IMG/VR virus record: IMGVR_UViG_3300024308_000022
Span: 62,001 to 116,042 of that record
Reading direction: 5' to 3' (one strand)
DNA: 54,042 bases
DNA from: an uncultured virus (IMG/VR IMGVR_UViG_3300024308_000022)
Lineage: Duplodnaviria; Heunggongvirae; Uroviricota; Caudoviricetes
Shown here: positions 1-54,042 of the stretch, piece after piece
Layout: each line of letters begins with the position of its first letter
Numbering within the stretch: position 1 is the first letter of the stretch
Made by a program: the position numbers and the translations under genes
Notes under the pieces: generated by a model
Seen by the model: the letters and a program-made list of their open reading frames with translations, nothing else
Databases searched by the model: none
What the model was told of the DNA's origin: nothing

Positions 1-64
1 TCCGTGTTCTTCAGTTTAAGGAAAAGACTAGTTGCAAAGTTAATGCGATTGGGTGTAGAGTAAG

Positions 65-628
65 ATGCAGTACGTTACTTCTGATACGCATCTCGACCAC
101 GAGAAAGCACTAACGCTCAACAACCGTCCTTTCTCAACTCTCGCTGAGTTCGAGGACTATTTCTTCGAGCAGGCCAATGCATTACCAGACAATGCCACAC
201 TGTATATCCTTGGTGACTTCGTCGTACAACACCGACCAGAAAACTTACATCGTTTATTGAAACGTTTTAAGTTGACTCTGAAGTTAGTGTTTACTCCCGG
301 AAACCACGACCATCGGTTAAGTGACGTCTTCGCTGTATACGGGCAGACATCACCTATTATTGAAATTAAACACTTCAAACGAAAGGTGGTGTTGTCCCAC
401 ATGCCGATGACGGAATGGAACCAAGGACACCACGGCGCAATCCACCTATTCGGACATTGTCACGGTCGGTACAAACATCACGGGAAGTCGTTAGACGTCG
501 GGTGGGATACACAGCAACGTATTTACTCGTTGGACGAGGCTATTGCATTAGCTGACCAAAACCCAATCTTTCAACCTTGCCATTCACAAAACAATGGTTT
601 ACTGAACGTACCAGAGAAACGGTACTAG
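65..628 (+). CDS. Calcineurin-like metallophosphoesterase
   Basis: Complete motif set SDTH, LGDF, GNHD, SH, GHCH in the expected order. Confidence 0.9.
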   Translation: MQYVTSDTHLDHEKALTLNNRPFSTLAEFEDYFFEQANALPDNATLYILGDFVVQHRPENLHRLLKRFKLTLKLVFTPGNHDHRLSDVFAVYGQTSPIIEIKHFKRKVVLSHMPMTEWNQGHHGAIHLFGHCHGRYKHHGKSLDVGWDTQQRIYSLDEAIALADQNPIFQPCHSQNNGLLNVPEKRY

Positions 629-636
629 GAGGTAAA

Positions 637-897
637 GTGTTTGAATACAACTTCACAACTCAAGCATTGGTGTCTTTAGGGTACGCGCTGCGGTTTCCTA
701 AAATCGATTTCTACCAACGATCGGTTACGTTGTTGAATCGGTATTGGGAACTTTTCGCAAAGGCACCAGAAGCACAGTGGGGCGAATACGTCAAACAACA
801 GTCAGCTGGACTAACCCACGATCAGCGCGTGACGTCATTAATGTACGACGTGCGTGCGTGGGTCAAGAAAACTCAGGAGGTTTTATGTCGAACTTAA
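637..897 (+). CDS. Hypothetical protein
   Basis: ORF 577..897; likely start GTG 637 after GGAGG. Confidence 0.55.
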   Translation: MFEYNFTTQALVSLGYALRFPKIDFYQRSVTLLNRYWELFAKAPEAQWGEYVKQQSAGLTHDQRVTSLMYDVRAWVKKTQEVLCRT

Positions 898-1193
898 CAC
901 ACGTTGTAAATATCGCGTCTGATGTACATCGCCCTTTAGCATTCAAAGGGTCTTTAAAACGCTGTAGAATGCTGCTGGATGTATTTCTGGACGACGGCGT
1001 CTCTGTAGACTCTTTACTGTTAGTCACAGCCCAGTCGATCATTGGTGGGTACTTACGCCCTCGCACTGTGGACTTCACGGCATACAACAACCCACACCTA
1101 CCTGAAGACCAGCAGGATGAGTGGATTGATAAAGAAGGGTTAGTGCGTACCACGAGTGACGTACTTGTGTATTACCGTACTGAACGAAATTAA
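885..1193 (+). CDS. Hypothetical protein
   Basis: ORF 744..1193; ATG 885 follows AGGAGG. Confidence 0.65.
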   Translation: MSNLTHVVNIASDVHRPLAFKGSLKRCRMLLDVFLDDGVSVDSLLLVTAQSIIGGYLRPRTVDFTAYNNPHLPEDQQDEWIDKEGLVRTTSDVLVYYRTERN

Positions 1194-1206
1194 AGGAGTA
1201 ATAGCA

Positions 1207-2100
1207 GTGTCAGAAGTCGATGAATTACGACCTTTAAAACAACCTGTATTTGAACTACAGTACGTTTACACTGAAGACGATGAATTTCAGATACGTGTTA
1301 ATGCTCAGGGAGATCTGATCAACTTCAATGGTCCGTATATCCGCATCCGGTTTGATCGTAAAGTGGAACTTCAGGAAAACGAAGAATATGGGGTGTTCTT
1401 AGTGGCGACTGGAACAACCTACGCAGGACGTGGTTGGCCTTACGATGTTGCTGTAGTACCTTCTCGTTCTGTGGTGATCGGTGCTGTACGTAAAGACTAC
1501 GAACTCAACCGCTTACGCACGTTCCCAAGAGAAGCTGTCGAACTACTTTACAGCGGCGACGTGGCATTCAGAACAATCCAAGGAATCGATACAACGTTAG
1601 GGATAGAGAGTCTCGATTCACTTGCGGTAGACCTCTGTGCAAATCGCGGATATTTCTTTAAACATCTCCATAACGTATCTCCTAGAGATTACGACAGAGA
1701 AAGAGAGAACATCGAAGTTTGCGATCTCACGTACTTAAGAAAACAAGTCGATCTTTCCGTGCCTGAGGAAACACTCCTGCAGGCACGCAGATGGCTTCTG
1801 TCCTGTAGAAACAAGCAGATCGAAGAGCTGATGTACTCGACCTACAACCACCCCACACTTGGAGATATAACCATTTTGACTCCAAATACGACATGGGTGG
1901 GCGGACCTACCTTCGTACGTGACGTTTTACAGCACCTACTGAAAACAAAGGTGGGTTACGACACTAACGTGGGATTAACATTGGGTGTCGTGTCGCGGCT
2001 TGCGGATCAGAGAACGACCAAAAAACGAAGAGAGTTTACAACGGAAGGACTTACTTTCGTTGAGACCCTACCGAACTACTTTGTCCTAAAGGAGAACTAA
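1207..2100 (+). CDS. Hypothetical protein
   Basis: ORF 1156..2100; GTG 1207 follows AAAGGAG; tightly packed operon. Confidence 0.7.
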   Translation: MSEVDELRPLKQPVFELQYVYTEDDEFQIRVNAQGDLINFNGPYIRIRFDRKVELQENEEYGVFLVATGTTYAGRGWPYDVAVVPSRSVVIGAVRKDYELNRLRTFPREAVELLYSGDVAFRTIQGIDTTLGIESLDSLAVDLCANRGYFFKHLHNVSPRDYDRERENIEVCDLTYLRKQVDLSVPEETLLQARRWLLSCRNKQIEELMYSTYNHPTLGDITILTPNTTWVGGPTFVRDVLQHLLKTKVGYDTNVGLTLGVVSRLADQRTTKKRREFTTEGLTFVETLPNYFVLKEN

Positions 2101-2103
2101 CCA

Positions 2104-3258
2104 ATGCAAGATTTTCAAACATTACTAAAACTGTTCGTAGAGTTCGCAAAAGAACTCATAGCACAACCAGAACAAGACGATAGTTTCTATCCAACCCATA
2201 GCAGCCGCCTCGTACGACGTGAGCTGTTCCTACAACCACAAAGTTTTAAAGACGCTTTATCGCAACTCAACACCTTTACAGGAACGGAATGCGAGATCGC
2301 ATTCCTCAAAGCCATTGAAGCTTTAGAATTAACGAAAATCAAACCTGATAGTCGTTGGCCTGAGCTGTACCAATCGTTATACAACGCTGCGTACAGCGAC
2401 GAGTACGCGTATGAGTTACTCCAAGCGTTCTCGCGGGACGTACGGCTACCAGAGAACGCGGAGCTGGTTCGTAACGTGTGTAGTAAAACCCAGTTAGCAG
2501 AACTCTTGTTTGACCGCAAAGGCGCGAATACTCTACGTTTCATACTGGATGAGTCGATGGACATTCGTACGTTTGAGGTCTACGTCCGTAGTTTCGATAA
2601 ACAAATCGGTGTCGTCAAAGACGCAGTCTGGGGAGCCGACGCTGGTGAGCCTATCTTTATCGGCTCTATCCTAGCGATGGCCTACGGCGCTCCAATGGAA
2701 CTTTCTACCAACTTCCAAACGTATCGTGAGGTGTTAAAAACCTTACCTCACTGGGACTACATCAACGAAGCGTTTTGGTTGAAGTGGGTGCATCGTCGGG
2801 TGGTGATCAAAGACCCCACACGCGAGATTCCTCAGTGGGCAAGAGACGCGATGGATTCCAAGTCTCCTGACTTTTTCTACGAGCAGGTACGGGCAGGAAA
2901 TGCAGCAGATATCATCCAGTTCTTTGGGGCAGGGTTGTATCAACAACGAGTAGGGCTGTTACTGGAGACGTTACAGAAACAGTTACGTATCGACCTGACT
3001 CCTACCGATCCTGAGTTACTACCGCTGGCTCGAGTATTCTGGCAAACACTGATTGATCACAGTGTACCAGACTACATCCTGATCAACCAACGTGTGCACA
3101 AGTACTTAACCACACTGAAGTGTCGTCAGGACTTTGCTGAGCAGATCCGTGAAGAGGAACGTAAGAAACTCTCAGGGAAAGTCAACCACCTGAAACAAAC
3201 CTTAAAGTCTACGTTGGACGATTTAGAGGAGCCCGAAGATGGCGCGGAACGCTTCTGA
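2104..3258 (+). CDS. Hypothetical protein (384 aa, mostly helical)
   Basis: Long ORF with AAGGAG RBS. Confidence 0.75.
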   Translation: MQDFQTLLKLFVEFAKELIAQPEQDDSFYPTHSSRLVRRELFLQPQSFKDALSQLNTFTGTECEIAFLKAIEALELTKIKPDSRWPELYQSLYNAAYSDEYAYELLQAFSRDVRLPENAELVRNVCSKTQLAELLFDRKGANTLRFILDESMDIRTFEVYVRSFDKQIGVVKDAVWGADAGEPIFIGSILAMAYGAPMELSTNFQTYREVLKTLPHWDYINEAFWLKWVHRRVVIKDPTREIPQWARDAMDSKSPDFFYEQVRAGNAADIIQFFGAGLYQQRVGLLLETLQKQLRIDLTPTDPELLPLARVFWQTLIDHSVPDYILINQRVHKYLTTLKCRQDFAEQIREEERKKLSGKVNHLKQTLKSTLDDLEEPEDGAERF

Positions 3259-3433
3259 AACGCGACCTAACCTGGGGGTGGTGGCACCCCCAGAGCCACC
3301 ACCGAAACGGATTATCAACGAGAACATCAGTCCTCGCGGGTTTCTGTTTATCGCGTTGTTCTTATTCGCAGTAGGGCAACTGTTCGTATTACTTTACTTA
3401 GTGTCTGGAGGATTGAAATGTCCGACGTATTAA
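3239..3433 (+). CDS. Small membrane protein
   Basis: GAGGAG RBS; one hydrophobic segment FLFIALFLFAVGQLFVLLYLV. Confidence 0.6.
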   Translation: MARNASETRPNLGVVAPPEPPPKRIINENISPRGFLFIALFLFAVGQLFVLLYLVSGGLKCPTY

Positions 3434-3936
3434 AGATCTATTTAGTTGAGGGCGGCAACGCAACCATTCGGAATTACGACGGTGTTCCACTGGCGATGTT
3501 TAACGACCACACTGTGCACCCTTTAGCAGAAGGGTTTGAATACGCGTTGATTCGTTTTACGAACTTACTGTACATCGCACAGGTGCCTCGGAATCCGGGA
3601 GTACCGTACATCCACGCAACGGTACCGGGGCAAAAAAGTGACTTTGCGGTCATTGACGTTTTCTTAAAAGGAGACGAAGAGGAGAACGATGTGTTATTGT
3701 TCGATGAAGGGACTTTGACCGATGCGCCGCGACGCATTCGAAATGGCGTGTTACAAGCCAAAGCAGCTACGTGCACTTACACACTTGCGGCACTCAAGCA
3801 CTCGGATAGTGAATGTTTGGTTATCGATCTAGCATCGGACCAACGTACAGTCGTCGCGTGTGCTGGCGCTCCAGTGGGAGACCAAGAACTCATCGGGTGT
3901 GACTTTACCCCTGTGTTACGACAATTTGGTTTATAG
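3418..3936 (+). CDS. Hypothetical protein
   Basis: GGAGG RBS, overlaps the upstream gene. Confidence 0.7.
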   Translation: MSDVLKIYLVEGGNATIRNYDGVPLAMFNDHTVHPLAEGFEYALIRFTNLLYIAQVPRNPGVPYIHATVPGQKSDFAVIDVFLKGDEEENDVLLFDEGTLTDAPRRIRNGVLQAKAATCTYTLAALKHSDSECLVIDLASDQRTVVACAGAPVGDQELIGCDFTPVLRQFGL

Positions 3937-3946
3937 GGGGTTACGC

Positions 3947-4120
3947 ATGCCGTCTAAAAGTAAACAGCAGCACGACTTAATGCAAGCGGTTGCGCACGAC
4001 AAGGAACTCTCTGAGAAAACAGAGATTCCTCGGGAGGTTGCAAAAGAATTCGTAGCGGCTGATAAAGCCGCTGGGAAGTTTCAACCTAAACAAAAACCGA
4101 AGTCGGCGGAGTGGGAATAA
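3947..4120 (+). CDS. Small conserved phage protein (MPSKSKQQ...AKEF type)
   Basis: ATG 3947 after AGGGGG; resembles a recurring small phage protein family recalled from memory. Confidence 0.65.
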   Translation: MPSKSKQQHDLMQAVAHDKELSEKTEIPREVAKEFVAADKAAGKFQPKQKPKSAEWE

Positions 4121-4180
4121 ATGGGGTTAGTACTCGCGTTTATTGTTATAACCAAACGACGTTACATTGGGGTGTGAACT

Positions 4181-4582
4181 ATGAAGGTGTTTTTGTTAGC
4201 CCTGATAGGGGTACTAACTTTAACTGGGTGTTCGGATGACCCAAATGAACTCAGGGAATTTTCTGTCTACGAAATAATGCGGGTTGTTGAATTACACGAC
4301 AAACAACTGGTACAGAAACCATCCCAGTGTAGTGTGGTGATCAGTTATACTGACGTTGGTGGTTGGCCGCATACAAATTTCGTCGTACACAAAAAATGTT
4401 ACGACGGACTAACAACCACCACACAAAAAATCTTCGGATTTAACGTCACTAAACCGACAGTTTCGAGATCTGACGATCTGGGAATGAGGTATGTATTTTA
4501 CCGACCACTGGTACTGAAACATAACGGAACCCATTGGGTGATCACTAACATTCCTGAGATAGAACAGACGAAAGGAGTCTGA
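4181..4582 (+). CDS. Putative lipoprotein (paralogue 1)
   Basis: MK + hydrophobic core + lipobox LTGC. Confidence 0.75.
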   Translation: MKVFLLALIGVLTLTGCSDDPNELREFSVYEIMRVVELHDKQLVQKPSQCSVVISYTDVGGWPHTNFVVHKKCYDGLTTTTQKIFGFNVTKPTVSRSDDLGMRYVFYRPLVLKHNGTHWVITNIPEIEQTKGV

Positions 4583-4584
4583 TA

Positions 4585-5001
4585 ATGAAATCGTTTCTAA
4601 CGGGCGCTTTACTCATGTTGGCGGTGTTGTTCTTAGGGTGCGGTGAACCACGCACCACACAACCACCGAAATTTGAAAACCCTAAGGGTACGTACGCGTG
4701 GTTTGGGGAGAAAGCTGAAACTGCCAGTCGACGTGTCGCGGAAGACCCTAGCTGCGTAGTGATTATCCGTGCTCGATCCACTAACCACAATTACATACAC
4801 ATCAACGTTAACGCGCACTGCGCGCATTCGGATGAGCTTGCGCTATATGGGTTTACTGTGATTGATGATTCCCACGAGTTGATCAACAACCCTTCTTTAT
4901 ACCAAGCGTTCTACCAACCCATCGTGTTACAAAAACGTGAAGGTGTTTGGAAAGCCATCAACCTTATCGATTATCGGGTGCTCAAAAACCCGGCACTTTA
5001 A
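4585..5001 (+). CDS. Putative lipoprotein (paralogue 2)
   Basis: MK + hydrophobic core + FLGC; aligns by eye with 4181..4582. Confidence 0.75.
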   Translation: MKSFLTGALLMLAVLFLGCGEPRTTQPPKFENPKGTYAWFGEKAETASRRVAEDPSCVVIIRARSTNHNYIHINVNAHCAHSDELALYGFTVIDDSHELINNPSLYQAFYQPIVLQKREGVWKAINLIDYRVLKNPAL

Positions 5002-5020
5002 CCAAAAAAAGGAGAGTACC

Positions 5021-5452
5021 ATGCATAACACTGTAAACGTCATCGTTGGTAAACGTCAAACAGGTAAAACCCTCAAAGCCAAAGCGCTGATTTTACAATT
5101 CATCGCAGAGCACCACTCTGCCGAGTCGCAAGTTCACGTCGCAGGTCACGATAAAGTCGTCGTGAACGACACCCTAAAAGCGTTCAATAGTTTCCTCACA
5201 GCGGAACAAATAGACCGTATCCGTTTGATGACACCTACAGGCGGCGCAGGACTTACCACAGAAACAGGAATGATCGAACTAGGGATTCGATTGAACAACC
5301 ACGTGTTGAAACTGGAACCTCAGTGTTTCTATCTGCAGGACGTTCCGGCAAAGTCCATTCCCGCGTTTTTGATCCTTGCTGAGTCTGCTCCACACCACAC
5401 CTGGATCATCGAGGCGATTACTCCTCATACAGACGCTGCTGTATTCTCGTAA
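5021..5452 (+). CDS. Small P-loop NTPase-like protein
   Basis: N-terminal Walker A VIVGKRQTGKT; possible Walker B FYLQD; AAGGAG RBS. Confidence 0.6.
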   Translation: MHNTVNVIVGKRQTGKTLKAKALILQFIAEHHSAESQVHVAGHDKVVVNDTLKAFNSFLTAEQIDRIRLMTPTGGAGLTTETGMIELGIRLNNHVLKLEPQCFYLQDVPAKSIPAFLILAESAPHHTWIIEAITPHTDAAVFS

Positions 5453-5491
5453 CGCTCCAATTCTGTGCACCGGAGGCTGGGAGGTACAGAG

Positions 5492-5803
5492 ATGGGGTGG
5501 GAGTTACTACTGACAGCAGGGATCGCGTACGTCATCGGAGGCAGTACAGTGTACTGGTATCACAAAGCCAGACAAACACTGTACTACGCCACACTAACGC
5601 GAGTCAAAGAACACGACCAGCTAGTGACTGTATGTTTAGTAGGACCTTGTGTGCTTCCTAGCGAGGAGCACACAGAGGAGTATATCCGTGTACGGGATCG
5701 TTTTTTACAGCACTACCCAGAACACTTTTTAATCCGTTGGAGTGTAGCCATGCGGTATTACGAAGAGCCTGGGAATGGGTATCGAGTATGGAGAGGGGAG
5801 TAA
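5492..5803 (+). CDS. Membrane-anchored hypothetical protein
   Basis: ATG 5492 after GGAGG; N-terminal hydrophobic helix. Confidence 0.6.
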   Translation: MGWELLLTAGIAYVIGGSTVYWYHKARQTLYYATLTRVKEHDQLVTVCLVGPCVLPSEEHTEEYIRVRDRFLQHYPEHFLIRWSVAMRYYEEPGNGYRVWRGE

Positions 5804-5804
5804 A

Positions 5805-5924
5805 ATGATAGAAGGGGTGTTGGTCTTCATTGCAGCGATGTCACTCATTGCAATGGGAGGGCATGCTTTGTTAAAGGTCTTGTTCGTGGAGGAAGAAGAA
5901 TGTCACTCAGAGAAAAACTCTTAA
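5805..5924 (+). CDS. Small membrane peptide (39 aa, not in ORF track)
   Basis: GGGGAG RBS; MIEGVLVFIAAMSLIAMGGHALLKVLFVEEEECHSEKNS fills the gap between two genes. Confidence 0.5.
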   Translation: MIEGVLVFIAAMSLIAMGGHALLKVLFVEEEECHSEKNS

Positions 5925-6523
5925 GTTTAGAAAATGCAAGCGCTGTAATACCACCGTTACCGCAGTCTCCAAATAAAATCGTTGGGACCGGGACGACGGA
6001 AAGAGCGCCGCTGTATGACGAGTATATCGTAGTAGACCCCGAAACAGTAAACGGTAGTTTAGGGTCTGTGAAGTTTCAAACAGGTCCTCTAAAGGAAGTA
6101 GGCGCTAATGGAGTGTTTGTAGAAGACTTATTAGCGATCGCCGAACATCGCTTACAGTGCTATCAGCAAACCGCGTTTGCGTGCCCTGAGAACACCACCG
6201 CTATCCGTGGGTTACGTAGCGCACAACACGCTTTAAGAGCGCGTACAGAGCGCCGTACGGCAGCCGGTACGGAAGGCACGACACAGGTAGACTCTACAGA
6301 GAAACGTCTGATACGGTTCTGCTCAGACGACTATGACGACGGGATGTTCTGGTTTGTGTCTGTCTACACCGACGGTGCCACAGAAGAACACAAACGGTGG
6401 GTGAAGGATGACGCTGGCTACGAGCTCATCCAACGGCTGTTTGATCACGTCACCGACCCACAGCTTTTAAAGGACTTGGCGCTTCTGCATACGACAGAAG
6501 AGTTTGAGAAAGCGGTTGAATAA
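5900..6523 (+). CDS. tad1: Tad1-like immune-signal sponge with C-terminal extension
   Basis: VKFQTGP.KE...NGV..EDLL.I..HRL..YQ...F...EN...R...R...GT follows the recalled Tad1 pattern IKFQKG..HGV...DLLEI..DRL..FQ.GPF..REN..R...R...GT. Confidence 0.8.
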   Translation: MSLREKLLSLENASAVIPPLPQSPNKIVGTGTTERAPLYDEYIVVDPETVNGSLGSVKFQTGPLKEVGANGVFVEDLLAIAEHRLQCYQQTAFACPENTTAIRGLRSAQHALRARTERRTAAGTEGTTQVDSTEKRLIRFCSDDYDDGMFWFVSVYTDGATEEHKRWVKDDAGYELIQRLFDHVTDPQLLKDLALLHTTEEFEKAVE

Positions 6524-6527
6524 ATAT

Positions 6528-6556
6528 CAGGGAGGGCTTCGGCTCTCCCTGTGCCG
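6528..6556 (+). terminator. Terminator-like hairpin
   Basis: CAGGGAGGGC-TTCG-GCTCTCCCTG followed by TGCCG. Confidence 0.75.
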
Positions 6557-6557
6557 T

Positions 6558-6593
6558 CTCGAAAGTTTTATAGATATAAATTATAGAGTTGAG
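6558..6593 (+). promoter_or_regulatory. Putative early phage promoter
   Basis: Core AGATATANATTAT; 32/36 identical to 37589..37624 upstream of chimallin. Confidence 0.75.
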
Positions 6594-6622
6594 AATTTGC
6601 CCCGCAATTCAAAGGAGTGCTA

Positions 6623-7288
6623 ATGCGCGTTTTAAAAGAAGAAGAACTACAGGCGTTACCGCCACTTGGGTTTGACCTTGATACCGTCTCGGTACTTGGT
6701 GTAAAACCTTTAGAGCTCGACTGGCCTCAGTCGTTACGGGATAAGATCCACACGAACGGTCGTGGGAATCAAACGGTGGTGTTACCGATAGACCGCGTAC
6801 AAACCACCAAGATCTGTTACAACGAGTTGTTAGGCTGTAGTAATACGTTGGTACTCACAGGTCTACAAAACTTCACTGAGTCTCACGTAAGAGCTCCTGC
6901 GGACCTTTTAGACTACATCACCACGTACCTGCTGTGGCCCAGTAAAGGAATCACCCCTCCTTTACATACCGATCTTGCAATCCCTCATCCACATCCAAAC
7001 TACATCGAGTGGTCAGTCGGTGGTAAACAAAGCGTGTGGCTTCGGGCTGACGTGGTCGTCGGTACACTGATTGTGTTACTCGCCACACTGGACGGAGTAG
7101 ATCGATTCACCACGAAGTACAACGAACGGGAAATACGTACGTTCTTACAACGACACCTGACTGTTGTCTGTGTGCTGCTACGGCACTTTCTAAACCACAA
7201 CCGACAGCACCACGAATCGGTGTTACTCAGCAAAAAACCACAACACCTTACAGGGTATGTCAAACCTGTGGTGTTTGTAAACGCTTAA
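6623..7288 (+). CDS. Hypothetical early protein
   Basis: AAAGGAG RBS; first gene after the promoter motif. Confidence 0.7.
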   Translation: MRVLKEEELQALPPLGFDLDTVSVLGVKPLELDWPQSLRDKIHTNGRGNQTVVLPIDRVQTTKICYNELLGCSNTLVLTGLQNFTESHVRAPADLLDYITTYLLWPSKGITPPLHTDLAIPHPHPNYIEWSVGGKQSVWLRADVVVGTLIVLLATLDGVDRFTTKYNEREIRTFLQRHLTVVCVLLRHFLNHNRQHHESVLLSKKPQHLTGYVKPVVFVNA

Positions 7289-7307
7289 CTGTAAAAAGGA
7301 AACCACC

Positions 7308-7394
7308 ATGAACCAACCCCACCACCCGACGGCTGAATTGCTCGACCGGGTACGTACACGCCTACAAGCGCTGAAACAGAACATCCAATCGTAG
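7308..7394 (+). CDS. Small ORF (28 aa, not in ORF track)
   Basis: AAAAAGGAA RBS of the same form as the next gene; MNQPHHPTAELLDRVRTRLQALKQNIQS. Confidence 0.5.
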   Translation: MNQPHHPTAELLDRVRTRLQALKQNIQS

Positions 7395-7481
7395 TAAATA
7401 AATACCGGACACCGCACATCTGTTGCGTGGTCCTCGTAAACCACAACTTTTCTCTAAACCTAAAAAAGGAAACCGTCAATC

Positions 7482-7964
7482 ATGACAACCATTACTCAAA
7501 AAGTAAAAGACATTGCTGCCGAAAACAAAGCTGACGTAAGCTTAGCCGAACAGATCGTAATCGCTACACACGAAGCTGGCGTGGCTAAAGCCGAAGGCAA
7601 TCCATTCGTAGACCTGGCTCCTGAAGACTTACGTCCACACATCCCTTCTTACCAAAACTGGGAACGTAGCTTCATCGCTGCTGCTACTTTAGCTGGCGGC
7701 ATGGCGAACGTCGGTGCGATGTCAGGCGACAAGTCGTTAGACTCTGCAACCACCACAGTACAAATGGGCGACAACGAACTGACTGTGAAAAACTTACGTT
7801 CAGGTTTAGTAAACGCTGGTCCTGGCACTGGTGAGAAGAAAGAAATCCCTGGTCAACTGAAAGTCAACTACGACGTGAGTGCTGCTGGTGCTTCTCGTGG
7901 TGAACTGAAGAAAGCGAAGACGATTGTGCATCAATACGCTGCTGCAATCCTGTCTGGCGAATAA
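7482..7964 (+). CDS. Probably highly expressed protein of unknown function
   Basis: Strong RBS, strongly biased codons (GCT, GGT/GGC, CGT, AAC), own terminator. Confidence 0.8.
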   Translation: MTTITQKVKDIAAENKADVSLAEQIVIATHEAGVAKAEGNPFVDLAPEDLRPHIPSYQNWERSFIAAATLAGGMANVGAMSGDKSLDSATTTVQMGDNELTVKNLRSGLVNAGPGTGEKKEIPGQLKVNYDVSAAGASRGELKKAKTIVHQYAAAILSGE

Positions 7965-7977
7965 GTCCTGGTGTACA

Positions 7978-8007
7978 GCAGAAGGGAGGGGAAACCCTCC
8001 CTTCTGT
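7978..8007 (+). terminator. Terminator-like hairpin
   Basis: GCAGAAGGGAGGG-GAAA-CCCTCCCTTCTGT. Confidence 0.75.
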
Positions 8008-8046
8008 CTGCTATTTCTGTTTGATTCTTTTTTGAAAGGGTAAGCT

Positions 8047-8487
8047 ATGCGCAAAAAGCAAATTGTTATCAAAGTACACGCAGCTGCCGGATCTGGTAAA
8101 ACAGCAATCGCTGATCTGATCCAAGAAACATTAGTCGCTACTGGCGTGAACGACCTAAACATCATCCGTAGTCAATCTCACGCTCCGGAAGCTGTAAACC
8201 CGTTGGGGTGTGTTCCAGAGATTCCTCCGAGTATGTTTGCTGAGATGGAAGTCGTGATTCACGAACACCACGCCGTGTTACAACCCAGTGGTGTGTTTAC
8301 CTACTTTGAAGAACTCAAAGTGGGAGATCTGCCGGAGTTAGATCCGAGACTTTACAACAACGCTGTCGCTGAAGACGAAGACGGTTTGTGCCAACGTAAA
8401 GCAGAACGTATTGCCCGTCTGATCCAACTGATTCCAGATGAACAACGCGGGTTGGTGTTACAGAAACTTCATTCGTTAATTTACTAA
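8047..8487 (+). CDS. Small protein with N-terminal P-loop
   Basis: IKVHAAAGSGKT Walker A-like motif. Confidence 0.6.
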   Translation: MRKKQIVIKVHAAAGSGKTAIADLIQETLVATGVNDLNIIRSQSHAPEAVNPLGCVPEIPPSMFAEMEVVIHEHHAVLQPSGVFTYFEELKVGDLPELDPRLYNNAVAEDEDGLCQRKAERIARLIQLIPDEQRGLVLQKLHSLIY

Positions 8488-8501
8488 GAGCAGCAGACCA
8501 G

Positions 8502-8696
8502 ATGTCGTTGGTAGAATTAAAATTCCTCTTCCCTCTTTTACTAGAGTTAGGGAAATTCATCGCAGTTATCAGCGTGGTCCTTGCAACCGCTCTAGAACTC
8601 ACCGTACGAGGTTTAAGGAGGTTACGTGGAGTGTTACACCATTCAACTGTCACAACACCGCCTCGTGACGCCAGAGAGCGGCATACTGCTTCTTGA
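8502..8696 (+). CDS. Possible small membrane protein
   Basis: Hydrophobic N-terminal half fills the gap; weak RBS and 71-nt overlap with the next gene. Confidence 0.35.
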   Translation: MSLVELKFLFPLLLELGKFIAVISVVLATALELTVRGLRRLRGVLHHSTVTTPPRDARERHTAS

Positions 8697-9015
8697 CACC
8701 ACCGTGAAGTCAGGAGAGCGTGTGTTCTCACCGACGTGGGACATCGTCCTTGGAGTGAAGTCAGGAAAGCTTACAGAAACCCAATACACGAATGTCTACC
8801 GGCAACTCATGCAGCAAAGCTACCAGCGTAGTAAAGAACGCTGGTTAGCCGTCTGTGCTACTCCGAAAGTAGCGATTGCGTGTTACTGTCCTCCCGGTAC
8901 GTTCTGTCATCGTCACTTACTCAAAACGTACTTTGAGAAATGCTGCCTTTCTAATAACCTCCCATTTGTAGACCGTGGAGAACTAACCAAGGAGACCTTC
9001 AATGTCAGTGAATAA
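8626..9015 (+). CDS. DUF488-like protein
   Basis: FSPTW...Y...Y...M and C-terminal IACYC....FCHRHLL pattern; AAGGAGG RBS. Confidence 0.65.
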   Translation: MECYTIQLSQHRLVTPESGILLLDTTVKSGERVFSPTWDIVLGVKSGKLTETQYTNVYRQLMQQSYQRSKERWLAVCATPKVAIACYCPPGTFCHRHLLKTYFEKCCLSNNLPFVDRGELTKETFNVSE

Positions 9016-9454
9016 AAACACGATTGAATTTCTGATCAAAGAGTTGGATTACTTAAGCCAACACAACTTCGTGCCCGATGGGGGTGTTTTAGCGTCACCA
9101 CGAGATTTACCCCAGTTAGAGAAATACTACTGCCCGTGTAAGTACTCCTCTGACATCCGTATGGTCTTAATCGACGTGTTGATCAAAGCACCCGCGCTTT
9201 TATTGACCATAGACGCTTCGCTTGTTCCTTCGGCGTGTAATGCGTTTAAACAGTACGGGTATGAGGTCGTGACTTTAGTTGATCAAACCGACAAGGTTGT
9301 TGTGGCGCGTTACATCAAAACGACCAAAGGGTTGATTTGTTTTTGGACATCGCCTCGAATGGACTCCTACGGGTTGAATGGTGTGTTAGGTAAACCAACC
9401 ACATTTAAACAACGTTTAAAATTCGCGTGGGGTGTGTTACGGGGAACGTGTTAG
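9002..9454 (+). CDS. Hypothetical protein
   Basis: AAGGAG RBS; last gene before a convergent terminator. Confidence 0.7.
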   Translation: MSVNKNTIEFLIKELDYLSQHNFVPDGGVLASPRDLPQLEKYYCPCKYSSDIRMVLIDVLIKAPALLLTIDASLVPSACNAFKQYGYEVVTLVDQTDKVVVARYIKTTKGLICFWTSPRMDSYGLNGVLGKPTTFKQRLKFAWGVLRGTC

Positions 9455-9458
9455 ACGG

Positions 9459-9491
9459 CATACAGGGAGAGCGCGAAGCTCTCCCTGTATG
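9459..9491. terminator. Bidirectional terminator-like hairpin
   Basis: CATACAGGGAGAGC-GCGAA-GCTCTCCCTGTATG between convergent genes. Confidence 0.8.
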
Positions 9492-9515
9492 TTTCTACGC
9501 CTTACTTTTTTTGGC

Positions 9516-10379
9516 TTACGCGATGGTTTCAGCTTGAGCGCGTTTCACGCCTTCAGCGTAACCATACTCACCACGTTTCACGTCAGCGTCGATCGCGTTG
9601 GTGAACGCTTCGATGCGGTTCGGGTTCAGACCAGTCTGCAGGATCTCGTCGAAGATCTGCTGAGCGAACTGTTTCACACCTAAGCCGTGCTGAGTTAGTG
9701 CAGTGAACTCGACGTCAAACTCGATGGTCTGACCTGGAGCTTGTAAGTCACGAGAACCTTCCACAGGACCAGCAGTGTTCGGACGCATGTTCGTACACAG
9801 CCACGCTTCCACCACTTTCGTGTGGGTTGCGTCTGGTTCGAAATACAGTACCGTGGCACCGATGTAGTCAGGTAACAGATCCGCAGGTTGAGTACCCGCA
9901 ATCTGAGAGATCGCAGGAACACCTGTGTCTGGATGACCAATCAAATACGTAATCCAGCCCGTGTAGAAACGGTTGTATGGCTTGCCGTATTTCTCTACGT
10001 GTGTGTGCGTTGGCGTACTACGCTGACGGTTCACTTTTGTAGGGTCCTGGAACATCTCATTGCTACCGTACGCGGTTTCTGCGTTATCCACAGTCAGAGT
10101 CGCGTTCAGACCGCTGATGCGGATAGAACCTTCTTCAATGATTGCTTTAAACGCAGCATGCCAGCGTTGTGGTTCTGGTAGGTCATTAAAACCACGAGGG
10201 GAGTTAATGACCACGGCAATGAGGTTCTTGCGAATGTGGTGAGCAGTACTGACGTACGCTTTGTACGACGGTATAAAACCATGGCTGTTCCCAAGTTCTG
10301 GGTTCAGTGTGGTGTTGCTACCAAAGTCACCTAAGTACGCCGTACCTTCTGCTAAAATAGCATTAGTTAAACGAGACAT
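9516..10379 (-). CDS. Tail tube protein (phiKZ gp030-like)
   Basis: 287 aa directly downstream of the sheath; EKYG.P, YFEPD, AWLCTNM.P motifs typical of the family. Confidence 0.85.
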   Translation of the reverse strand: MSRLTNAILAEGTAYLGDFGSNTTLNPELGNSHGFIPSYKAYVSTAHHIRKNLIAVVINSPRGFNDLPEPQRWHAAFKAIIEEGSIRISGLNATLTVDNAETAYGSNEMFQDPTKVNRQRSTPTHTHVEKYGKPYNRFYTGWITYLIGHPDTGVPAISQIAGTQPADLLPDYIGATVLYFEPDATHTKVVEAWLCTNMRPNTAGPVEGSRDLQAPGQTIEFDVEFTALTQHGLGVKQFAQQIFDEILQTGLNPNRIEAFTNAIDADVKRGEYGYAEGVKRAQAETIA

Positions 10380-10380
10380 A

Positions 10381-12444
10381 TTACACCTCCTCCTCGATAC
10401 GGCGTGCGATGATTGTCGTCGTGTTCACGTTCTTCTGACCGCGACCACGAATCGTCACTTCCGTAGACCAGCTGTAACCACGAGCACGGTCTGCCGTAGT
10501 GAAGTTAGTCCGTGGAGTGATTTCCACCAGATTGTCGTACTTGTTCTGTACCCACAGCAGAATCAAACGGTCTGATTCCTGAGCCAGCTGCTCTTCTGAC
10601 AAGTCTTCACGACCGGTCAGCTGTGTCCACACGTAGTAACAACCACGCACCACGTCACCTAAGATGAACGCAATCAGGATGCTGTTCAGCACACTGGTGT
10701 CGTCATCGTACACGGTTTTGAATGCAGGGTAGAACAACGTGTTGTCGTCTTTGAAACGAGCAGACACTAAACCTAACGACCAATCCGCGGTTAACGTGGT
10801 GTTTGGTTTGCTGGTGCAGTTCATGTACTGCGGTGCTAAGAACTGTAAGTTACGGTTCTGTGGTAAGTTCAGGCTTGCAGAGTTCTGGAAGCGATCCCCA
10901 CCCATGTACCGTTGTAACTTCAACGCCACTTCAAACGTACCTGGAACCAGTTTACGATACGTGGAGTTCAGCAGGTAGCTGGACTGACCAATAATCGCAC
11001 CACGGCACGTTGGTGTACCGTAGTAAGTGGATTCAGGATGTAAGCGCAGCGCACTACGCAGTGCAGCAGCGATAGACGACTCTTCAGAAATGGTGTTCTG
11101 AGGTTGTGCTACGTCTTGTGTGGCTTCTAAGACGACCACGTCACGACGCACAGACATGATCTGTGGTAGTTTGTTCTTCGTCGGTAACGTAAAACCAGAG
11201 TCGACCACACAGGTGAACGGGTAACGACCCATGTCTTCGTAGCGAACAAAACCAGTCGACATATTGTCGAAGATCTCACCAACGCGTGCTTCGTAATGAG
11301 CAGCCGTCATCAAACCGTCTTTACCACCTTCTAAATAGAAGTTAGACGTTTCAGTGAATTCCACGCCACCATCCAACACACCAACGATCTGTGCAGTGTA
11401 GTACGGCTCACCTGAAGGAGACGCAGCACCAAACAAGTTGAACGCGTAGATACCAGTATCGGAAGCTAACGTAGGCTCACCCGCTTCTGCGCTGTGTAAG
11501 TCTTCCAGTAAACCGTCCAGTTTGTCACGGTAGACGTAAATGTCGCCGTATGGACCAAACACTGGAGCACTACCATCGTTTGGCATCAGGTTACGGTAGT
11601 TATCCGCAATGACGCGATCGAACGCTAATTCACTTTCAGTCAGTGGATCGAACGCGTCTGGGTCTAAAGAGAACTCCACGAAACGCTCACCGTTGATTGT
11701 CGGTGCTACGGTACCTAAGCTTGTAGTAGACGCACGACGGATCGCAGCGAAGCGGTTGATGTAACTACCAACACGTTCGATACGGTCACGGTCTACGGGT
11801 TCAGACGACGCATCCGTAGGGGCAAACAAAGAGAAACCGATATTGTTGCCGTCGATACCAAAGTACGCAGCTGGTATATCCATCAACGGTTTGATCGTAG
11901 ACTGTGTGGCACCTTCGGTCATGCTACCTACACGTTCTACTTCAGCGCCTACAGCACCTACTAAAGGAGCCAACACAAACTTGTATTTGTAACCAGGTTT
12001 GGTCGTACCCAAAGGAATCTTCAGACCGTCTTCGTCGTACTTAAACGAACCGTCGGTGTTGCGTTCGTACTGAGGGATGTTCATCGCCAGCACGTCAACC
12101 GCTAAGTTGATCATTGCAGTTTTTGGCAAGTCGGTTAAGTCGTTGGGTGCAATACGTTCTACTGCAACTAAACCACCGGCTTCTAACAAAGCACGTGTCA
12201 GAACCGCTTGGTGGGTCATGTACTTACTGCGATACTGTAAAGATTCAGCACCGAATATTTTGTCAAAGTCAGCCTTATCCACAATGATCGGACCGTAGTT
12301 CGGATCAGTGGGACCACGCTGGGTGAATAAAGGGCTATAAGCCAAAAAGACCGGGGACGGTCTCGCCTCGACCGGCACTGTGGCTGTGGACTGATCGTCC
12401 GCGCCTTGGTACCGGAACGCCGGATTGGCTGAGTTAATTGTCAT
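10381..12444 (-). CDS. Tail sheath protein (phiKZ gp029-like)
   Basis: About 690 aa; YLEGGKDG, DSGF, PES.YYGT motifs; ATG 12444 after AGGAG; TATG motif at 12514-12511. Confidence 0.9.
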   Translation of the reverse strand: MTINSANPAFRYQGADDQSTATVPVEARPSPVFLAYSPLFTQRGPTDPNYGPIIVDKADFDKIFGAESLQYRSKYMTHQAVLTRALLEAGGLVAVERIAPNDLTDLPKTAMINLAVDVLAMNIPQYERNTDGSFKYDEDGLKIPLGTTKPGYKYKFVLAPLVGAVGAEVERVGSMTEGATQSTIKPLMDIPAAYFGIDGNNIGFSLFAPTDASSEPVDRDRIERVGSYINRFAAIRRASTTSLGTVAPTINGERFVEFSLDPDAFDPLTESELAFDRVIADNYRNLMPNDGSAPVFGPYGDIYVYRDKLDGLLEDLHSAEAGEPTLASDTGIYAFNLFGAASPSGEPYYTAQIVGVLDGGVEFTETSNFYLEGGKDGLMTAAHYEARVGEIFDNMSTGFVRYEDMGRYPFTCVVDSGFTLPTKNKLPQIMSVRRDVVVLEATQDVAQPQNTISEESSIAAALRSALRLHPESTYYGTPTCRGAIIGQSSYLLNSTYRKLVPGTFEVALKLQRYMGGDRFQNSASLNLPQNRNLQFLAPQYMNCTSKPNTTLTADWSLGLVSARFKDDNTLFYPAFKTVYDDDTSVLNSILIAFILGDVVRGCYYVWTQLTGREDLSEEQLAQESDRLILLWVQNKYDNLVEITPRTNFTTADRARGYSWSTEVTIRGRGQKNVNTTTIIARRIEEEV

Positions 12445-12593
12445 GGGTGTACTCCTGATTCCGTTAACGGGTGAAGCTTTTGTATCGTATGGCCATACTG
12501 CGTACGACTTCATAGAATTCGGTTTTTACGTACTACCGAGCGAAGACGAAAAAGACGCACATGATTAACTTTCTTTATTAAGGATACCTTTTT

Positions 12594-13502
12594 ATGTTTT
12601 TAACGCCTTATAACACCACAATAGCGGCACACTCTGCTGGAGTGATCGAACGTAAAGTGGTATCAGAATTGAACTACGCACGGACTGAAGGTGCGCTAGT
12701 GCAAGCCGATGAACGTTTTCCAAAGATCTTCGCTGTTGCAGGACGTGGTGTTGCGTTAGATCGTATCCCAGCCTTCGGTCACCCTGTGGTAGACGGTGAG
12801 TACACGTACGTTGACTTACGTAGCTACAACAGTCAAGTGTTAACTTCTGGTCAATACAAAGCACCGAAAGAAGGTGCTGCTGCGTTTTTAATCAAACAAG
12901 CTATTCTCCAGACTGCGTGGACGGAAGACCGCGCTGATCGTCAGAGTCTTTGGTTGTTCAGTAGCTTACCTATAAAAGGCTACGCCAACTGGATCGGCGA
13001 GTTAGTCACGCGTCGTTTAGCGTTGGATTACACCGCTCAAATGAAACTGACTGCATTAGCAGCGTGGTTTTACCTCTGCCTACATTTTAACGAAAACGAG
13101 CTAGAGTCTGACCAAGACGCGTTAGCCGTACGTTTAAGTCGTGTGAGTGATCAAGGTATTGAAGAGTGCCGTGAAGCCGTAGCCTTAGGGTACTTAGCTG
13201 ACACCGACGCGTTCAGTAACGCCGTGCAGCGTTTAGGGAGTTTGAAACTAGAGCACTTCACGAATGGCGTGTTCTACTCGATCATGGCGTCTAGCTGGTT
13301 TGGTACTCCCACCGCAAAAGAGTCGGTCTCTGTGGCATTAGAGCACCCACCAACGTGGATTGCTTTACTCCACACGGTAGTGAACGAACGTGTGTACAAC
13401 AAAACTCCAATCTTTTTATCCACTCAGCGTTTCTTGAAACGTGAAGCGTTAGAACAGTTTGACCGTTCTTTCGTCAGTCTGGTTCGTCAATTAGGGAACT
13501 AA
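12594..13502 (+). CDS. Virion structural protein (phiKZ gp028-like)
   Basis: Divergent from the sheath as in phiKZ; IPAFGHP, VALEHPPTW. Confidence 0.75.
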   Translation: MFLTPYNTTIAAHSAGVIERKVVSELNYARTEGALVQADERFPKIFAVAGRGVALDRIPAFGHPVVDGEYTYVDLRSYNSQVLTSGQYKAPKEGAAAFLIKQAILQTAWTEDRADRQSLWLFSSLPIKGYANWIGELVTRRLALDYTAQMKLTALAAWFYLCLHFNENELESDQDALAVRLSRVSDQGIEECREAVALGYLADTDAFSNAVQRLGSLKLEHFTNGVFYSIMASSWFGTPTAKESVSVALEHPPTWIALLHTVVNERVYNKTPIFLSTQRFLKREALEQFDRSFVSLVRQLGN

Positions 13503-13506
13503 CACC

Positions 13507-16020
13507 ATGCTTGATCAACTGACCGATTACGCCATCTCTAACATTTGGTGTAGTCCTTATCAGGATCTGCAGGCGATCATCCAACTCCGTAGAGCGACGC
13601 CTGTAGGAGGGCGTCGCTCTTATTTTGAGTATGGCCGTCAGCAGTACTATTTACCGGATTCTACCCACTCCTACCACATCTACTCGTTAGGGCAGACTGC
13701 ACCCAACCGTTTGAATCTAGCTGCCACACAACGCAGCTGGGTGAGCTGCGCTCAGGTTATGGAAGCACGGAATTTAGTGATTGACCTGTACTTAGAAAAT
13801 GGGTTGATGTTTCCAAAGACGGAATCATTCCTTTTACGCACGCCAGACAAAACGTATTTACTCGCTGTGCGGATACAGCCAAAGATTGGTAATCTCGATA
13901 CACAGCTTTTGTACATGCGGTTTTACAGCAGCGCGTATTTCCAATCCAGTAACAAACCTACTGACTTACCTCCGATTGAAGTCAAAGGTGGAACAATCCT
14001 TTCATCGGCTCAGGGCTTAACCTTGCAGCAACAGTATCACTTAGCACGCGAGCGGGTAGGGTACGTGACTGCGTACAAGAACGGCCGGGTGGTGTCTGAC
14101 TTCATTCCTGGCTCCTACGTCAACGGTGACGTGATTGAGTGGGTGTATGACCCGACAGTAGCGGAAGTGATAGACTTCCCGTTGGAGTCTTTACAGTCGT
14201 TTATCTCTACAGTGGATAGTCAAGCGAAGTACTTACTCCACCCACCAAAGAAAGAAAACGATTACATCCAGTACAAAGACGACGTAGAGATTTTTTTGCT
14301 CAACACGGCAGGCTCGGTAGAAACCGGCGTGTATTATCACCGTAACATCGATCGCTCGATGCGTATGGTCACACACAACGACTACAGCATTCCAGTCTCC
14401 CACATCGACAATATCAAAATTGCCAATGGGTGGAACTCAGAGCCAGACGTTACTGTACGGTTACTGATCCGTCATACGCTCAACAACCGTCCTTTGGTAG
14501 ACGAACACCAGCGTATCCAAGACTTGTACGAGATGACAGACAGTCAAATCCAGGCCGCGTTGATTGGTATTGACTCTACGATCGTCGAGTGGAGAGCAGC
14601 GAACTTAGAAAACAGCACGTACTGCGCATTGATGTCGGCTGTACACCCAGAGACCTACCGAAGTCAAACGCCTGCACTCTTTGGGTACAACGCCATGACG
14701 AAGATCCTCGGTAAACCCTACGGGACTAAAACGGATGGGTACTTCCAATTAGCTTCTTTATACACAGGCACGTCTACGGTGTTTGAGTACAACGCCAGTG
14801 GGTTATTGTTAGGCTACCGGACGGTGGTAGGGGTAGAGAACTACGTTCCTTTATTCCCAGCCTGTGAGTACATTGAAGTCTTTGATGGAGAAGGTGGGTT
14901 AGCGTTAGACCTGACGTATTCTACCACAGAGAAGTTCTTAAACCCGAACGTAGGGTATCGGTTCTACATCTGTGACTTACAAAACGGAGAGCCTACCAAT
15001 GCATGGGTGGACGTTACGGGCGATACGTCGGTGTACACCATCGGAACAGACGGTCGTGTGAACTGGTTGTTCAACCCGGTGTACAAACGAGGCTTAGTCA
15101 AAGGAGACTCGAAGTTCACGTGTTACTCGTTGTCACTGAACAACACCGAACTCGTGTGGGAATTTACTTTACTGGACACTGCGCCTGGGAATGAGCTTAC
15201 GGTTTTACCTGCGAAACTCGACATCTGGTTAAACGGACATCCCTTAGTAGAGACGGTGGATTTTTTTGTTCGTGGCAAGAAAGTCGTTGTCGTGAATCGT
15301 GATTACTTGTCCCAGACGTTGTCACAACAGCTGGTGGTGCGTGGAACAGGATTCTGTAAAGACGACATGACGCGTGAGACTCCTAGTGAGCTTGGGTTTG
15401 TAGAACACGAAACGATCTCTGTGGGAAGTACGTACAACCTACGGAACGATCGCGCTATCCGTTGTGTTGTAGGTGGTCGGTTCTATACGCCGGATCAGTT
15501 GTCGTTTGCTGAGAACATGCGGGAAGTTACGGTTCCTGGTCTACAAAACGGTCAGCCGTACTGTATTGATGCAGTACTGGTCCCTTTACGTGGACTTACC
15601 CCGTATAACACCTACCCTTTCCGTCCAGAGTCTTTAGACTTAGACCAACGGGTGAGTGATTACTTAACCGCGAAGATACCTCCTCCAGAGTGGGAAGGTC
15701 CGTCTCCTATTACAGGACTGTATAAAGTCGTCAGTCCGTTTATGGCGAAGATTCTTTCTTTGTTAGAACGGGGTTTACTGACCGCTCCTGCAAGCTCTGC
15801 AACAGGACAAGAAATCGAACAGTTGGTGACGCCGTATAAATACCTACTGGACTTTGATCCGTGTGTGGAAGGATACAACGAGGAGTACGTCCTCCCTGTA
15901 CCGCATCCACGGTTAACACTGATGGAAGTCTCAGCGGTAGAATACGCGTTTTTAGAACGGTTAAACACCACGTACTTACGTGGGGTGTTAGACCTCACAC
16001 CTTCCGTGGTGATCGTGTGA
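13507..16020 (+). CDS. Baseplate/structural protein (phiKZ gp027-like)
   Basis: NIWCSP.QD.Q N-terminus, MVTHNDYSIP; size and synteny. Confidence 0.8.
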   Translation: MLDQLTDYAISNIWCSPYQDLQAIIQLRRATPVGGRRSYFEYGRQQYYLPDSTHSYHIYSLGQTAPNRLNLAATQRSWVSCAQVMEARNLVIDLYLENGLMFPKTESFLLRTPDKTYLLAVRIQPKIGNLDTQLLYMRFYSSAYFQSSNKPTDLPPIEVKGGTILSSAQGLTLQQQYHLARERVGYVTAYKNGRVVSDFIPGSYVNGDVIEWVYDPTVAEVIDFPLESLQSFISTVDSQAKYLLHPPKKENDYIQYKDDVEIFLLNTAGSVETGVYYHRNIDRSMRMVTHNDYSIPVSHIDNIKIANGWNSEPDVTVRLLIRHTLNNRPLVDEHQRIQDLYEMTDSQIQAALIGIDSTIVEWRAANLENSTYCALMSAVHPETYRSQTPALFGYNAMTKILGKPYGTKTDGYFQLASLYTGTSTVFEYNASGLLLGYRTVVGVENYVPLFPACEYIEVFDGEGGLALDLTYSTTEKFLNPNVGYRFYICDLQNGEPTNAWVDVTGDTSVYTIGTDGRVNWLFNPVYKRGLVKGDSKFTCYSLSLNNTELVWEFTLLDTAPGNELTVLPAKLDIWLNGHPLVETVDFFVRGKKVVVVNRDYLSQTLSQQLVVRGTGFCKDDMTRETPSELGFVEHETISVGSTYNLRNDRAIRCVVGGRFYTPDQLSFAENMREVTVPGLQNGQPYCIDAVLVPLRGLTPYNTYPFRPESLDLDQRVSDYLTAKIPPPEWEGPSPITGLYKVVSPFMAKILSLLERGLLTAPASSATGQEIEQLVTPYKYLLDFDPCVEGYNEEYVLPVPHPRLTLMEVSAVEYAFLERLNTTYLRGVLDLTPSVVIV

Positions 16021-16051
16021 TCACGACACACGTTTTAAAAGGAGTCGCCTG

Positions 16052-17695
16052 ATGGCACAACCTATATTACCCCAAGACGATCGATTTAACGTCTGGTTGA
16101 AACCACAGCTGTACACAGGCCCTACAGGCACGGGACGGTTCGTTCCAAACGTCAATGACTTGATCATTGACTACGACGTAGGGTTTGAGCGAGTCAGTGG
16201 TGTCGTCGACCTGATCTACCAATCAGTCCCTTGGACGAAACCTCAAGAAACTGGCATTACCACAGAAAACCTTTTACTGGGCGTGTCGGATGACTTTACC
16301 CAACAAAGCTATCGGATCTTTATCGATACGTTACGCCAGCCGTACCGGATGTCGTTTGACTCCCAGCTGAAAGTGTACGCAACGTCCAGTGCGTCGTCGA
16401 TTCGTGTCTTTAAAGGGTACGACATCAGCAATGACGGTGAAGTAATCTCCATTATGTACAACTCCAGTGGGGTTCCTACAGGAGACTTGATTCCTCTGGT
16501 TACTGCGGTATTACCCGATGCGAATAATGTCTCTGTGAAAGTCCCCGCAAATGGATGGAGTACCATGCCGTTACCTACCGGTGAGATCGTCACTGCAGTC
16601 GTCTACGACGATGCAGGAGTCGTACTCAGTCTGTGTCGTTTACGTGTAGAAGACTCTGCATTTGTTAAAGCAGCAGACACCCCAGAGCGATACGTTACCG
16701 GTATTGCGTTAGAGTCTCCGTACTTGTCGTTATCGGACGATAAGCTGTTGCAGATTCCAGTGAACGTCCCTTTGAGCTCTGTTCCACTGATGGGGATCGT
16801 CACGTACAGTGTAGGCAACCCCGTACGGGTGGCGTTAGACTCTGGGCGGATGGAACTGATCGGCATGAACGAGTACGTAGGGACCAACGCAGGACAACGT
16901 CAAGACTTGGTGCTTCAGTACACCTTAGGTTCTGACGAAACGTCTTCATTAGCGACGGGTCCGAATCTGAATAAGATCGCGGTAGCGTATGAAGTCGAAG
17001 TCTTACCGGTGCAAGGTGCGTACAACACGAAACTGTTTGTGGTGCCGTACTGGACAGGTGCGTTGACAGGCTGGCGTTTAGACTGGTACCTCTACAACTT
17101 AGAGCGGACAGCGTATCAATACGTAACACCGCACGTGCAGTTAGCGGTAGGCTCAGCAGCCTTCCAACCACTGACGTATGGCGTAGAACAATCCGTGACG
17201 TACGTGTTAAACCTCGCGGATATCCCAGGGGACTACACAGACTTCTATCACGTACAAAACGTACGGATTACGTTAGTGGGAGACGGCATCCAAGACCGTA
17301 CTCCGTGGTACATCCGGTATATGGAAGGACAAGATCCACAATACGGTGGAGGCTTATCCGCACGTGTCACACGCATTGCGATTGGTGACTCTACGGTTCG
17401 TTTGGAAGCGACTGGTTCTGGCACACTTGCAGAGTGGTTAGAGAAAGTGTACTACCCAACGATTCCACTCAGAGACCCGTTCAACGAACCAAACCGTCCA
17501 CCAGCGCCGACTCACTTCGTGTTGACCTTGGATGGTTTACAGTACACGTTCCCGATCGACCAGTGGAACCAAGACTTGCAGATCACGTCTCCTGGAGTCG
17601 TGGGCGCTGCAGCCGTGGTCCACTTCGAACGTCGGATTGGTACGACGGTACTGCAGCTTGCTGCCAGTCCGTTTGTCATCGTGCATGTAAACTAA
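16052..17695 (+). CDS. Baseplate/structural protein (phiKZ gp026-like)
   Basis: YTGP.G.GRFVPNVND N-terminus; lies between gp027-like gene and terminase. Confidence 0.75.
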   Translation: MAQPILPQDDRFNVWLKPQLYTGPTGTGRFVPNVNDLIIDYDVGFERVSGVVDLIYQSVPWTKPQETGITTENLLLGVSDDFTQQSYRIFIDTLRQPYRMSFDSQLKVYATSSASSIRVFKGYDISNDGEVISIMYNSSGVPTGDLIPLVTAVLPDANNVSVKVPANGWSTMPLPTGEIVTAVVYDDAGVVLSLCRLRVEDSAFVKAADTPERYVTGIALESPYLSLSDDKLLQIPVNVPLSSVPLMGIVTYSVGNPVRVALDSGRMELIGMNEYVGTNAGQRQDLVLQYTLGSDETSSLATGPNLNKIAVAYEVEVLPVQGAYNTKLFVVPYWTGALTGWRLDWYLYNLERTAYQYVTPHVQLAVGSAAFQPLTYGVEQSVTYVLNLADIPGDYTDFYHVQNVRITLVGDGIQDRTPWYIRYMEGQDPQYGGGLSARVTRIAIGDSTVRLEATGSGTLAEWLEKVYYPTIPLRDPFNEPNRPPAPTHFVLTLDGLQYTFPIDQWNQDLQITSPGVVGAAAVVHFERRIGTTVLQLAASPFVIVHVN

Positions 17696-17699
17696 GGAG

Positions 17700-17731
17700 T
17701 AAGGATGAGGGGTTGCGCCCTCATCCTTATG
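17700..17731 (+). terminator. Terminator-like hairpin
   Basis: TAAGGATGAGGG-GTTGCG-CCCTCATCCTTA, ending in TATG. Confidence 0.7.
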
Positions 17732-17783
17732 ACCGTTATACAGCAACTCACTTTCTTTTCATGAAAGTGTGTAGGATGGATTT

Positions 17784-19952
17784 ATGATACTTTATGCCGA
17801 AGATTGGGACAAATACCCAACCGCTATTCGCGACTATAAAACGAATAACAAAAGCTTTTTAGAGTACGCTCGTTTACTCGTACTGATGGGTGTCAAAAAC
17901 AGTGACTTCTGTTTAGCGTTACACCAACCTCACCTGTCTGGGGTGAATGTTTATTCTGAACACCTGTCTCGTGAGATCAAACTTGACATCCAGATGGAGG
18001 TCAGATGGAACCCGTGGTACTACTTACGTGAAGTCGTAAGGATACCACCGAACGCGTCAGATGACCCGATTCCGTTTAAAGCGAACCGTGCGAACATTTC
18101 TTTATTCTGGACGTTCTTCAACAACATCGACTATTTCTTAGTGCAACCTCGTCAGACGGGTAAATCGGTCTCTACTGACTGCTTGTCCCAAGGGATGTAT
18201 TTATTCTGGTTACGTAACTCGAGATCCTTACTGATCACCAAAGACAACACGATCCGTGTAGAGAACGTGAACCGGTTACAGAAGATGCGCTCGTACTTAC
18301 CGGAGTGGTTGGTGGTGAAAGATCCGAATGACGCCAACAACCAGACGATGCTGACGTACAACACGAACAAGAACCGGTACTTAACTGCGGTAGGACAGAA
18401 CTCTGAAGACGACGCCAACAAAACAGGACGGGGTGCGTCAGTAGGCTACCTGCATGGAGACGAGGGTCCGTTTACGAAGTACATCCACAAGACACTACCT
18501 GCAGCGATGACTGCGATGAACGCCGTGCGCGACGAAGCGCGTTTACACGGCTACCCCAATGGTGCTATCTTTACAACCACCGCAGGGAAACTCGACACAC
18601 CTGAAGGGAAGTACATGTACGAGTTTATGAACAACTCTGCTGACTGGACAGAGCGTTTATTAGACTTAAAAGACCGTACGGAATTAGTGCAGGTGATTGA
18701 AGGGACGTCACGCGGTAAGAAGCTGATGATCCTTGGTGTATGGAATCACCGTCAGTTGGGATACACGGATGAATGGCTGTACGGGAAGATCATCGAGACG
18801 GCTTCTACTGGTGAGGACGCAGATCGTGACTACTTTAATAGATGGACAACCGGTGGTTTATCAAACCCACTGCCTACAGCCATCCTCGAGAAGATCTTAA
18901 AATCAGAAGTTGATCCAGAGTGGTACGACATCGACGAACGGACTCGCTTTGTACTCAAGTGGTATATCCCTGAGTCGGAGAAACAACGCAGGATGCAGGA
19001 AGGTCGGTTTATCTTGGGGCTTGATACGTCAGACGCCATCGGAAACGATGACTGTGCTCTGGTGCTTGTCGACGTAGAAACAGGCGCTCCAGTAGCCTCT
19101 GCGACCATCAACAAATCGAACCTGATTCCAGCAGCGACGTTTGTAGCAAACATTCTGGTGAAGTACCCCACCGTGACGTTTATCCCTGAGCGGAAGAGTT
19201 CAGCTCAGACGTTTATCGACTTAGCGATCCTCGAGTTACTGAGTGCAGGGATGTGCCCATTCCAGAGAATCTTTAACAAAGTCGTGGATGACCGGGATAA
19301 CCACAAAGACCTGTTTGCTTTGATTATGAAACGTCCCGCCAACGCAGAGCTTGTGAACGAACACCGGAAGATGTTTGGTTTCATCACCACAGGCGCAAGC
19401 CGTGAGATCCTCTATGGTCGTGTACTGAAAACCGCAGCCAAACGTACAGCCACACAAATCAAAGACCGGAAACTCTCGGGTCAGATTCGTAAGCTGGAAA
19501 TGCGTAATGGAAGGATTGACCACCAACTCGGCGGACATGATGACTTAGTTGTTGCGTGGTTACTAGGCCAGTGGTTACTGATGTTTGGACGTAATTTAGA
19601 ACAGTACGGAATCGATCCTAGGAGAGTGATGTCAAAAGTGTTTGACGAAGACGTGCGTTTTGAAGACGAACAACGTAAACGTCAAGCGTTGATTGAAACT
19701 TTGCAGGATGAATTCGATACACTCACAGAGACGTTGAAACAAGCTAAAGACCCACACCAGAAAATCCTCACAACACATCGTTTGAACCAAGTGCGGCAGC
19801 AATTGACCGCCAATGGAGGAGAGGTGAAAACCATGGCCGGGTTAGACCGTGAGCTGAAAGATCGCGAACGTCAACAGAAAGATTCGCTGTATCGGAATCC
19901 TTTCCAACGCACAACCGCTCCTGGGTATTACCAAGGGGTGTACGTCCACTAA
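17784..19952 (+). CDS. terL: Terminase large subunit (phiKZ gp025-like)
   Basis: Walker A PRQTGKS, Walker B LHGDE, coupling motif TTT, nuclease motifs LGLDTS and HDDLV. Confidence 0.93.
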   Translation: MILYAEDWDKYPTAIRDYKTNNKSFLEYARLLVLMGVKNSDFCLALHQPHLSGVNVYSEHLSREIKLDIQMEVRWNPWYYLREVVRIPPNASDDPIPFKANRANISLFWTFFNNIDYFLVQPRQTGKSVSTDCLSQGMYLFWLRNSRSLLITKDNTIRVENVNRLQKMRSYLPEWLVVKDPNDANNQTMLTYNTNKNRYLTAVGQNSEDDANKTGRGASVGYLHGDEGPFTKYIHKTLPAAMTAMNAVRDEARLHGYPNGAIFTTTAGKLDTPEGKYMYEFMNNSADWTERLLDLKDRTELVQVIEGTSRGKKLMILGVWNHRQLGYTDEWLYGKIIETASTGEDADRDYFNRWTTGGLSNPLPTAILEKILKSEVDPEWYDIDERTRFVLKWYIPESEKQRRMQEGRFILGLDTSDAIGNDDCALVLVDVETGAPVASATINKSNLIPAATFVANILVKYPTVTFIPERKSSAQTFIDLAILELLSAGMCPFQRIFNKVVDDRDNHKDLFALIMKRPANAELVNEHRKMFGFITTGASREILYGRVLKTAAKRTATQIKDRKLSGQIRKLEMRNGRIDHQLGGHDDLVVAWLLGQWLLMFGRNLEQYGIDPRRVMSKVFDEDVRFEDEQRKRQALIETLQDEFDTLTETLKQAKDPHQKILTTHRLNQVRQQLTANGGEVKTMAGLDRELKDRERQQKDSLYRNPFQRTTAPGYYQGVYVH

Positions 19953-19968
19953 ACGGGAGGACTGGGAC

Positions 19969-20691
19969 GTGGGACAAAAAGCATTGGAGACGTACCTTTT
20001 AAGTACGCAACCGACCTTTACCTTAAGAGACCCAGAGACCGAGTGTATCTGGTTACGGACGTTTGACTTACATCACACTCGGTTGTGTGATTGTCAAGCG
20101 TACGTGTGGATTGAAGACGCTGGCGTACAGCGTCTACTGGGGCTAGTGTTTCACGACATTTCTTCCTACACCAAGGCGAACGTGGAGTACTTCTTTAACC
20201 GAGCAAAAGAAGAGTCGGGGCGTGAAATACGAGTACTTGCAGTAGGGCGATTCTTTCATCGGTTTGTGTACCCCGCACCAGAGATCTGGTTAGGGGGTTT
20301 AAAATTAGCCGACGAGTTACTGGGGTTAGTCACACCAGAGCGAGTCCACGTACAAGAACACGCTTACGGTGACACACTGGTGTTGCGTGTTAGCGACTGG
20401 TTCAGTACAAAAACTTTCATAGGCGGACATCGAGGGACGTTACTGAAACACCAGTTGGATTTAGACACCTGCACAACTTTACCTTACGGTGGAATTGAGT
20501 TAGTGTTTGACTACCCAGCTGGGTTTACTGTTTCTTTCTTCAAAGCCCTCTTTACTGGGATCTACCGTAAAGGAGAACTCCCGTGTGACTTTAAACGTCG
20601 GTTTGTGTGTACAGGGATTACGCCATGGATACACAACTACGAACAAGCCATCGATGAGTTACAGCTCGACTTAGATACCGAAGACGCATAA
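19969..20691 (+). CDS. Two-domain protein with C-terminal STAS-like (DUF4325-type) domain
   Basis: FIGGHRG..L...LDLD...IELVFD....FTVSFFKALF...FKRRF pattern; GGGAGG RBS. Confidence 0.55.
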   Translation: MGQKALETYLLSTQPTFTLRDPETECIWLRTFDLHHTRLCDCQAYVWIEDAGVQRLLGLVFHDISSYTKANVEYFFNRAKEESGREIRVLAVGRFFHRFVYPAPEIWLGGLKLADELLGLVTPERVHVQEHAYGDTLVLRVSDWFSTKTFIGGHRGTLLKHQLDLDTCTTLPYGGIELVFDYPAGFTVSFFKALFTGIYRKGELPCDFKRRFVCTGITPWIHNYEQAIDELQLDLDTEDA

Positions 20692-20718
20692 AGAGGGAGG
20701 CAAGCGCCTCCCTCTATG
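20687..20718. terminator. Bidirectional terminator-like hairpin
   Basis: CATA-AAGAGGGAGGC-AAGC-GCCTCCCTC-TATG between convergent genes. Confidence 0.8.
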
Positions 20719-20723
20719 CTGGT

Positions 20724-22019
20724 TTACTTAAAGTAGTGTTTCGTGAGGGCTCTGAGTGCAATGTAGAGCATCACGCCACTCCGCTCTGGGGCGGTAGGGA
20801 CGGTCGACTTCCTGAGTTTCAAGTCTTGGACTAAACGATCCCCAAGCTTCCGTAAGTGCATGACATTCTTGTCGTTGATACGTGAACCCATGTACATGGC
20901 TTTGAGTCGTTCAATCAAAAACGCTAAGTCGGACGTTTTGATTCTCCGTGAAGCCATAAACTCGATGGTGTAGAGTAAGGTTTCTGTTAGGAGTTCTTGT
21001 AGGTACGCTTTCTTTGGATTCGTGAGGTTTTCACTTAGGTAGTAAAGCGCTGCTTCAAAGACTTTTTTGTCTATAGAAGGAATTGCTACTGCCACCACGT
21101 CGATCAGCTCTTGTCGTACAAAGTTCTTTGGCTCTAATGCTACCTGTTGTAAGTAACGCATCAAGTCATGGTACACACGTGAGACGTCACGGATAAACGT
21201 CCCTTCTGAAGACTCAATCACAGAGCTTGTCGTGACCACACGACTATTGGAGCTACGGACGTCGTAGAAGACTTTGGTGTAGTCTTTGATTACGTTGCGT
21301 ATCCGTGTCTGCATGTCTGATACCATATACAAACACGCTTCGTCTGGTCCGTACTTCAGTAAGGTTTGTACGTGTAAACCTTCACGAGAGACAAAGTGCT
21401 CTGCTCTGGAGTCAAAGAGCGCCGACCACGTCCCTAAGCGTTTGATGTCAAACCGTTGACTCAACGACTCTTCTGAAAGTTCCGTGGGATGGTCTTTCAG
21501 TAAACGCGCTACTACAGAGTCAAAGTTTTCAAAAGCGACTTTAGCAACCGCAGGGTCAGCTGGGTAGTGGAAGTACTCTGAGAGTAACGAAGAGCTAAAC
21601 TTGTAGTGCAATAAACGCACACAGTCTTGCTGGGCTTGTAAGGAGACGCTTTGACTTAAGTCGGAGTCTTTAAACCGATACACGGTATACAGCAGCAAGT
21701 GGTTCAGTGGATCAGACAGAACATTGTACTCTTCGGGAATCAACGGCTCTGAGGGATCTTTAGGGCTTTTGAGTTTCAATAAGTCTTGTCGCAGTGCGTA
21801 CTCGTCAATCCGAAAGACTTCATCAAACAACCAGTCTCGGTCTTCCCCAGTGAACTTGACTGGGTACACGCCTAAAAGACCTGTCCCAAAAAACATCAAG
21901 TGATCTTCGTTCTTTGTTTTAAACGCTTGTACGGTGTGCTGTAAAGACCCAGCCATCCGACGATCGTATTTCAAGTGACTGCATACACGATCGAATAGTT
22001 CTTTTAATTGAGCCGACAT
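20724..22019 (-). CDS. Virion structural protein (phiKZ gp032-like)
   Basis: KNEDH..FFG..LLGV, FDIK.LGTW, LYI.LRALT motifs; AGGAG RBS; TATG at 22050-22047. Confidence 0.75.
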   Translation of the reverse strand: MSAQLKELFDRVCSHLKYDRRMAGSLQHTVQAFKTKNEDHLMFFGTGLLGVYPVKFTGEDRDWLFDEVFRIDEYALRQDLLKLKSPKDPSEPLIPEEYNVLSDPLNHLLLYTVYRFKDSDLSQSVSLQAQQDCVRLLHYKFSSSLLSEYFHYPADPAVAKVAFENFDSVVARLLKDHPTELSEESLSQRFDIKRLGTWSALFDSRAEHFVSREGLHVQTLLKYGPDEACLYMVSDMQTRIRNVIKDYTKVFYDVRSSNSRVVTTSSVIESSEGTFIRDVSRVYHDLMRYLQQVALEPKNFVRQELIDVVAVAIPSIDKKVFEAALYYLSENLTNPKKAYLQELLTETLLYTIEFMASRRIKTSDLAFLIERLKAMYMGSRINDKNVMHLRKLGDRLVQDLKLRKSTVPTAPERSGVMLYIALRALTKHYFK

Positions 22020-22058
22020 GGGCTTACACTCCTGTTAGAACGTCTACATAAAATGCAG

Positions 22059-22088
22059 CATAGTGGAGGGGGCCTCAACCCCCTCCAC
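22059..22088 (-). terminator. Terminator-like hairpin closing ncRNA A and the helicase transcript
   Basis: Minus strand GTGGAGGGGG-TTGAGG-CCCCCTCCAC-TATG. Confidence 0.75.
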
Positions 22089-22251
22089 CAGCTAAACGGT
22101 GCGCTTTAGGTACAGTGGGCTTTGGTAACCACCAACCAACGCCCTCACCACCATCCTGCAACAGAGGGACTACGTAGCTAAAAAGGAGTAAAACTACGAG
22201 TAGGACGGGAACCATTCACGGGCGTTTTTGAGAAACGTACGTAATCGCACC
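22059..22251 (-). ncRNA. Candidate structured ncRNA A
   Basis: TATG at 22254-22251; nested helices GGUGCG/CGCACC, AACGCCC/GGGCGUU, CCGUCCU/AGGAUGG, CGUAGUU/AGCUACG; loop UUACUCCUUUUU; no ORF; followed by a terminator. Confidence 0.65.
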
Positions 22252-22262
22252 ATACCATTACC

Positions 22263-24257
22263 CTACCAGTAAAAACTAACTGGCATTCTCACCCCAGTGT
22301 CTAAACCGTAGTCTTCGGTAGAGACCGTTCCTGTGGTCCCCATCAACTGGTCGATCTGTCCTTGTGCCCACTCGAGGATCTCTTTAGAACGAGTAGAAAT
22401 GTTAGGGACGTTCCCAGTATCTAAGAACACATCAAACACGTAGACCTGCTGGTCTTGTCCGATCCGATCCGCTCGAGCAATCGCTTGCTCTCGTTCGTGG
22501 GGTCTAAACGGGGAGTTCAGAAACACAACGGTGTTCGCAGCAAGGATAGGGACTGCGGTGGATAAACTGTCTAAGGTCGCTACCAGAGGGTTCTCACTAC
22601 CTTTCTTGTAACGTTCTAAGATACCGTCTAAGTCTTTGTTGGTTTCTGCAAAGACCGTGAGAGGTTTGTACCCTAACCCTTTAAGTCGTGTGTCTGTTGC
22701 TTTGACAACATCTACGTAGGACGTAAAGAGTAAAGTTTTCTTAATGGACGAATCCACTAAGTCTTTTAAGTCTAGATTTTCCATCACCTCGATCGCGCAC
22801 TCCACGCGTTTACGATTGAGGAGGTTTCCTAAACACTCTCCACGTACTTTCAAAGGTAAGTACTTCACGATACTTTTCACTTCCTTAAACTGACGCGCTA
22901 GGGCATCTGGTAAAGAAGGAATCAATTCGTGTTTCTCGTAAAGGTTACAAAACTTGATCTCTGGTCCTAAGTGACGGTAGTCGGTACTCTTACGGATGAT
23001 TCTCAGTAAAGTTAAGTACTTGGAGAACTCGTGTTGTTGAGACTGTGACTTGAGCGCAATTCGGTCTTTGTGGTACCGGATACACTCCTCAAAGAGTTTT
23101 ACGTAGTGGTCAAAGTCTTTCTGGTAGTACTTTAACCGTTCTGTGATATACTCGGTCATTGCTACACGAATCACATCTAAGGTGTACCGTTCTGCTTTGG
23201 GAATCTTTACGCGAATCTCTTTAACGATCGGAGCACGTTCGATGATCTCGCTTTTGTCGATTCGGTAGGTGGTCTTACCGATACGATTGGCTAAGATATC
23301 CAAAGCTCGTGCAGAGTCTAGACCATAGATCGTTCGAAACGCAGTCTCTGTTTCTTGAGTAAAGAGTGGGTCGATCGTCCGTAAGAAAGGAATGACTTCT
23401 TTCCCTAACGCTTTGATCGGCGTTCCCGACATCCAGAGCGTAGAGACTGGGTTGAGTAGTTTTGCTAACGTCACAAAGGCATCTGTACGGATAGAGTCAG
23501 GGTCATTAAAGTTGTGGCACTCGTCTAGGACGAGGTTGACTCTTTTCCCTTTTAAGAACTTTGCTTCCTCTAAGAACTTGACTAAGTACTCGTAGTGGAG
23601 GATATAAAACCGTTTGTTAGGAGGTGGTGGTGTACCTACCGCAGAAGTCCAATACGTGGGAGGTGACACAAACTCTTTATCCAACGTACTCGCCCATGGA
23701 TCAGTTAACGCGTTCTTCGGACACACGACGATGGTGTGGTCGGTTTTTAACCCATACGACAACCACGCGGACATTAGGGTTTTCCCAGAACCCGGTGGGG
23801 AGGCTAACATATAACCACGTAGACCGTACTGCTGTGCGTTACGCTCGTACTCTTTAAAGAACGCTTCCTGATGCGGATACGGTTTCTTCTTCAGGAGTTT
23901 AAACTGACTACGGTCTAATAAAGGAGACTCTGGTTCTACGAGGGTGTTCTTAAGCCACGTGTGTTCCAATAAGCCCGCTTTGATACTGAGGAGGGTTTTA
24001 GCAAAGCCTTGTGTACCTTTGTACTGGAGAAAGAGTTTCTCTACGATATACAAAAGCTCTACCGCAAAGAACTTGTGGAGTTTAAAGCCAAACTTGTTGT
24101 GTTCGCGAAAGATCCCTGATTCAATTTTCGAGGTCTTCCACGTTTTGTAGATCAGCTGAGAAAGACGTTGGTTGTTGAGGCCCTCTACGTGAATTTGATC
24201 TCCGATTTCTTCTACAGTGACATACCCGACAAAACGTTTTAATACGGAGCTAAGCAC
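22263..24257 (-). CDS. SNF2/superfamily 2 helicase
   Basis: PPGSGKT, DECH, SGTP, QAIARADRIGQ; GTG 24257 after AAAAGGAAGGGG. Confidence 0.9.
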   Translation of the reverse strand: MLSSVLKRFVGYVTVEEIGDQIHVEGLNNQRLSQLIYKTWKTSKIESGIFREHNKFGFKLHKFFAVELLYIVEKLFLQYKGTQGFAKTLLSIKAGLLEHTWLKNTLVEPESPLLDRSQFKLLKKKPYPHQEAFFKEYERNAQQYGLRGYMLASPPGSGKTLMSAWLSYGLKTDHTIVVCPKNALTDPWASTLDKEFVSPPTYWTSAVGTPPPPNKRFYILHYEYLVKFLEEAKFLKGKRVNLVLDECHNFNDPDSIRTDAFVTLAKLLNPVSTLWMSGTPIKALGKEVIPFLRTIDPLFTQETETAFRTIYGLDSARALDILANRIGKTTYRIDKSEIIERAPIVKEIRVKIPKAERYTLDVIRVAMTEYITERLKYYQKDFDHYVKLFEECIRYHKDRIALKSQSQQHEFSKYLTLLRIIRKSTDYRHLGPEIKFCNLYEKHELIPSLPDALARQFKEVKSIVKYLPLKVRGECLGNLLNRKRVECAIEVMENLDLKDLVDSSIKKTLLFTSYVDVVKATDTRLKGLGYKPLTVFAETNKDLDGILERYKKGSENPLVATLDSLSTAVPILAANTVVFLNSPFRPHEREQAIARADRIGQDQQVYVFDVFLDTGNVPNISTRSKEILEWAQGQIDQLMGTTGTVSTEDYGLDTGVRMPVSFYW

Positions 24258-24386
24258 AATGAACCCCTTCCTTTTTATATAAATTAACCACATGAGATTA
24301 ACGTATAACCCCACGACACACAGGATCGTGCACCCGAATTAATGCTATGCGTCAGAGGAGATCTGACCGTTAGAAAAGGACAGAGT

Positions 24387-24950
24387 ATGAACACTCCCGA
24401 ATACGTTTTTATTCCTAAGAAGGACCCAACCCACACGACGGTAGTGGATGTTTTTGTCGGTGAGACGTTGGTTGCGCAAGTTGGTTTAGGGATACTCTTA
24501 GGGTATCCTTCTGTATACCTGTACGGCAAGAAACCTACGGTGTATGCGTTACTCACCGTAGACGATACCGCCCGTATCCACAGCGTGCTGTATAAGTTCT
24601 CTCAGTGGTTTCTACAAGTAAACCACCAACCGCTGGACCGGTACTACATCGGCACCATCCGAAACCTGTTCAAAGGGACTACGAGTCTCTTTTTGATTGA
24701 CCAACACGTACTGGGATGTATCAGTCCAATGTATAGTGCTGGAGGGACTGCGTACGACATGCAAGCTCATCCTGACGGTAAACCGACCGATCGGTATTAC
24801 GTCAGTGTACTTTTGGAGAACACCCCCCGTGAGCACGAAGGGTACTTGGAACAACTACTTTGTAAAGCGTACGCTAATGTCGCGTATTTAGAACACAAAA
24901 AACAGACAGAGGGTAGAACATGCAACGATCAACCAGCTCAGCGGGTTTAG
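24387..24950 (+). CDS. Hypothetical protein
   Basis: ORF 24342..24950; ATG 24387 after AAAAGGA. Confidence 0.65.
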   Translation: MNTPEYVFIPKKDPTHTTVVDVFVGETLVAQVGLGILLGYPSVYLYGKKPTVYALLTVDDTARIHSVLYKFSQWFLQVNHQPLDRYYIGTIRNLFKGTTSLFLIDQHVLGCISPMYSAGGTAYDMQAHPDGKPTDRYYVSVLLENTPREHEGYLEQLLCKAYANVAYLEHKKQTEGRTCNDQPAQRV

Positions 24951-26008
24951 TGACTGCTGCGATCAACCAAGCCAACGGCAAAGAGTTTGCTGTAGAGCAA
25001 CTGCGTTTTGGAATCCCTCAGGTTTTAGAAGGTACGCCTAACACGTCGGTGATCGCTGGGTTTATCCAAGGGAAACGAGAAGACGTGGTAGTATTCACGT
25101 ATGATCGTTTTTTATTCCCTGAACTCTTTCGTGTGGGTGTAGACACTCCTGTACTCCAGATTCCACGTCACGCACTGTCGCGTTTAGACACGGTAGGGAT
25201 ACTAGACTACATCAATGGTCGGTTTGACACCGTATTGGAGCTCAATGAGTTTTATAACCAGCGTTACACCGAAGGGACGTATCCACTGGAGCTGACGTTA
25301 ACGCCTGAGCAGTCTTTAGCTTACCGTACAGGTCTAGACATTCGTGTTTTGGATCACGGTGTGGAGCCTACAGGGACGGTTGCGTTTCCGGGATTTGAGT
25401 ACCCCATTCCAATCAACTACAGCAGTGAGGTCCAACCTTCACTGGGTGTTGTGCCTACAGACCCACCAGAGCTAGAACACGGAATTGGAATACTCGCAGG
25501 GGGACACGTCGCAGTCACGAATTTAGAATGTGAGCTCGCCATGTGTGCACGCAGCGATCGTTCGGGTGTTCTACCTTACTTCATTACTTCTACCTATTAC
25601 GTTAGTAGTGAAGACCCGTTGGGTTGGTTCGTACCAGTCACGATTTCTTTGTTAACCAAAGAACGTATTGTGAGTCTAAAAGACCAGTACCACACGACTC
25701 TCACCGTGTCGTACTTAGAGGACGAGGTTATCGTAGGAAGCCGCGCGTGGGTACTGAACGAAGAAGCCGGTGAATACGCGTGGGTGGGGGATGTCTCTAA
25801 CATTCCTGCGTTGTCTACAACTACCCCAGAGACTACCGTGGTGCAGACGGTACTGTACGGACGGTTAGTGGTGCCTTTCTTAGGGGTCACTCCTCCTTTG
25901 AATGGAGCCATCCCTACGGGGACCTATCAGTTTACACTAACAGCTGAAGCCCTTGATACCTTTGTTGTGAATGACCTTTTTTTACAGATCACTATAGTAG
26001 TGGTTTAA
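24920..26008 (+). CDS. Putative virion tail/baseplate-associated protein
   Basis: N-terminal module (INQANG...FG.P...NT....Y.R...IN..F...SLAY) resembles a repeated phiKZ-like tail protein domain; beta-rich C-terminus. Confidence 0.6.
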   Translation: MQRSTSSAGLVTAAINQANGKEFAVEQLRFGIPQVLEGTPNTSVIAGFIQGKREDVVVFTYDRFLFPELFRVGVDTPVLQIPRHALSRLDTVGILDYINGRFDTVLELNEFYNQRYTEGTYPLELTLTPEQSLAYRTGLDIRVLDHGVEPTGTVAFPGFEYPIPINYSSEVQPSLGVVPTDPPELEHGIGILAGGHVAVTNLECELAMCARSDRSGVLPYFITSTYYVSSEDPLGWFVPVTISLLTKERIVSLKDQYHTTLTVSYLEDEVIVGSRAWVLNEEAGEYAWVGDVSNIPALSTTTPETTVVQTVLYGRLVVPFLGVTPPLNGAIPTGTYQFTLTAEALDTFVVNDLFLQITIVVV

Positions 26009-26013
26009 ACCAG

Positions 26014-26045
26014 CATAGAGGGAGGCTCGAGCCTCCCTCTTTATG
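26014..26045. terminator. Bidirectional terminator-like hairpin
   Basis: CATAGAGGGAGGC-TCGA-GCCTCCCTCTTTATG between convergent genes. Confidence 0.8.
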
Positions 26046-26050
26046 TTGTC

Positions 26051-26920
26051 TTATTGTCCACCGGCGATTAACATCCGGTAGTGTTTCATTGCCGACTTTG
26101 GATCGGCTAAGAGCGCCATCGCTTTCCACTGTGTTGCTAAGTACTCTGCGTACAGGTCATTCGCGTCTTCGTACCGTTCGATGATACTGGTGAAACGATC
26201 TAACGTCATCCCGTAGAACAACTCTTGCTCGCCCATCTCTAATAAGTAGTTGTTGTAGATCCACGCTTTGGTGGCGAGGATCGCTAACTTAGAAAGCGCG
26301 TGGTAGTACTTCGAAGGAATAGTCGCAAATTGACTGTCGTACCCTAAAAGCACAGACATGTATCCATTTCTGACTAAAGGAGTCCAGTCGGTGATCAGAA
26401 TGGTGTTTGGACCAATGATCGTAGTGTTAGCAGACTGAGAGATAGGAATAGGCGACACTGCGTTCAGCATCCCTTGCATCCCTTGCTGGATGATCGTGGA
26501 GTTCGCTGTGGTGTAAGGCCATTGCCCACCCGAGTACGACGTGCTCCCTACCTGTGAGTTAATCCCGTAGATAAACGCATGCACAGCGGTGATCTCTAAA
26601 CCATTGGTTCTACTCTTTGGAATTTGATAGATGACGTTAAAGCGTCCTTCGTATGCAAATGGAGAATCCAGCTCTTGGTGAGCTAAACCGTCTAAGGAGA
26701 TATCCACAGACGTACCGCCTGCGTAGTCTAAGTCAGGACGCAAACGCCCTTCGATGACCTTGTCTATTAATTGCGCATCGATGCTATTTGCAAATTGGAA
26801 TCCATAAGCAGGCGCAGCTTGACGTACAGAACGGATCACTTGTGGAGCGAACACCCGTTCGATAATCTGAGGAGGAATCTCCTGTTTGATTCGGTTGAGT
26901 AAATACTGAATTGCGTTCAT
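26051..26920 (-). CDS. Conserved Chimalliviridae protein (possibly phiKZ gp042-like)
   Basis: MNAIQY.L..IK.EIP N-terminus, LATKAWIYN, Y.DA..LY.EYL...W; divergent from phuZ. Confidence 0.6.
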   Translation of the reverse strand: MNAIQYLLNRIKQEIPPQIIERVFAPQVIRSVRQAAPAYGFQFANSIDAQLIDKVIEGRLRPDLDYAGGTSVDISLDGLAHQELDSPFAYEGRFNVIYQIPKSRTNGLEITAVHAFIYGINSQVGSTSYSGGQWPYTTANSTIIQQGMQGMLNAVSPIPISQSANTTIIGPNTILITDWTPLVRNGYMSVLLGYDSQFATIPSKYYHALSKLAILATKAWIYNNYLLEMGEQELFYGMTLDRFTSIIERYEDANDLYAEYLATQWKAMALLADPKSAMKHYRMLIAGGQ

Positions 26921-27016
26921 CAGGAACTCCATCGGTTAAAAACTAACGACGGCTCTAGTCTTATGTAGACAGCTCGTCTTTTGGCTCATAGGTTTACACT
27001 GAAGAAGGAAACTAGA

Positions 27017-28000
27017 ATGAAGAAAACATTACGTATTTATGGCTGTGGTGGCGCGGGGATCAACAACGCAGCGTACTTTCAAAGTGCGGTAGAGCAGCAA
27101 GTCCCAGGACACGCGGAATTAGAAATCGCGTATATCGACACCTCCAAAGCGAACTTAACCGACGCTATTCCTACGGAGTCGGTGTATATCGTTCCACTGG
27201 GTGATAAGAAAGATGGTGCAGGTAAAGTCCGTGGTCAGTTGGCTTCTGATATTGAGAAGCACATCCCACAAATCCTTCAGAAACACGCACCGGGCGATTT
27301 TAATATCGTACTGGCCTCTACGACAGGCGGAAGTGGAAACGTCGCTGCATCGTTACTGCAGGCTCGTTTGTTAGAGTTAGGTATCCCTGTGGTGGCGATC
27401 TTTATCGGTTCAGCAGAATCTGCGCTGAGCGCACAGAACAACGTCAAGGTCATCGAGTCGTTAGACAAAATGGCACGGGGACGTAACGTACCGATGTCGA
27501 TGTTCTATGTGCTGACTGATCCACTGAATGATGGTTATACTGCAACAGAAGCCGACTCAGAAGCACGACGTTTAGTGTCGTATATTTCTCGTGCGGTCTC
27601 TGGTGAGAACTCTCGTGTAGATAGTTCGGACGTGATCAACTGGGTGTTCTACAACCGTGTGACTCAGGTCAAACCTCAACTGGCTTTAATTGACTACTGT
27701 CTAAACGACGACGAACTCAAAGACGTGGAGTTCCCAATCAGTTTATTCAGTTTGTCCAGTAACCCAGACTACTACCCACCGGTCGCTGCTGGGTACATCT
27801 GCGATGGGTTATTAGCTCCAGCAGGAAACGACGACGACCTGAAACAACTACAGTTAGTGATCACGACTGTAGGTGTGGAGAAACTGTACTCCATCGCTAA
27901 AGAGCGTTTAACTGCCATCCAACAACAACAAGCCAGTCTGCCAGAGACGTCCGCCTTAGGTGGTGAGAGCGATTCTACGGGCTCAGGTTTGATTTTGTAG
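27017..28000 (+). CDS. phuZ: PhuZ phage tubulin
   Basis: YGCGGAGIN, IDTS, GAGK.R, TTGGSG signature loop, T7-loop D..D, acidic tail ending GLIL; TATG at 26962. Confidence 0.93.
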   Translation: MKKTLRIYGCGGAGINNAAYFQSAVEQQVPGHAELEIAYIDTSKANLTDAIPTESVYIVPLGDKKDGAGKVRGQLASDIEKHIPQILQKHAPGDFNIVLASTTGGSGNVAASLLQARLLELGIPVVAIFIGSAESALSAQNNVKVIESLDKMARGRNVPMSMFYVLTDPLNDGYTATEADSEARRLVSYISRAVSGENSRVDSSDVINWVFYNRVTQVKPQLALIDYCLNDDELKDVEFPISLFSLSSNPDYYPPVAAGYICDGLLAPAGNDDDLKQLQLVITTVGVEKLYSIAKERLTAIQQQQASLPETSALGGESDSTGSGLIL

Positions 28001-28008
28001 TCGACCAG

Positions 28009-28040
28009 CTAGGGTAGGGTAGACCTACCCTAGTATGCCG
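28009..28040 (+). terminator. Terminator-like hairpin
   Basis: CTAGGGTAGG-GTAGA-CCTACCCTAG-TATGCCG. Confidence 0.75.
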
Positions 28041-28093
28041 CTCTAAAGCGTTTATATTTACGATAAACGCATATCACATGTGGAACGTCGTTG

Positions 28094-28106
28094 AGATATA
28101 TATTAT
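28094..28106 (+). promoter_or_regulatory. Putative early phage promoter
   Basis: AGATATATATTAT matches the AGATATANATTAT core; intergenic, ahead of the small-ORF array. Confidence 0.6.
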
Positions 28107-28151
28107 TTCAATGACATTAACCATCTTTCGTAATAAATAGAAGAGGTCTCA

Positions 28152-28562
28152 GTGGACGAACGTTTGCGTGCTACCTTTATAGTAGACTTACTTCCAGCGT
28201 ACACTCGGATGCACCACCGCATCCAACAGATTGTACACACACAGCAAGGACAACACCCCATCTGGTTAGAACATCCTTTCTTTCGAGGACTAGAGGCTAT
28301 CGTGCGTGGGATTTGGCTAGGCGCAATCGACCAGATTGCAGATGAGTACTTACACATCCGTTCTCTCGCAGGAGAACGTCACGTATACCACGAACTCGTA
28401 CAGTGCTCTACTTTACGGATGGAACTTTTGGAGCTGGTGTTCGTTGACGTGTACCGTGAGTTACACCCTGTCTCAACCATGGCGTATGAACACCACCACG
28501 TACCTGACGTGAGTTTCTACGATACCTTTGACGGGAACGTTGCTGTATGCTGGAGGAAATGA
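28152..28562 (+). CDS. Hypothetical protein, array member 1
   Basis: GTG after GAAGAGG. Confidence 0.7.
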   Translation: MDERLRATFIVDLLPAYTRMHHRIQQIVHTQQGQHPIWLEHPFFRGLEAIVRGIWLGAIDQIADEYLHIRSLAGERHVYHELVQCSTLRMELLELVFVDVYRELHPVSTMAYEHHHVPDVSFYDTFDGNVAVCWRK

Positions 28563-28563
28563 A

Positions 28564-28992
28564 ATGTTTAAAACAAAAGAAGAACTAGCCACCATTCTAA
28601 AGGATGGACATCCTGCTTATATAGAAGAGATTCCAGAGAATTTCTTAGGACCACGTACTGAGGAGTTGTTAGAACGCTTGGATGCAAGTCACTACATGGT
28701 GTATAGCGTGTTGGTGGAATCGTTCGTGGAACACAAGCGAGGAACGTGGTACAGTTTATTGCATAATTCCCTGTACAGGTCGTTGGAAGGACAAATAGAA
28801 GACGACGAAGCGTTTAATGCAGTGATCTCCGATATCCTTGATGCGATCTATCCAAGAGCGCAAGAGTATCAGGATTACTTCGAAAGCATCGCGTCGCTCA
28901 TCACTAGCCCCGATGGGATGTTAGTGGTTGAGATCTATGACGAGATGTCGTTTGAATCTCGTACCGTCGTATGGTATCGGTTAGAAGACTAA
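28564..28992 (+). CDS. Hypothetical protein, array member 2
   Basis: ATG 28564 after GGAGG. Confidence 0.7.
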   Translation: MFKTKEELATILKDGHPAYIEEIPENFLGPRTEELLERLDASHYMVYSVLVESFVEHKRGTWYSLLHNSLYRSLEGQIEDDEAFNAVISDILDAIYPRAQEYQDYFESIASLITSPDGMLVVEIYDEMSFESRTVVWYRLED

Positions 28993-29010
28993 AAAGGAAA
29001 CCCACTAGAC

Positions 29011-29859
29011 ATGAATCAGTTAAGCATACCCGATAAATCTGCACAGAAAAAAACGTATATGTTTGACGTGTGGTCACACATCCAAGTGATCCACCAGGCG
29101 CTCTTTCCAGAGTTTCGTTGGGACGCCACACCTACAGGGGACGTTGCAGATCGTATCGTAGAACACACCGTACGGTTTATACTGGACGATGCGAGTTGCG
29201 TGGGGGATTACGTACGGTTAGAAGAAGCGTGGTTGTTAGCAGTCCATGACTTACACCCTGCGTTTATCTTCGATGGGATCGATAACCACGAGTACTCGAC
29301 ACGTGTGTACGATCGTCTACTGGTTCCTTTGAAAGACCAGTTACTGGATGAACTCTCTCGTGCGCTTAAAGTCGCTCCTCACTCCGTGTGGTCGGTGCAC
29401 TGCGATGGTTCTAGTCTGTACATTCAGTACTTAGGAGACGCACGAATCATCGAGTGGGAATTACAGCAAGCCAAACGAACGAAAGAGCAGGTTACGACCG
29501 ATTTACAACTACGGCTTTTCAAACATGAGGTAGAGACAGTACTCAAACCAATTGCTCCGAAAGAACGTATTCTGTCCGTAAGACAAGTCATGGACTTACT
29601 GCAGAGCAATGAATCGTTTTACGTGGCACACAGTAGTTACAGTGGTTTCCTAGCAGAACCCACCGAAGGAAAAGAGTCATTTAAAGTTCAGTTGGCTCAA
29701 GGTGAGAACGAGGCTAAGTTTGACGTATTGGTCAACGACACCGTGCTCTTTACGTACGTAGGCGGAGCACAAGCAAAACTGATCTCTCAAGCAGTAGAAA
29801 CCACCTACGCGCTGGAAGAACTCTCCGCGGTCCTTAAACGTGTCCTTGGGGTGGCGTGA
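29011..29859 (+). CDS. Hypothetical protein, array member 3 (with extra C-terminal domain)
   Basis: AAAAAGGAA RBS; VWSV...LYIQYLGDARI.EWE motif. Confidence 0.75.
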   Translation: MNQLSIPDKSAQKKTYMFDVWSHIQVIHQALFPEFRWDATPTGDVADRIVEHTVRFILDDASCVGDYVRLEEAWLLAVHDLHPAFIFDGIDNHEYSTRVYDRLLVPLKDQLLDELSRALKVAPHSVWSVHCDGSSLYIQYLGDARIIEWELQQAKRTKEQVTTDLQLRLFKHEVETVLKPIAPKERILSVRQVMDLLQSNESFYVAHSSYSGFLAEPTEGKESFKVQLAQGENEAKFDVLVNDTVLFTYVGGAQAKLISQAVETTYALEELSAVLKRVLGVA

Positions 29860-30302
29860 TGCATCCCGTGTCCCCTGAGTACAGTGGTCACGTGCTTTAC
29901 GTTGCGGGAGTACACACCACACTAGCACAGAACGTTAAAACTCTTCTAGGCGGAGAACCGTTCTGGATCAAAGACAGAGAAGACGTCTTACGCAGTCTAC
30001 TGGAAGTGGTGTTTGCTCAACGCTCCAAACAAGACTACATTGACGTAGAGCTTGCACGAGTGTATCACCGTTGTGCTGCAAACTTTAAAGAGTGGCAGTT
30101 GCTGCAAGAGTATCACAACCAAGCGATCAACACGTTGATCTGTTTAATTGCCGATCACATCCAGTACACACCCAACTATCTACTGCACGACTACCGTTTA
30201 CTCAACGACGAGTGGTTAGCGGTAGGGTTTCGTGAACTGGAGTACTCCTGTACAACCGTTACTGTGGATACTGAAACCCCAGTCTTACCGGAGGACTTAT
30301 GA
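29856..30302 (+). CDS. Hypothetical protein, array member 4
   Basis: Translationally coupled overlap with the upstream stop. Confidence 0.7.
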   Translation: MMHPVSPEYSGHVLYVAGVHTTLAQNVKTLLGGEPFWIKDREDVLRSLLEVVFAQRSKQDYIDVELARVYHRCAANFKEWQLLQEYHNQAINTLICLIADHIQYTPNYLLHDYRLLNDEWLAVGFRELEYSCTTVTVDTETPVLPEDL

Positions 30303-30700
30303 CCCCCACGGAGAAATACGTAGTGGTGGTTCCTTTTGAAGACTTACGCGCACCGTTTGGACGGTACTTAGGAACAGGGCTGTATTGGGACATGGTGGTT
30401 CGTGGATGGGAGCTTTTTGTCGAAGCTCCCTACGAAGTACCAGGAGAGTTATACAGCAGTGTGTTGGATCATTACTTGAGTCAACAGCACACCCTCGACC
30501 AAGAAAGTCTTTATCGGTTAAGTGAAGAAACAGCAATCGCTATAGAGATCGAGATCCTCCGTAAAGATCCGATCTTCTCTCTTTACTTAAAACCCTACTT
30601 ACAAAAACCTTGGGGCGTAGAACACGTAGGAAGCTCATATGGAAAACCCACCAGTGAGCTTTACGTGACGTTTGGTACACACCAACCCGTCGGAGTCTAA
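30299..30700 (+). CDS. Hypothetical protein, array member 5
   Basis: GGAGG RBS, ATGA overlap. Confidence 0.7.
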   Translation: MTPTEKYVVVVPFEDLRAPFGRYLGTGLYWDMVVRGWELFVEAPYEVPGELYSSVLDHYLSQQHTLDQESLYRLSEETAIAIEIEILRKDPIFSLYLKPYLQKPWGVEHVGSSYGKPTSELYVTFGTHQPVGV

Positions 30701-30717
30701 GTACTCCGACGCTATGC
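30688..30717 (+). terminator. Hairpin (terminator or processing site)
   Basis: CGTCGGAGT-CTAAGT-ACTCCGACG-CTATGC spanning the stop codon. Confidence 0.55.
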
Positions 30718-30757
30718 TCCTCTTGCTTTGGTTTAGAAAAAAGGAATCCCACCCGCT

Positions 30758-31159
30758 ATGAAAAAGATGTTTATATTCGGTACGTCTCATCTTTTAGAGC
30801 ACGTACTGCAACTAGGAAGAAACCCTGTGTTTAACGACAGTGATATGTTGTTCTTGGTGATCCAGTACTACATGCACCCGGATAACCATCACGCGGTGCA
30901 CATGGGGACTCGCGATCAGCTGTGGGAGCACATCTACCAACAGACGGAACTCTACTGTCGGGACCATCCAGGTGTAGAAATGGAGAAAGTACAAAGTGAA
31001 ATTTGGAACAAGATCATGCAAATGGCTCAGATACTAGAGCCGGAACTGAGGCACTTCTTTAGTATGAACGTCGTAGATATGTACGACTACACTCCAGCAG
31101 AGGTTCATGAAGTCGCAGGTGATCTTTATGTGGTGTTTTATCCAGTGAATGAGGCATAG
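30758..31159 (+). CDS. Hypothetical protein, array member 6
   Basis: AAAAAAGGAA RBS. Confidence 0.7.
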   Translation: MKKMFIFGTSHLLEHVLQLGRNPVFNDSDMLFLVIQYYMHPDNHHAVHMGTRDQLWEHIYQQTELYCRDHPGVEMEKVQSEIWNKIMQMAQILEPELRHFFSMNVVDMYDYTPAEVHEVAGDLYVVFYPVNEA

Positions 31160-31165
31160 TCAACC

Positions 31166-31573
31166 ATGAGTCTGTACAAAACCAATGAAGTCGGGGAAAC
31201 GGTCAAAGCGTACACCAACGCGACTGTGACGTATATCCCCGTGGAGGGCGAGTACGAACGACTTTACGACGACCTCCTCTCGTTGGGGTGGTTTGACGTA
31301 AGAGTCGAAGACGTACTGGTGGAAGCAGCGTTGTGTGCGGTCAATGCACATCGAGGCTATTGGATCAAAGAACACGTGGGGATGGACCCGTTAAAAGCAG
31401 AGGTCATGCGAGACTGTGTCCGTCGCGTAGGAGATCTCTTTGCTCGGTATGGAATCTTCGATGCGGGAGTGCAGTGGCGGGACATCCGTTTAGACGGCGT
31501 GTCTGATTTTGTGTTGTTTGGCGAAATGATCAAAAGGGAATACCATGGGTGTGCTTATAGTCGATCTACGTGA
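31166..31573 (+). CDS. Hypothetical protein, array member 7
   Basis: GAGG RBS; packed operon. Confidence 0.7.
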   Translation: MSLYKTNEVGETVKAYTNATVTYIPVEGEYERLYDDLLSLGWFDVRVEDVLVEAALCAVNAHRGYWIKEHVGMDPLKAEVMRDCVRRVGDLFARYGIFDAGVQWRDIRLDGVSDFVLFGEMIKREYHGCAYSRST

Positions 31574-31850
31574 GGTGGAGTCTGAGTACAATGACTTTCT
31601 TTGTGCGGCCATGCTCACGTACTCGGAGTACGTCGATGACCCACGCTCACACGTTGCATTAAACCTGTCGTTTTCACAACTCTTAACGGAGATTGCTTTA
31701 GGGGTGTTCACTGATCCCTACGGTATACTCAGAGACGTGTACTTGACTGGGAAGTGTTTATTAGAGAAAGTACTGCGGGTGTATCGGTTAGGCAATCCGC
31801 CGTATCGGGTGATGTTATGGGAAGACGACACCGTCGCTATTGAATTTTGA
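31545..31850 (+). CDS. Hypothetical protein, array member 8
   Basis: AAAAGGGA RBS. Confidence 0.7.
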   Translation: MGVLIVDLREVESEYNDFLCAAMLTYSEYVDDPRSHVALNLSFSQLLTEIALGVFTDPYGILRDVYLTGKCLLEKVLRVYRLGNPPYRVMLWEDDTVAIEF

Positions 31851-31864
31851 AAGAGGAGCCCTGT

Positions 31865-32272
31865 ATGGCTTGGCAAGACTATTTCCAACTGCGTAATACC
31901 ATCTCAGCGACGACGTGCGCGCCGAGTGTAATCCCACCGATTATTCGAGCAAAAGCATTGTCGATTGCCGATACCGAAACAGCCGCACAGGCAGGAACGG
32001 ACGTTGCTGCACTGCATGCGAACATCCTACCTTTCTTACCAGATCCAAAACCAAACAGTCCGTATGACTACGAGTGGTTGAAGATCAAAACGATGGATGG
32101 CAGTACACGATTCATTGGCTTACCGTGGCTGGTGGAATCGAGTATCGAAGTCCACACGACAACAAAGTTTGTGATTGAACTCGATGGCGTCGATCCACTG
32201 AAACGTCCATTGGTAGAAGAAGCGTTACAGAGTAATGGGTTTACCATTACGTCTTTTAAAATACAGTCGTAA
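31865..32272 (+). CDS. Conserved Chimalliviridae protein (phiKZ gp049-like)
   Basis: HANI.P.LP...Y.WL......G....IGLPW....SI; directly upstream of the DNA polymerase. Confidence 0.75.
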   Translation: MAWQDYFQLRNTISATTCAPSVIPPIIRAKALSIADTETAAQAGTDVAALHANILPFLPDPKPNSPYDYEWLKIKTMDGSTRFIGLPWLVESSIEVHTTTKFVIELDGVDPLKRPLVEEALQSNGFTITSFKIQS

Positions 32273-32278
32273 TACTAT

Positions 32279-32470
32279 GTAGTTACCTCTGAGGTGAGAA
32301 GTTTTAGAGTCCGTACTTTTCGTGTAGTCTCTAAACCGGTTCCACTTCGGAGGTCATCCTCGCCTCCTGGGGAGTCTACAGCTCGTTGTTTAGTTTTACG
32401 CAATTCTTCCTTCATGAAAATTGGGTTTGATAAACCACCACGAGAGGAGCTATACGCTCCTCTCTTTTTT
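32279..32470 (+). ncRNA. Candidate structured ncRNA B
   Basis: TATG at 32276; 12-bp helix 32285-32296/32343-32354 with two G-U pairs; inner UUUAGAG/CUCUAAA; ends in an intrinsic terminator. Confidence 0.6.
32442..32470 (+). terminator. Intrinsic terminator
   Basis: GAGAGGAGC-TATAC-GCTCCTCTC-T6. Confidence 0.8.
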
Positions 32471-32504
32471 CACGTTTTTTTTTTGACATTGACGACTATG
32501 GTAT

Positions 32505-32620
32505 GTAGACCACGCTGGGTGTCCTTTCGGCGGTGGAATACGACATGTACCTGAACCTCGTCTTTGGCTTTCCCCAATGCCTTAGAGACAAAGGGGGTTT
32601 GCTGACCCCCTCTTTTTTTT
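32505..32620 (+). ncRNA. Candidate structured ncRNA C
   Basis: TATG at 32502; hairpins CCACGCUG/CGGCGGUGG and GUCUUUGGC/GCCUUAGAGAC; own intrinsic terminator. Confidence 0.6.
32592..32620 (+). terminator. Intrinsic terminator
   Basis: AGGGGGTT-TGCT-GACCCCCT-C-T8; a further hairpin ending in TATGCCG follows at 32626-32653. Confidence 0.8.
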
Positions 32621-32716
32621 AGACTAGGGAAGCGGATGCTTCCTTTTATGCCGTCTGTCTTTTTTGACCTTTACGGTCTATCGTTTAGTGCACTGAAATT
32701 ACAAGAGACGTTTACG

Positions 32717-34945
32717 ATGTCCAATCCATTTGTTCTAGCGCCTGAAGAGTATAAGCGCTCGTTAGATTTTTATAAAACGTACGCACGTGACGTTGCGAAG
32801 TACATCAGCTTGCGTACAGGGAAACCCTTCGAAGAAGTTTTAAAATGGGTAGTAGCGAACACCAAACCTGGGAATACAGGAAAGTTTCCTTTTGTAGACC
32901 CGAAGGTAAAGATACTGGAACGTGAGGTTGACGGGGATCGTGAACAGAAATTAGTCCCTTTAACAGAGATTCTCAAAAAAGCAGTACGTTTAGGGTCTGC
33001 GATTGCTCCTAACTTAACGGTGTACGCGAACCCAAAAGTCAAAGAGTCTCTAACCGGACGTTACTTAGTAGGCGAGCTTGCTAACCGAAACAAAAACAAA
33101 GGGTTGATGTTTGACGCGAAACGTGCGGGGAACACACTGATGCAGAACATCTACAACAACCGACAGAACCGAAACAAGATCAAGTGTAACTCAGTCTCAG
33201 GTGCGCATGGTACGAAGTCGTCTGTATTGTGTTTGGTCTCAGCTCACAGTACACTCACCAGTACGTGTCGTAGCGCGTCTTCCAATACAAACGCGAACGT
33301 AGAGCGTTTTCTGTTAGGAAACCGTCACTACTGGAGCTATGAAATCGCACAGCAGAATATCGTCAGTATTGTCAACCACTCCGACTACGACGCTATACGC
33401 GCTGCGATGCAAAAATATAAACTTGGGTATCCAAGTGTAGAGTACACGTTTGAACACGTGTTACGTTCCACGCGGTTGTACTGGAGAAGTCCAGAACTCG
33501 AAGAGAAGCTGCGGTTGTTGGTAGAAGCGTTATCGGACATCGAAAGAGCCGCGTATGTCTATACGGGGTGTATGTACAGCTTAGCGGAGTTACATCCTGA
33601 GTTTGTACGACGTCTACTTGGTGGTTTATCTGAGAAACCTACACAACACATCCCAGCGGAAGAAACGGCTGGGTGGATTAAAAAGTTAGACGAAGACGCT
33701 CAGATCCTGCTAGTGATCATCGCACACCGCGAGCTCGACGGGAAAAAACTCAAGGACGATGACGTTGTGAACGGACCACATTACGGTTGGATTGGTGCGT
33801 TAGCGAAGCAGTTGTACGAAACCGTACAGGACTACGCAGACTTCATCCGTGCGTTTTGGCGTACACCCAACATGCCAGCGAGTATGGCTCACTTTCCTGA
33901 ATCGATACGTAGGTGTGTGGTGGCGTCAGATACTGACTCCAGTATCTTCTCTACCCAGTACTGGACAGAGTGGTATGTCGGGGAGTTGGAGTTTGGTGAA
34001 CGTAGCGCAAACGTGAGTGCTGCGGTCACTTATTTGTGTTCTCAGTTGACCGTACACCTACTGGCGTTGATGTCAGCGAACATGGGTGTGGTGACAGAGA
34101 AAATCCACATGCTGGCAATGAAAAATGAATACAGTTTCCCTGTGTTCTTTTTAACCAGTATGGCAAAACACTACTTTGCAAGCCAAGCCGTAAAAGAAGG
34201 GATTGTCTTTAAGAAACACGAACTGGAGATCAAAGGAGCGACGTTACGGAACTCCAAAGCCCCTACGTACTTAATGGACAAGTCGGATGAACTCATTGAA
34301 ACGATACTGACGACGATTTCCAGTGGGAAGAAAATAGAGCTGCGCGCAATACTGCAGCAAGTCGCAGACGAAGAACACCGTATTAAACACGGGATTGGAA
34401 ACGGCGATTCGTTGTTTTTCTCCACAGCAACCATCAAACCTGCGAAGGGGTACAAAAACGAAAACTCTCCGTATTTGAACTACACGTTATGGCAGGAGGT
34501 CTTTGCACCGAAATACGGAGTCATCACCGAACCTCCGTACCGTGCGATTAAGATGTCGATGTTGACTAATACACCGAACAAAGTCAACACGTGGTTGGAT
34601 TCCCTGCCCGACCAAGACTTAGCCGAACGATTCCGTCAGTGGATGCGTAAATACAACAAAAAGTATTTAACGACTATCTACCTACCCATCAGTTATGCTG
34701 AAGTCCACGGAATCCCAGAAGAGTTACTGGAGATGATGAACTACCGGAAATTGATCTATGGGTTAATGACCAGTTACTATTTGATCTTAGAGTCCTTGGG
34801 GTATTACACCCACGAGAAACATCTAACGAAAATGGTATCAGACTACTTCCCTCCTTCGTGGGGGGTAGACGGCACACCTCCTGTAATAGAAGGTTGGGAG
34901 TCACGTGACATGACTCCGATGGTGGTTTGGAACAGCGAAGAGTAG
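32717..34945 (+). CDS. Family B DNA polymerase, polymerase-domain subunit (phiKZ gp050-like)
   Basis: Motif B K..CNS.SG, motif C SDTDS, AKHY, EIKG; start MSNPF typical of the family. Confidence 0.88.
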   Translation: MSNPFVLAPEEYKRSLDFYKTYARDVAKYISLRTGKPFEEVLKWVVANTKPGNTGKFPFVDPKVKILEREVDGDREQKLVPLTEILKKAVRLGSAIAPNLTVYANPKVKESLTGRYLVGELANRNKNKGLMFDAKRAGNTLMQNIYNNRQNRNKIKCNSVSGAHGTKSSVLCLVSAHSTLTSTCRSASSNTNANVERFLLGNRHYWSYEIAQQNIVSIVNHSDYDAIRAAMQKYKLGYPSVEYTFEHVLRSTRLYWRSPELEEKLRLLVEALSDIERAAYVYTGCMYSLAELHPEFVRRLLGGLSEKPTQHIPAEETAGWIKKLDEDAQILLVIIAHRELDGKKLKDDDVVNGPHYGWIGALAKQLYETVQDYADFIRAFWRTPNMPASMAHFPESIRRCVVASDTDSSIFSTQYWTEWYVGELEFGERSANVSAAVTYLCSQLTVHLLALMSANMGVVTEKIHMLAMKNEYSFPVFFLTSMAKHYFASQAVKEGIVFKKHELEIKGATLRNSKAPTYLMDKSDELIETILTTISSGKKIELRAILQQVADEEHRIKHGIGNGDSLFFSTATIKPAKGYKNENSPYLNYTLWQEVFAPKYGVITEPPYRAIKMSMLTNTPNKVNTWLDSLPDQDLAERFRQWMRKYNKKYLTTIYLPISYAEVHGIPEELLEMMNYRKLIYGLMTSYYLILESLGYYTHEKHLTKMVSDYFPPSWGVDGTPPVIEGWESRDMTPMVVWNSEE

Positions 34946-34951
34946 GAGCAG

Positions 34952-34983
34952 CATAGAGGGAGGCTTTACGCCTCCCTCGTATG
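34952..34983. terminator. Bidirectional terminator-like hairpin
   Basis: CATAGAGGGAGGC-TTTAC-GCCTCCCTCGTATG between convergent genes. Confidence 0.8.
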
Positions 34984-34997
34984 TTTGGTGAGTTTAC

Positions 34998-36230
34998 TTA
35001 CGACTTAGCTAATTCAGCCTTAGCCAACTCGACGTAAGTGATAATCGCTCGACAGAGTCTGATTTTCTGTTTTTGTATAAAGACAGCGTAGGACGCAGCC
35101 GAACTGGATAGTTTAGTCGCTAACATAACAGCATCTTCTGCGGCATCCCATACTTCATCTGGAAATTCTTTATTCTCCAGAGTTCGCGCGAAGCCTACCA
35201 TAGCCTGGTCGAGTGTTTCAGATACAGCCAATAGTCTTTCGGCGGAATTTAAGAGGGAGTCGAGTTCAGAAATGGAGGGGATTGGTACAGTACACTCTTG
35301 GTGCGCCAGGCCCGATTCCGCGTGAAGCAGAGCGAATTGACTCCTCTCTACGAAGTTCGAAGGTCTGATATCACCGAGTGGTTCATAACACCCCAAAGCT
35401 ACATTACCGTACTCCAAATCTAATCTGTGAGTGGGGTATCCACTCACAGCATCTTTCACTACGGTCATACCTTTTAAGGATAACTTGAAATCGGCGCTGG
35501 TGTATTCTGGAACAGCCGTTCCTTGTGTCGCCGCTTGGATGTCTTTACTCACTCGCGTGAACTGGTCTAAGCGTTCCGAGTAGGAATCCATGACGATACC
35601 GAGAGCTTCATCTAAACTCAACATGGCTTTGTTTAAATCAGGTAGTTTACCATCAGAGTCGACCAGAAAGAGAACCTCACGGCTCTTTGTTGTAAACTTT
35701 ACAGGGATCTGTTTGGATTCAGCCTTGTCGCTTTTTGCGGCTTTGATCTCTTTATCTAGTTCCTGAAGTTTTACTTTTTGTTGCTTTATCTCTTCTTTTA
35801 GTTCTTCCGACTTTTTGCTAGAACTACTGAAGAAAGCTTTCAACTTCTTGAGCATCTCTGCGAAGAACTTCTTCACCATCTCCCACACGTCTTTCACGCG
35901 TTTACCGATCGACTCTGGAGAGTAAGTGCTCTCCATACCGGTGCGCAATCCGCCTAAACCTACGCGGTTCAGATGTACACGCGCCAACGCGTTCGCGTAG
36001 CTTAACGCTTCCTGAGACAGTTTACCGTTGTCTGCGTCAGTCTGTACTTGGTTTGCTAAAGCCGACAGTTCGTCATGGACGTCTAACGATTCGTCTAATG
36101 CTTCTTCTACTTCACCTAATTCTGCGGCTGCAGTCTCTACATCGACCGTAGGCTCTTCCGAACCGACCAAACGTTGTTCTACGACCTCAGCACTTTCCAG
36201 CGCTAAAAATCGGTTTAATTTTTTTGACAT
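34998..36230 (-). CDS. Internal head protein with cleavable propeptide (phiKZ paralogous head-protein type)
   Basis: Acidic N-terminus with ALE, SQE, GME, SPE (S/A/G-X-E) sites, then amphipathic helix VKDVWEMVKKFF; TATG at 36267-36264. Confidence 0.75.
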   Translation of the reverse strand: MSKKLNRFLALESAEVVEQRLVGSEEPTVDVETAAAELGEVEEALDESLDVHDELSALANQVQTDADNGKLSQEALSYANALARVHLNRVGLGGLRTGMESTYSPESIGKRVKDVWEMVKKFFAEMLKKLKAFFSSSSKKSEELKEEIKQQKVKLQELDKEIKAAKSDKAESKQIPVKFTTKSREVLFLVDSDGKLPDLNKAMLSLDEALGIVMDSYSERLDQFTRVSKDIQAATQGTAVPEYTSADFKLSLKGMTVVKDAVSGYPTHRLDLEYGNVALGCYEPLGDIRPSNFVERSQFALLHAESGLAHQECTVPIPSISELDSLLNSAERLLAVSETLDQAMVGFARTLENKEFPDEVWDAAEDAVMLATKLSSSAASYAVFIQKQKIRLCRAIITYVELAKAELAKS

Positions 36231-36277
36231 ACACACACCCTTTTGGTTAAATTCTAAACAGTCCATAAAATGACAAG

Positions 36278-36311
36278 CATAAGGAGGGAGCACTACGCTC
36301 CCTCCGTTATG
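36278..36311 (-). terminator. Terminator-like hairpin
   Basis: CATAAGGAGGGAGC-ACTAC-GCTCCCTCCGTTATG overlapping the upstream gene's stop. Confidence 0.7.
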
Positions 36312-37438
36312 TACGCGAGTATCGTGTCTAACTTTCTGTTTAAGTAGTCGCGTGCATCTAACGGCATCGCAACGTCCTGTAACAGTTTTGTATTCACTAA
36401 CCGACGGTAGTCTTTTAAGTACTCGTTCACTAACGCACGGTTGTTCTTGATCGCTTCGTTTTGAAACAGAATTCCAAAAACCGTTTCACACCAATCGAGT
36501 TGACAAAACCATCGCGCGACTTCTGCGGGAGTGGAGTGCACTCTTGTAGGGTAACAGTAGGTGTCCTCAGCTGCATTACTTGCATACATGTCCACACTCG
36601 GTATCCACTGGAGTAACGCTTCTGCTTGCAAAGCTCGTCCTGTACGCGTTAAGTTTGCGTGAAACTGTGCTGCAGTTTCCCTCACGTAGGTGTACGAGTC
36701 AGGAATCGCGAGAGGCGGACGATTGACTGATAACGCAGGCGTGTACCCTATGGCACTACGAAACACCGTGTTGTACCATGCGATGTTGTTGTAACTTGGG
36801 ATTAAGTTCGCTAATGGGTATTGCACTAGAAACTGTCGTACTGACCCCAAAAAGACTCCACCGTTTTTCCTCAAGTGTTCTTTACGCCAACAGTGGTACT
36901 GGAATGCCAGTAAACCAAAGTCAATGGTAATAAACGCGTGCCCTGATTCTTCGGTGGTAATCTGTCCTGCGAGGATAGAGTAATCAAAATCTGTACGAGG
37001 ATGGCTCAGCACTTGGATAGGACGTAAGTACATCCACTCGCTCGGTTTGAGTGTAAACTCGTCGTAGTAACTTTGTGTTAAGTACAGGTACTCGTAGACG
37101 TTACTTCCAAAGAACCGTTGGGTGGCTTGAAACTTTCCTACGTAACGGTCACTTCCTACTCCAAACCGATTCAGTAAGTTGGGAGCTAAGGATGCAGCTA
37201 CGTCTGCAAAGCGATGTGGTGAACCTGTATCTGCAATCGGTAAAGAGTCTAATGCAGTCACGAGGAAGTGTGTGTTCTTCACCGCTAGGTTTCTCGTCCG
37301 GTAATGGTCCCTTACCGTTCGAAAGTTTTCACTGAATCGTCTTTCTATATACGGATACTGTCCGAGACGGACGCCTCCGTAAGCCTTTACACTCGGAGAC
37401 AAAAATAAAGTCAGCACAATCTGCTCCTTGGTAAACAT
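36293..37438 (-). CDS. Conserved Chimalliviridae protein (phiKZ gp052-like)
   Basis: Divergent from chimallin; AVKN.H.L, PI.VL.HP.TD, LA.QY..W motifs; start uncertain. Confidence 0.7.
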   Translation of the reverse strand: MFTKEQIVLTLFLSPSVKAYGGVRLGQYPYIERRFSENFRTVRDHYRTRNLAVKNTHFLVTALDSLPIADTGSPHRFADVAASLAPNLLNRFGVGSDRYVGKFQATQRFFGSNVYEYLYLTQSYYDEFTLKPSEWMYLRPIQVLSHPRTDFDYSILAGQITTEESGHAFITIDFGLLAFQYHCWRKEHLRKNGGVFLGSVRQFLVQYPLANLIPSYNNIAWYNTVFRSAIGYTPALSVNRPPLAIPDSYTYVRETAAQFHANLTRTGRALQAEALLQWIPSVDMYASNAAEDTYCYPTRVHSTPAEVARWFCQLDWCETVFGILFQNEAIKNNRALVNEYLKDYRRLVNTKLLQDVAMPLDARDYLNRKLDTILAYITEGA

Positions 37439-37588
37439 GAGTCTTGAAGACGTTTTCGCACATACCATCAGTGTTTATTTTTACTGCTGTAGTTATACTA
37501 TGTAGAAAACACAGCAGGCTTTGTAAAAAGTGCCTGCACAGCCACTCTCTATGCGGCTAAACCCCCAAATTCCTATATCCGTAGACGA

Positions 37589-37624
37589 CTCGAAAAATTT
37601 ACAGATATAGATTATAGAGTTGAG
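37589..37624 (+). promoter_or_regulatory. Putative early phage promoter for chimallin
   Basis: CTCGAAAAATTTACAGATATAGATTATAGAGTTGAG, near copy of 6558..6593. Confidence 0.75.
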
Positions 37625-37686
37625 CACTAGGATAAAACCTAGCTCGATTGCAATCGAAATGTACGTAAAACAAAAGGAAGAAATAC

Positions 37687-39483
37687 ATGAAAGAACTGAA
37701 CACTGCCAGCCAGAAGTCGACTCAGGCACAAGCAGAACAACAACAAACGTTCACTGGTGAACAACCAGTCGCTCAAAACTTAGCTGCTATGTTTGCAGCA
37801 CAAACCAGCGGTGTGATGCCGTTAAGCCCACACAGTCAAGTGCTGTCTGGCTACTTAGAAACTCTGAAGCCAATGGTAGACTCTGCCAACCGTGACAACT
37901 TCAAGTTCACCATGCTGGAACTGGATCAACAAACGACTCTGATCCCAGTGTCAGCTGTAGCGATCGTGGGTGAGTACAAAAAGCAAGTTGCGGTGTACCT
38001 GATGTTATTAGCAGGTACTGCAGAAGAACTGCCGATGTTAGCCAAACGCAACGACAGCATCAACTTAGGTCAACGTGAGTTACTGTACCCACAAACCGTA
38101 GGTGACTTAACACGTGATCCTCAGTTCCAACCACTGGTGTCTAAAGCGTTAGCAGGTTTACCGCCAACGGCGTCATTCGTAGGCTTCAGTGTAGTACCCC
38201 GTGAAACTGCTCCAGGCGATGCCAAAGCCGTACGCGACGTGTTAGTCCGTGCAATGTCTGCTTTACAGTACAACTTAAAAGCAGCGTTACAGGAAGCAGG
38301 TCAGTACATCGTTTCTATGAAAGGTGCAAACCAAGCAGGCTTCCAATTACGTAGCCGTGTAGAGTTAGCGTCAGCTCCTGCTAAAACAGCAGGTGGTTTA
38401 CCCGTACGTCGTGACATCACTGCTTCTGTTGCGTTGGTGAACACCAACACCAATGGTGGTTTGTTAGCGGGTCAATCTCGTAACATGGCTCAGCTGTCTG
38501 CCTTCTTAGACTTAGTCTACGTAGGCCCACGCATGATCGAAACGCCATACCAGCCAGCTCGTGCTACTACTCAGCACTTCCAAGCGCGTATGGTTGTCAC
38601 CGATCTGTCACTGAACGCCGGTGTGACCACGCCTGAGCACATGGTGTTGGCATTAGCGTTAGCTGCTGAACCAATCCGTAGCCGTCAGTACATCAACACG
38701 TTCCACCGCCATGGCGCTGAGCGTAGCTTAGACGTGCTGTCTGCTGAAATGGCCGCTGAAGGTTTACTGCCAGCAGGTACTCGTGTGGGTGCTAACGAAC
38801 CTACGTTCGACGTAAACCGCTTCTTCGCTGAATTCGTTCACCCAGAAGTAGCGGTCGTAGTACACATCCCAGAAACAGGTGAAGACACCTGGTTACTGAG
38901 TCTGTTACGTGACGCCTGTGCGGGTTCTGACACGGCAGTGAAGCGTTTCACACAAGCGTGTGATAACCTGACCTCTGGTAAGTTCTCTGAAGTGTTCCAG
39001 CGCTTAGGTTCTGGTCCTATCGGTAAAGTCGTCCCTACACGGGTTCCGTTAGGTTACTACACCAATGGCCACTCTGTGAAGTCCGACATCCGTGACTTCG
39101 ACCACATGGCAATCTCTGCTATGGAAGGTGACAAAGACTTAACCCAAGTCTACCGTTTCGATGAGTGTTACGATCCACGTCGTGCCTCTACCGAAGAACG
39201 TCTGACTGTACTGTGTCAGCTGCAGAAGAAATACTTAGGTGACGTGGTGATCACTGACTACGCTACTGAAGTGATGTTAAACGATCGCGTTCTGTTAGCC
39301 CTGGTGACTGCGTTGGGTGAAGTAGGTGCGGCTCTGACTCCAGAGTACACACAAAACGAAACTCGCGTCGTACCTCGTGCAAACGTAGACGTGTTGTCTG
39401 GCGGTCTGTCTGCAAATGCATTCAGCACTGGCTACAACGCACCGACGTTTAACAACGGTCAAAGCTTCCAGTCTCGCTGGTAA
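37687..39483 (+). CDS. chmA: Chimallin, phage nuclear shell protein
   Basis: About 600 aa, strongly biased codons, directly upstream of the nvRNAP beta' gene; GLPVR.DI and LGYY....DIR.FD motifs; flexible N and C tails. Confidence 0.88.
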   Translation: MKELNTASQKSTQAQAEQQQTFTGEQPVAQNLAAMFAAQTSGVMPLSPHSQVLSGYLETLKPMVDSANRDNFKFTMLELDQQTTLIPVSAVAIVGEYKKQVAVYLMLLAGTAEELPMLAKRNDSINLGQRELLYPQTVGDLTRDPQFQPLVSKALAGLPPTASFVGFSVVPRETAPGDAKAVRDVLVRAMSALQYNLKAALQEAGQYIVSMKGANQAGFQLRSRVELASAPAKTAGGLPVRRDITASVALVNTNTNGGLLAGQSRNMAQLSAFLDLVYVGPRMIETPYQPARATTQHFQARMVVTDLSLNAGVTTPEHMVLALALAAEPIRSRQYINTFHRHGAERSLDVLSAEMAAEGLLPAGTRVGANEPTFDVNRFFAEFVHPEVAVVVHIPETGEDTWLLSLLRDACAGSDTAVKRFTQACDNLTSGKFSEVFQRLGSGPIGKVVPTRVPLGYYTNGHSVKSDIRDFDHMAISAMEGDKDLTQVYRFDECYDPRRASTEERLTVLCQLQKKYLGDVVITDYATEVMLNDRVLLALVTALGEVGAALTPEYTQNETRVVPRANVDVLSGGLSANAFSTGYNAPTFNNGQSFQSRW

Positions 39484-39504
39484 GCTTTACTCCTCGTGAC
39501 GAAG

Positions 39505-39540
39505 AAACAGGGAGCACTCCGCTCCCTGTTTTCTTTGCCG
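39505..39540 (+). terminator. Intrinsic terminator
   Basis: AAACAGGGAGC-ACTCC-GCTCCCTGTTT then TCTTTGCCG. Confidence 0.8.
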
Positions 39541-39592
39541 CTTTTCCTTTTCTTTTCTTTAAAATTCGTTTCAATTCACTCAGGGAGTCACT

Positions 39593-40795
39593 GTGGTAGA
39601 AACAAACGAAAACGACGATGGCGTCTATCTAGAACTCGTCGATTACGTGGAAATGTACGGCGCACAGTCCGTGCCACCGGTGTGTATCAATGACATCGAC
39701 GCACGTACCGTGCAAGCAAAACAATTTCTGTCCAATTTAATACGGACAGAGTACGATGGAGACCAAGTCAGCGTCCTCCCGTCGTGTGGGTGTGGGCATA
39801 CCACAGGGCAGTATGCAGCAAGCATTAAACTGCGCTGTGAGCTGTGTGGTACCGTTCCCATGAGTATTCTCGAGCGTCCAATCGAGTCTACGTTATGGAT
39901 ACGCGCACCACGGGGCGTGAAAGCGTTGATTAACCCAACAATCTGGTACATCTTAGACCAACTGTTTAAGAAGAACGGGATCAGTATCATGCGGTGGTTA
40001 TGTGACCCCTACTACCGTATCCCGAGTGGTCATAGTGCGTTTGGAGAACAACTGGAAGCGTATGGGTTTCAACGGGGGTTGAATAACTTCTTTGATCACT
40101 TTGACCTGTACTTAAGTATCCTCGTGGATAACCGATTGTACTCAGGCTCACCCGATCGCAAAGACAACGTCATGGAGCTGGTGCGTGAGAACCGTGACTT
40201 GGTGTTTACTCCATATCTACCAATCCCAAACAAGATTGCGTTTATTACAGAGAAAACAGCGGTGGGTACCTACGCCGACTTCGGAATGGTAGACGCGATT
40301 GATGCAGCCTACACCATTCTCGACTTAGGGGAAGCGTACCAGAACGTACGGTTAAAGAAAGCAGAGAGTCGTGCAACGGTGTGTGTGGTACAACTCAGTG
40401 CGTACTACAACAACCTGTACAAGAACATTCTAGGTGGGAAGAAGGGATGGTTCCGTAAACACATCTTCGGTACACGTGCAAACTACAGCTTCCGTAACGT
40501 CGTGAACTCCTTGACAGGATGGCACTTATACTCAGAGCTGGAGATTCCGTGGACGACTGCGATTGCTGTATTGCAAGCACAGCTCACCAATAAGCTTTTG
40601 AAACGTGGGTGGGGTCCGAATCAGATTGAGAAATTCCTGTCTGAAAACGCTCACACTTACAACCCAGAGCTGGATGCACTCTTTGATGAGTTAATCAGCG
40701 ACTCCCCTTACGTCGTTGGTGTTTATAACCCCATCGGTACACAACCCCACGAACATCGAGAGATCCGTGGTATCCCGTGTATTTTCCATCGAAAT
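39593..40795 (+). CDS. nvRNAP beta' N-terminal subunit (phiKZ gp055-like), exon 1
   Basis: Zn finger C.CG...C..CGT, KKGWFRKHIFG.R; ends at ...FHRN just before the conserved PTL. Confidence 0.9.
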
Positions 40796-41217
40796 TGACT
40801 TAGGTTTCCTTTACTGGTAACAGTAACGCCAAACTCCTCTAACTGCTGGGACGATCTATCTAAAACTCTTTACCACAACGCAACTGGAAACGGTCTACGT
40901 GACGGTTTGAAAACAAAGAGTCTGGGTCTATCAGCAGCGAAGTTCCTAAGGGTGTATCAGCAGTATACATTACGGAATGTGTTCAACGACTATCGAAACC
41001 GCTTTCTTGCAATAAGAAAGAGAAGGGAGTAGAGTAGCCCGCAAGCGATCGAAAGGTCAGGTGGTTAGCCTAGCGCTAAGTAGTTTAAAACTATGCGAAA
41101 CGAGGAGCTCCGTTATCCCTACTTATAACGGATGAAGATATAGTCTTTTATCCCAGGTAATTCTGGGGACGTTCTTTTAAGAACTGCGTAGGTGTCGCGC
41201 CCTACGTGAAAGCAAAG
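40796..41217 (+). mobile_element. Group I intron 1 (ORF-less, 422 nt)
   Basis: Exon ends in U, intron ends in G; P1 GAAAU/GUUUC with U-G; P3 CUCCUC/GAGGAG; P AACUGCUGGGA, Q AUCAGCAG, R GUUCAACGACUA, S AAGAUAUAGUCU. Confidence 0.92.
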
Positions 41218-41331
41218 CCCACACTGCATGAACTATCCATGCAGCAATTCTTTATCAGCAGGATAAAGAAAGACCCGGCTATAAACTCAGTCAGTGTATC
41301 CACTCACTGTATAACCGGCATGAACTGCGAT
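41218..41331 (+). CDS. nvRNAP beta' subunit, exon 2 (38 aa)
   Basis: PTLHELSMQQFFISRIKKDPAINSVSVSTHCITGMNCD restores RNPTLH and the first half of the catalytic motif. Confidence 0.9.
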
Positions 41332-42885
41332 GAAATAACATTAATTAACTTAACATGCATCTATCTTATGCGACTAGCATGAGAAGGAAATGAAAGATGC
41401 GCGAAGGTTTGATAGAATCGAAAAGATACCCTAAGTATTACCACCACCCCCAGATTCCTCGGATTGTGATTTCCGAAGAAGGGATAGTAATTGATGTTTT
41501 GTTAGATTATTGTCCCTTAGCGTACTTCAACTCACATTTCGGGTATAACGTGATGAACATACGCGGTAAAGGCACGATGACACACCATCGTCTTGTCGCC
41601 GAAACGTTCCATCACAAAGAACACGACCACTACGTCACGAATCACATCGATGGCGATAAATTTAACAACAGAGCCAGTAACCTAGAATGGGTCGATAGGA
41701 AAAGAAACTTATGGCACGCTTACGAGTTAGGGCTGAAGAAAGATAATCGTCCTGTAGAGGTCTTAGACTTAACCACGCAGGAAGTTAATTCGTTCTTGGG
41801 TTTAAACAAAGCAGCCGCGTGGCTGAAAGCGTCCCAGAGTAGGTTACACGTTTATCTGAACTCCACACAGCAAACTCCGTTCTTGAAAAAATACAACGTG
41901 CGTTACGCGGACTCGAGTTGGAAACAAATCGATTCCAGTAATGTCGGCGAGAAACCAAATGGTGCCCCGCGCGAAGTTGTATTGACTTCTAAGGATGGAA
42001 AAGAAGTTTATATCTTCGAGAGCTACGGGGAAGCTGCCAGATACTTCAATGTGTCTACGAGTTCGATATGGCAGTCGATAAATAGGGGGACTAGAGTCAG
42101 GGGTTTATTCCTAGCAAAACATCTTGACGAGAAGGAAGGTTCTGTGGGAACTGTCGTTAAGAGAAAGCCTAAGAAAATGTCACCTAACTCGCGACGTCCG
42201 GCCTTTCCGATAAAAGTAACCAATAAGTTGACCGGCGAAGTTAAGCACTACGCGTCGACTCTGGACTTTTGTGCGGAAGTGGGAGCTCGAAGAAATACGG
42301 TACAAAGGGGAATGTCCATCAACGGGGGTAGATGGTCAATATATCAAATCGAATACGTTAACGTTAGTTAGTATGTTAAAGTCCCATCTATCCGCGAGGG
42401 TGGATGCGTACACCACTAAACGCTGGAAAAGCCTAAAGCTCTGCAACCAACACCGTGCTGGAAACAGTAAACTACAGTACTTGGCAGCAAGTGCGGTACA
42501 CGGAGATCACTAGGACGGCGCGAGTCTTCTGAACGTCAGGTGGGGAAACCCAGAAACAATCGTAGAGATGCCCTATGCTGAAAAGAAACCGGAAACGGCG
42601 CTAAGGGGATGAAAAAGAAACCGAAAGGTAAAATGGTCAATCAGCAGCGAAGCTCCTAAGGGTTTGTTTACACAGATTACGGAGTGTGTTCAACGACTGT
42701 CCCGTAGCGGGGAGTAGGGGTACAAGCTAGAGTGAAAACTCAAGGTACTTCGAAATGTGGTGCTGCTCTTCTATAAAGGAGAGTAGATGGTATAGTCTGC
42801 ACTGTAGGGAAAGCCTACAGCTGCGTACCCACGCTGTGAAGCGTGAGACGCGGGAGAGCCTTGCGAACTCTCCGAACATACATGG
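41332..42885 (+). mobile_element. Group I intron 2 (1554 nt) carrying an HNH endonuclease
   Basis: IGS GUUAAA-GUC (42375-42383) pairs with both exons; P3 CACCAC/GUGGUG; Q AAUCAGCAG; R GUUCAACGACUG; S GGUAUAGUCU; terminal G 42885. Confidence 0.92.
41397..42371 (+). CDS. Intron-encoded HNH homing endonuclease with NUMOD1-like repeats
   Basis: HRLVA.TF...NHIDGDK.NN...NLEW....N..H, then three HTH-like repeats (e.g. FESYGEAARYFNVS); own TATG (41367) and GAAGGA RBS. Confidence 0.92.
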   Translation: MREGLIESKRYPKYYHHPQIPRIVISEEGIVIDVLLDYCPLAYFNSHFGYNVMNIRGKGTMTHHRLVAETFHHKEHDHYVTNHIDGDKFNNRASNLEWVDRKRNLWHAYELGLKKDNRPVEVLDLTTQEVNSFLGLNKAAAWLKASQSRLHVYLNSTQQTPFLKKYNVRYADSSWKQIDSSNVGEKPNGAPREVVLTSKDGKEVYIFESYGEAARYFNVSTSSIWQSINRGTRVRGLFLAKHLDEKEGSVGTVVKRKPKKMSPNSRRPAFPIKVTNKLTGEVKHYASTLDFCAEVGARRNTVQRGMSINGGRWSIYQIEYVNVS

Positions 42886-43149
42886 TTTGACGGTGATGCA
42901 TTAAATGCCCTTGTCGCATTAGACAGGGAGCAATTTGAAGCGCTTAGGAAACTAGCGCCTCACAAAGGGGTATTAGACCACGGTACGCCTCGTAAAGTCA
43001 GTCGTGTAATTGCACTACACAGTGCAACTATTGCTACGATAGCTAACTGGCTGTATCGAGATGAAGCGTCAGCAAAACGGTTTGAGTTGCCTATAGAACG
43101 GTATGACCCAGACCACCAACTGGCGCAATTTAAAAACCTGGAGGTATAA
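42886..43149 (+). CDS. nvRNAP beta' subunit, exon 3 (87 aa; phiKZ gp056.1-like)
   Basis: FDGDALN...LAPH...IANWL; completes NCD|FDGD; its stop abuts the next ATG. Confidence 0.9.
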   Translation, partial: FDGDALNALVALDREQFEALRKLAPHKGVLDHGTPRKVSRVIALHSATIATIANWLYRDEASAKRFELPIERYDPDHQLAQFKNLEV

Positions 43150-43758
43150 ATGCGAGTGGTAGAAGGAGGCCGTGCGCTGCAACATGCTGCGGCTTACGGA
43201 CGTCCACATCAAAACGTACTCCAGTACGTAGAGACACAACGACACGATTACGTCAGTGGGTTAACTGAGCTTGGACGGGCTCAGTACGACCAAGCGATTG
43301 CACACGCGTCAACTTTGGTTGACTCACACGCGTTAGTGATTGCAGACGCGTTACGTGCTCGGACGGAAAGCTTCACACAAGTCAACAGTATCCATCGGTT
43401 GTCAACGTATGAAGAGGTACAGAACGCTCCACAAGAAATGGTACGGTGGTTGATGGTGGCTCCTGAGATCCGGGACGTGTACCACGACCAACGCTGTCAT
43501 GGGTTTGGAGAGCGGTATGTCGACCTACAGCCGGGTGTGTCTCGTTGGGACCACGATGACTACTGTCGTGTTTACAGTGGACAAGTCAACTTTGACGACG
43601 AAGGACCTTTAGTACGGGTTTGTGTCGTAGGGGACGACGACGAGATTCCTTTAAGTACGCAACAGAAACTAGACATTCGGTACAGTATCGATGTTATGGT
43701 AGCTGGATTTGCAGAAGGGATTGACACCACCGATGAGCTCAATGGGGCATTGGGGTAA
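43150..43758 (+). CDS. Conserved protein (phiKZ gp059-like; possible Imp3 import factor)
   Basis: Q.AP..M.RWLM..P..R..Y..Q...GF...Y.D, DY.RV..G; synteny; the Imp3 link is recalled from the literature. Confidence 0.65.
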   Translation: MRVVEGGRALQHAAAYGRPHQNVLQYVETQRHDYVSGLTELGRAQYDQAIAHASTLVDSHALVIADALRARTESFTQVNSIHRLSTYEEVQNAPQEMVRWLMVAPEIRDVYHDQRCHGFGERYVDLQPGVSRWDHDDYCRVYSGQVNFDDEGPLVRVCVVGDDDEIPLSTQQKLDIRYSIDVMVAGFAEGIDTTDELNGALG

Positions 43759-43772
43759 ATGAATAAAAAAGC

Positions 43773-43803
43773 AAAGAGCCTTCGGGCTCTTTCTTTTTTT
43801 TTT
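43773..43803 (+). terminator. Intrinsic terminator
   Basis: AAAGAGCC-TTCG-GGCTCTTT-C-T10. Confidence 0.85.
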
Positions 43804-43814
43804 GGTGGAATGAC

Positions 43815-44228
43815 GTGGAGGAAGGTATGGTAGCAGTAGGTATAAACCTAGGTGGAAAAGGGTGGTTGACAGGAACGATTGAAACGTTGGATCAGTGCAT
43901 GGCTGACTTTCTTACCGCAAAGTATTCGAAGTCTGAGCTGTATGCTGGAAGTATCAGTAGTATGGCGTATTTAGTGGGTGAGTATGGACAAGACCCAGAA
44001 GCGTTTAGTACGCAACTGGACTCTGTACTGACGTCGTATTTGTCACGTTGGTTTACAACAGTCAGTGTGAGCACAGCGGTGACGTATCCTAATAACATAG
44101 AAGCAGCACGGTATAACATCAACTTGTCGATCCAAGTTCAACGAGACGGGATCGTGTATGACTTATCAAAAGTGTTAGAACTCAGTAATGGGAAACTACA
44201 GGACTTGATTGAGGTGATCAATGGCTAA
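43815..44228 (+). CDS. Conserved Chimalliviridae protein
   Basis: GW....D....F....YS.S.LY.G.ISS..YL pattern; core-block synteny; start may be 43827. Confidence 0.65.
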   Translation: MEEGMVAVGINLGGKGWLTGTIETLDQCMADFLTAKYSKSELYAGSISSMAYLVGEYGQDPEAFSTQLDSVLTSYLSRWFTTVSVSTAVTYPNNIEAARYNINLSIQVQRDGIVYDLSKVLELSNGKLQDLIEVING

Positions 44229-44781
44229 CGCACGTAGTTTAGAAGACTTAGGGTTGATAGAAATGAATGAAGCGATGGATACGCTCATTAATGAAAACCG
44301 AAGTCGAATCGTAAGTGTAGAAGAGCATGTGTTTGTCAGTAAGTACTTACCTTTACTCACAGCGACTCAGAAAGTCGACTTAACGCCTTGGGTAGAGTTA
44401 GCAGGAGGAGGGTTCCAAGGAGGACAATTCAAACCTGTACACGTTGTAAAAAACGGGCAGCTCTTATTTACTGTACCTCCTTTATTTGCAACGCCTACTA
44501 CCTACACGAAATACGACGAGAGACAAAGCATCTCTACGGTCGTAGACCAACTCCAAAGTAAAGCCAGAGCGTTTAACCTTTCGATGGATATCGCCCTTCC
44601 TAAAACCTTACAGGGGCTTTACACCACCCGTAGAGAGCAAACTCCAGACCACTCCAAAGCGTGGGCTGCGATTTTGCAACGGTATGGAATCGTCACTGGG
44701 ACGACGGAGTCGAGCGTGAGCACACAGGCGTTGTCACAGACATGGCTGACTGACGATGACACAGACGACGATTGGGCGTGA
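44221..44781 (+). CDS. Conserved Chimalliviridae protein (phiKZ gp062-like)
   Basis: E..FV..YLP, W...AG, LFTVPP, W..IL.RYG, acidic tail. Confidence 0.65.
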   Translation: MANARSLEDLGLIEMNEAMDTLINENRSRIVSVEEHVFVSKYLPLLTATQKVDLTPWVELAGGGFQGGQFKPVHVVKNGQLLFTVPPLFATPTTYTKYDERQSISTVVDQLQSKARAFNLSMDIALPKTLQGLYTTRREQTPDHSKAWAAILQRYGIVTGTTESSVSTQALSQTWLTDDDTDDDWA

Positions 44782-45895
44782 GGGATTCACGTTATTAAGT
44801 TTTCACGACGTCCACTTAGGACACCACCGGACTCCGACGGAAGAGATCATCGCTGGGGTAAAGAAAGCAATCCTTGCTGAGAACCCCAAGCTGGTGAGTT
44901 GTATTGCGTTTCAAGGGGACTTGTTTGACCGTGACTTGCAATTAAGTGCGCACTGTGTGACTGACATTCATGAGTTTTTTGAATGGTTACTCCGCTACTG
45001 CAAAGAACACGACATTTGGTTACGGGTACTGGAAGGTACACCGAGCCACGATTGGAAACAGTCCAGACTTTTAGTGACATTAAACCGTCTACTGCGAATA
45101 GACTGTGAGCTCTATTACGCAGAGCAGTTAGAAATCGAAACCCTCCCGAACGGGATGACGGTTTTATACGTACCGGATGAGTGGAGCATCGATCCAGCGG
45201 ATACACACCGTCAAGCGGTGCGCCTTTTAGAGTCTCACGGCTTAGCGCAAGTGGATTTCATTTTCATGCATGGCGCGTTTGAGTATCAACTCCCACCGCA
45301 TGTACCACACGCTACGCACAGTAGCAGTGAGTGGCAGCCGTTAGCTAGGCAGTACATACTCTGTGGGCATATCCACCAACACTCACACCGTGGGAACATC
45401 CTCGTGGCGGGTTCCCACAACCGACTCGCCCATAACGAAGAAGCACCGAAAGGACACTTACGAGTGTGGGTGAGAGGCTCTCGTAAAGGGTGGGCGTTTG
45501 TAGAGAACGCAGAAGCGAAAGTGTACCGAACGATTGACTGCATCGGTCTGTCGTTAGAAGCGGCGTATGACGAGATACGTGAAATCGCACAGAGCACTCC
45601 TGCTCGTAGTTACTTACGTGTCAAAGCCAGTAGTACAGACTCGATTCTAAGGGGCGTAGCAGCTTTACGACAAGAGTTTCCTCAGTTCTATTGGGACACC
45701 AAAGGGGTACGTGAAGAAGAGCTAACAGAGAGTCGTGTAGACCCTACAGACGTTCCTGTATTTCGTGGCACGTCACTCACCGCAACAAACTTACCTCACT
45801 TAGTGAAAGAACGTATGACGCGTACAGGTGTTACGGCTGAGCTACAGTTACGTGTGGTACAATTACTGGAGGACTTGCAATGCGAGGTGTCTTAG
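44756..45895 (+). CDS. SbcD/Mre11-like nuclease (phiKZ gp065-like)
   Basis: DVHLG, GDLFD, GTPSHD, MHG, GHIH. Confidence 0.88.
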   Translation: MTQTTIGREGFTLLSFHDVHLGHHRTPTEEIIAGVKKAILAENPKLVSCIAFQGDLFDRDLQLSAHCVTDIHEFFEWLLRYCKEHDIWLRVLEGTPSHDWKQSRLLVTLNRLLRIDCELYYAEQLEIETLPNGMTVLYVPDEWSIDPADTHRQAVRLLESHGLAQVDFIFMHGAFEYQLPPHVPHATHSSSEWQPLARQYILCGHIHQHSHRGNILVAGSHNRLAHNEEAPKGHLRVWVRGSRKGWAFVENAEAKVYRTIDCIGLSLEAAYDEIREIAQSTPARSYLRVKASSTDSILRGVAALRQEFPQFYWDTKGVREEELTESRVDPTDVPVFRGTSLTATNLPHLVKERMTRTGVTAELQLRVVQLLEDLQCEVS

Positions 45896-46701
45896 CGTTA
45901 CAAAGCAGAGCGTGTGGAGAAGAAATGTCCACGCTGTCGATTGGGACAGCGTTGGCCATCGAAGCCTACGTAAAAGAGAAAAAAACACAAACGCCTTTTC
46001 TTTTGGTGAACGTGCGGACGGTTCTGCGTAACTTAATGGAATCCGTAGAGAAAGACGTCCTGTTGCGTGTAAAGGCGGAAGACTTAGCGACGGTGCTACT
46101 GGATGAGCTCGCGTTTATCCATCGTGAGCTTCCGCCTTTAACAGGGCAAGTCACGCAAGTGCAGTTTTACTACCCGACGTACTCCGACTTACAGCGGATA
46201 CTTCCTTACGCTGAGCTTCGGGAAATCACCACTCCTGCTCAGAAGTTTCAAGTGGCGTTAGAACAACACGTCTTTGCGCATCTACAGCGTCAGAAAACAG
46301 AACCGTGGGAACGCGTAGCGACTCGTCATCCCGGACTCAAGCAAGCGACGACGATCCTAACCCATAGTCCTTGTGACTTGTTAGCGAAACCTTACTTCCC
46401 ACAGTTGCAACTTTTAGAGTCTCACACAGGAGCAATCAAAGGGTACACGTTGTGGCACACGAAGTACACTAACGGGAAAGAGCTCGACTGTATTCCTTTT
46501 GGGCGATTTGGCTTGCAGATCTTTGGGGATAACAACACGCTACTGAAACAAAAACCCTTTAAGGTCAAACAGCTGGTGCTGGGGATGGCAAAAGCTGACC
46601 ACTGGACGAGTATGTCCAGCGACGATCGGATACGTGCTTCTATCAACAAACACAAAGACCCTGTGGAACGAATGATGCTTCTGAAAGTCTTAACGTCTTA
46701 A
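45880..46701 (+). CDS. Conserved protein (phiKZ gp066-like)
   Basis: SI.T.LA.E, N.RT..RNL, LLESHTG..K....W.TK, Q.FGD; synteny. Confidence 0.7.
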   Translation: MRGVLALQSRACGEEMSTLSIGTALAIEAYVKEKKTQTPFLLVNVRTVLRNLMESVEKDVLLRVKAEDLATVLLDELAFIHRELPPLTGQVTQVQFYYPTYSDLQRILPYAELREITTPAQKFQVALEQHVFAHLQRQKTEPWERVATRHPGLKQATTILTHSPCDLLAKPYFPQLQLLESHTGAIKGYTLWHTKYTNGKELDCIPFGRFGLQIFGDNNTLLKQKPFKVKQLVLGMAKADHWTSMSSDDRIRASINKHKDPVERMMLLKVLTS

Positions 46702-46768
46702 TTTACACAGAGCGTGTAATAATAGGACGACACACATCAAAACTACTTTTAATAAAAGGAAAGGTTCT

Positions 46769-47548
46769 ATGTCCGAAACGACAAAAAACTCATTAGGCGA
46801 ATGGAAGTTATCACTGACAGCGCCAGCCCATCGCAACGCAGAGCAACGCGATGATCGTCCTATCAAACCGGTCTTTCGTGTAGCGATTCGCTACAACCAA
46901 GTGCAAGCGAAAGTGTACACGGGTGTAGCAGGGGATAAAAACAAAGGCGTGATTGAAGCAAACATGTCACTGCCTATCTTTGGTGCGTTCATTGAGTTGA
47001 TCAAAGACGCGTCTAAACCAGAGTGGCCAGCAGGCAAACGCATTGCGGTATTAAACCGTAACTTCACGTATCCGAACGGAAAGCGCTCAGAGAAACCTGA
47101 AGAGATCTCTAAGCTGTACGTAGGGAAAAACAAAGACGGTGTGGTATACATCGCGTGTGTAGCTCCTGAGTACCAAAACCGTCCGATGATTCAATTCGCG
47201 TTTACGGACGATGAATGGTTTGCTCTGGTAGACGCTGACGGCAATTCATTAAGTGAAGCAGACGTGTCGATGTATTTGGCGCGTGAGTACGCTGCGCGGA
47301 TGGAATACTTAGTCCGTCAAAACTACCACGATGGTTTCCAAACCAAAGAAGAAATCGAAGCAGCGAAAGAAGCCAACAAAGCCAACCGCGGTGGCGGTTA
47401 TAACAAAGGCGGTGGTGGTGGCTACAATAAAGGTGGCTACAACAAAGGCGGTAACGGCGGTGGGTACAACAAAGGAGGAGACTCCGGTGGTGACAAACCT
47501 GCAGCAGGCGGCGGTTGGGATGACGCCGACGACGGTTTACCGTTCTAA
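46769..47548 (+). CDS. chmC: Nucleus-associated RNA-binding protein ChmC (phiKZ gp067-like)
   Basis: Lies directly before the gp68-like gene; folded N-domain (L.VGK..DG.VYI) plus a G/N/Y-rich disordered tail. Confidence 0.72.
   Translation: MSETTKNSLGEWKLSLTAPAHRNAEQRDDRPIKPVFRVAIRYNQVQAKVYTGVAGDKNKGVIEANMSLPIFGAFIELIKDASKPEWPAGKRIAVLNRNFTYPNGKRSEKPEEISKLYVGKNKDGVVYIACVAPEYQNRPMIQFAFTDDEWFALVDADGNSLSEADVSMYLAREYAARMEYLVRQNYHDGFQTKEEIEAAKEANKANRGGGYNKGGGGGYNKGGYNKGGNGGGYNKGGDSGGDKPAAGGGWDDADDGLPF
47392..47477 (+). repeat. Coding repeat, 4x GYNKGG
   Basis: GGYNKGG units visible in both protein and DNA. Confidence 0.85.
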
Positions 47549-47556
47549 GTAAACAA

Positions 47557-47592
47557 CATACTGAGGAGAGCATTTCGCTCTCCTCTTCTATG
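47557..47592 (+). terminator. Terminator-like hairpin
   Basis: CATA-CT-GAGGAGAGC-ATTTC-GCTCTCCTC-TTC-TATG. Confidence 0.7.
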
Positions 47593-47602
47593 TTCCTCAG
47601 CA

Positions 47603-47629
47603 CTCGACAAGTTTTCAGATATACATTAT
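47603..47629 (+). promoter_or_regulatory. Putative early phage promoter
   Basis: CTCGACAAGTTTTCAGATATACATTAT, 23/27 identical to the chimallin promoter. Confidence 0.7.
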
Positions 47630-47687
47630 TGTTAGGACTAGCCCCAATCAATCGCGAAGGCTGGATAAATAAAAGAAGGTACAAGCT

Positions 47688-49235
47688 ATGCATTTTCATA
47701 CCGCTTACTGCCCGATGTCTCCCACCAAGACATTGGTCTTAGAGCACCAAGGAGAGCAGCTGCGTTGGGTAGTGTCTGGGTTTTTAGCCACAGACCGACC
47801 CGACCGTGTCGTACGGGACATTAACCACTACTGGAGTAAAATACCACAGCACCGCCAACAGTTGATCTTTGACACTTACAAGGACATGCACTACAAACTC
47901 CACAACATTGAAAACCCCGACCGGATGCACGAACGGTTGATTGAAGACTTTCGAATGTTGATGGACAACCACCCGATTGAAGAAACCATACTCTGGGCAG
48001 AAAACGAATGTCAGATCAAATACCACCCTGACATCAAAGAGCACTACGACGACGGTTTCCCAAAAGAGATCACGTACGTGACATCAGAGTACCGTGCGTT
48101 ACTGGCGTTAGTGTTACGTAGTCGACCACTGCTGCCTTTGTTTGCAGTGTACTGCGCAAACGTGAAAGACTCGTACGGCGTGCAGTTCAAAGAGTATCAT
48201 GCTGCGAGTATTCTGGAGGACACGGATTACGTGACATCAGAAGCGTACGAACGCATGTTTCTGTATATCCGACACCACGTGGAGAACGCAGACCGTTCTG
48301 AAGCCGCGGTGTTAAACTCCTTAGGGACAGTGACATTACCAGACTACGTGACTGCGATGGCGATCGTTCGTAAACTCACAACCTGTGAACTCCCTTATAA
48401 AGGAGAAGACACGGAGCCTGTGAATCTGGTAGCAACGCTTTACAACTTTGTAAGGTCTACTTTAGATGGGCTGAACAACAAATACGGTGGTGCAATTCGC
48501 AACAAGAAACCTCAGGACGGGAACGACAACGAACCTGATAACACGTCTTTACCCGAAGGCTACAAAAACCGCACAGACGTGACGGAGTTGGATTCTCAGT
48601 TGTATAAGGTCCATACTCAGAACGCGTTGGTATTTGCCCGTAGAATCGATTCTACGGTGCCTGAGGCGTACGTAGATCGGTGCTGGGCGGTGTTGTGGGA
48701 ATCTGCACGGTACGCACCTCACCCTATCCAACAAACGCTGGTGCAGTGGCTGGTGAAGCTCGCTGATCTTTCTCCGCATGCCATTCCACACTTGGATGCA
48801 GAAGAAACAATCAAAGTGTTTGCTGCAGTAAAGGCAGTCCTGTGGCATTGGGAGTATTACGATCTAGCTGCACTTATTAGCGCGTTCTGGAAACGAACTC
48901 CGGAAGATACCATCTACGGGAGTCGTCGAAACCCAATCACTGATGAGCAGGTAGAGCAGTTACGTAAGCTGTTTCCTTACTACCAGCAACTCAAAGGGAA
49001 AACTCTGAGTAAACACGCTCAGATCCAAGGGGTAGGAAAGAAAGAGATCGTTCACAATGAAGCTATCCGTGGGATTGACGCGGTAGTGACGTTAGGAAAC
49101 GACTTAGTGTGGGAGCTGAATGGTCCTCCAGAGTTATTGGAGAAAACCAATTGGTTAACCAACCCTCATGGAAAAGTATTCCCTGCGGATATCAAAGTCT
49201 TTTTAGCCAGTTTAGTCATCCGTATTAACCAATAG
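47688..49235 (+). CDS. nvRNAP promoter-specificity subunit (phiKZ gp068-like)
   Basis: About 515 aa; IN.YW..IP...Q..IF..Y, TY...EY..L, S..EGYK; synteny. Confidence 0.78.
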   Translation: MHFHTAYCPMSPTKTLVLEHQGEQLRWVVSGFLATDRPDRVVRDINHYWSKIPQHRQQLIFDTYKDMHYKLHNIENPDRMHERLIEDFRMLMDNHPIEETILWAENECQIKYHPDIKEHYDDGFPKEITYVTSEYRALLALVLRSRPLLPLFAVYCANVKDSYGVQFKEYHAASILEDTDYVTSEAYERMFLYIRHHVENADRSEAAVLNSLGTVTLPDYVTAMAIVRKLTTCELPYKGEDTEPVNLVATLYNFVRSTLDGLNNKYGGAIRNKKPQDGNDNEPDNTSLPEGYKNRTDVTELDSQLYKVHTQNALVFARRIDSTVPEAYVDRCWAVLWESARYAPHPIQQTLVQWLVKLADLSPHAIPHLDAEETIKVFAAVKAVLWHWEYYDLAALISAFWKRTPEDTIYGSRRNPITDEQVEQLRKLFPYYQQLKGKTLSKHAQIQGVGKKEIVHNEAIRGIDAVVTLGNDLVWELNGPPELLEKTNWLTNPHGKVFPADIKVFLASLVIRINQ

Positions 49236-49248
49236 AAAAAGGAGTCGT

Positions 49249-50745
49249 ATGAGCCAAGTCAATGGGAATTCACAACAACTGCACGTGACTATGTTTCAGT
49301 TGTTTGAAACCGACCGATTTGCAGAGATGGTGGGGCGTCCGCTCACGAGTCACGTAACGGGGCAGGTACTGAATGCGTTTCAAGAAGCGACTCAGCACGG
49401 TCAGTTCTTAGACCACACGACGTTGTCTGGTGTCGCAGGTCAGTTTATCATGCCAAGTGCTGAGACGTTCCGTACGCCAGGGATCATCAACGGCTGGTCT
49501 GAAGCACGGTTTCGTTTCATTATGGAACTACAAGAGAACGCGATGGGTGTGGGGTTACGTACAATCCTGACGGGCTACACGGACCACTACGGGTACGCTC
49601 CAGGTAGTACGGCACTTGATCCGAAGATGGCCTTGTATTTCACCAATGTCATTCGGGTACGAGATCAGATCGTTAATGGACCAAACGGACCACAGACAAT
49701 CACAACCCTGCTGGATGCTGACATGATTCTCAAAGGCTTAGCTGCCAGTGGGTATCAGTCAGGTTTACGCAACGAGCAAGCGTTACGTCCCGTGGATGTG
49801 TTCTCCAGTCTAGCCATCCCTTCGCAATACAACCAGCCGGGGATACAACTGTTTGACGGACGTACCAGCTTCCAAGCGGGTGCGCAGTTAAGCCGTACGG
49901 ATAACGCGATTCCTAGCCGCTGGGCTGAGAAAGTTTTCCAAGGCTTTACAGCAGCGTCTACCAGCGTGGACGTGATGGACGCAGAACAACGCGACCTACA
50001 TCGTCACGCACGAGGCATTGTTGCTGAGAACCAAGTCAGTAACATCGGTGTGCTGGATACGATGTCCTACGCATACGACTGGCGTAGTCGTGGTTACATT
50101 CAGCTGTGTGAATTGGAAGGTCTGTGTGCGCATTTGTCGCACGTGACAGAAGTTTTCCCATTCAGTCAAGCAGAGCGTATGGCAGCTTACACGCCAGGAC
50201 ACTCCTGTAATTGGGAAGGTAACTCCAACGAACAGGTGGCTGCCAGTATGGTATTGTCTGTGATGGCATCGATGATGTGGAAGTTTATGTTAGGGTACTG
50301 TAACTTTACTTTGACTAACGCCACACACGATGGTTCGTATCGTTTTAACGTGATCTCGAACGACCCCAGTGGTTCGGATGCTCCACGTTCTTACGTACGT
50401 AACTTGGATATCTCTCAATACGTAGCGCACTTTGGTCAGTGTATTACACGGGAGCTGATGCCAGGTTTAACTCGTCAGGGTGCATTGGTTGTTACACTGA
50501 ATGTGTTCTCTGACTTGATGGGTACGACCACCATTGACGTCAGTATCAACGGTCAACCGTTCGTGCGTTTTATTGCACCGACATTCGCCAATAGTCTGTA
50601 CACACCGCTGATCGGTACCGACCGTCAGTCGTTGGTTTCATTGTCTGCTGACGTAGACAATTTACTTTCACACGTAGGGATGGATAACATGCCTATGCAA
50701 AACTACACACCGCACACAGAAGCAGGGAGAACAAGATGGGGTTAA
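49249..50745 (+). CDS. picA: Phage nucleus import protein PicA/Imp1 (phiKZ gp069-like)
   Basis: I.NGW.E.RFRF, GYTD, LRP.DVF, PTFA.SL..P; follows the gp68-like gene. Confidence 0.75.
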   Translation: MSQVNGNSQQLHVTMFQLFETDRFAEMVGRPLTSHVTGQVLNAFQEATQHGQFLDHTTLSGVAGQFIMPSAETFRTPGIINGWSEARFRFIMELQENAMGVGLRTILTGYTDHYGYAPGSTALDPKMALYFTNVIRVRDQIVNGPNGPQTITTLLDADMILKGLAASGYQSGLRNEQALRPVDVFSSLAIPSQYNQPGIQLFDGRTSFQAGAQLSRTDNAIPSRWAEKVFQGFTAASTSVDVMDAEQRDLHRHARGIVAENQVSNIGVLDTMSYAYDWRSRGYIQLCELEGLCAHLSHVTEVFPFSQAERMAAYTPGHSCNWEGNSNEQVAASMVLSVMASMMWKFMLGYCNFTLTNATHDGSYRFNVISNDPSGSDAPRSYVRNLDISQYVAHFGQCITRELMPGLTRQGALVVTLNVFSDLMGTTTIDVSINGQPFVRFIAPTFANSLYTPLIGTDRQSLVSLSADVDNLLSHVGMDNMPMQNYTPHTEAGRTRWG

Positions 50746-52106
50746 AAACAGTCAATGACGTGGTTGAGTTTTATCGTCGTGTCATTGAAGCCAGTGGCTT
50801 ACAGATTGGCACGAACGCAGACGTGCTGGTGCAATCTGGAAAAGGAGCAATCCCTGTACAGGTTGCAAAGCTTCCTCTGGTGCTGCCCACTCAAGCACGC
50901 TTAACCGCGGGCTTAAAAGAGGAGCTCGCGTTTGCTCCTCTGGGGGAGGCGTTAGACCGTGTGGAGTCGGACGTACTCAAGTGGTTACGTCGCGCATTTA
51001 CCGTACGACAAACCTCTGTAGCAGCGATTCTGTTTACTGAGTTGGCGCAGCTGGCTGCTGAGACTGAGCGTCACAAAACACTCAGTCCGGACCAAGCGGA
51101 GTTACTGTCTGTACTGCCAGAAGCAGACGAGACGATGGTCAAAGCCTTTGTGGATCTTTTTGACGTGATCTGTGGTACAGGAGATAAGAAACTGATCTCC
51201 ACGTACGTAGGTCGAAACAAAGTGCTAGATGGCGCAGAGTGGTTACGTGCAGCGTTAGTGAGCTTTGATGTTCTCAAAGCAAAAGTCACGAAAGAACACG
51301 CCATCTACGGGAAGAAAATGCGAGTGAAGGATAAGAAAGCATTCTTTGACTTACTGCAGTTTATCCTCCCAGGTGCGTTAGACCCAGAGCGATTCTACAG
51401 CGCTGGTTCTCGTGATAAAACAGCTCCGAACTTCCACTGTCTACTGACGAGTTATATCAAAGTCATGCGAGACTACAACCGTGTGATCGAGCTGTACTCT
51501 GACGTGTGTCCAGACTTAGCGGAGTGGACCACACCTCACTTAGACCAGTTGGAACAAGACCTGACGGAGTTTCGTGAACTCGGTAGTCTGATTCCTCCAC
51601 TGGCAGGTAACAAAGGGGAAGGGGAAGAGTCGAAAGTCACGGCGGTGAACAACAATGGAACACTGAATAAGGCAGCGACGTCAGTAGCGCCTGTTACAAC
51701 TCCAGTGAGTACCGAAGCGCCGAAGACCTGGGCTTCGGCAGTAAGCCAACCTCCGGCTTACCAAGCACCAGTTGCTGGAGGGTATCAAAGCCCTAACGTC
51801 TACACACCGAGCTACCACCAAGCTCCCATGCAAGCAACACCTTTGACCCCACGGCAACTGCGTGAGATCCAACGTCAGGAAGAGAATCGCAATGCGTATA
51901 TCCAACCTGCTACGTATGGAAATTATGGAGCTGCTCCACAGACGGGGTACCAGCAGAACGTGTACCAACAACCGGGTTACCAGAATGTTCAGTCGGGGTA
52001 TCAGAACGTAGCTACTGGGTATCAGCAGGCGTACCACCAACCTGCCTATAACTACGGTGCCCCACAAGCATCAGTAGCTCCAGCAGGGTATCAACGCCCA
52101 ATGTAA
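50736..52106 (+). CDS. Conserved protein (phiKZ gp070-like) with Q/Y/G-rich tail
   Basis: LVLPT, F.PL.E...R.ES, YS.GS....AP.F..L, IP.L.GN.GE; synteny. Confidence 0.72.
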   Translation: MGLKTVNDVVEFYRRVIEASGLQIGTNADVLVQSGKGAIPVQVAKLPLVLPTQARLTAGLKEELAFAPLGEALDRVESDVLKWLRRAFTVRQTSVAAILFTELAQLAAETERHKTLSPDQAELLSVLPEADETMVKAFVDLFDVICGTGDKKLISTYVGRNKVLDGAEWLRAALVSFDVLKAKVTKEHAIYGKKMRVKDKKAFFDLLQFILPGALDPERFYSAGSRDKTAPNFHCLLTSYIKVMRDYNRVIELYSDVCPDLAEWTTPHLDQLEQDLTEFRELGSLIPPLAGNKGEGEESKVTAVNNNGTLNKAATSVAPVTTPVSTEAPKTWASAVSQPPAYQAPVAGGYQSPNVYTPSYHQAPMQATPLTPRQLREIQRQEENRNAYIQPATYGNYGAAPQTGYQQNVYQQPGYQNVQSGYQNVATGYQQAYHQPAYNYGAPQASVAPAGYQRPM

Positions 52107-52115
52107 GTAAGACCG

Positions 52116-52147
52116 CATAAAGCCGGAGGTGAAAACCTCCGGCGATG
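52116..52147. terminator. Bidirectional terminator-like hairpin
   Basis: CATA-AA-GCCGGAGGT-GAAA-ACCTCCGGC between convergent genes. Confidence 0.75.
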
Positions 52148-52202
52148 TGCTGTGTTTCTCACTTTTTTACAGAGCGATGTTGGTTTTTACAGCCAACACT
52201 TA

Positions 52203-52547
52203 TTATTCTGCGTACGATCGTAGATACGCTTGTCGTAAGCGCTCTATCTCGTCTTCGTTCGGCACGAGTAACGTGTCAAACCCTACGTCGAATTGGTCTG
52301 GTGTCGACAGACCATTCAGTCTCATGAGTAAGTGAAATGCAAATGGGGGAGTGGGTTTGAGAAAGTGTAAAAGTCCCATAAAATTATACTGAAACCGAGC
52401 AGCTAAGTCTGCAGCAATCGGGAGCTGTTGTGTATTGGGGCTTTTCTTTAGGATGTCAATGTGGTCTTCAAACAGCAGGAGAAATCCATCGCTGTAATAC
52501 AACGGGTCTCCAAGTGGCTGTCTATACCCTTGCACGGTAAACGTCAT
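52203..52547 (-). CDS. Conserved small protein, possibly LysM-like/baseplate wedge type
   Basis: YY...F....EDH...L, F.GLL, MRLNGL..P, LLVP; antisense gene between gp70- and gp71-like genes. Confidence 0.6.
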   Translation of the reverse strand: MTFTVQGYRQPLGDPLYYSDGFLLLFEDHIDILKKSPNTQQLPIAADLAARFQYNFMGLLHFLKPTPPFAFHLLMRLNGLSTPDQFDVGFDTLLVPNEDEIERLRQAYLRSYAE

Positions 52548-52572
52548 GGTTGTTTCTACTCGTCGTGATTTG

Positions 52573-52585
52573 AAGTCTATATTAT
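52573..52585 (+). promoter_or_regulatory. Possible variant early promoter
   Basis: AAGTCTATATTAT retains TANATTAT; intergenic, ahead of the RNAP beta gene. Confidence 0.4.
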
Positions 52586-52689
52586 CATTCTGGACACGTA
52601 GTACAAAAGTGTCAGTGTGACCCCTTCCATACTAGGTTGCTGGAAGGTAGATCCATGAGCATACAAAAAAACAAAAGGAAGAGAACTGC

Positions 52690-53919
52690 ATGATTTTGAG
52701 ACCCTTGGTACACAGGTCTAAAAACGAGCTGCATCCCCAATTGCTCGGGAACACCACCGATTTAGTAAACTATATCGCCTGTGCGTCTTCCCCGCGTTTA
52801 TCCATGCGGGGAGGTCATCAGGCACAAAGTTTAGTGGTGGATTGTCCTACGCGACCTAACTTGATCGCAGGACACGAGTTTGAATACGCACAAACTACTT
52901 TTAAACAAACGATGCCTACCACCGGACGGTTGTTAAAAGTAATCCATAAGTTTCCAAAGAAACTAGGAGGCTTTCCATTTCGCAGTAACCCCACGACGAT
53001 CCTGATCTACGAGGAGATGGAGAAACTACAAAATGGAATCCATTCCTTAGGGATGGTGCTTTTACGTACACACCACTGTGCGCACCAAACCTTCGGGTTT
53101 AAATACAGAGCGGATCAGTTACAGAACAGCTTTAACAAATTTAAACCAGGGGACATTATCCCTAAAGGATACGTGTTTGCAGACTCTCCCAACGTCACTG
53201 ACGATGGGGAGTATATGTACGGGGTAGAAACCGATATTGCGTTCATGACGATCCCAGAGATCATCGAGGACGGTATCGTTGCCTCCGATACGTGGTGTAA
53301 AGCCAATCGCGCTACGGCGTTTGGAGAGGCTGTCTGTAGTTATGGTAAAAAGTTCTTCTTGTTAAACCTTTATGGGGACGATGAGAATTACAAACCGTAT
53401 CCAGACGTAGGGGAGAAAATAAGAGACGATGGGTTACTGTTTGTCATGCGACCTTACGATGAACTCTTAGGACCATGTCAAATGTCGCTTAAAGCGTTAC
53501 GGGAAATCGACTACAAGTTCGATAAACGCGTGTACGCTAAAGGTGGTGCGATCGTCACTGACATCGAAGTACTCCATGACTTTACAAACCAAACCCCACC
53601 GACGCCAGTGGGGATGGAAACTCAACCACAGCGGTATCAAACTGCGCAGGATGAGTTTTACAGTGAGGTCATCCAAACGTATCGAGATTACGTACGGCGT
53701 ATAGGAAATGGAAAGTACCAACCGGAACGGGTGCAAACCACACCTGAACTGGAACGTTTCCTTGCACTAGAAGCCCTACCGAATAATCCAAAGAATGCCA
53801 AAGCGATCGTAACGAGAACGTATCGTGCTGCACCTCTGGATGATTGGTGGGTAAAGATCAAATACACCTACAAGTACACACCGAATGTAGGTTCAAAAGC
53901 TGTAGGCTTACTTGGTAAC
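52690..53919 (+). CDS. nvRNAP beta C-terminal subunit (phiKZ gp071-073-like), exon 1
   Basis: SSPR..M...H..Q, EDGIV.S, GSK..G..GN (counterpart of GDK..GRHGNKG); similarity stops where an intron begins. Confidence 0.88.
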
Positions 53920-54042
53920 GGAACTTATGGCTCAATGAGCGGTAAGGCTTTGTTCGTCTAGGAAGTAATTCTTAGATGCCACTCATCTAACTGACGGGAA
54001 CACCCTAGAAACTATGTACACCAAGCCGTGCTGGAAACAGTG
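53920..54042 (+). mobile_element. Group I intron 3 (5' part, truncated by the window edge)
   Basis: P2 CGUCUAGGAA-GUAA-UUCUUAGAUG, P3 strand CUCAUC, P element AACUGACGGGAA, and CCGUGCUGGAAACAGU shared with intron 2; exact 5' splice site uncertain. Confidence 0.82.

Follow-up and report, generated by a model that had tools for sequence, protein, structure and literature searches.

What are three gene-free intervals doing between the genes of a nucleus-forming jumbo phage? The phage encodes chimallin and PhuZ, and belongs in the context of the Chimalliviridae. Because transcription and translation are separated in nucleus-forming phages, RNA control of exported mRNAs is a live question for this group. 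An initial annotation of the window (the whole stretch of 54,042 nucleotides analysed here) proposed that three intergenic units, here termed A, B and C (Table 1), produce late small RNAs whose loops resemble the anti-Shine-Dalgarno (anti-SD) sequence and occlude ribosome-binding sites (RBSs).

Table 1. Coordinates of units A, B and C, their elements and their gene neighbours in the window.
Feature	Positions	Strand	Basis or remark
phiKZ gp32 homologue	20724..22019	-	phrog_2921; tblastn to phiKZ; downstream of unit A
Unit A, candidate RNA of ~200 nt	22050..22251	-	closed multiloop with three arms plus terminator-like hairpin
Anti-SD-like loop of unit A, UUACUCCUUUUU	22180..22191	-	predicted unpaired, P 0.99
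Candidate late promoter of unit A, AATGGTATG	22251..22259	-	sequence, motif statistics; predicted +1 at G 22251
SF2 helicase gene	22263..24314	-	upstream of unit A
SH3DP gene, phiKZ gp49 homologue	31865..32272	+	Pfam PF20287, E 3e-22; phrog_3235; upstream anchor of RNA site
Candidate late promoter of unit B, AATACTATG	32271..32279	+	overlaps SH3DP stop codon
Unit B, candidate RNA of ~190 nt	32279..32470	+	fold, terminator scan, syntenic RNAs in relatives
CCUCCU of unit B	32363..32368	+	UCCU forms the loop of a weak hairpin
Second motif of unit B, CUUCCUUC	32406..32413	+	only partly exposed; P 0.06 for an open UCCU
18-nt segment of unit B, perfect complement of terminase CDS 18852-18869	32422..32439	+	post hoc, unexplained
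Candidate late promoter of unit C, TATGGTATG	32497..32505	+	sequence, motif statistics
Unit C, candidate RNA of ~115 nt	32505..32620	+	fold, terminator scan
Further terminator-like hairpin, then TTTTATGCC	32627..32653	+	sequence, relatives
DNA polymerase gene, phiKZ gp50 homologue	32717..34945	+	phrog_2927; homologue search; downstream anchor

Three units with a promoter-like motif, an exposed loop and a terminator-like hairpin

Inspection of the sequence and folding confirm that the G of a TATG motif lies at 22251 (minus strand), 32279 and 32505, that the first helices form as proposed, and that every unit has a terminator-like hairpin. In all three, the given strand outfolds its complement. 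The absence of a credible gene also held up, as the 86-aa ORF spanning B and C lacks a Shine-Dalgarno (SD) sequence and has a non-coding codon score. Loop exposure was borne out for UUACUCCUUUUU in A, UCCU in B and UCCUUU in C (predicted unpaired P 0.99, 0.94 and 0.98), but not for CUUCCUUC of B, which is partly paired. The units share a TATG start, a UCCU loop and a terminator-like hairpin, but they fit one layout only loosely, since they have no mutual sequence similarity and differ in architecture.

The promoter of unit A stands directly after the stop codon of the SF2 helicase gene. Its terminator-like stem (22090-22061) is omitted by the terminator scan because the U-run begins 7 nt past the stem. 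In unit B, the 5' end closes a long hairpin together with the short UCCU hairpin, followed by a second hairpin and a terminator that the scan places at 32442-32464 plus a U-run. Within CCUCCU, it is UCCU that is unpaired, the corresponding value for CUCC being P 0.08. Unit C consists of a UCCUUU-loop hairpin (loop at 32522-32527), a single-stranded linker, a UUUCCCC-loop hairpin and a terminator (32592-32611) with its U-run.

Folding z-scores are -4.08 for A, -4.59 for B and -1.78 for C with terminators included, and -2.3, -2.6 and -0.9 (not significant) for the bodies alone. Terminators thus contribute much of the strong scores of A and B, and the terminator-free bodies are unexceptional relative to random genome windows. 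Shuffles of each unit's own sequence regain the loop motif at frequencies of 0.105 (A), 0.205 (B) and 0.10 (C).

The suggested comparison with Rfam matched no known family. There were no matches in the window at the gathering score, a single chance match (E 2.8, away from the units) between 21900 and 32800 at E≤5, and none at the B/C site in seven relatives. ARAGORN found no tRNA or tmRNA gene in the window. No match to the B/C region emerged from a blastn search of 50,697 phage records, and nhmmer and blastn searches of A, B and C against the relatives' loci and each other returned only self-matches. Two closer relatives are known from their polymerase proteins, with 66-69% identity; clade-specific scans for such phages recovered one 44% relative in viral contigs and none in genome contigs. 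Elsewhere in the 233-kb genome, folding of the strict-motif sites revealed no further clear unit of this kind.

For unit A, a covariance model built from this single sequence, and of correspondingly limited reach, found no homologue in 49 other genomes and 41 loci; weak matches of 31-81 nt in three of the 49 genomes were taken, uninspected, as terminator hairpins. The site is also not syntenic, the gp32 homologue being differently flanked among the 59 other loci listed, and the relatives compared gave no comparative support specific to unit A.

An extended TATG motif precedes virion genes

The promoter of the phiKZ non-virion RNA polymerase (nvRNAP) supplies the basis for the predicted +1 at the G of TATG (PMC4666361), and as judged from sequence this motif is present at units A, B and C. 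Bare TATG occurs 422 times in 116 kb. The extended form WATNNTATG has 13 sites in the same span, seven of which are intergenic against 1.0 expected, and four of the ten that remain after removal of the A, B and C sites are still intergenic. It stands before the genes for the tail sheath, two internal head proteins and one virion/tail protein, and so marks virion genes in this phage. At 6 of 19 motif sites examined, unit B among them, no ORF start lies within 260 nt. WATNNTATG is also found upstream of chimallin and of an HNH gene.

The position of the motif before tail sheath, head and other virion genes lends indirect support to late timing of A, B and C. The proposed designation of these sites as late promoters agrees with that position, but not with the phiKZ promoter at the B/C site, which is classed as middle (PMC10914365).

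A recurrent candidate RNA site beside the DNA polymerase gene

Units B and C sit in the gap that separates the SH3DP gene from the DNA polymerase gene, where 49 of 92 distinct relatives carry an extra segment and 22 of the 92 loci have no RNA segment. A promoter-like motif lies within 60 nt of the SH3DP stop codon in 13 of 38 RNA-bearing loci, compared with 0 of 22 terminator-only loci and 1% of random windows. In most relatives the gap ends with a hairpin followed by TTTTATGCC, which sets the RNAs apart from the polymerase gene.

Pyrimidine loops are enriched at this site. Among 38 non-redundant segments, 14 have CUCC or UCCU within a hairpin loop, versus 2.9 in shuffles, and none of 51 control intergenic segments does. 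When loop k-mers of the 38 segments, with A, B and C left out, were ranked without bias, CUCC came first of 256 (11/38 versus 1.1 expected), and CCUCC and UCCUU came first and second of 1024. CCUCC is the core of the anti-SD sequence. In a hand-delimited set (n=35), unpaired CUCCU appears nine times versus 0.8. GGAGG is found 0 times inside the relatives' RNAs versus 3.1 expected; because complements are not enriched there, the loops have no obvious internal partners.

The sense strand outfolds the antisense strand in 47 of 52 segments. This asymmetry, together with the promoter, the U-tailed terminators and the phiKZ transcript described below, argues that the C/U strand is the one transcribed. 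An origin of the CUCC words from antisense RBSs was rejected, with CAT upstream at 11 of 64 sites and ~7 expected by our own estimate. A CsrA/RsmA sponge on the other strand was rejected as well, GGAG there being only the mirror enrichment of the antisense strand.

The covariation check proposed at the outset showed covariation in one family of three relatives (L068/L070/L073), in which 12 of 46 pairs have changed on both sides and the loops are kept; the searches found no homologues of A, B and C to compare. A loop kept over covarying stems is also visible in a short family of relatives. In a post hoc comparison, two loops of the L068/L070/L073 family perfectly complement RBSs of nvRNAP subunit genes over 12 and 14 nt.

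In phiKZ, a gene-less 61-nt transcript has been mapped upstream of PHIKZ050 as ncRNA candidate 40441-40502 (PMC10914365). It resembles B and C in its gp49–gp50 position, its strand, and its own start site and terminator, but differs in its 61-nt length, little structure, lack of sequence similarity and middle promoter. Its authors file it as 5'UTR-derived, and the available parts of that report list no Northern blot or function for it and do not discuss an anti-SD loop (PMC10914365). Mainly because of the comparative evidence at the B/C site and this mapped transcript, the reading of A, B and C as small RNA genes, bounded by putative promoters and terminators and showing anti-SD-like loops, is supported.

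Escherichia coli phage Goslar has a well-folded member on the minus strand in the corresponding gap (MK327938, 176468-176765; z -6.1 including terminator), which makes it a ready laboratory model, and RNA control becomes testable with existing knock-down tools. More broadly, the site supplies a common motif and a fixed genomic address shared by roughly half of the relatives compared.

Possible functions of the RNAs

Starting from the layout, the promoter-motif enrichment, the positional recurrence, the enriched loop motif and the covariation in one family of relatives, we infer transcription of the units in their own phage, and with it timing, export, pairing, repression and targets. The reading we favour, at chances that seem to us evenly balanced, is that the three units give rise late in infection to riboregulators acting by base-pairing with RBSs. 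The phage nvRNAP would transcribe them from extended TATG promoters, and intrinsic terminators would end them as stand-alone small RNA genes. Many Chimalliviridae may use the site between SH3DP and DNA polymerase for such RNAs, with scaffolds that turn over fast and a C/U loop, like the anti-SD tail of 16S rRNA, that keeps reappearing. The RNAs would exit the phage nucleus, their C/U loops would pair with RBSs of several early phage or host mRNAs, and this pairing would dampen translation of the bound mRNAs as infection turns late.

Predicted pairing is consistent with part of this scheme. At a cut-off of ≤ -10 kcal/mol, 54% of 258 start regions can pair with the UUACUCCUUUUU loop of A, versus 26% of coding windows, and for the CUUCCUUC segment of B the figures are 38% and 19%, which suggests that loops of A and B favour RBS regions in general. 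Pairing of the unit C loops with start regions is no better than with coding windows, and no specific target came through the controls. The occlusion first proposed is thus a putative role. The accompanying statement that RBSs are mostly AAAAGGA(G/A) was too strong: of the 56 starts predicted in the window, 10 have this sequence and 35 have AGGA. The best RBS duplex of unit B, with gene 5900, is equalled by 6.7% of shuffled seeds and is not significant. Preference for nvRNAP genes was absent both in five independent relatives (p 0.73; three genomes partial, starts called automatically) and for A, B and C (p 0.66, with the polymerase start of this phage mis-called).

A broader reading is possible, and we advance it tentatively. 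A dedicated small RNA site beside the polymerase gene might be refilled with unrelated scaffolds that mimic the 16S tail, either to silence exported early mRNAs or to shield ribosomes from a defence that cuts the anti-SD sequence. Such RNAs, three of which this phage would bear, could be a missing post-transcriptional switch, made by the nvRNAP in phages whose mRNAs are translated away from their site of synthesis. For one family, this would mean silencing of the nvRNAP's own subunits and hence a feedback loop.

The RNAs could instead be decoys that mimic the 3' end of 16S rRNA and titrate a protein that recognises it, such as a cold-shock protein, a ribosomal protein or a host defence endoribonuclease with its cleavage site in or close to the anti-SD sequence. 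The enriched words are indeed the generic core (CUCC, CCUCC, UCCUU) with no extended target-specific seeds, as would suit a decoy, and the lack of a specific target in our tests points the same way. So does the loop of one relative (L127), a near copy of the 16S tail. The loops of the L068 family, however, are complementary to individual phage RBSs along stretches of 12-14 nt, and loop sequences are too variable for one protein site. Toxins that remove the anti-SD sequence exist (PMC12274833), but we found none linked to nucleus-forming phages in the literature, and we judge this explanation unlikely.

Somewhat less probable still is control in cis, in which B and C would belong to the 5' leader of the DNA polymerase mRNA, premature termination would give the short RNAs and, on read-through, the loops would fold back on the polymerase RBS, with A serving the gp32 homologue likewise. 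In phiKZ, promoter P023 yields the 61-nt RNA as well as transcripts that run on into gp50 (PMC10914365). Across 35 phages, the RNAs also pair better with their own polymerase start region than with those of other phages (p 0.003), with duplexes of 11-13 bp in L101, L109 and L140. This effect is nevertheless gone when other genes at the same locus serve as the comparison (p 0.18), a stricter test that covered 33 of the 35 loci; the two dropped had at most one other gene each, and L140, the strongest case, was one of them. Moreover, two or three terminators separate unit B from the polymerase gene, whole genes are inserted between RNA and polymerase in some relatives, the 22 relatives noted above express the polymerase without such a segment, and no antiterminator fold from unit C to the polymerase appeared.

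That the units are not functional RNAs at all, but stacked terminators, promoter-proximal junk and chance pyrimidine loops, we consider improbable. Their ordinary folding and lack of homologues would agree with it, as would the insufficiency of TATG, which in phiKZ is necessary but not enough for a promoter (PMC4666361); yet it leaves unexplained the promoter and loop-motif enrichments with their negative controls, the covariation and the mapped phiKZ transcript. Even less credence goes to a structural or adaptor role in the phage nucleus, with the units as ligands of ChmC that grip purine-rich RBSs for mRNA export or positioning. Uncoupled transcription and translation would give such adaptors a use, and ChmC eCLIP peaks fall on short unannotated regions of PhiPA3, but the peaks named in the available text are located elsewhere (PMC11077065), and an essential export part is unlikely to be absent from 22 of 92 relatives or so changeable in scaffold. 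Least probable is that unit C is the mRNA of a 25-codon protein starting at 32545, with only A and B non-coding: its SD energy (-9.5 kcal/mol) is stronger than the genome median (-6.9) and the unit folds weakly, but this SD is buried in the first hairpin, the codon score is -0.075 versus 0.10-0.15 in neighbouring genes, and the ORF extends through the terminator.

Relation to known RNAs

We found no prior description of these RNAs in the literature, although the alignments published for an IMG/VR 3 set of candidate viral RNAs, 29-151 nt long (PMC10690425), could hold some of the relatives' families. Several ncRNAs of nucleus-forming phages have been listed with no function assigned in the available text (PMC13282480, PMC10914365, PMC11077065). 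Among these phages, sRNA005 of 201phi2-1 and the phiKZ sRNA before gp182 are likewise positionally conserved, but lie at another locus, with a tail gene (PMC11512511). None of the 11 sRNAs of 201phi2-1 listed in the accessible part of that study is assigned to a polymerase gene (PMC11512511).

The Cuckoo, alpha-r14 and RSs0680 RNAs of Alphaproteobacteria have variable-stem hairpins with an anti-SD-like loop and occur as RNAs of 100-200 nt in several copies, tandem or scattered (PMC4615179), features shared with the phage units. Cuckoo loops contain the fixed 9-mer CCUCCUCCC in each of two to four similar hairpins (PMC4615179), whereas the phage units have UCCU/CUCC-type loops, one or two per RNA, in dissimilar scaffolds behind a putative phage polymerase promoter. 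The loops of A, B and C (UUACUCCUUUUU, UCCU, CCUUCA, UCCUUU and UUUCCCCAAU) do not each carry CCUCCUCCC, and there are no runs of two to four adjacent similar stem-loops, A and B being multiloop structures and only C having two hairpins.

RsaE and its relatives in Staphylococcus aureus are unrelated RNAs that bind mRNAs through a common unpaired pyrimidine motif and so prevent formation of the initiation complex (PMC2790875); the mechanism proposed for the phage units is of this type. The RsaE motif is UCCC, is encoded on the bacterial chromosome and has proven targets (PMC2790875); the phage motif is UCCU/CUCC in a lytic phage, and no specific target of it passed the controls. As in RsaE, A, B and C have an unpaired pyrimidine motif complementary to the SD sequence (predicted P 0.94-0.99), and the motif is enriched across the class. 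By analogy, then, the phage units appear to be Cuckoo/RsaE-like RNAs.

Gene context and promoter motif

The phage belongs, as judged from its gene content, to the nucleus-forming jumbo phages, since chimallin, PhuZ, split RNA polymerase subunits, terminase and a phiKZ-type DNA polymerase are present. A 233-kb record is identical to the phage sequence. Its polymerase is 42% identical to that of the nearest named phage, and two other proteins reach 66-69%.

The initial annotation proposed three candidate small RNA genes (units A, B and C), each with a TATG motif, a first helix, pyrimidine-rich loops and a terminator-like hairpin, and all of these elements were located as described by sequence inspection and folding. 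The UCCU loops are predicted to be largely open, with an unpaired P of 0.99 (A), 0.94 (B) and 0.98 (C), although a second motif in B is predicted to be mostly closed (0.06). The units show no similarity to one another, and ARAGORN reports nothing in the window.

The 116 kb hold 422 copies of TATG alone, which is reported to be necessary, not sufficient, in phiKZ (PMC4666361). All three units share the extended motif WATNNTATG, which was derived from them and from relatives and has 13 sites in the 116 kb, 7 of them intergenic (1.0 expected; 4/10 when the sites of A, B and C are removed). Other sites precede genes for tail sheath, two internal head proteins and one virion/tail protein, and also chimallin. 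Among relatives, a relaxed motif is found no more than 60 nt from the end of SH3DP at 13 of the 38 loci with an extra segment, at none of 22 terminator-only loci and in 1% of random windows. This enrichment, the placement at virion genes and the distribution in relatives thus make an nvRNAP promoter, late or middle, likely ahead of A, B and C.

Locations of the candidate RNA units and of other features
Feature	Location	Surroundings and content
Unit A	22050..22251, minus	Between SF2 helicase gene and gp32 homologue
Units B and C	32279..32470 and 32505..32620, plus	Between SH3DP gene (PF20287; phiKZ gp49) and polymerase gene (gp50, start 32717)
Goslar unit	L314:1240-1445 (MK327938)	Between Goslar_00192 and Goslar_00191; unannotated, structured, C/U loops, annotated terminator
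Chimallin gene	37687-39483	
Chimallin leader	37494-37686	WATNNTATG 185 nt ahead of chimallin; second, early-type motif within leader
AGAT(A/C)TANAT(T/C)AT	6572, 28094, 37603, 47617	Ahead of chimallin, gp68 and other genes; 9 genome sites
Two group-I-intron-like blocks	40799-43149	Flank HNH/NUMOD1 gene, downstream of nvRNAP subunit gene
AT-rich gap, 646 nt	L227:15052-15697	Strong inverted repeats; WATNNTATG site

The recurrent AGAT(A/C)TANAT(T/C)AT sequence is probably the early promoter of the phage, and the AT-rich gap is possibly an origin-like region. Similar core stretches at ~40930-40995 and ~42640-42705, picked by eye, are what we take to be group-I-intron-like; Rfam at gathering score did not call these blocks, and called two group I introns in the relative locus L026.

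RNA segments at the SH3DP-polymerase gap

Among 92 distinct SH3DP-polymerase gaps of other phages, the first called terminator lies at least 45 nt into the gap in 49, immediately in 22, and none is called in 21. The gap, which holds B and C in this phage, appears to be an RNA hotspot, and the segments that relatives carry there form many mutually unrelated families. A second family (L012, L098, L018, L026 and L315, the last from LucasX) shares a hairpin at the 5' end built around GGCGGG; several members also show a GGUUCUCGAUU loop.

Three of five more cultured phages (Goslar, pVa-21 and LucasX) carry a unit at the site; in PCH45 a terminator alone occupies it, and in DT01 a gene. The Goslar unit, whose loops contain UUCCUUCUU and ACCUCCCUC (z of -6.1 including the terminator), is the best laboratory model; the LucasX unit is without CUCC. 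At the phiKZ site, ONT-cappable-seq detected a transcript of 61 nt (40441-40502) that contains no gene (PMC10914365).

Loop motifs and strand

Words were ranked in 38 non-redundant segments, excluding A, B and C, that were cut automatically and retain a few coding insertions. CUCC lies in a hairpin loop in 11 of them, against 1.1 for shuffled sequences, which puts it first among the 256 words of its length, and CCUCC, the reported anti-SD core (PMC6288834), and UCCUU rank first and second of 1024 hairpin-loop 5-mers. CUCC or UCCU is looped in 14/38 segments (shuffle mean 2.9, maximum 6) vs 0/51 other intergenic segments from these loci (shuffle mean 3.7). Unpaired CUCCU occurs 9 times against 0.8 among 35 hand-cut bodies, and a short family of relatives retains CUCC while stems change. 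Words complementary to the loop motifs are not enriched within the RNAs. The antisense strand shows a mirror signal of GGAG loops; the C/U strand is favoured as the transcribed one because of the promoter, the U-tails, the phiKZ transcript and sense folding, the sense strand being the better folder in 47/52 segments.

Such loops could serve as a 16S-tail decoy, which we consider unlikely.

Predicted pairing with ribosome-binding sites

Loop segments were paired with 258 predicted start regions and with coding windows at a threshold of -10 kcal/mol. Segments of A and B favour start regions over coding windows in these predictions (54% vs 26%, 38% vs 19% and 80% vs 67%), but C has no preference. 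The initial annotation described the RBSs as mostly AAAAGGA(G/A), which is overstated: 10 of 56 predicted starts in the window have this form, and 35 have AGGA.

The RNAs might instead be cis leaders of the polymerase gene. Pairing with their own polymerase start gives p 0.003 across 35 phages (SH3DP control, 0.27), and p 0.18 when compared with neighbouring genes; the phiKZ RNA is filed as 5'UTR-derived, and transcription from its middle promoter also continues into gp50 (PMC10914365). We regard this as somewhat less likely still than a decoy. In three relatives (L140, L109 and L101), RNA segments can form duplexes of 11-13 bp with the RBS of the phage's own polymerase gene and may be cis leaders there.

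In the L068/L070/L073 family, genes for nvRNAP subunits supply the RBSs that pair best, with perfect complements of 12 and 14 nt; a Fisher test applied post hoc to 13 non-independent values gives p 2e-4. This suggests a feedback loop on these subunits in this ~290-nt family. The pattern does not recur in five other relatives (14 values, p 0.73) or for A, B and C (15 values, p 0.66). Loops of the ~290-nt family are near-perfect complements of RBSs of gp68, gp71-73, gp74 and gp123 homologues (loci L068, L070 and L073 together with L251, L257 and L260).

No specific mRNA target of A, B or C is established. The best RBS duplex of B is equalled by 6.7% of shuffles. Its positions 32422-32439 are an exact 18-nt antisense to terminase coding sequence (18852-18869), a post hoc match expected at 0.3% by a Markov null, yet 19/286 real segments share an 18-mer elsewhere. 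A and C have UGUACCU in common, which complements AGGUACA, a sequence present in a small number of RBSs including the one ahead of the gp68 homologue; the rank is not significant.

Structure, coding potential and function

Fold z values for A, B and C are -4.1, -4.6 and -1.8 with terminators, -2.3, -2.6 and -0.9 without them, and -1.9, -2.2 and -0.6 by an alternative shuffle. The genome background is -0.9 +/- 1.5 (60 windows), and the low terminator-free values therefore make folding energy alone little proof. Covariation was seen in one family of relatives, L068/L070/L073, where both partners differ in 12/46 pairs while the loops are retained; this is suggestive only, as the structure was derived from those same three sequences. 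The site of A, unlike the B/C site, is not syntenic. A covariance model of A, built on one sequence, found no homologue; matching promoter, loop and terminator argue for its class membership. A complete lack of function is improbable: B is very probably a functional RNA of some kind, A probably, and C more likely than not.

An adaptor linked to ChmC (PMC11077065) is more improbable again. Nucleus-forming phages are reported to keep transcription and translation apart (PMC13282480), which makes ribosome-coupled attenuation unlikely. The claim that the units lack a credible gene stands for A and B, which none overlaps, whereas C holds a 25-codon ORF whose SD, though strong, is buried and whose codon score is non-coding, and a small protein encoded there is the least probable alternative.

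Layout, motif enrichment, recurrence and, in relatives, covariation are observed directly; beyond them, we infer that nvRNAP would transcribe short terminated RNAs from the units, that these would be exported, and that their loops would bind the SD sequences of a number of mRNAs, so preventing initiation in the manner reported for RsaE (PMC2790875). This scheme has about an even chance of being correct.

Comparison with known systems

The available portions of the literature on phiKZ-like phages list ncRNAs that are uncharacterised, give no account of anti-SD loops and do not describe the SH3DP-polymerase site as an RNA class. Cuckoo displays a CCUCCUCCC loop that is absent from A, B and C; because of this and because no Rfam model matches the units, they are not members of the cuckoo or RsaE-type families. 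By analogy, a mode of action similar to that of these bacterial sRNAs is proposed for the phage units.

Follow-up and report, generated by a model that had tools for sequence, protein, structure and literature searches.

The 243-nt gap between an SNF2-type helicase gene and a homolog of PHIKZ032 in a nucleus-forming jumbo phage holds what its sequence indicates is a real non-coding insert. Its predicted fold is modest and its boundary signals are good, and it presents a loop whose complementarity to the ribosome-binding site (RBS) of the phage is unusually exact and whose bases are predicted to be exposed. The best reading of this element, to which we assign a probability of about 0.4, is a late anti-Shine-Dalgarno (anti-SD) RNA that would broadly occlude ribosome-binding sites. 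The window, by which we mean the whole 54,042-nt stretch of DNA analyzed, belongs to a 116-kb record, and genome-wide statistics were taken from a near-identical complete record (G001) of 233,377 bases. Chimallin, PhuZ, split RNA polymerase subunits and phiKZ-type virion genes were all found, identifying the phage as a chimallivirus, and it is isolated in sequence, the nearest relatives reaching 47% identity for the helicase and 52-53% for gp032. ARAGORN detected no tRNA or tmRNA gene in the window or in the complete 233-kb record; phiKZ carries tRNA genes (PMC8545117).

Boundaries and predicted fold of the insert

Both flanking genes lie on the minus strand, the helicase at 22263..24257 (PHROG 62, Pfam SNF2/Helicase_C) and the PHIKZ032 homolog, annotated as a structural head protein, at 20724..22019 (33% to PHIKZ032 by tblastn). 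The two genes are adjacent in this phage, distant from each other in phiKZ and Noxifer, and 2.7 kb apart in a further locus (L060, 1-5224), and the gp032 homolog carries a 20-residue insertion at residues ∼165-184 that is absent in all 15 aligned relatives. The helicase stop codon falls 9 nt ahead of a TATG (22251..22254, minus strand), which is a candidate late promoter. Read-through or TAG recoding of this stop was considered and rejected, given that TAG ends 23 of the 88 long genes and that the helicase C terminus ends as in its relatives. In phiKZ, the G of TATG is described as the late start site, the motif being necessary and not sufficient (PMC4666361); here the corresponding G at 22251, the putative +1, is the first base of the predicted closing helix P1. 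TATG occurs at a frequency of 0.00185 per base per strand, or ∼0.8% given a G.

At the other end, a terminator-class hairpin followed by TATGCTG (22056..22090, minus strand) begins eight bases past P1 and suggests a probable 3' end near 22060. Scans for Sigma-70 promoters and U-tract terminators found nothing, and the 22056-22090 hairpin was not listed by them. Hairpins followed by TATGYYG occur at 33 sites in the genome, 25 of which sit 11-53 nt past a stop codon; that of the element lies 200 nt past the stop, and seven others are at least 700 nt from a called same-strand stop. Behind the hairpin come a second TATG (22047-50) and the RBS (22027-35) of the gp032 homolog, which together span 22027..22050 on the minus strand, and with its own TATG behind the terminator this gene could be transcribed independently. 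Elsewhere in the window, a 39-nt repeat with 87% identity, found at 6555-6593 before the gene at 6623 and at 37586-37624 before chimallin, is probably an early-promoter motif.

The element is preceded by the helicase stop and followed by a terminator whose class normally stands 11-53 nt past a stop, so that it makes up at least a part of the 3'-UTR of the helicase. The initial annotation had proposed that an RNA appearing only through read-through of the helicase 3'-UTR would count against it; the arrangement does put the element within that UTR. Whether or not a free RNA of ∼190 nt exists as well, which it may, the helicase mRNA should carry the core. Helicases of relatives mostly have a hairpin or the next gene directly behind them, the next ORF being reached within 150 nt in 62 of 66 scorable distinct flanks (from 84 non-self loci, minus 14 duplicates and four contig-end cases, by a rough ORF finder), and in L060 the helicase is followed only by a hairpin. 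This makes the ∼155-nt core an apparent insert between helicase stop and terminator. Opening with a TATG, closing with a terminator-class hairpin and enclosing no SD-led ORF, the element has, at the level of motifs, the layout of a small RNA made from a late promoter. A leader peptide is not supported, the two short frames inside the element (19 and 20 codons) both lacking a proper SD.

The structured core of 154 nt (22098..22251, minus strand) has a minimum-energy fold of -49.1 kcal/mol, a four-way junction closed by P1 (22246-51/22098-103). The other three arms, all predicted on the minus strand, are the P2 hairpin (22216..22244), the long arm P3 (22151..22208) and the P4 hairpin (22109..22149). 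P3 is made of 7 bp, an 11-nt 3' bulge (22158-68), 3 bp and a further 7 bp, and bears the anti-RBS loop; its two 7-bp helices have pair probabilities of 0.83-1.0. Four nested helices had been described in this region, and the arms of all four are indeed in the sequence, but the predicted fold is a four-way junction rather than a nested one. Three of the helices belong to the minimum-energy fold (pair probabilities 0.97-1.0 for 22246-51/22098-103, 0.83-0.85 for 22202-08/22151-57 and 0.92-1.0 for 22192-98/22173-79), whereas the fourth, 22220-26/22138-44, is a minor alternative (probability 0.07-0.08) that uses the 3' side of P2 and competes with P2 and P4. Forcing all four helices yields -46.0 instead of -49.1 kcal/mol, a penalty of 3.1 kcal/mol.

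The predicted fold is plausible, not compelling on its own, being modestly stable and without strong strand bias. The 196-nt interval delimited in the initial annotation has a stability z-score of -3.9, a value that owes much to the terminator hairpin inside it; the 160-nt core without the terminator gives z = -2.2 (12 of 500 shuffles equally stable), and the plus strand of the core z = -1.8 (20 of 500). Over 246 genome windows, whose z-scores are noisy with only 12 shuffles each, the 10th percentile lies at -2.5, and more than 10% of them fold better than the core. Of 300 shuffled sequences, 26 could nest four helices with 6 bp or more each, and six could nest three with 7 bp or more. The argument that G-U pairs work only on the minus strand proved weak, since just five of the 48 pairs are G-U, and the minus strand is better supported by the orientation of promoter and terminator.

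Rfam returned no match in the region when the whole window was searched, and the region alone reached no gathering threshold for 6S, tmRNA, SRP, riboswitches, ribozymes, C4 or FinP; the three matches recorded for the region alone all fall on the terminator hairpin, at 13.6-15.1 bits against thresholds of 45-90. Elsewhere in the window, where the RNA polymerase subunits are encoded, an HNH gene (41397-42371) is flanked by group I intron matches below the gathering score (40787-41167, E 6e-9; 42469-42820, E 1e-3).

An apical loop complementary to the ribosome-binding motif

P3 ends in a 12-nt apical loop, UUACUCCUUUUU (22180..22191, minus strand), which is present as originally noted and is the complement of the consensus ribosome-binding motif of the phage. 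No other 12-mer in the RNA is as accessible, the predicted opening cost being 0.2 kcal/mol here against 1.6 kcal/mol for the next distinct window, with a predicted unpaired probability of at least 0.98 at 10 of the 12 bases and ∼0.7 at the other two. The element is thereby predicted to share a trait of small RNAs of the NfeR1/CyaR/RNAIII type, an anti-SD motif held unpaired in a loop. When 211 start regions were aligned on GGA, the plurality sequence, AAAAAGGAGTAA, was the exact complement of the loop at all 12 positions; no individual start region among the 211 matches at 12 of 12, the best reaching 11, twice. Scored with the RBS profile from these 211 regions, the site at 22180 ranks first among all sites on both strands of the 233-kb genome, and no start codon follows it, so that it opens no gene.

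A third-order Markov model predicts 0.06 exact copies of the 12-mer per genome. Among 10,000 shuffles of the core, an anti-RBS 12-mer appeared in an apical loop at 10 bits or more in 10 cases, at 12 bits or more in two, and at the observed 12.7 bits in none. Correcting for ∼43 gaps and two strands raises these probabilities to about 0.09 at the 10-bit cutoff and 0.02 at the 12-bit cutoff; the loop exceeds what chance would readily give, by a test that was designed post hoc. The preference for AAGGAGT is common to several other chimalliviruses including phiKZ and therefore extends beyond this phage. When 130,915 non-coding bases were surveyed by structure alone in 12 chimallivirus records, some of them partly covered, anti-SD words fell in apical loops 13 times versus 15, 18 and 20 times for control words, the 22180-22191 loop being the longest clean case among those surveyed. 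Anti-SD loops are not enriched across the family, a caution that chance, too, produces loops of this kind.

The two 10-nt complementarities first noted, at 49236-45 in the RBS of a picA-like gene and at 1192-1201, are both in the sequence, and the accompanying remark that they are generic SD matches was borne out. At least 7 nt can pair in 60 of the 261 start regions, compared with 18 of 3000 random windows; five regions pair over at least 10 nt, and two other genes over 11. The picA-like gene at 49249 is a homolog of PHIKZ069 (E 4e-30), whose product gp69 we take to be PicA/Imp1; it ranks 9th of the 261 by loop match, behind the 1207 gene at 5th, and is not a special target. Of the eight best partners apart from the picA-like gene, none has a PHROG family. 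Extending the antisense arm with the 5' strand of the stem, so as to cover SD and start codon, singled out no target. Among window genes there was no bias toward early or middle genes (mean -7.1 kcal/mol, n = 11) versus late ones (-8.0 kcal/mol, n = 10).

The loop is the best seed of the RNA for ∼110 of the 261 start regions. Its mean pairing energy with all 261 is -7.3 kcal/mol, compared with -7.5 kcal/mol for a 16S rRNA tail taken from a Paraburkholderia genome (locus L272), which may differ from that of the host; the loop pairs better in 122 regions and equally in 20. The initial annotation had offered a trans-acting translational repressor or a mimic of the 16S rRNA 3' end. The former is our single best reading, and because loop and tail pair about equally well, pairing energy does not separate it from the latter.

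Relatives and known small RNAs

We searched for homologs by several routes. A blastn search of 50,697 phage records found none, nor did loci in viral, metagenome and genome contigs that were located through their proteins yield one, and four DNA patterns run over viral contigs, which matched 11, 14, 10 and 77 loci, recovered only the window phage, present in each list, and chance matches. A covariance model built on the one sequence found no homolog in sets of 58, 97 and 87 loci, nor in 88 other records (20, 40 and 28, many of them fragments), eight metagenome loci being left out of this whole-record search. On the pattern loci, the model matched nothing beyond the window phage except a seeded stem-loop in L023 (E 2.2); four of the first 11 (L027, L028, L030 and L031), together with the self locus L029, were folded and kept outside the model search. 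A model match in phiKZ (E 0.146) lies antisense inside PHIKZ082 and was rejected as chance, and a possible paralog in the same genome was likewise discarded, the 15-nt match being antisense in a gene and the model finding nothing else at E <7. Upstream of gp032 homologs (L020, L021, L033-L035 and 22 of 23 non-self metagenome loci), none of the folds listed was alike. The proposed search of helicase/gp032 intergenic regions in relatives thus found no similar element in the loci covered. This absence is weak evidence, as a one-sequence model reaches little at 40-53% protein identity, and with no homolog found no covariation signal could be obtained.

S. aureus RNAIII represses proven targets in trans by pairing with their SD sequences, and its loops are C-rich. 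CyaR, a bacterial RNA with proven targets, is described as acting by the same kind of trans-acting SD pairing as we propose for the element (PMC11795201), which has no sequence or Rfam likeness to CyaR or RNAIII. The closest parallel is NfeR1/alpha-r14 of rhizobia, in which, as in the element, an anti-SD motif lies in unpaired hairpin loop sequence with many predicted RBS partners, and whose anti-SD loops are reported to repress several mRNAs (PMC10746234). NfeR1/alpha-r14 is bacterial and conserved and is described with three hairpins carrying CCUCCUCCC (PMC10746234), whereas the element has a single A/U-rich 12-nt loop on a four-way junction, comes from a phage and has no homolog or Rfam match that we found.

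Among phage RNAs, the element resembles small RNA candidates described in phiKZ, such as the 197-nt 5'UTR-p40 and the PHIKZ298/297 RNA, in being intergenic, in starting at TATG, in its structured body and terminal hairpin, and in length (PMC8545117, PMC10914365); a layout running from TATG to a hairpin is reported for several probed phiKZ small RNAs (PMC10914365, PMC8545117, PMC11512511). None of 17 phiKZ small RNA candidates has a comparable anti-SD apical loop, a single TCCT word at 206786 being found and one antisense-oriented match, from a swapped coordinate pair, being disregarded. None of the 17 lies at the helicase or the gp032 locus, and the model R1 matches none of them. Our literature search, in which subscription journals and bioRxiv supplements were thinly covered, turned up no description of an RNA of this kind from chimalliviruses.

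Other structured stretches were seen in this phage and in phiKZ. Ahead of the DNA polymerase gene, at 32276-32620 on the plus strand of the window, are two more units of TATG, structured body and terminator (∼32279-32470 and 32500-32620; z -4.3 including terminators), the second with an anti-SD-like hairpin loop, UGUCCU; an 86-codon ORF at 32294-32554 is probably spurious, and in G002, too, the polymerase is preceded by a long stretch that is structured and apparently non-coding. In phiKZ, a 394-nt structured insert at 47529-47922 (L263:3530-3923) lies between the chmA stop and the terminator on the mapped chmA mRNA. It is kept in PA1C (85%) and partly in phiPA3, is missing from that position in seven other chimallivirus records including the window phage, and contains several sense GGA/AGGAG words with no Rfam match. 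It has no sequence similarity to the element (shuffle p 0.085-0.94).

Possible function and alternative readings

From the exposed loop, its complementarity and the flanking motifs, we infer a non-coding RNA of ∼190 nt that would be transcribed late in infection from the TATG promoter, starting at ∼22251 and terminating near 22060 on the minus strand, and that would also form the 3' portion of the helicase mRNA. From the four-way junction one rigid arm would project with the 12-nt loop at its tip, which would pair in the cell with A-rich AGGAGU Shine-Dalgarno regions and block 30S binding, so that loop-dependent repression would fall on AAAGGAGU leaders. Such an RNA would act as a broad translational damper of low specificity on mRNAs with a strong RBS, those of the phage and possibly those of the host, and not as a picA switch. 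This reading is favored by the TATG, which places +1 exactly at the start of the closing helix, and by the terminator that comes directly after that helix. Pairing of this length can suffice in a chimallivirus infection, since an 11-mer antisense oligomer against the phiKZ chmA SD is reported to abolish ChmA production (PMC12571901). Against an anti-SD repressor, no target pairs beyond the generic motif, and pairing with so many of its own mRNAs could harm late protein synthesis.

The most probable of the alternatives, which we nevertheless consider unlikely, is that the insert is non-functional or a relic, its plus strand being the start of a lost, divergently transcribed gene, with a strong SD, a 7-nt spacer and ACG in place of ATG, and its fold being largely incidental 3'-UTR structure. 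The 7-nt spacing fits the 6-8-nt mode of the genome, a divergent gene starts ∼90-105 nt upstream of the gp032 gene in phiKZ and Noxifer, and the modest z-score of the core and the absence of the element from all relatives searched agree with such an origin. A decaying site should nonetheless have drifted, yet this one outscores all 211 working sites; moreover, the 12-mer fits the loop exactly, the ACG is accounted for by the 7-bp stem, and the frame behind it closes after 11 codons. Somewhat further down we place a cis-acting 3'-UTR, in which the loop or the P2-P3 junction would fold back on the RBS of the helicase itself, or on that of gp032 150 nt downstream in a read-through RNA. Every helicase mRNA should carry the core, given its position between stop and terminator, 8 nt of the loop can pair in the start region of the helicase, and a 17-nt segment of the P2-P3 junction ranks that region 4th of 261. 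There is also a precedent in icaR of S. aureus, whose long 3'-UTR has an anti-SD motif (PMC3868564). icaR, however, is described as pairing specifically with its own SD (PMC3868564), whereas the match of the element to its own gene is unremarkable, the helicase site ranking 37th of 261 for the loop and 48th with accessibility. The junction segment was chosen post hoc, the gp032-like site ranks 61st and 112th by the same two measures and lies beyond the terminator with its own TATG, and the loop suits the genome consensus better than it suits either neighboring gene.

We judge it improbable that the element serves as a structural or decoy RNA bound by protein, or as a guide recognizing mRNAs by their SD without repressing them, as a mimic of the 16S tail, in protection from nucleases or in hand-over at the phage nucleus. 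The loop equals the 16S tail in pairing with phage start regions, a seed would need less of a scaffold than a four-way junction, and the phiKZ 5'UTR-p40 RNA is reported from RNA polymerase-associated and 30S fractions (PMC8545117); the element, however, has no identified partner, Rfam family or tRNA/tmRNA match. More speculative still, the RNA would read the SD motif itself as a free stand-in for the 16S rRNA tail, shutting down SD-dependent translation wholesale at the late switch or marking phage mRNAs and escorting them between the phage nucleus and ribosomes, a proposal to which we give little credence. If it were true, a lytic phage would exert general RNA-based control over translation, as opposed to control by a gene-specific small RNA.

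That the element represents a new form of anti-SD small RNA is credible, though unproven; it is known from one phage, and its value is limited by being a single example. The hypothesis is nevertheless sharp, and a synthetic RNA alone suffices to probe it, with no need of a phage isolate. It would bear on how ribosomes are shifted from host and early to late mRNAs during chimallivirus infection (PMC8545117).
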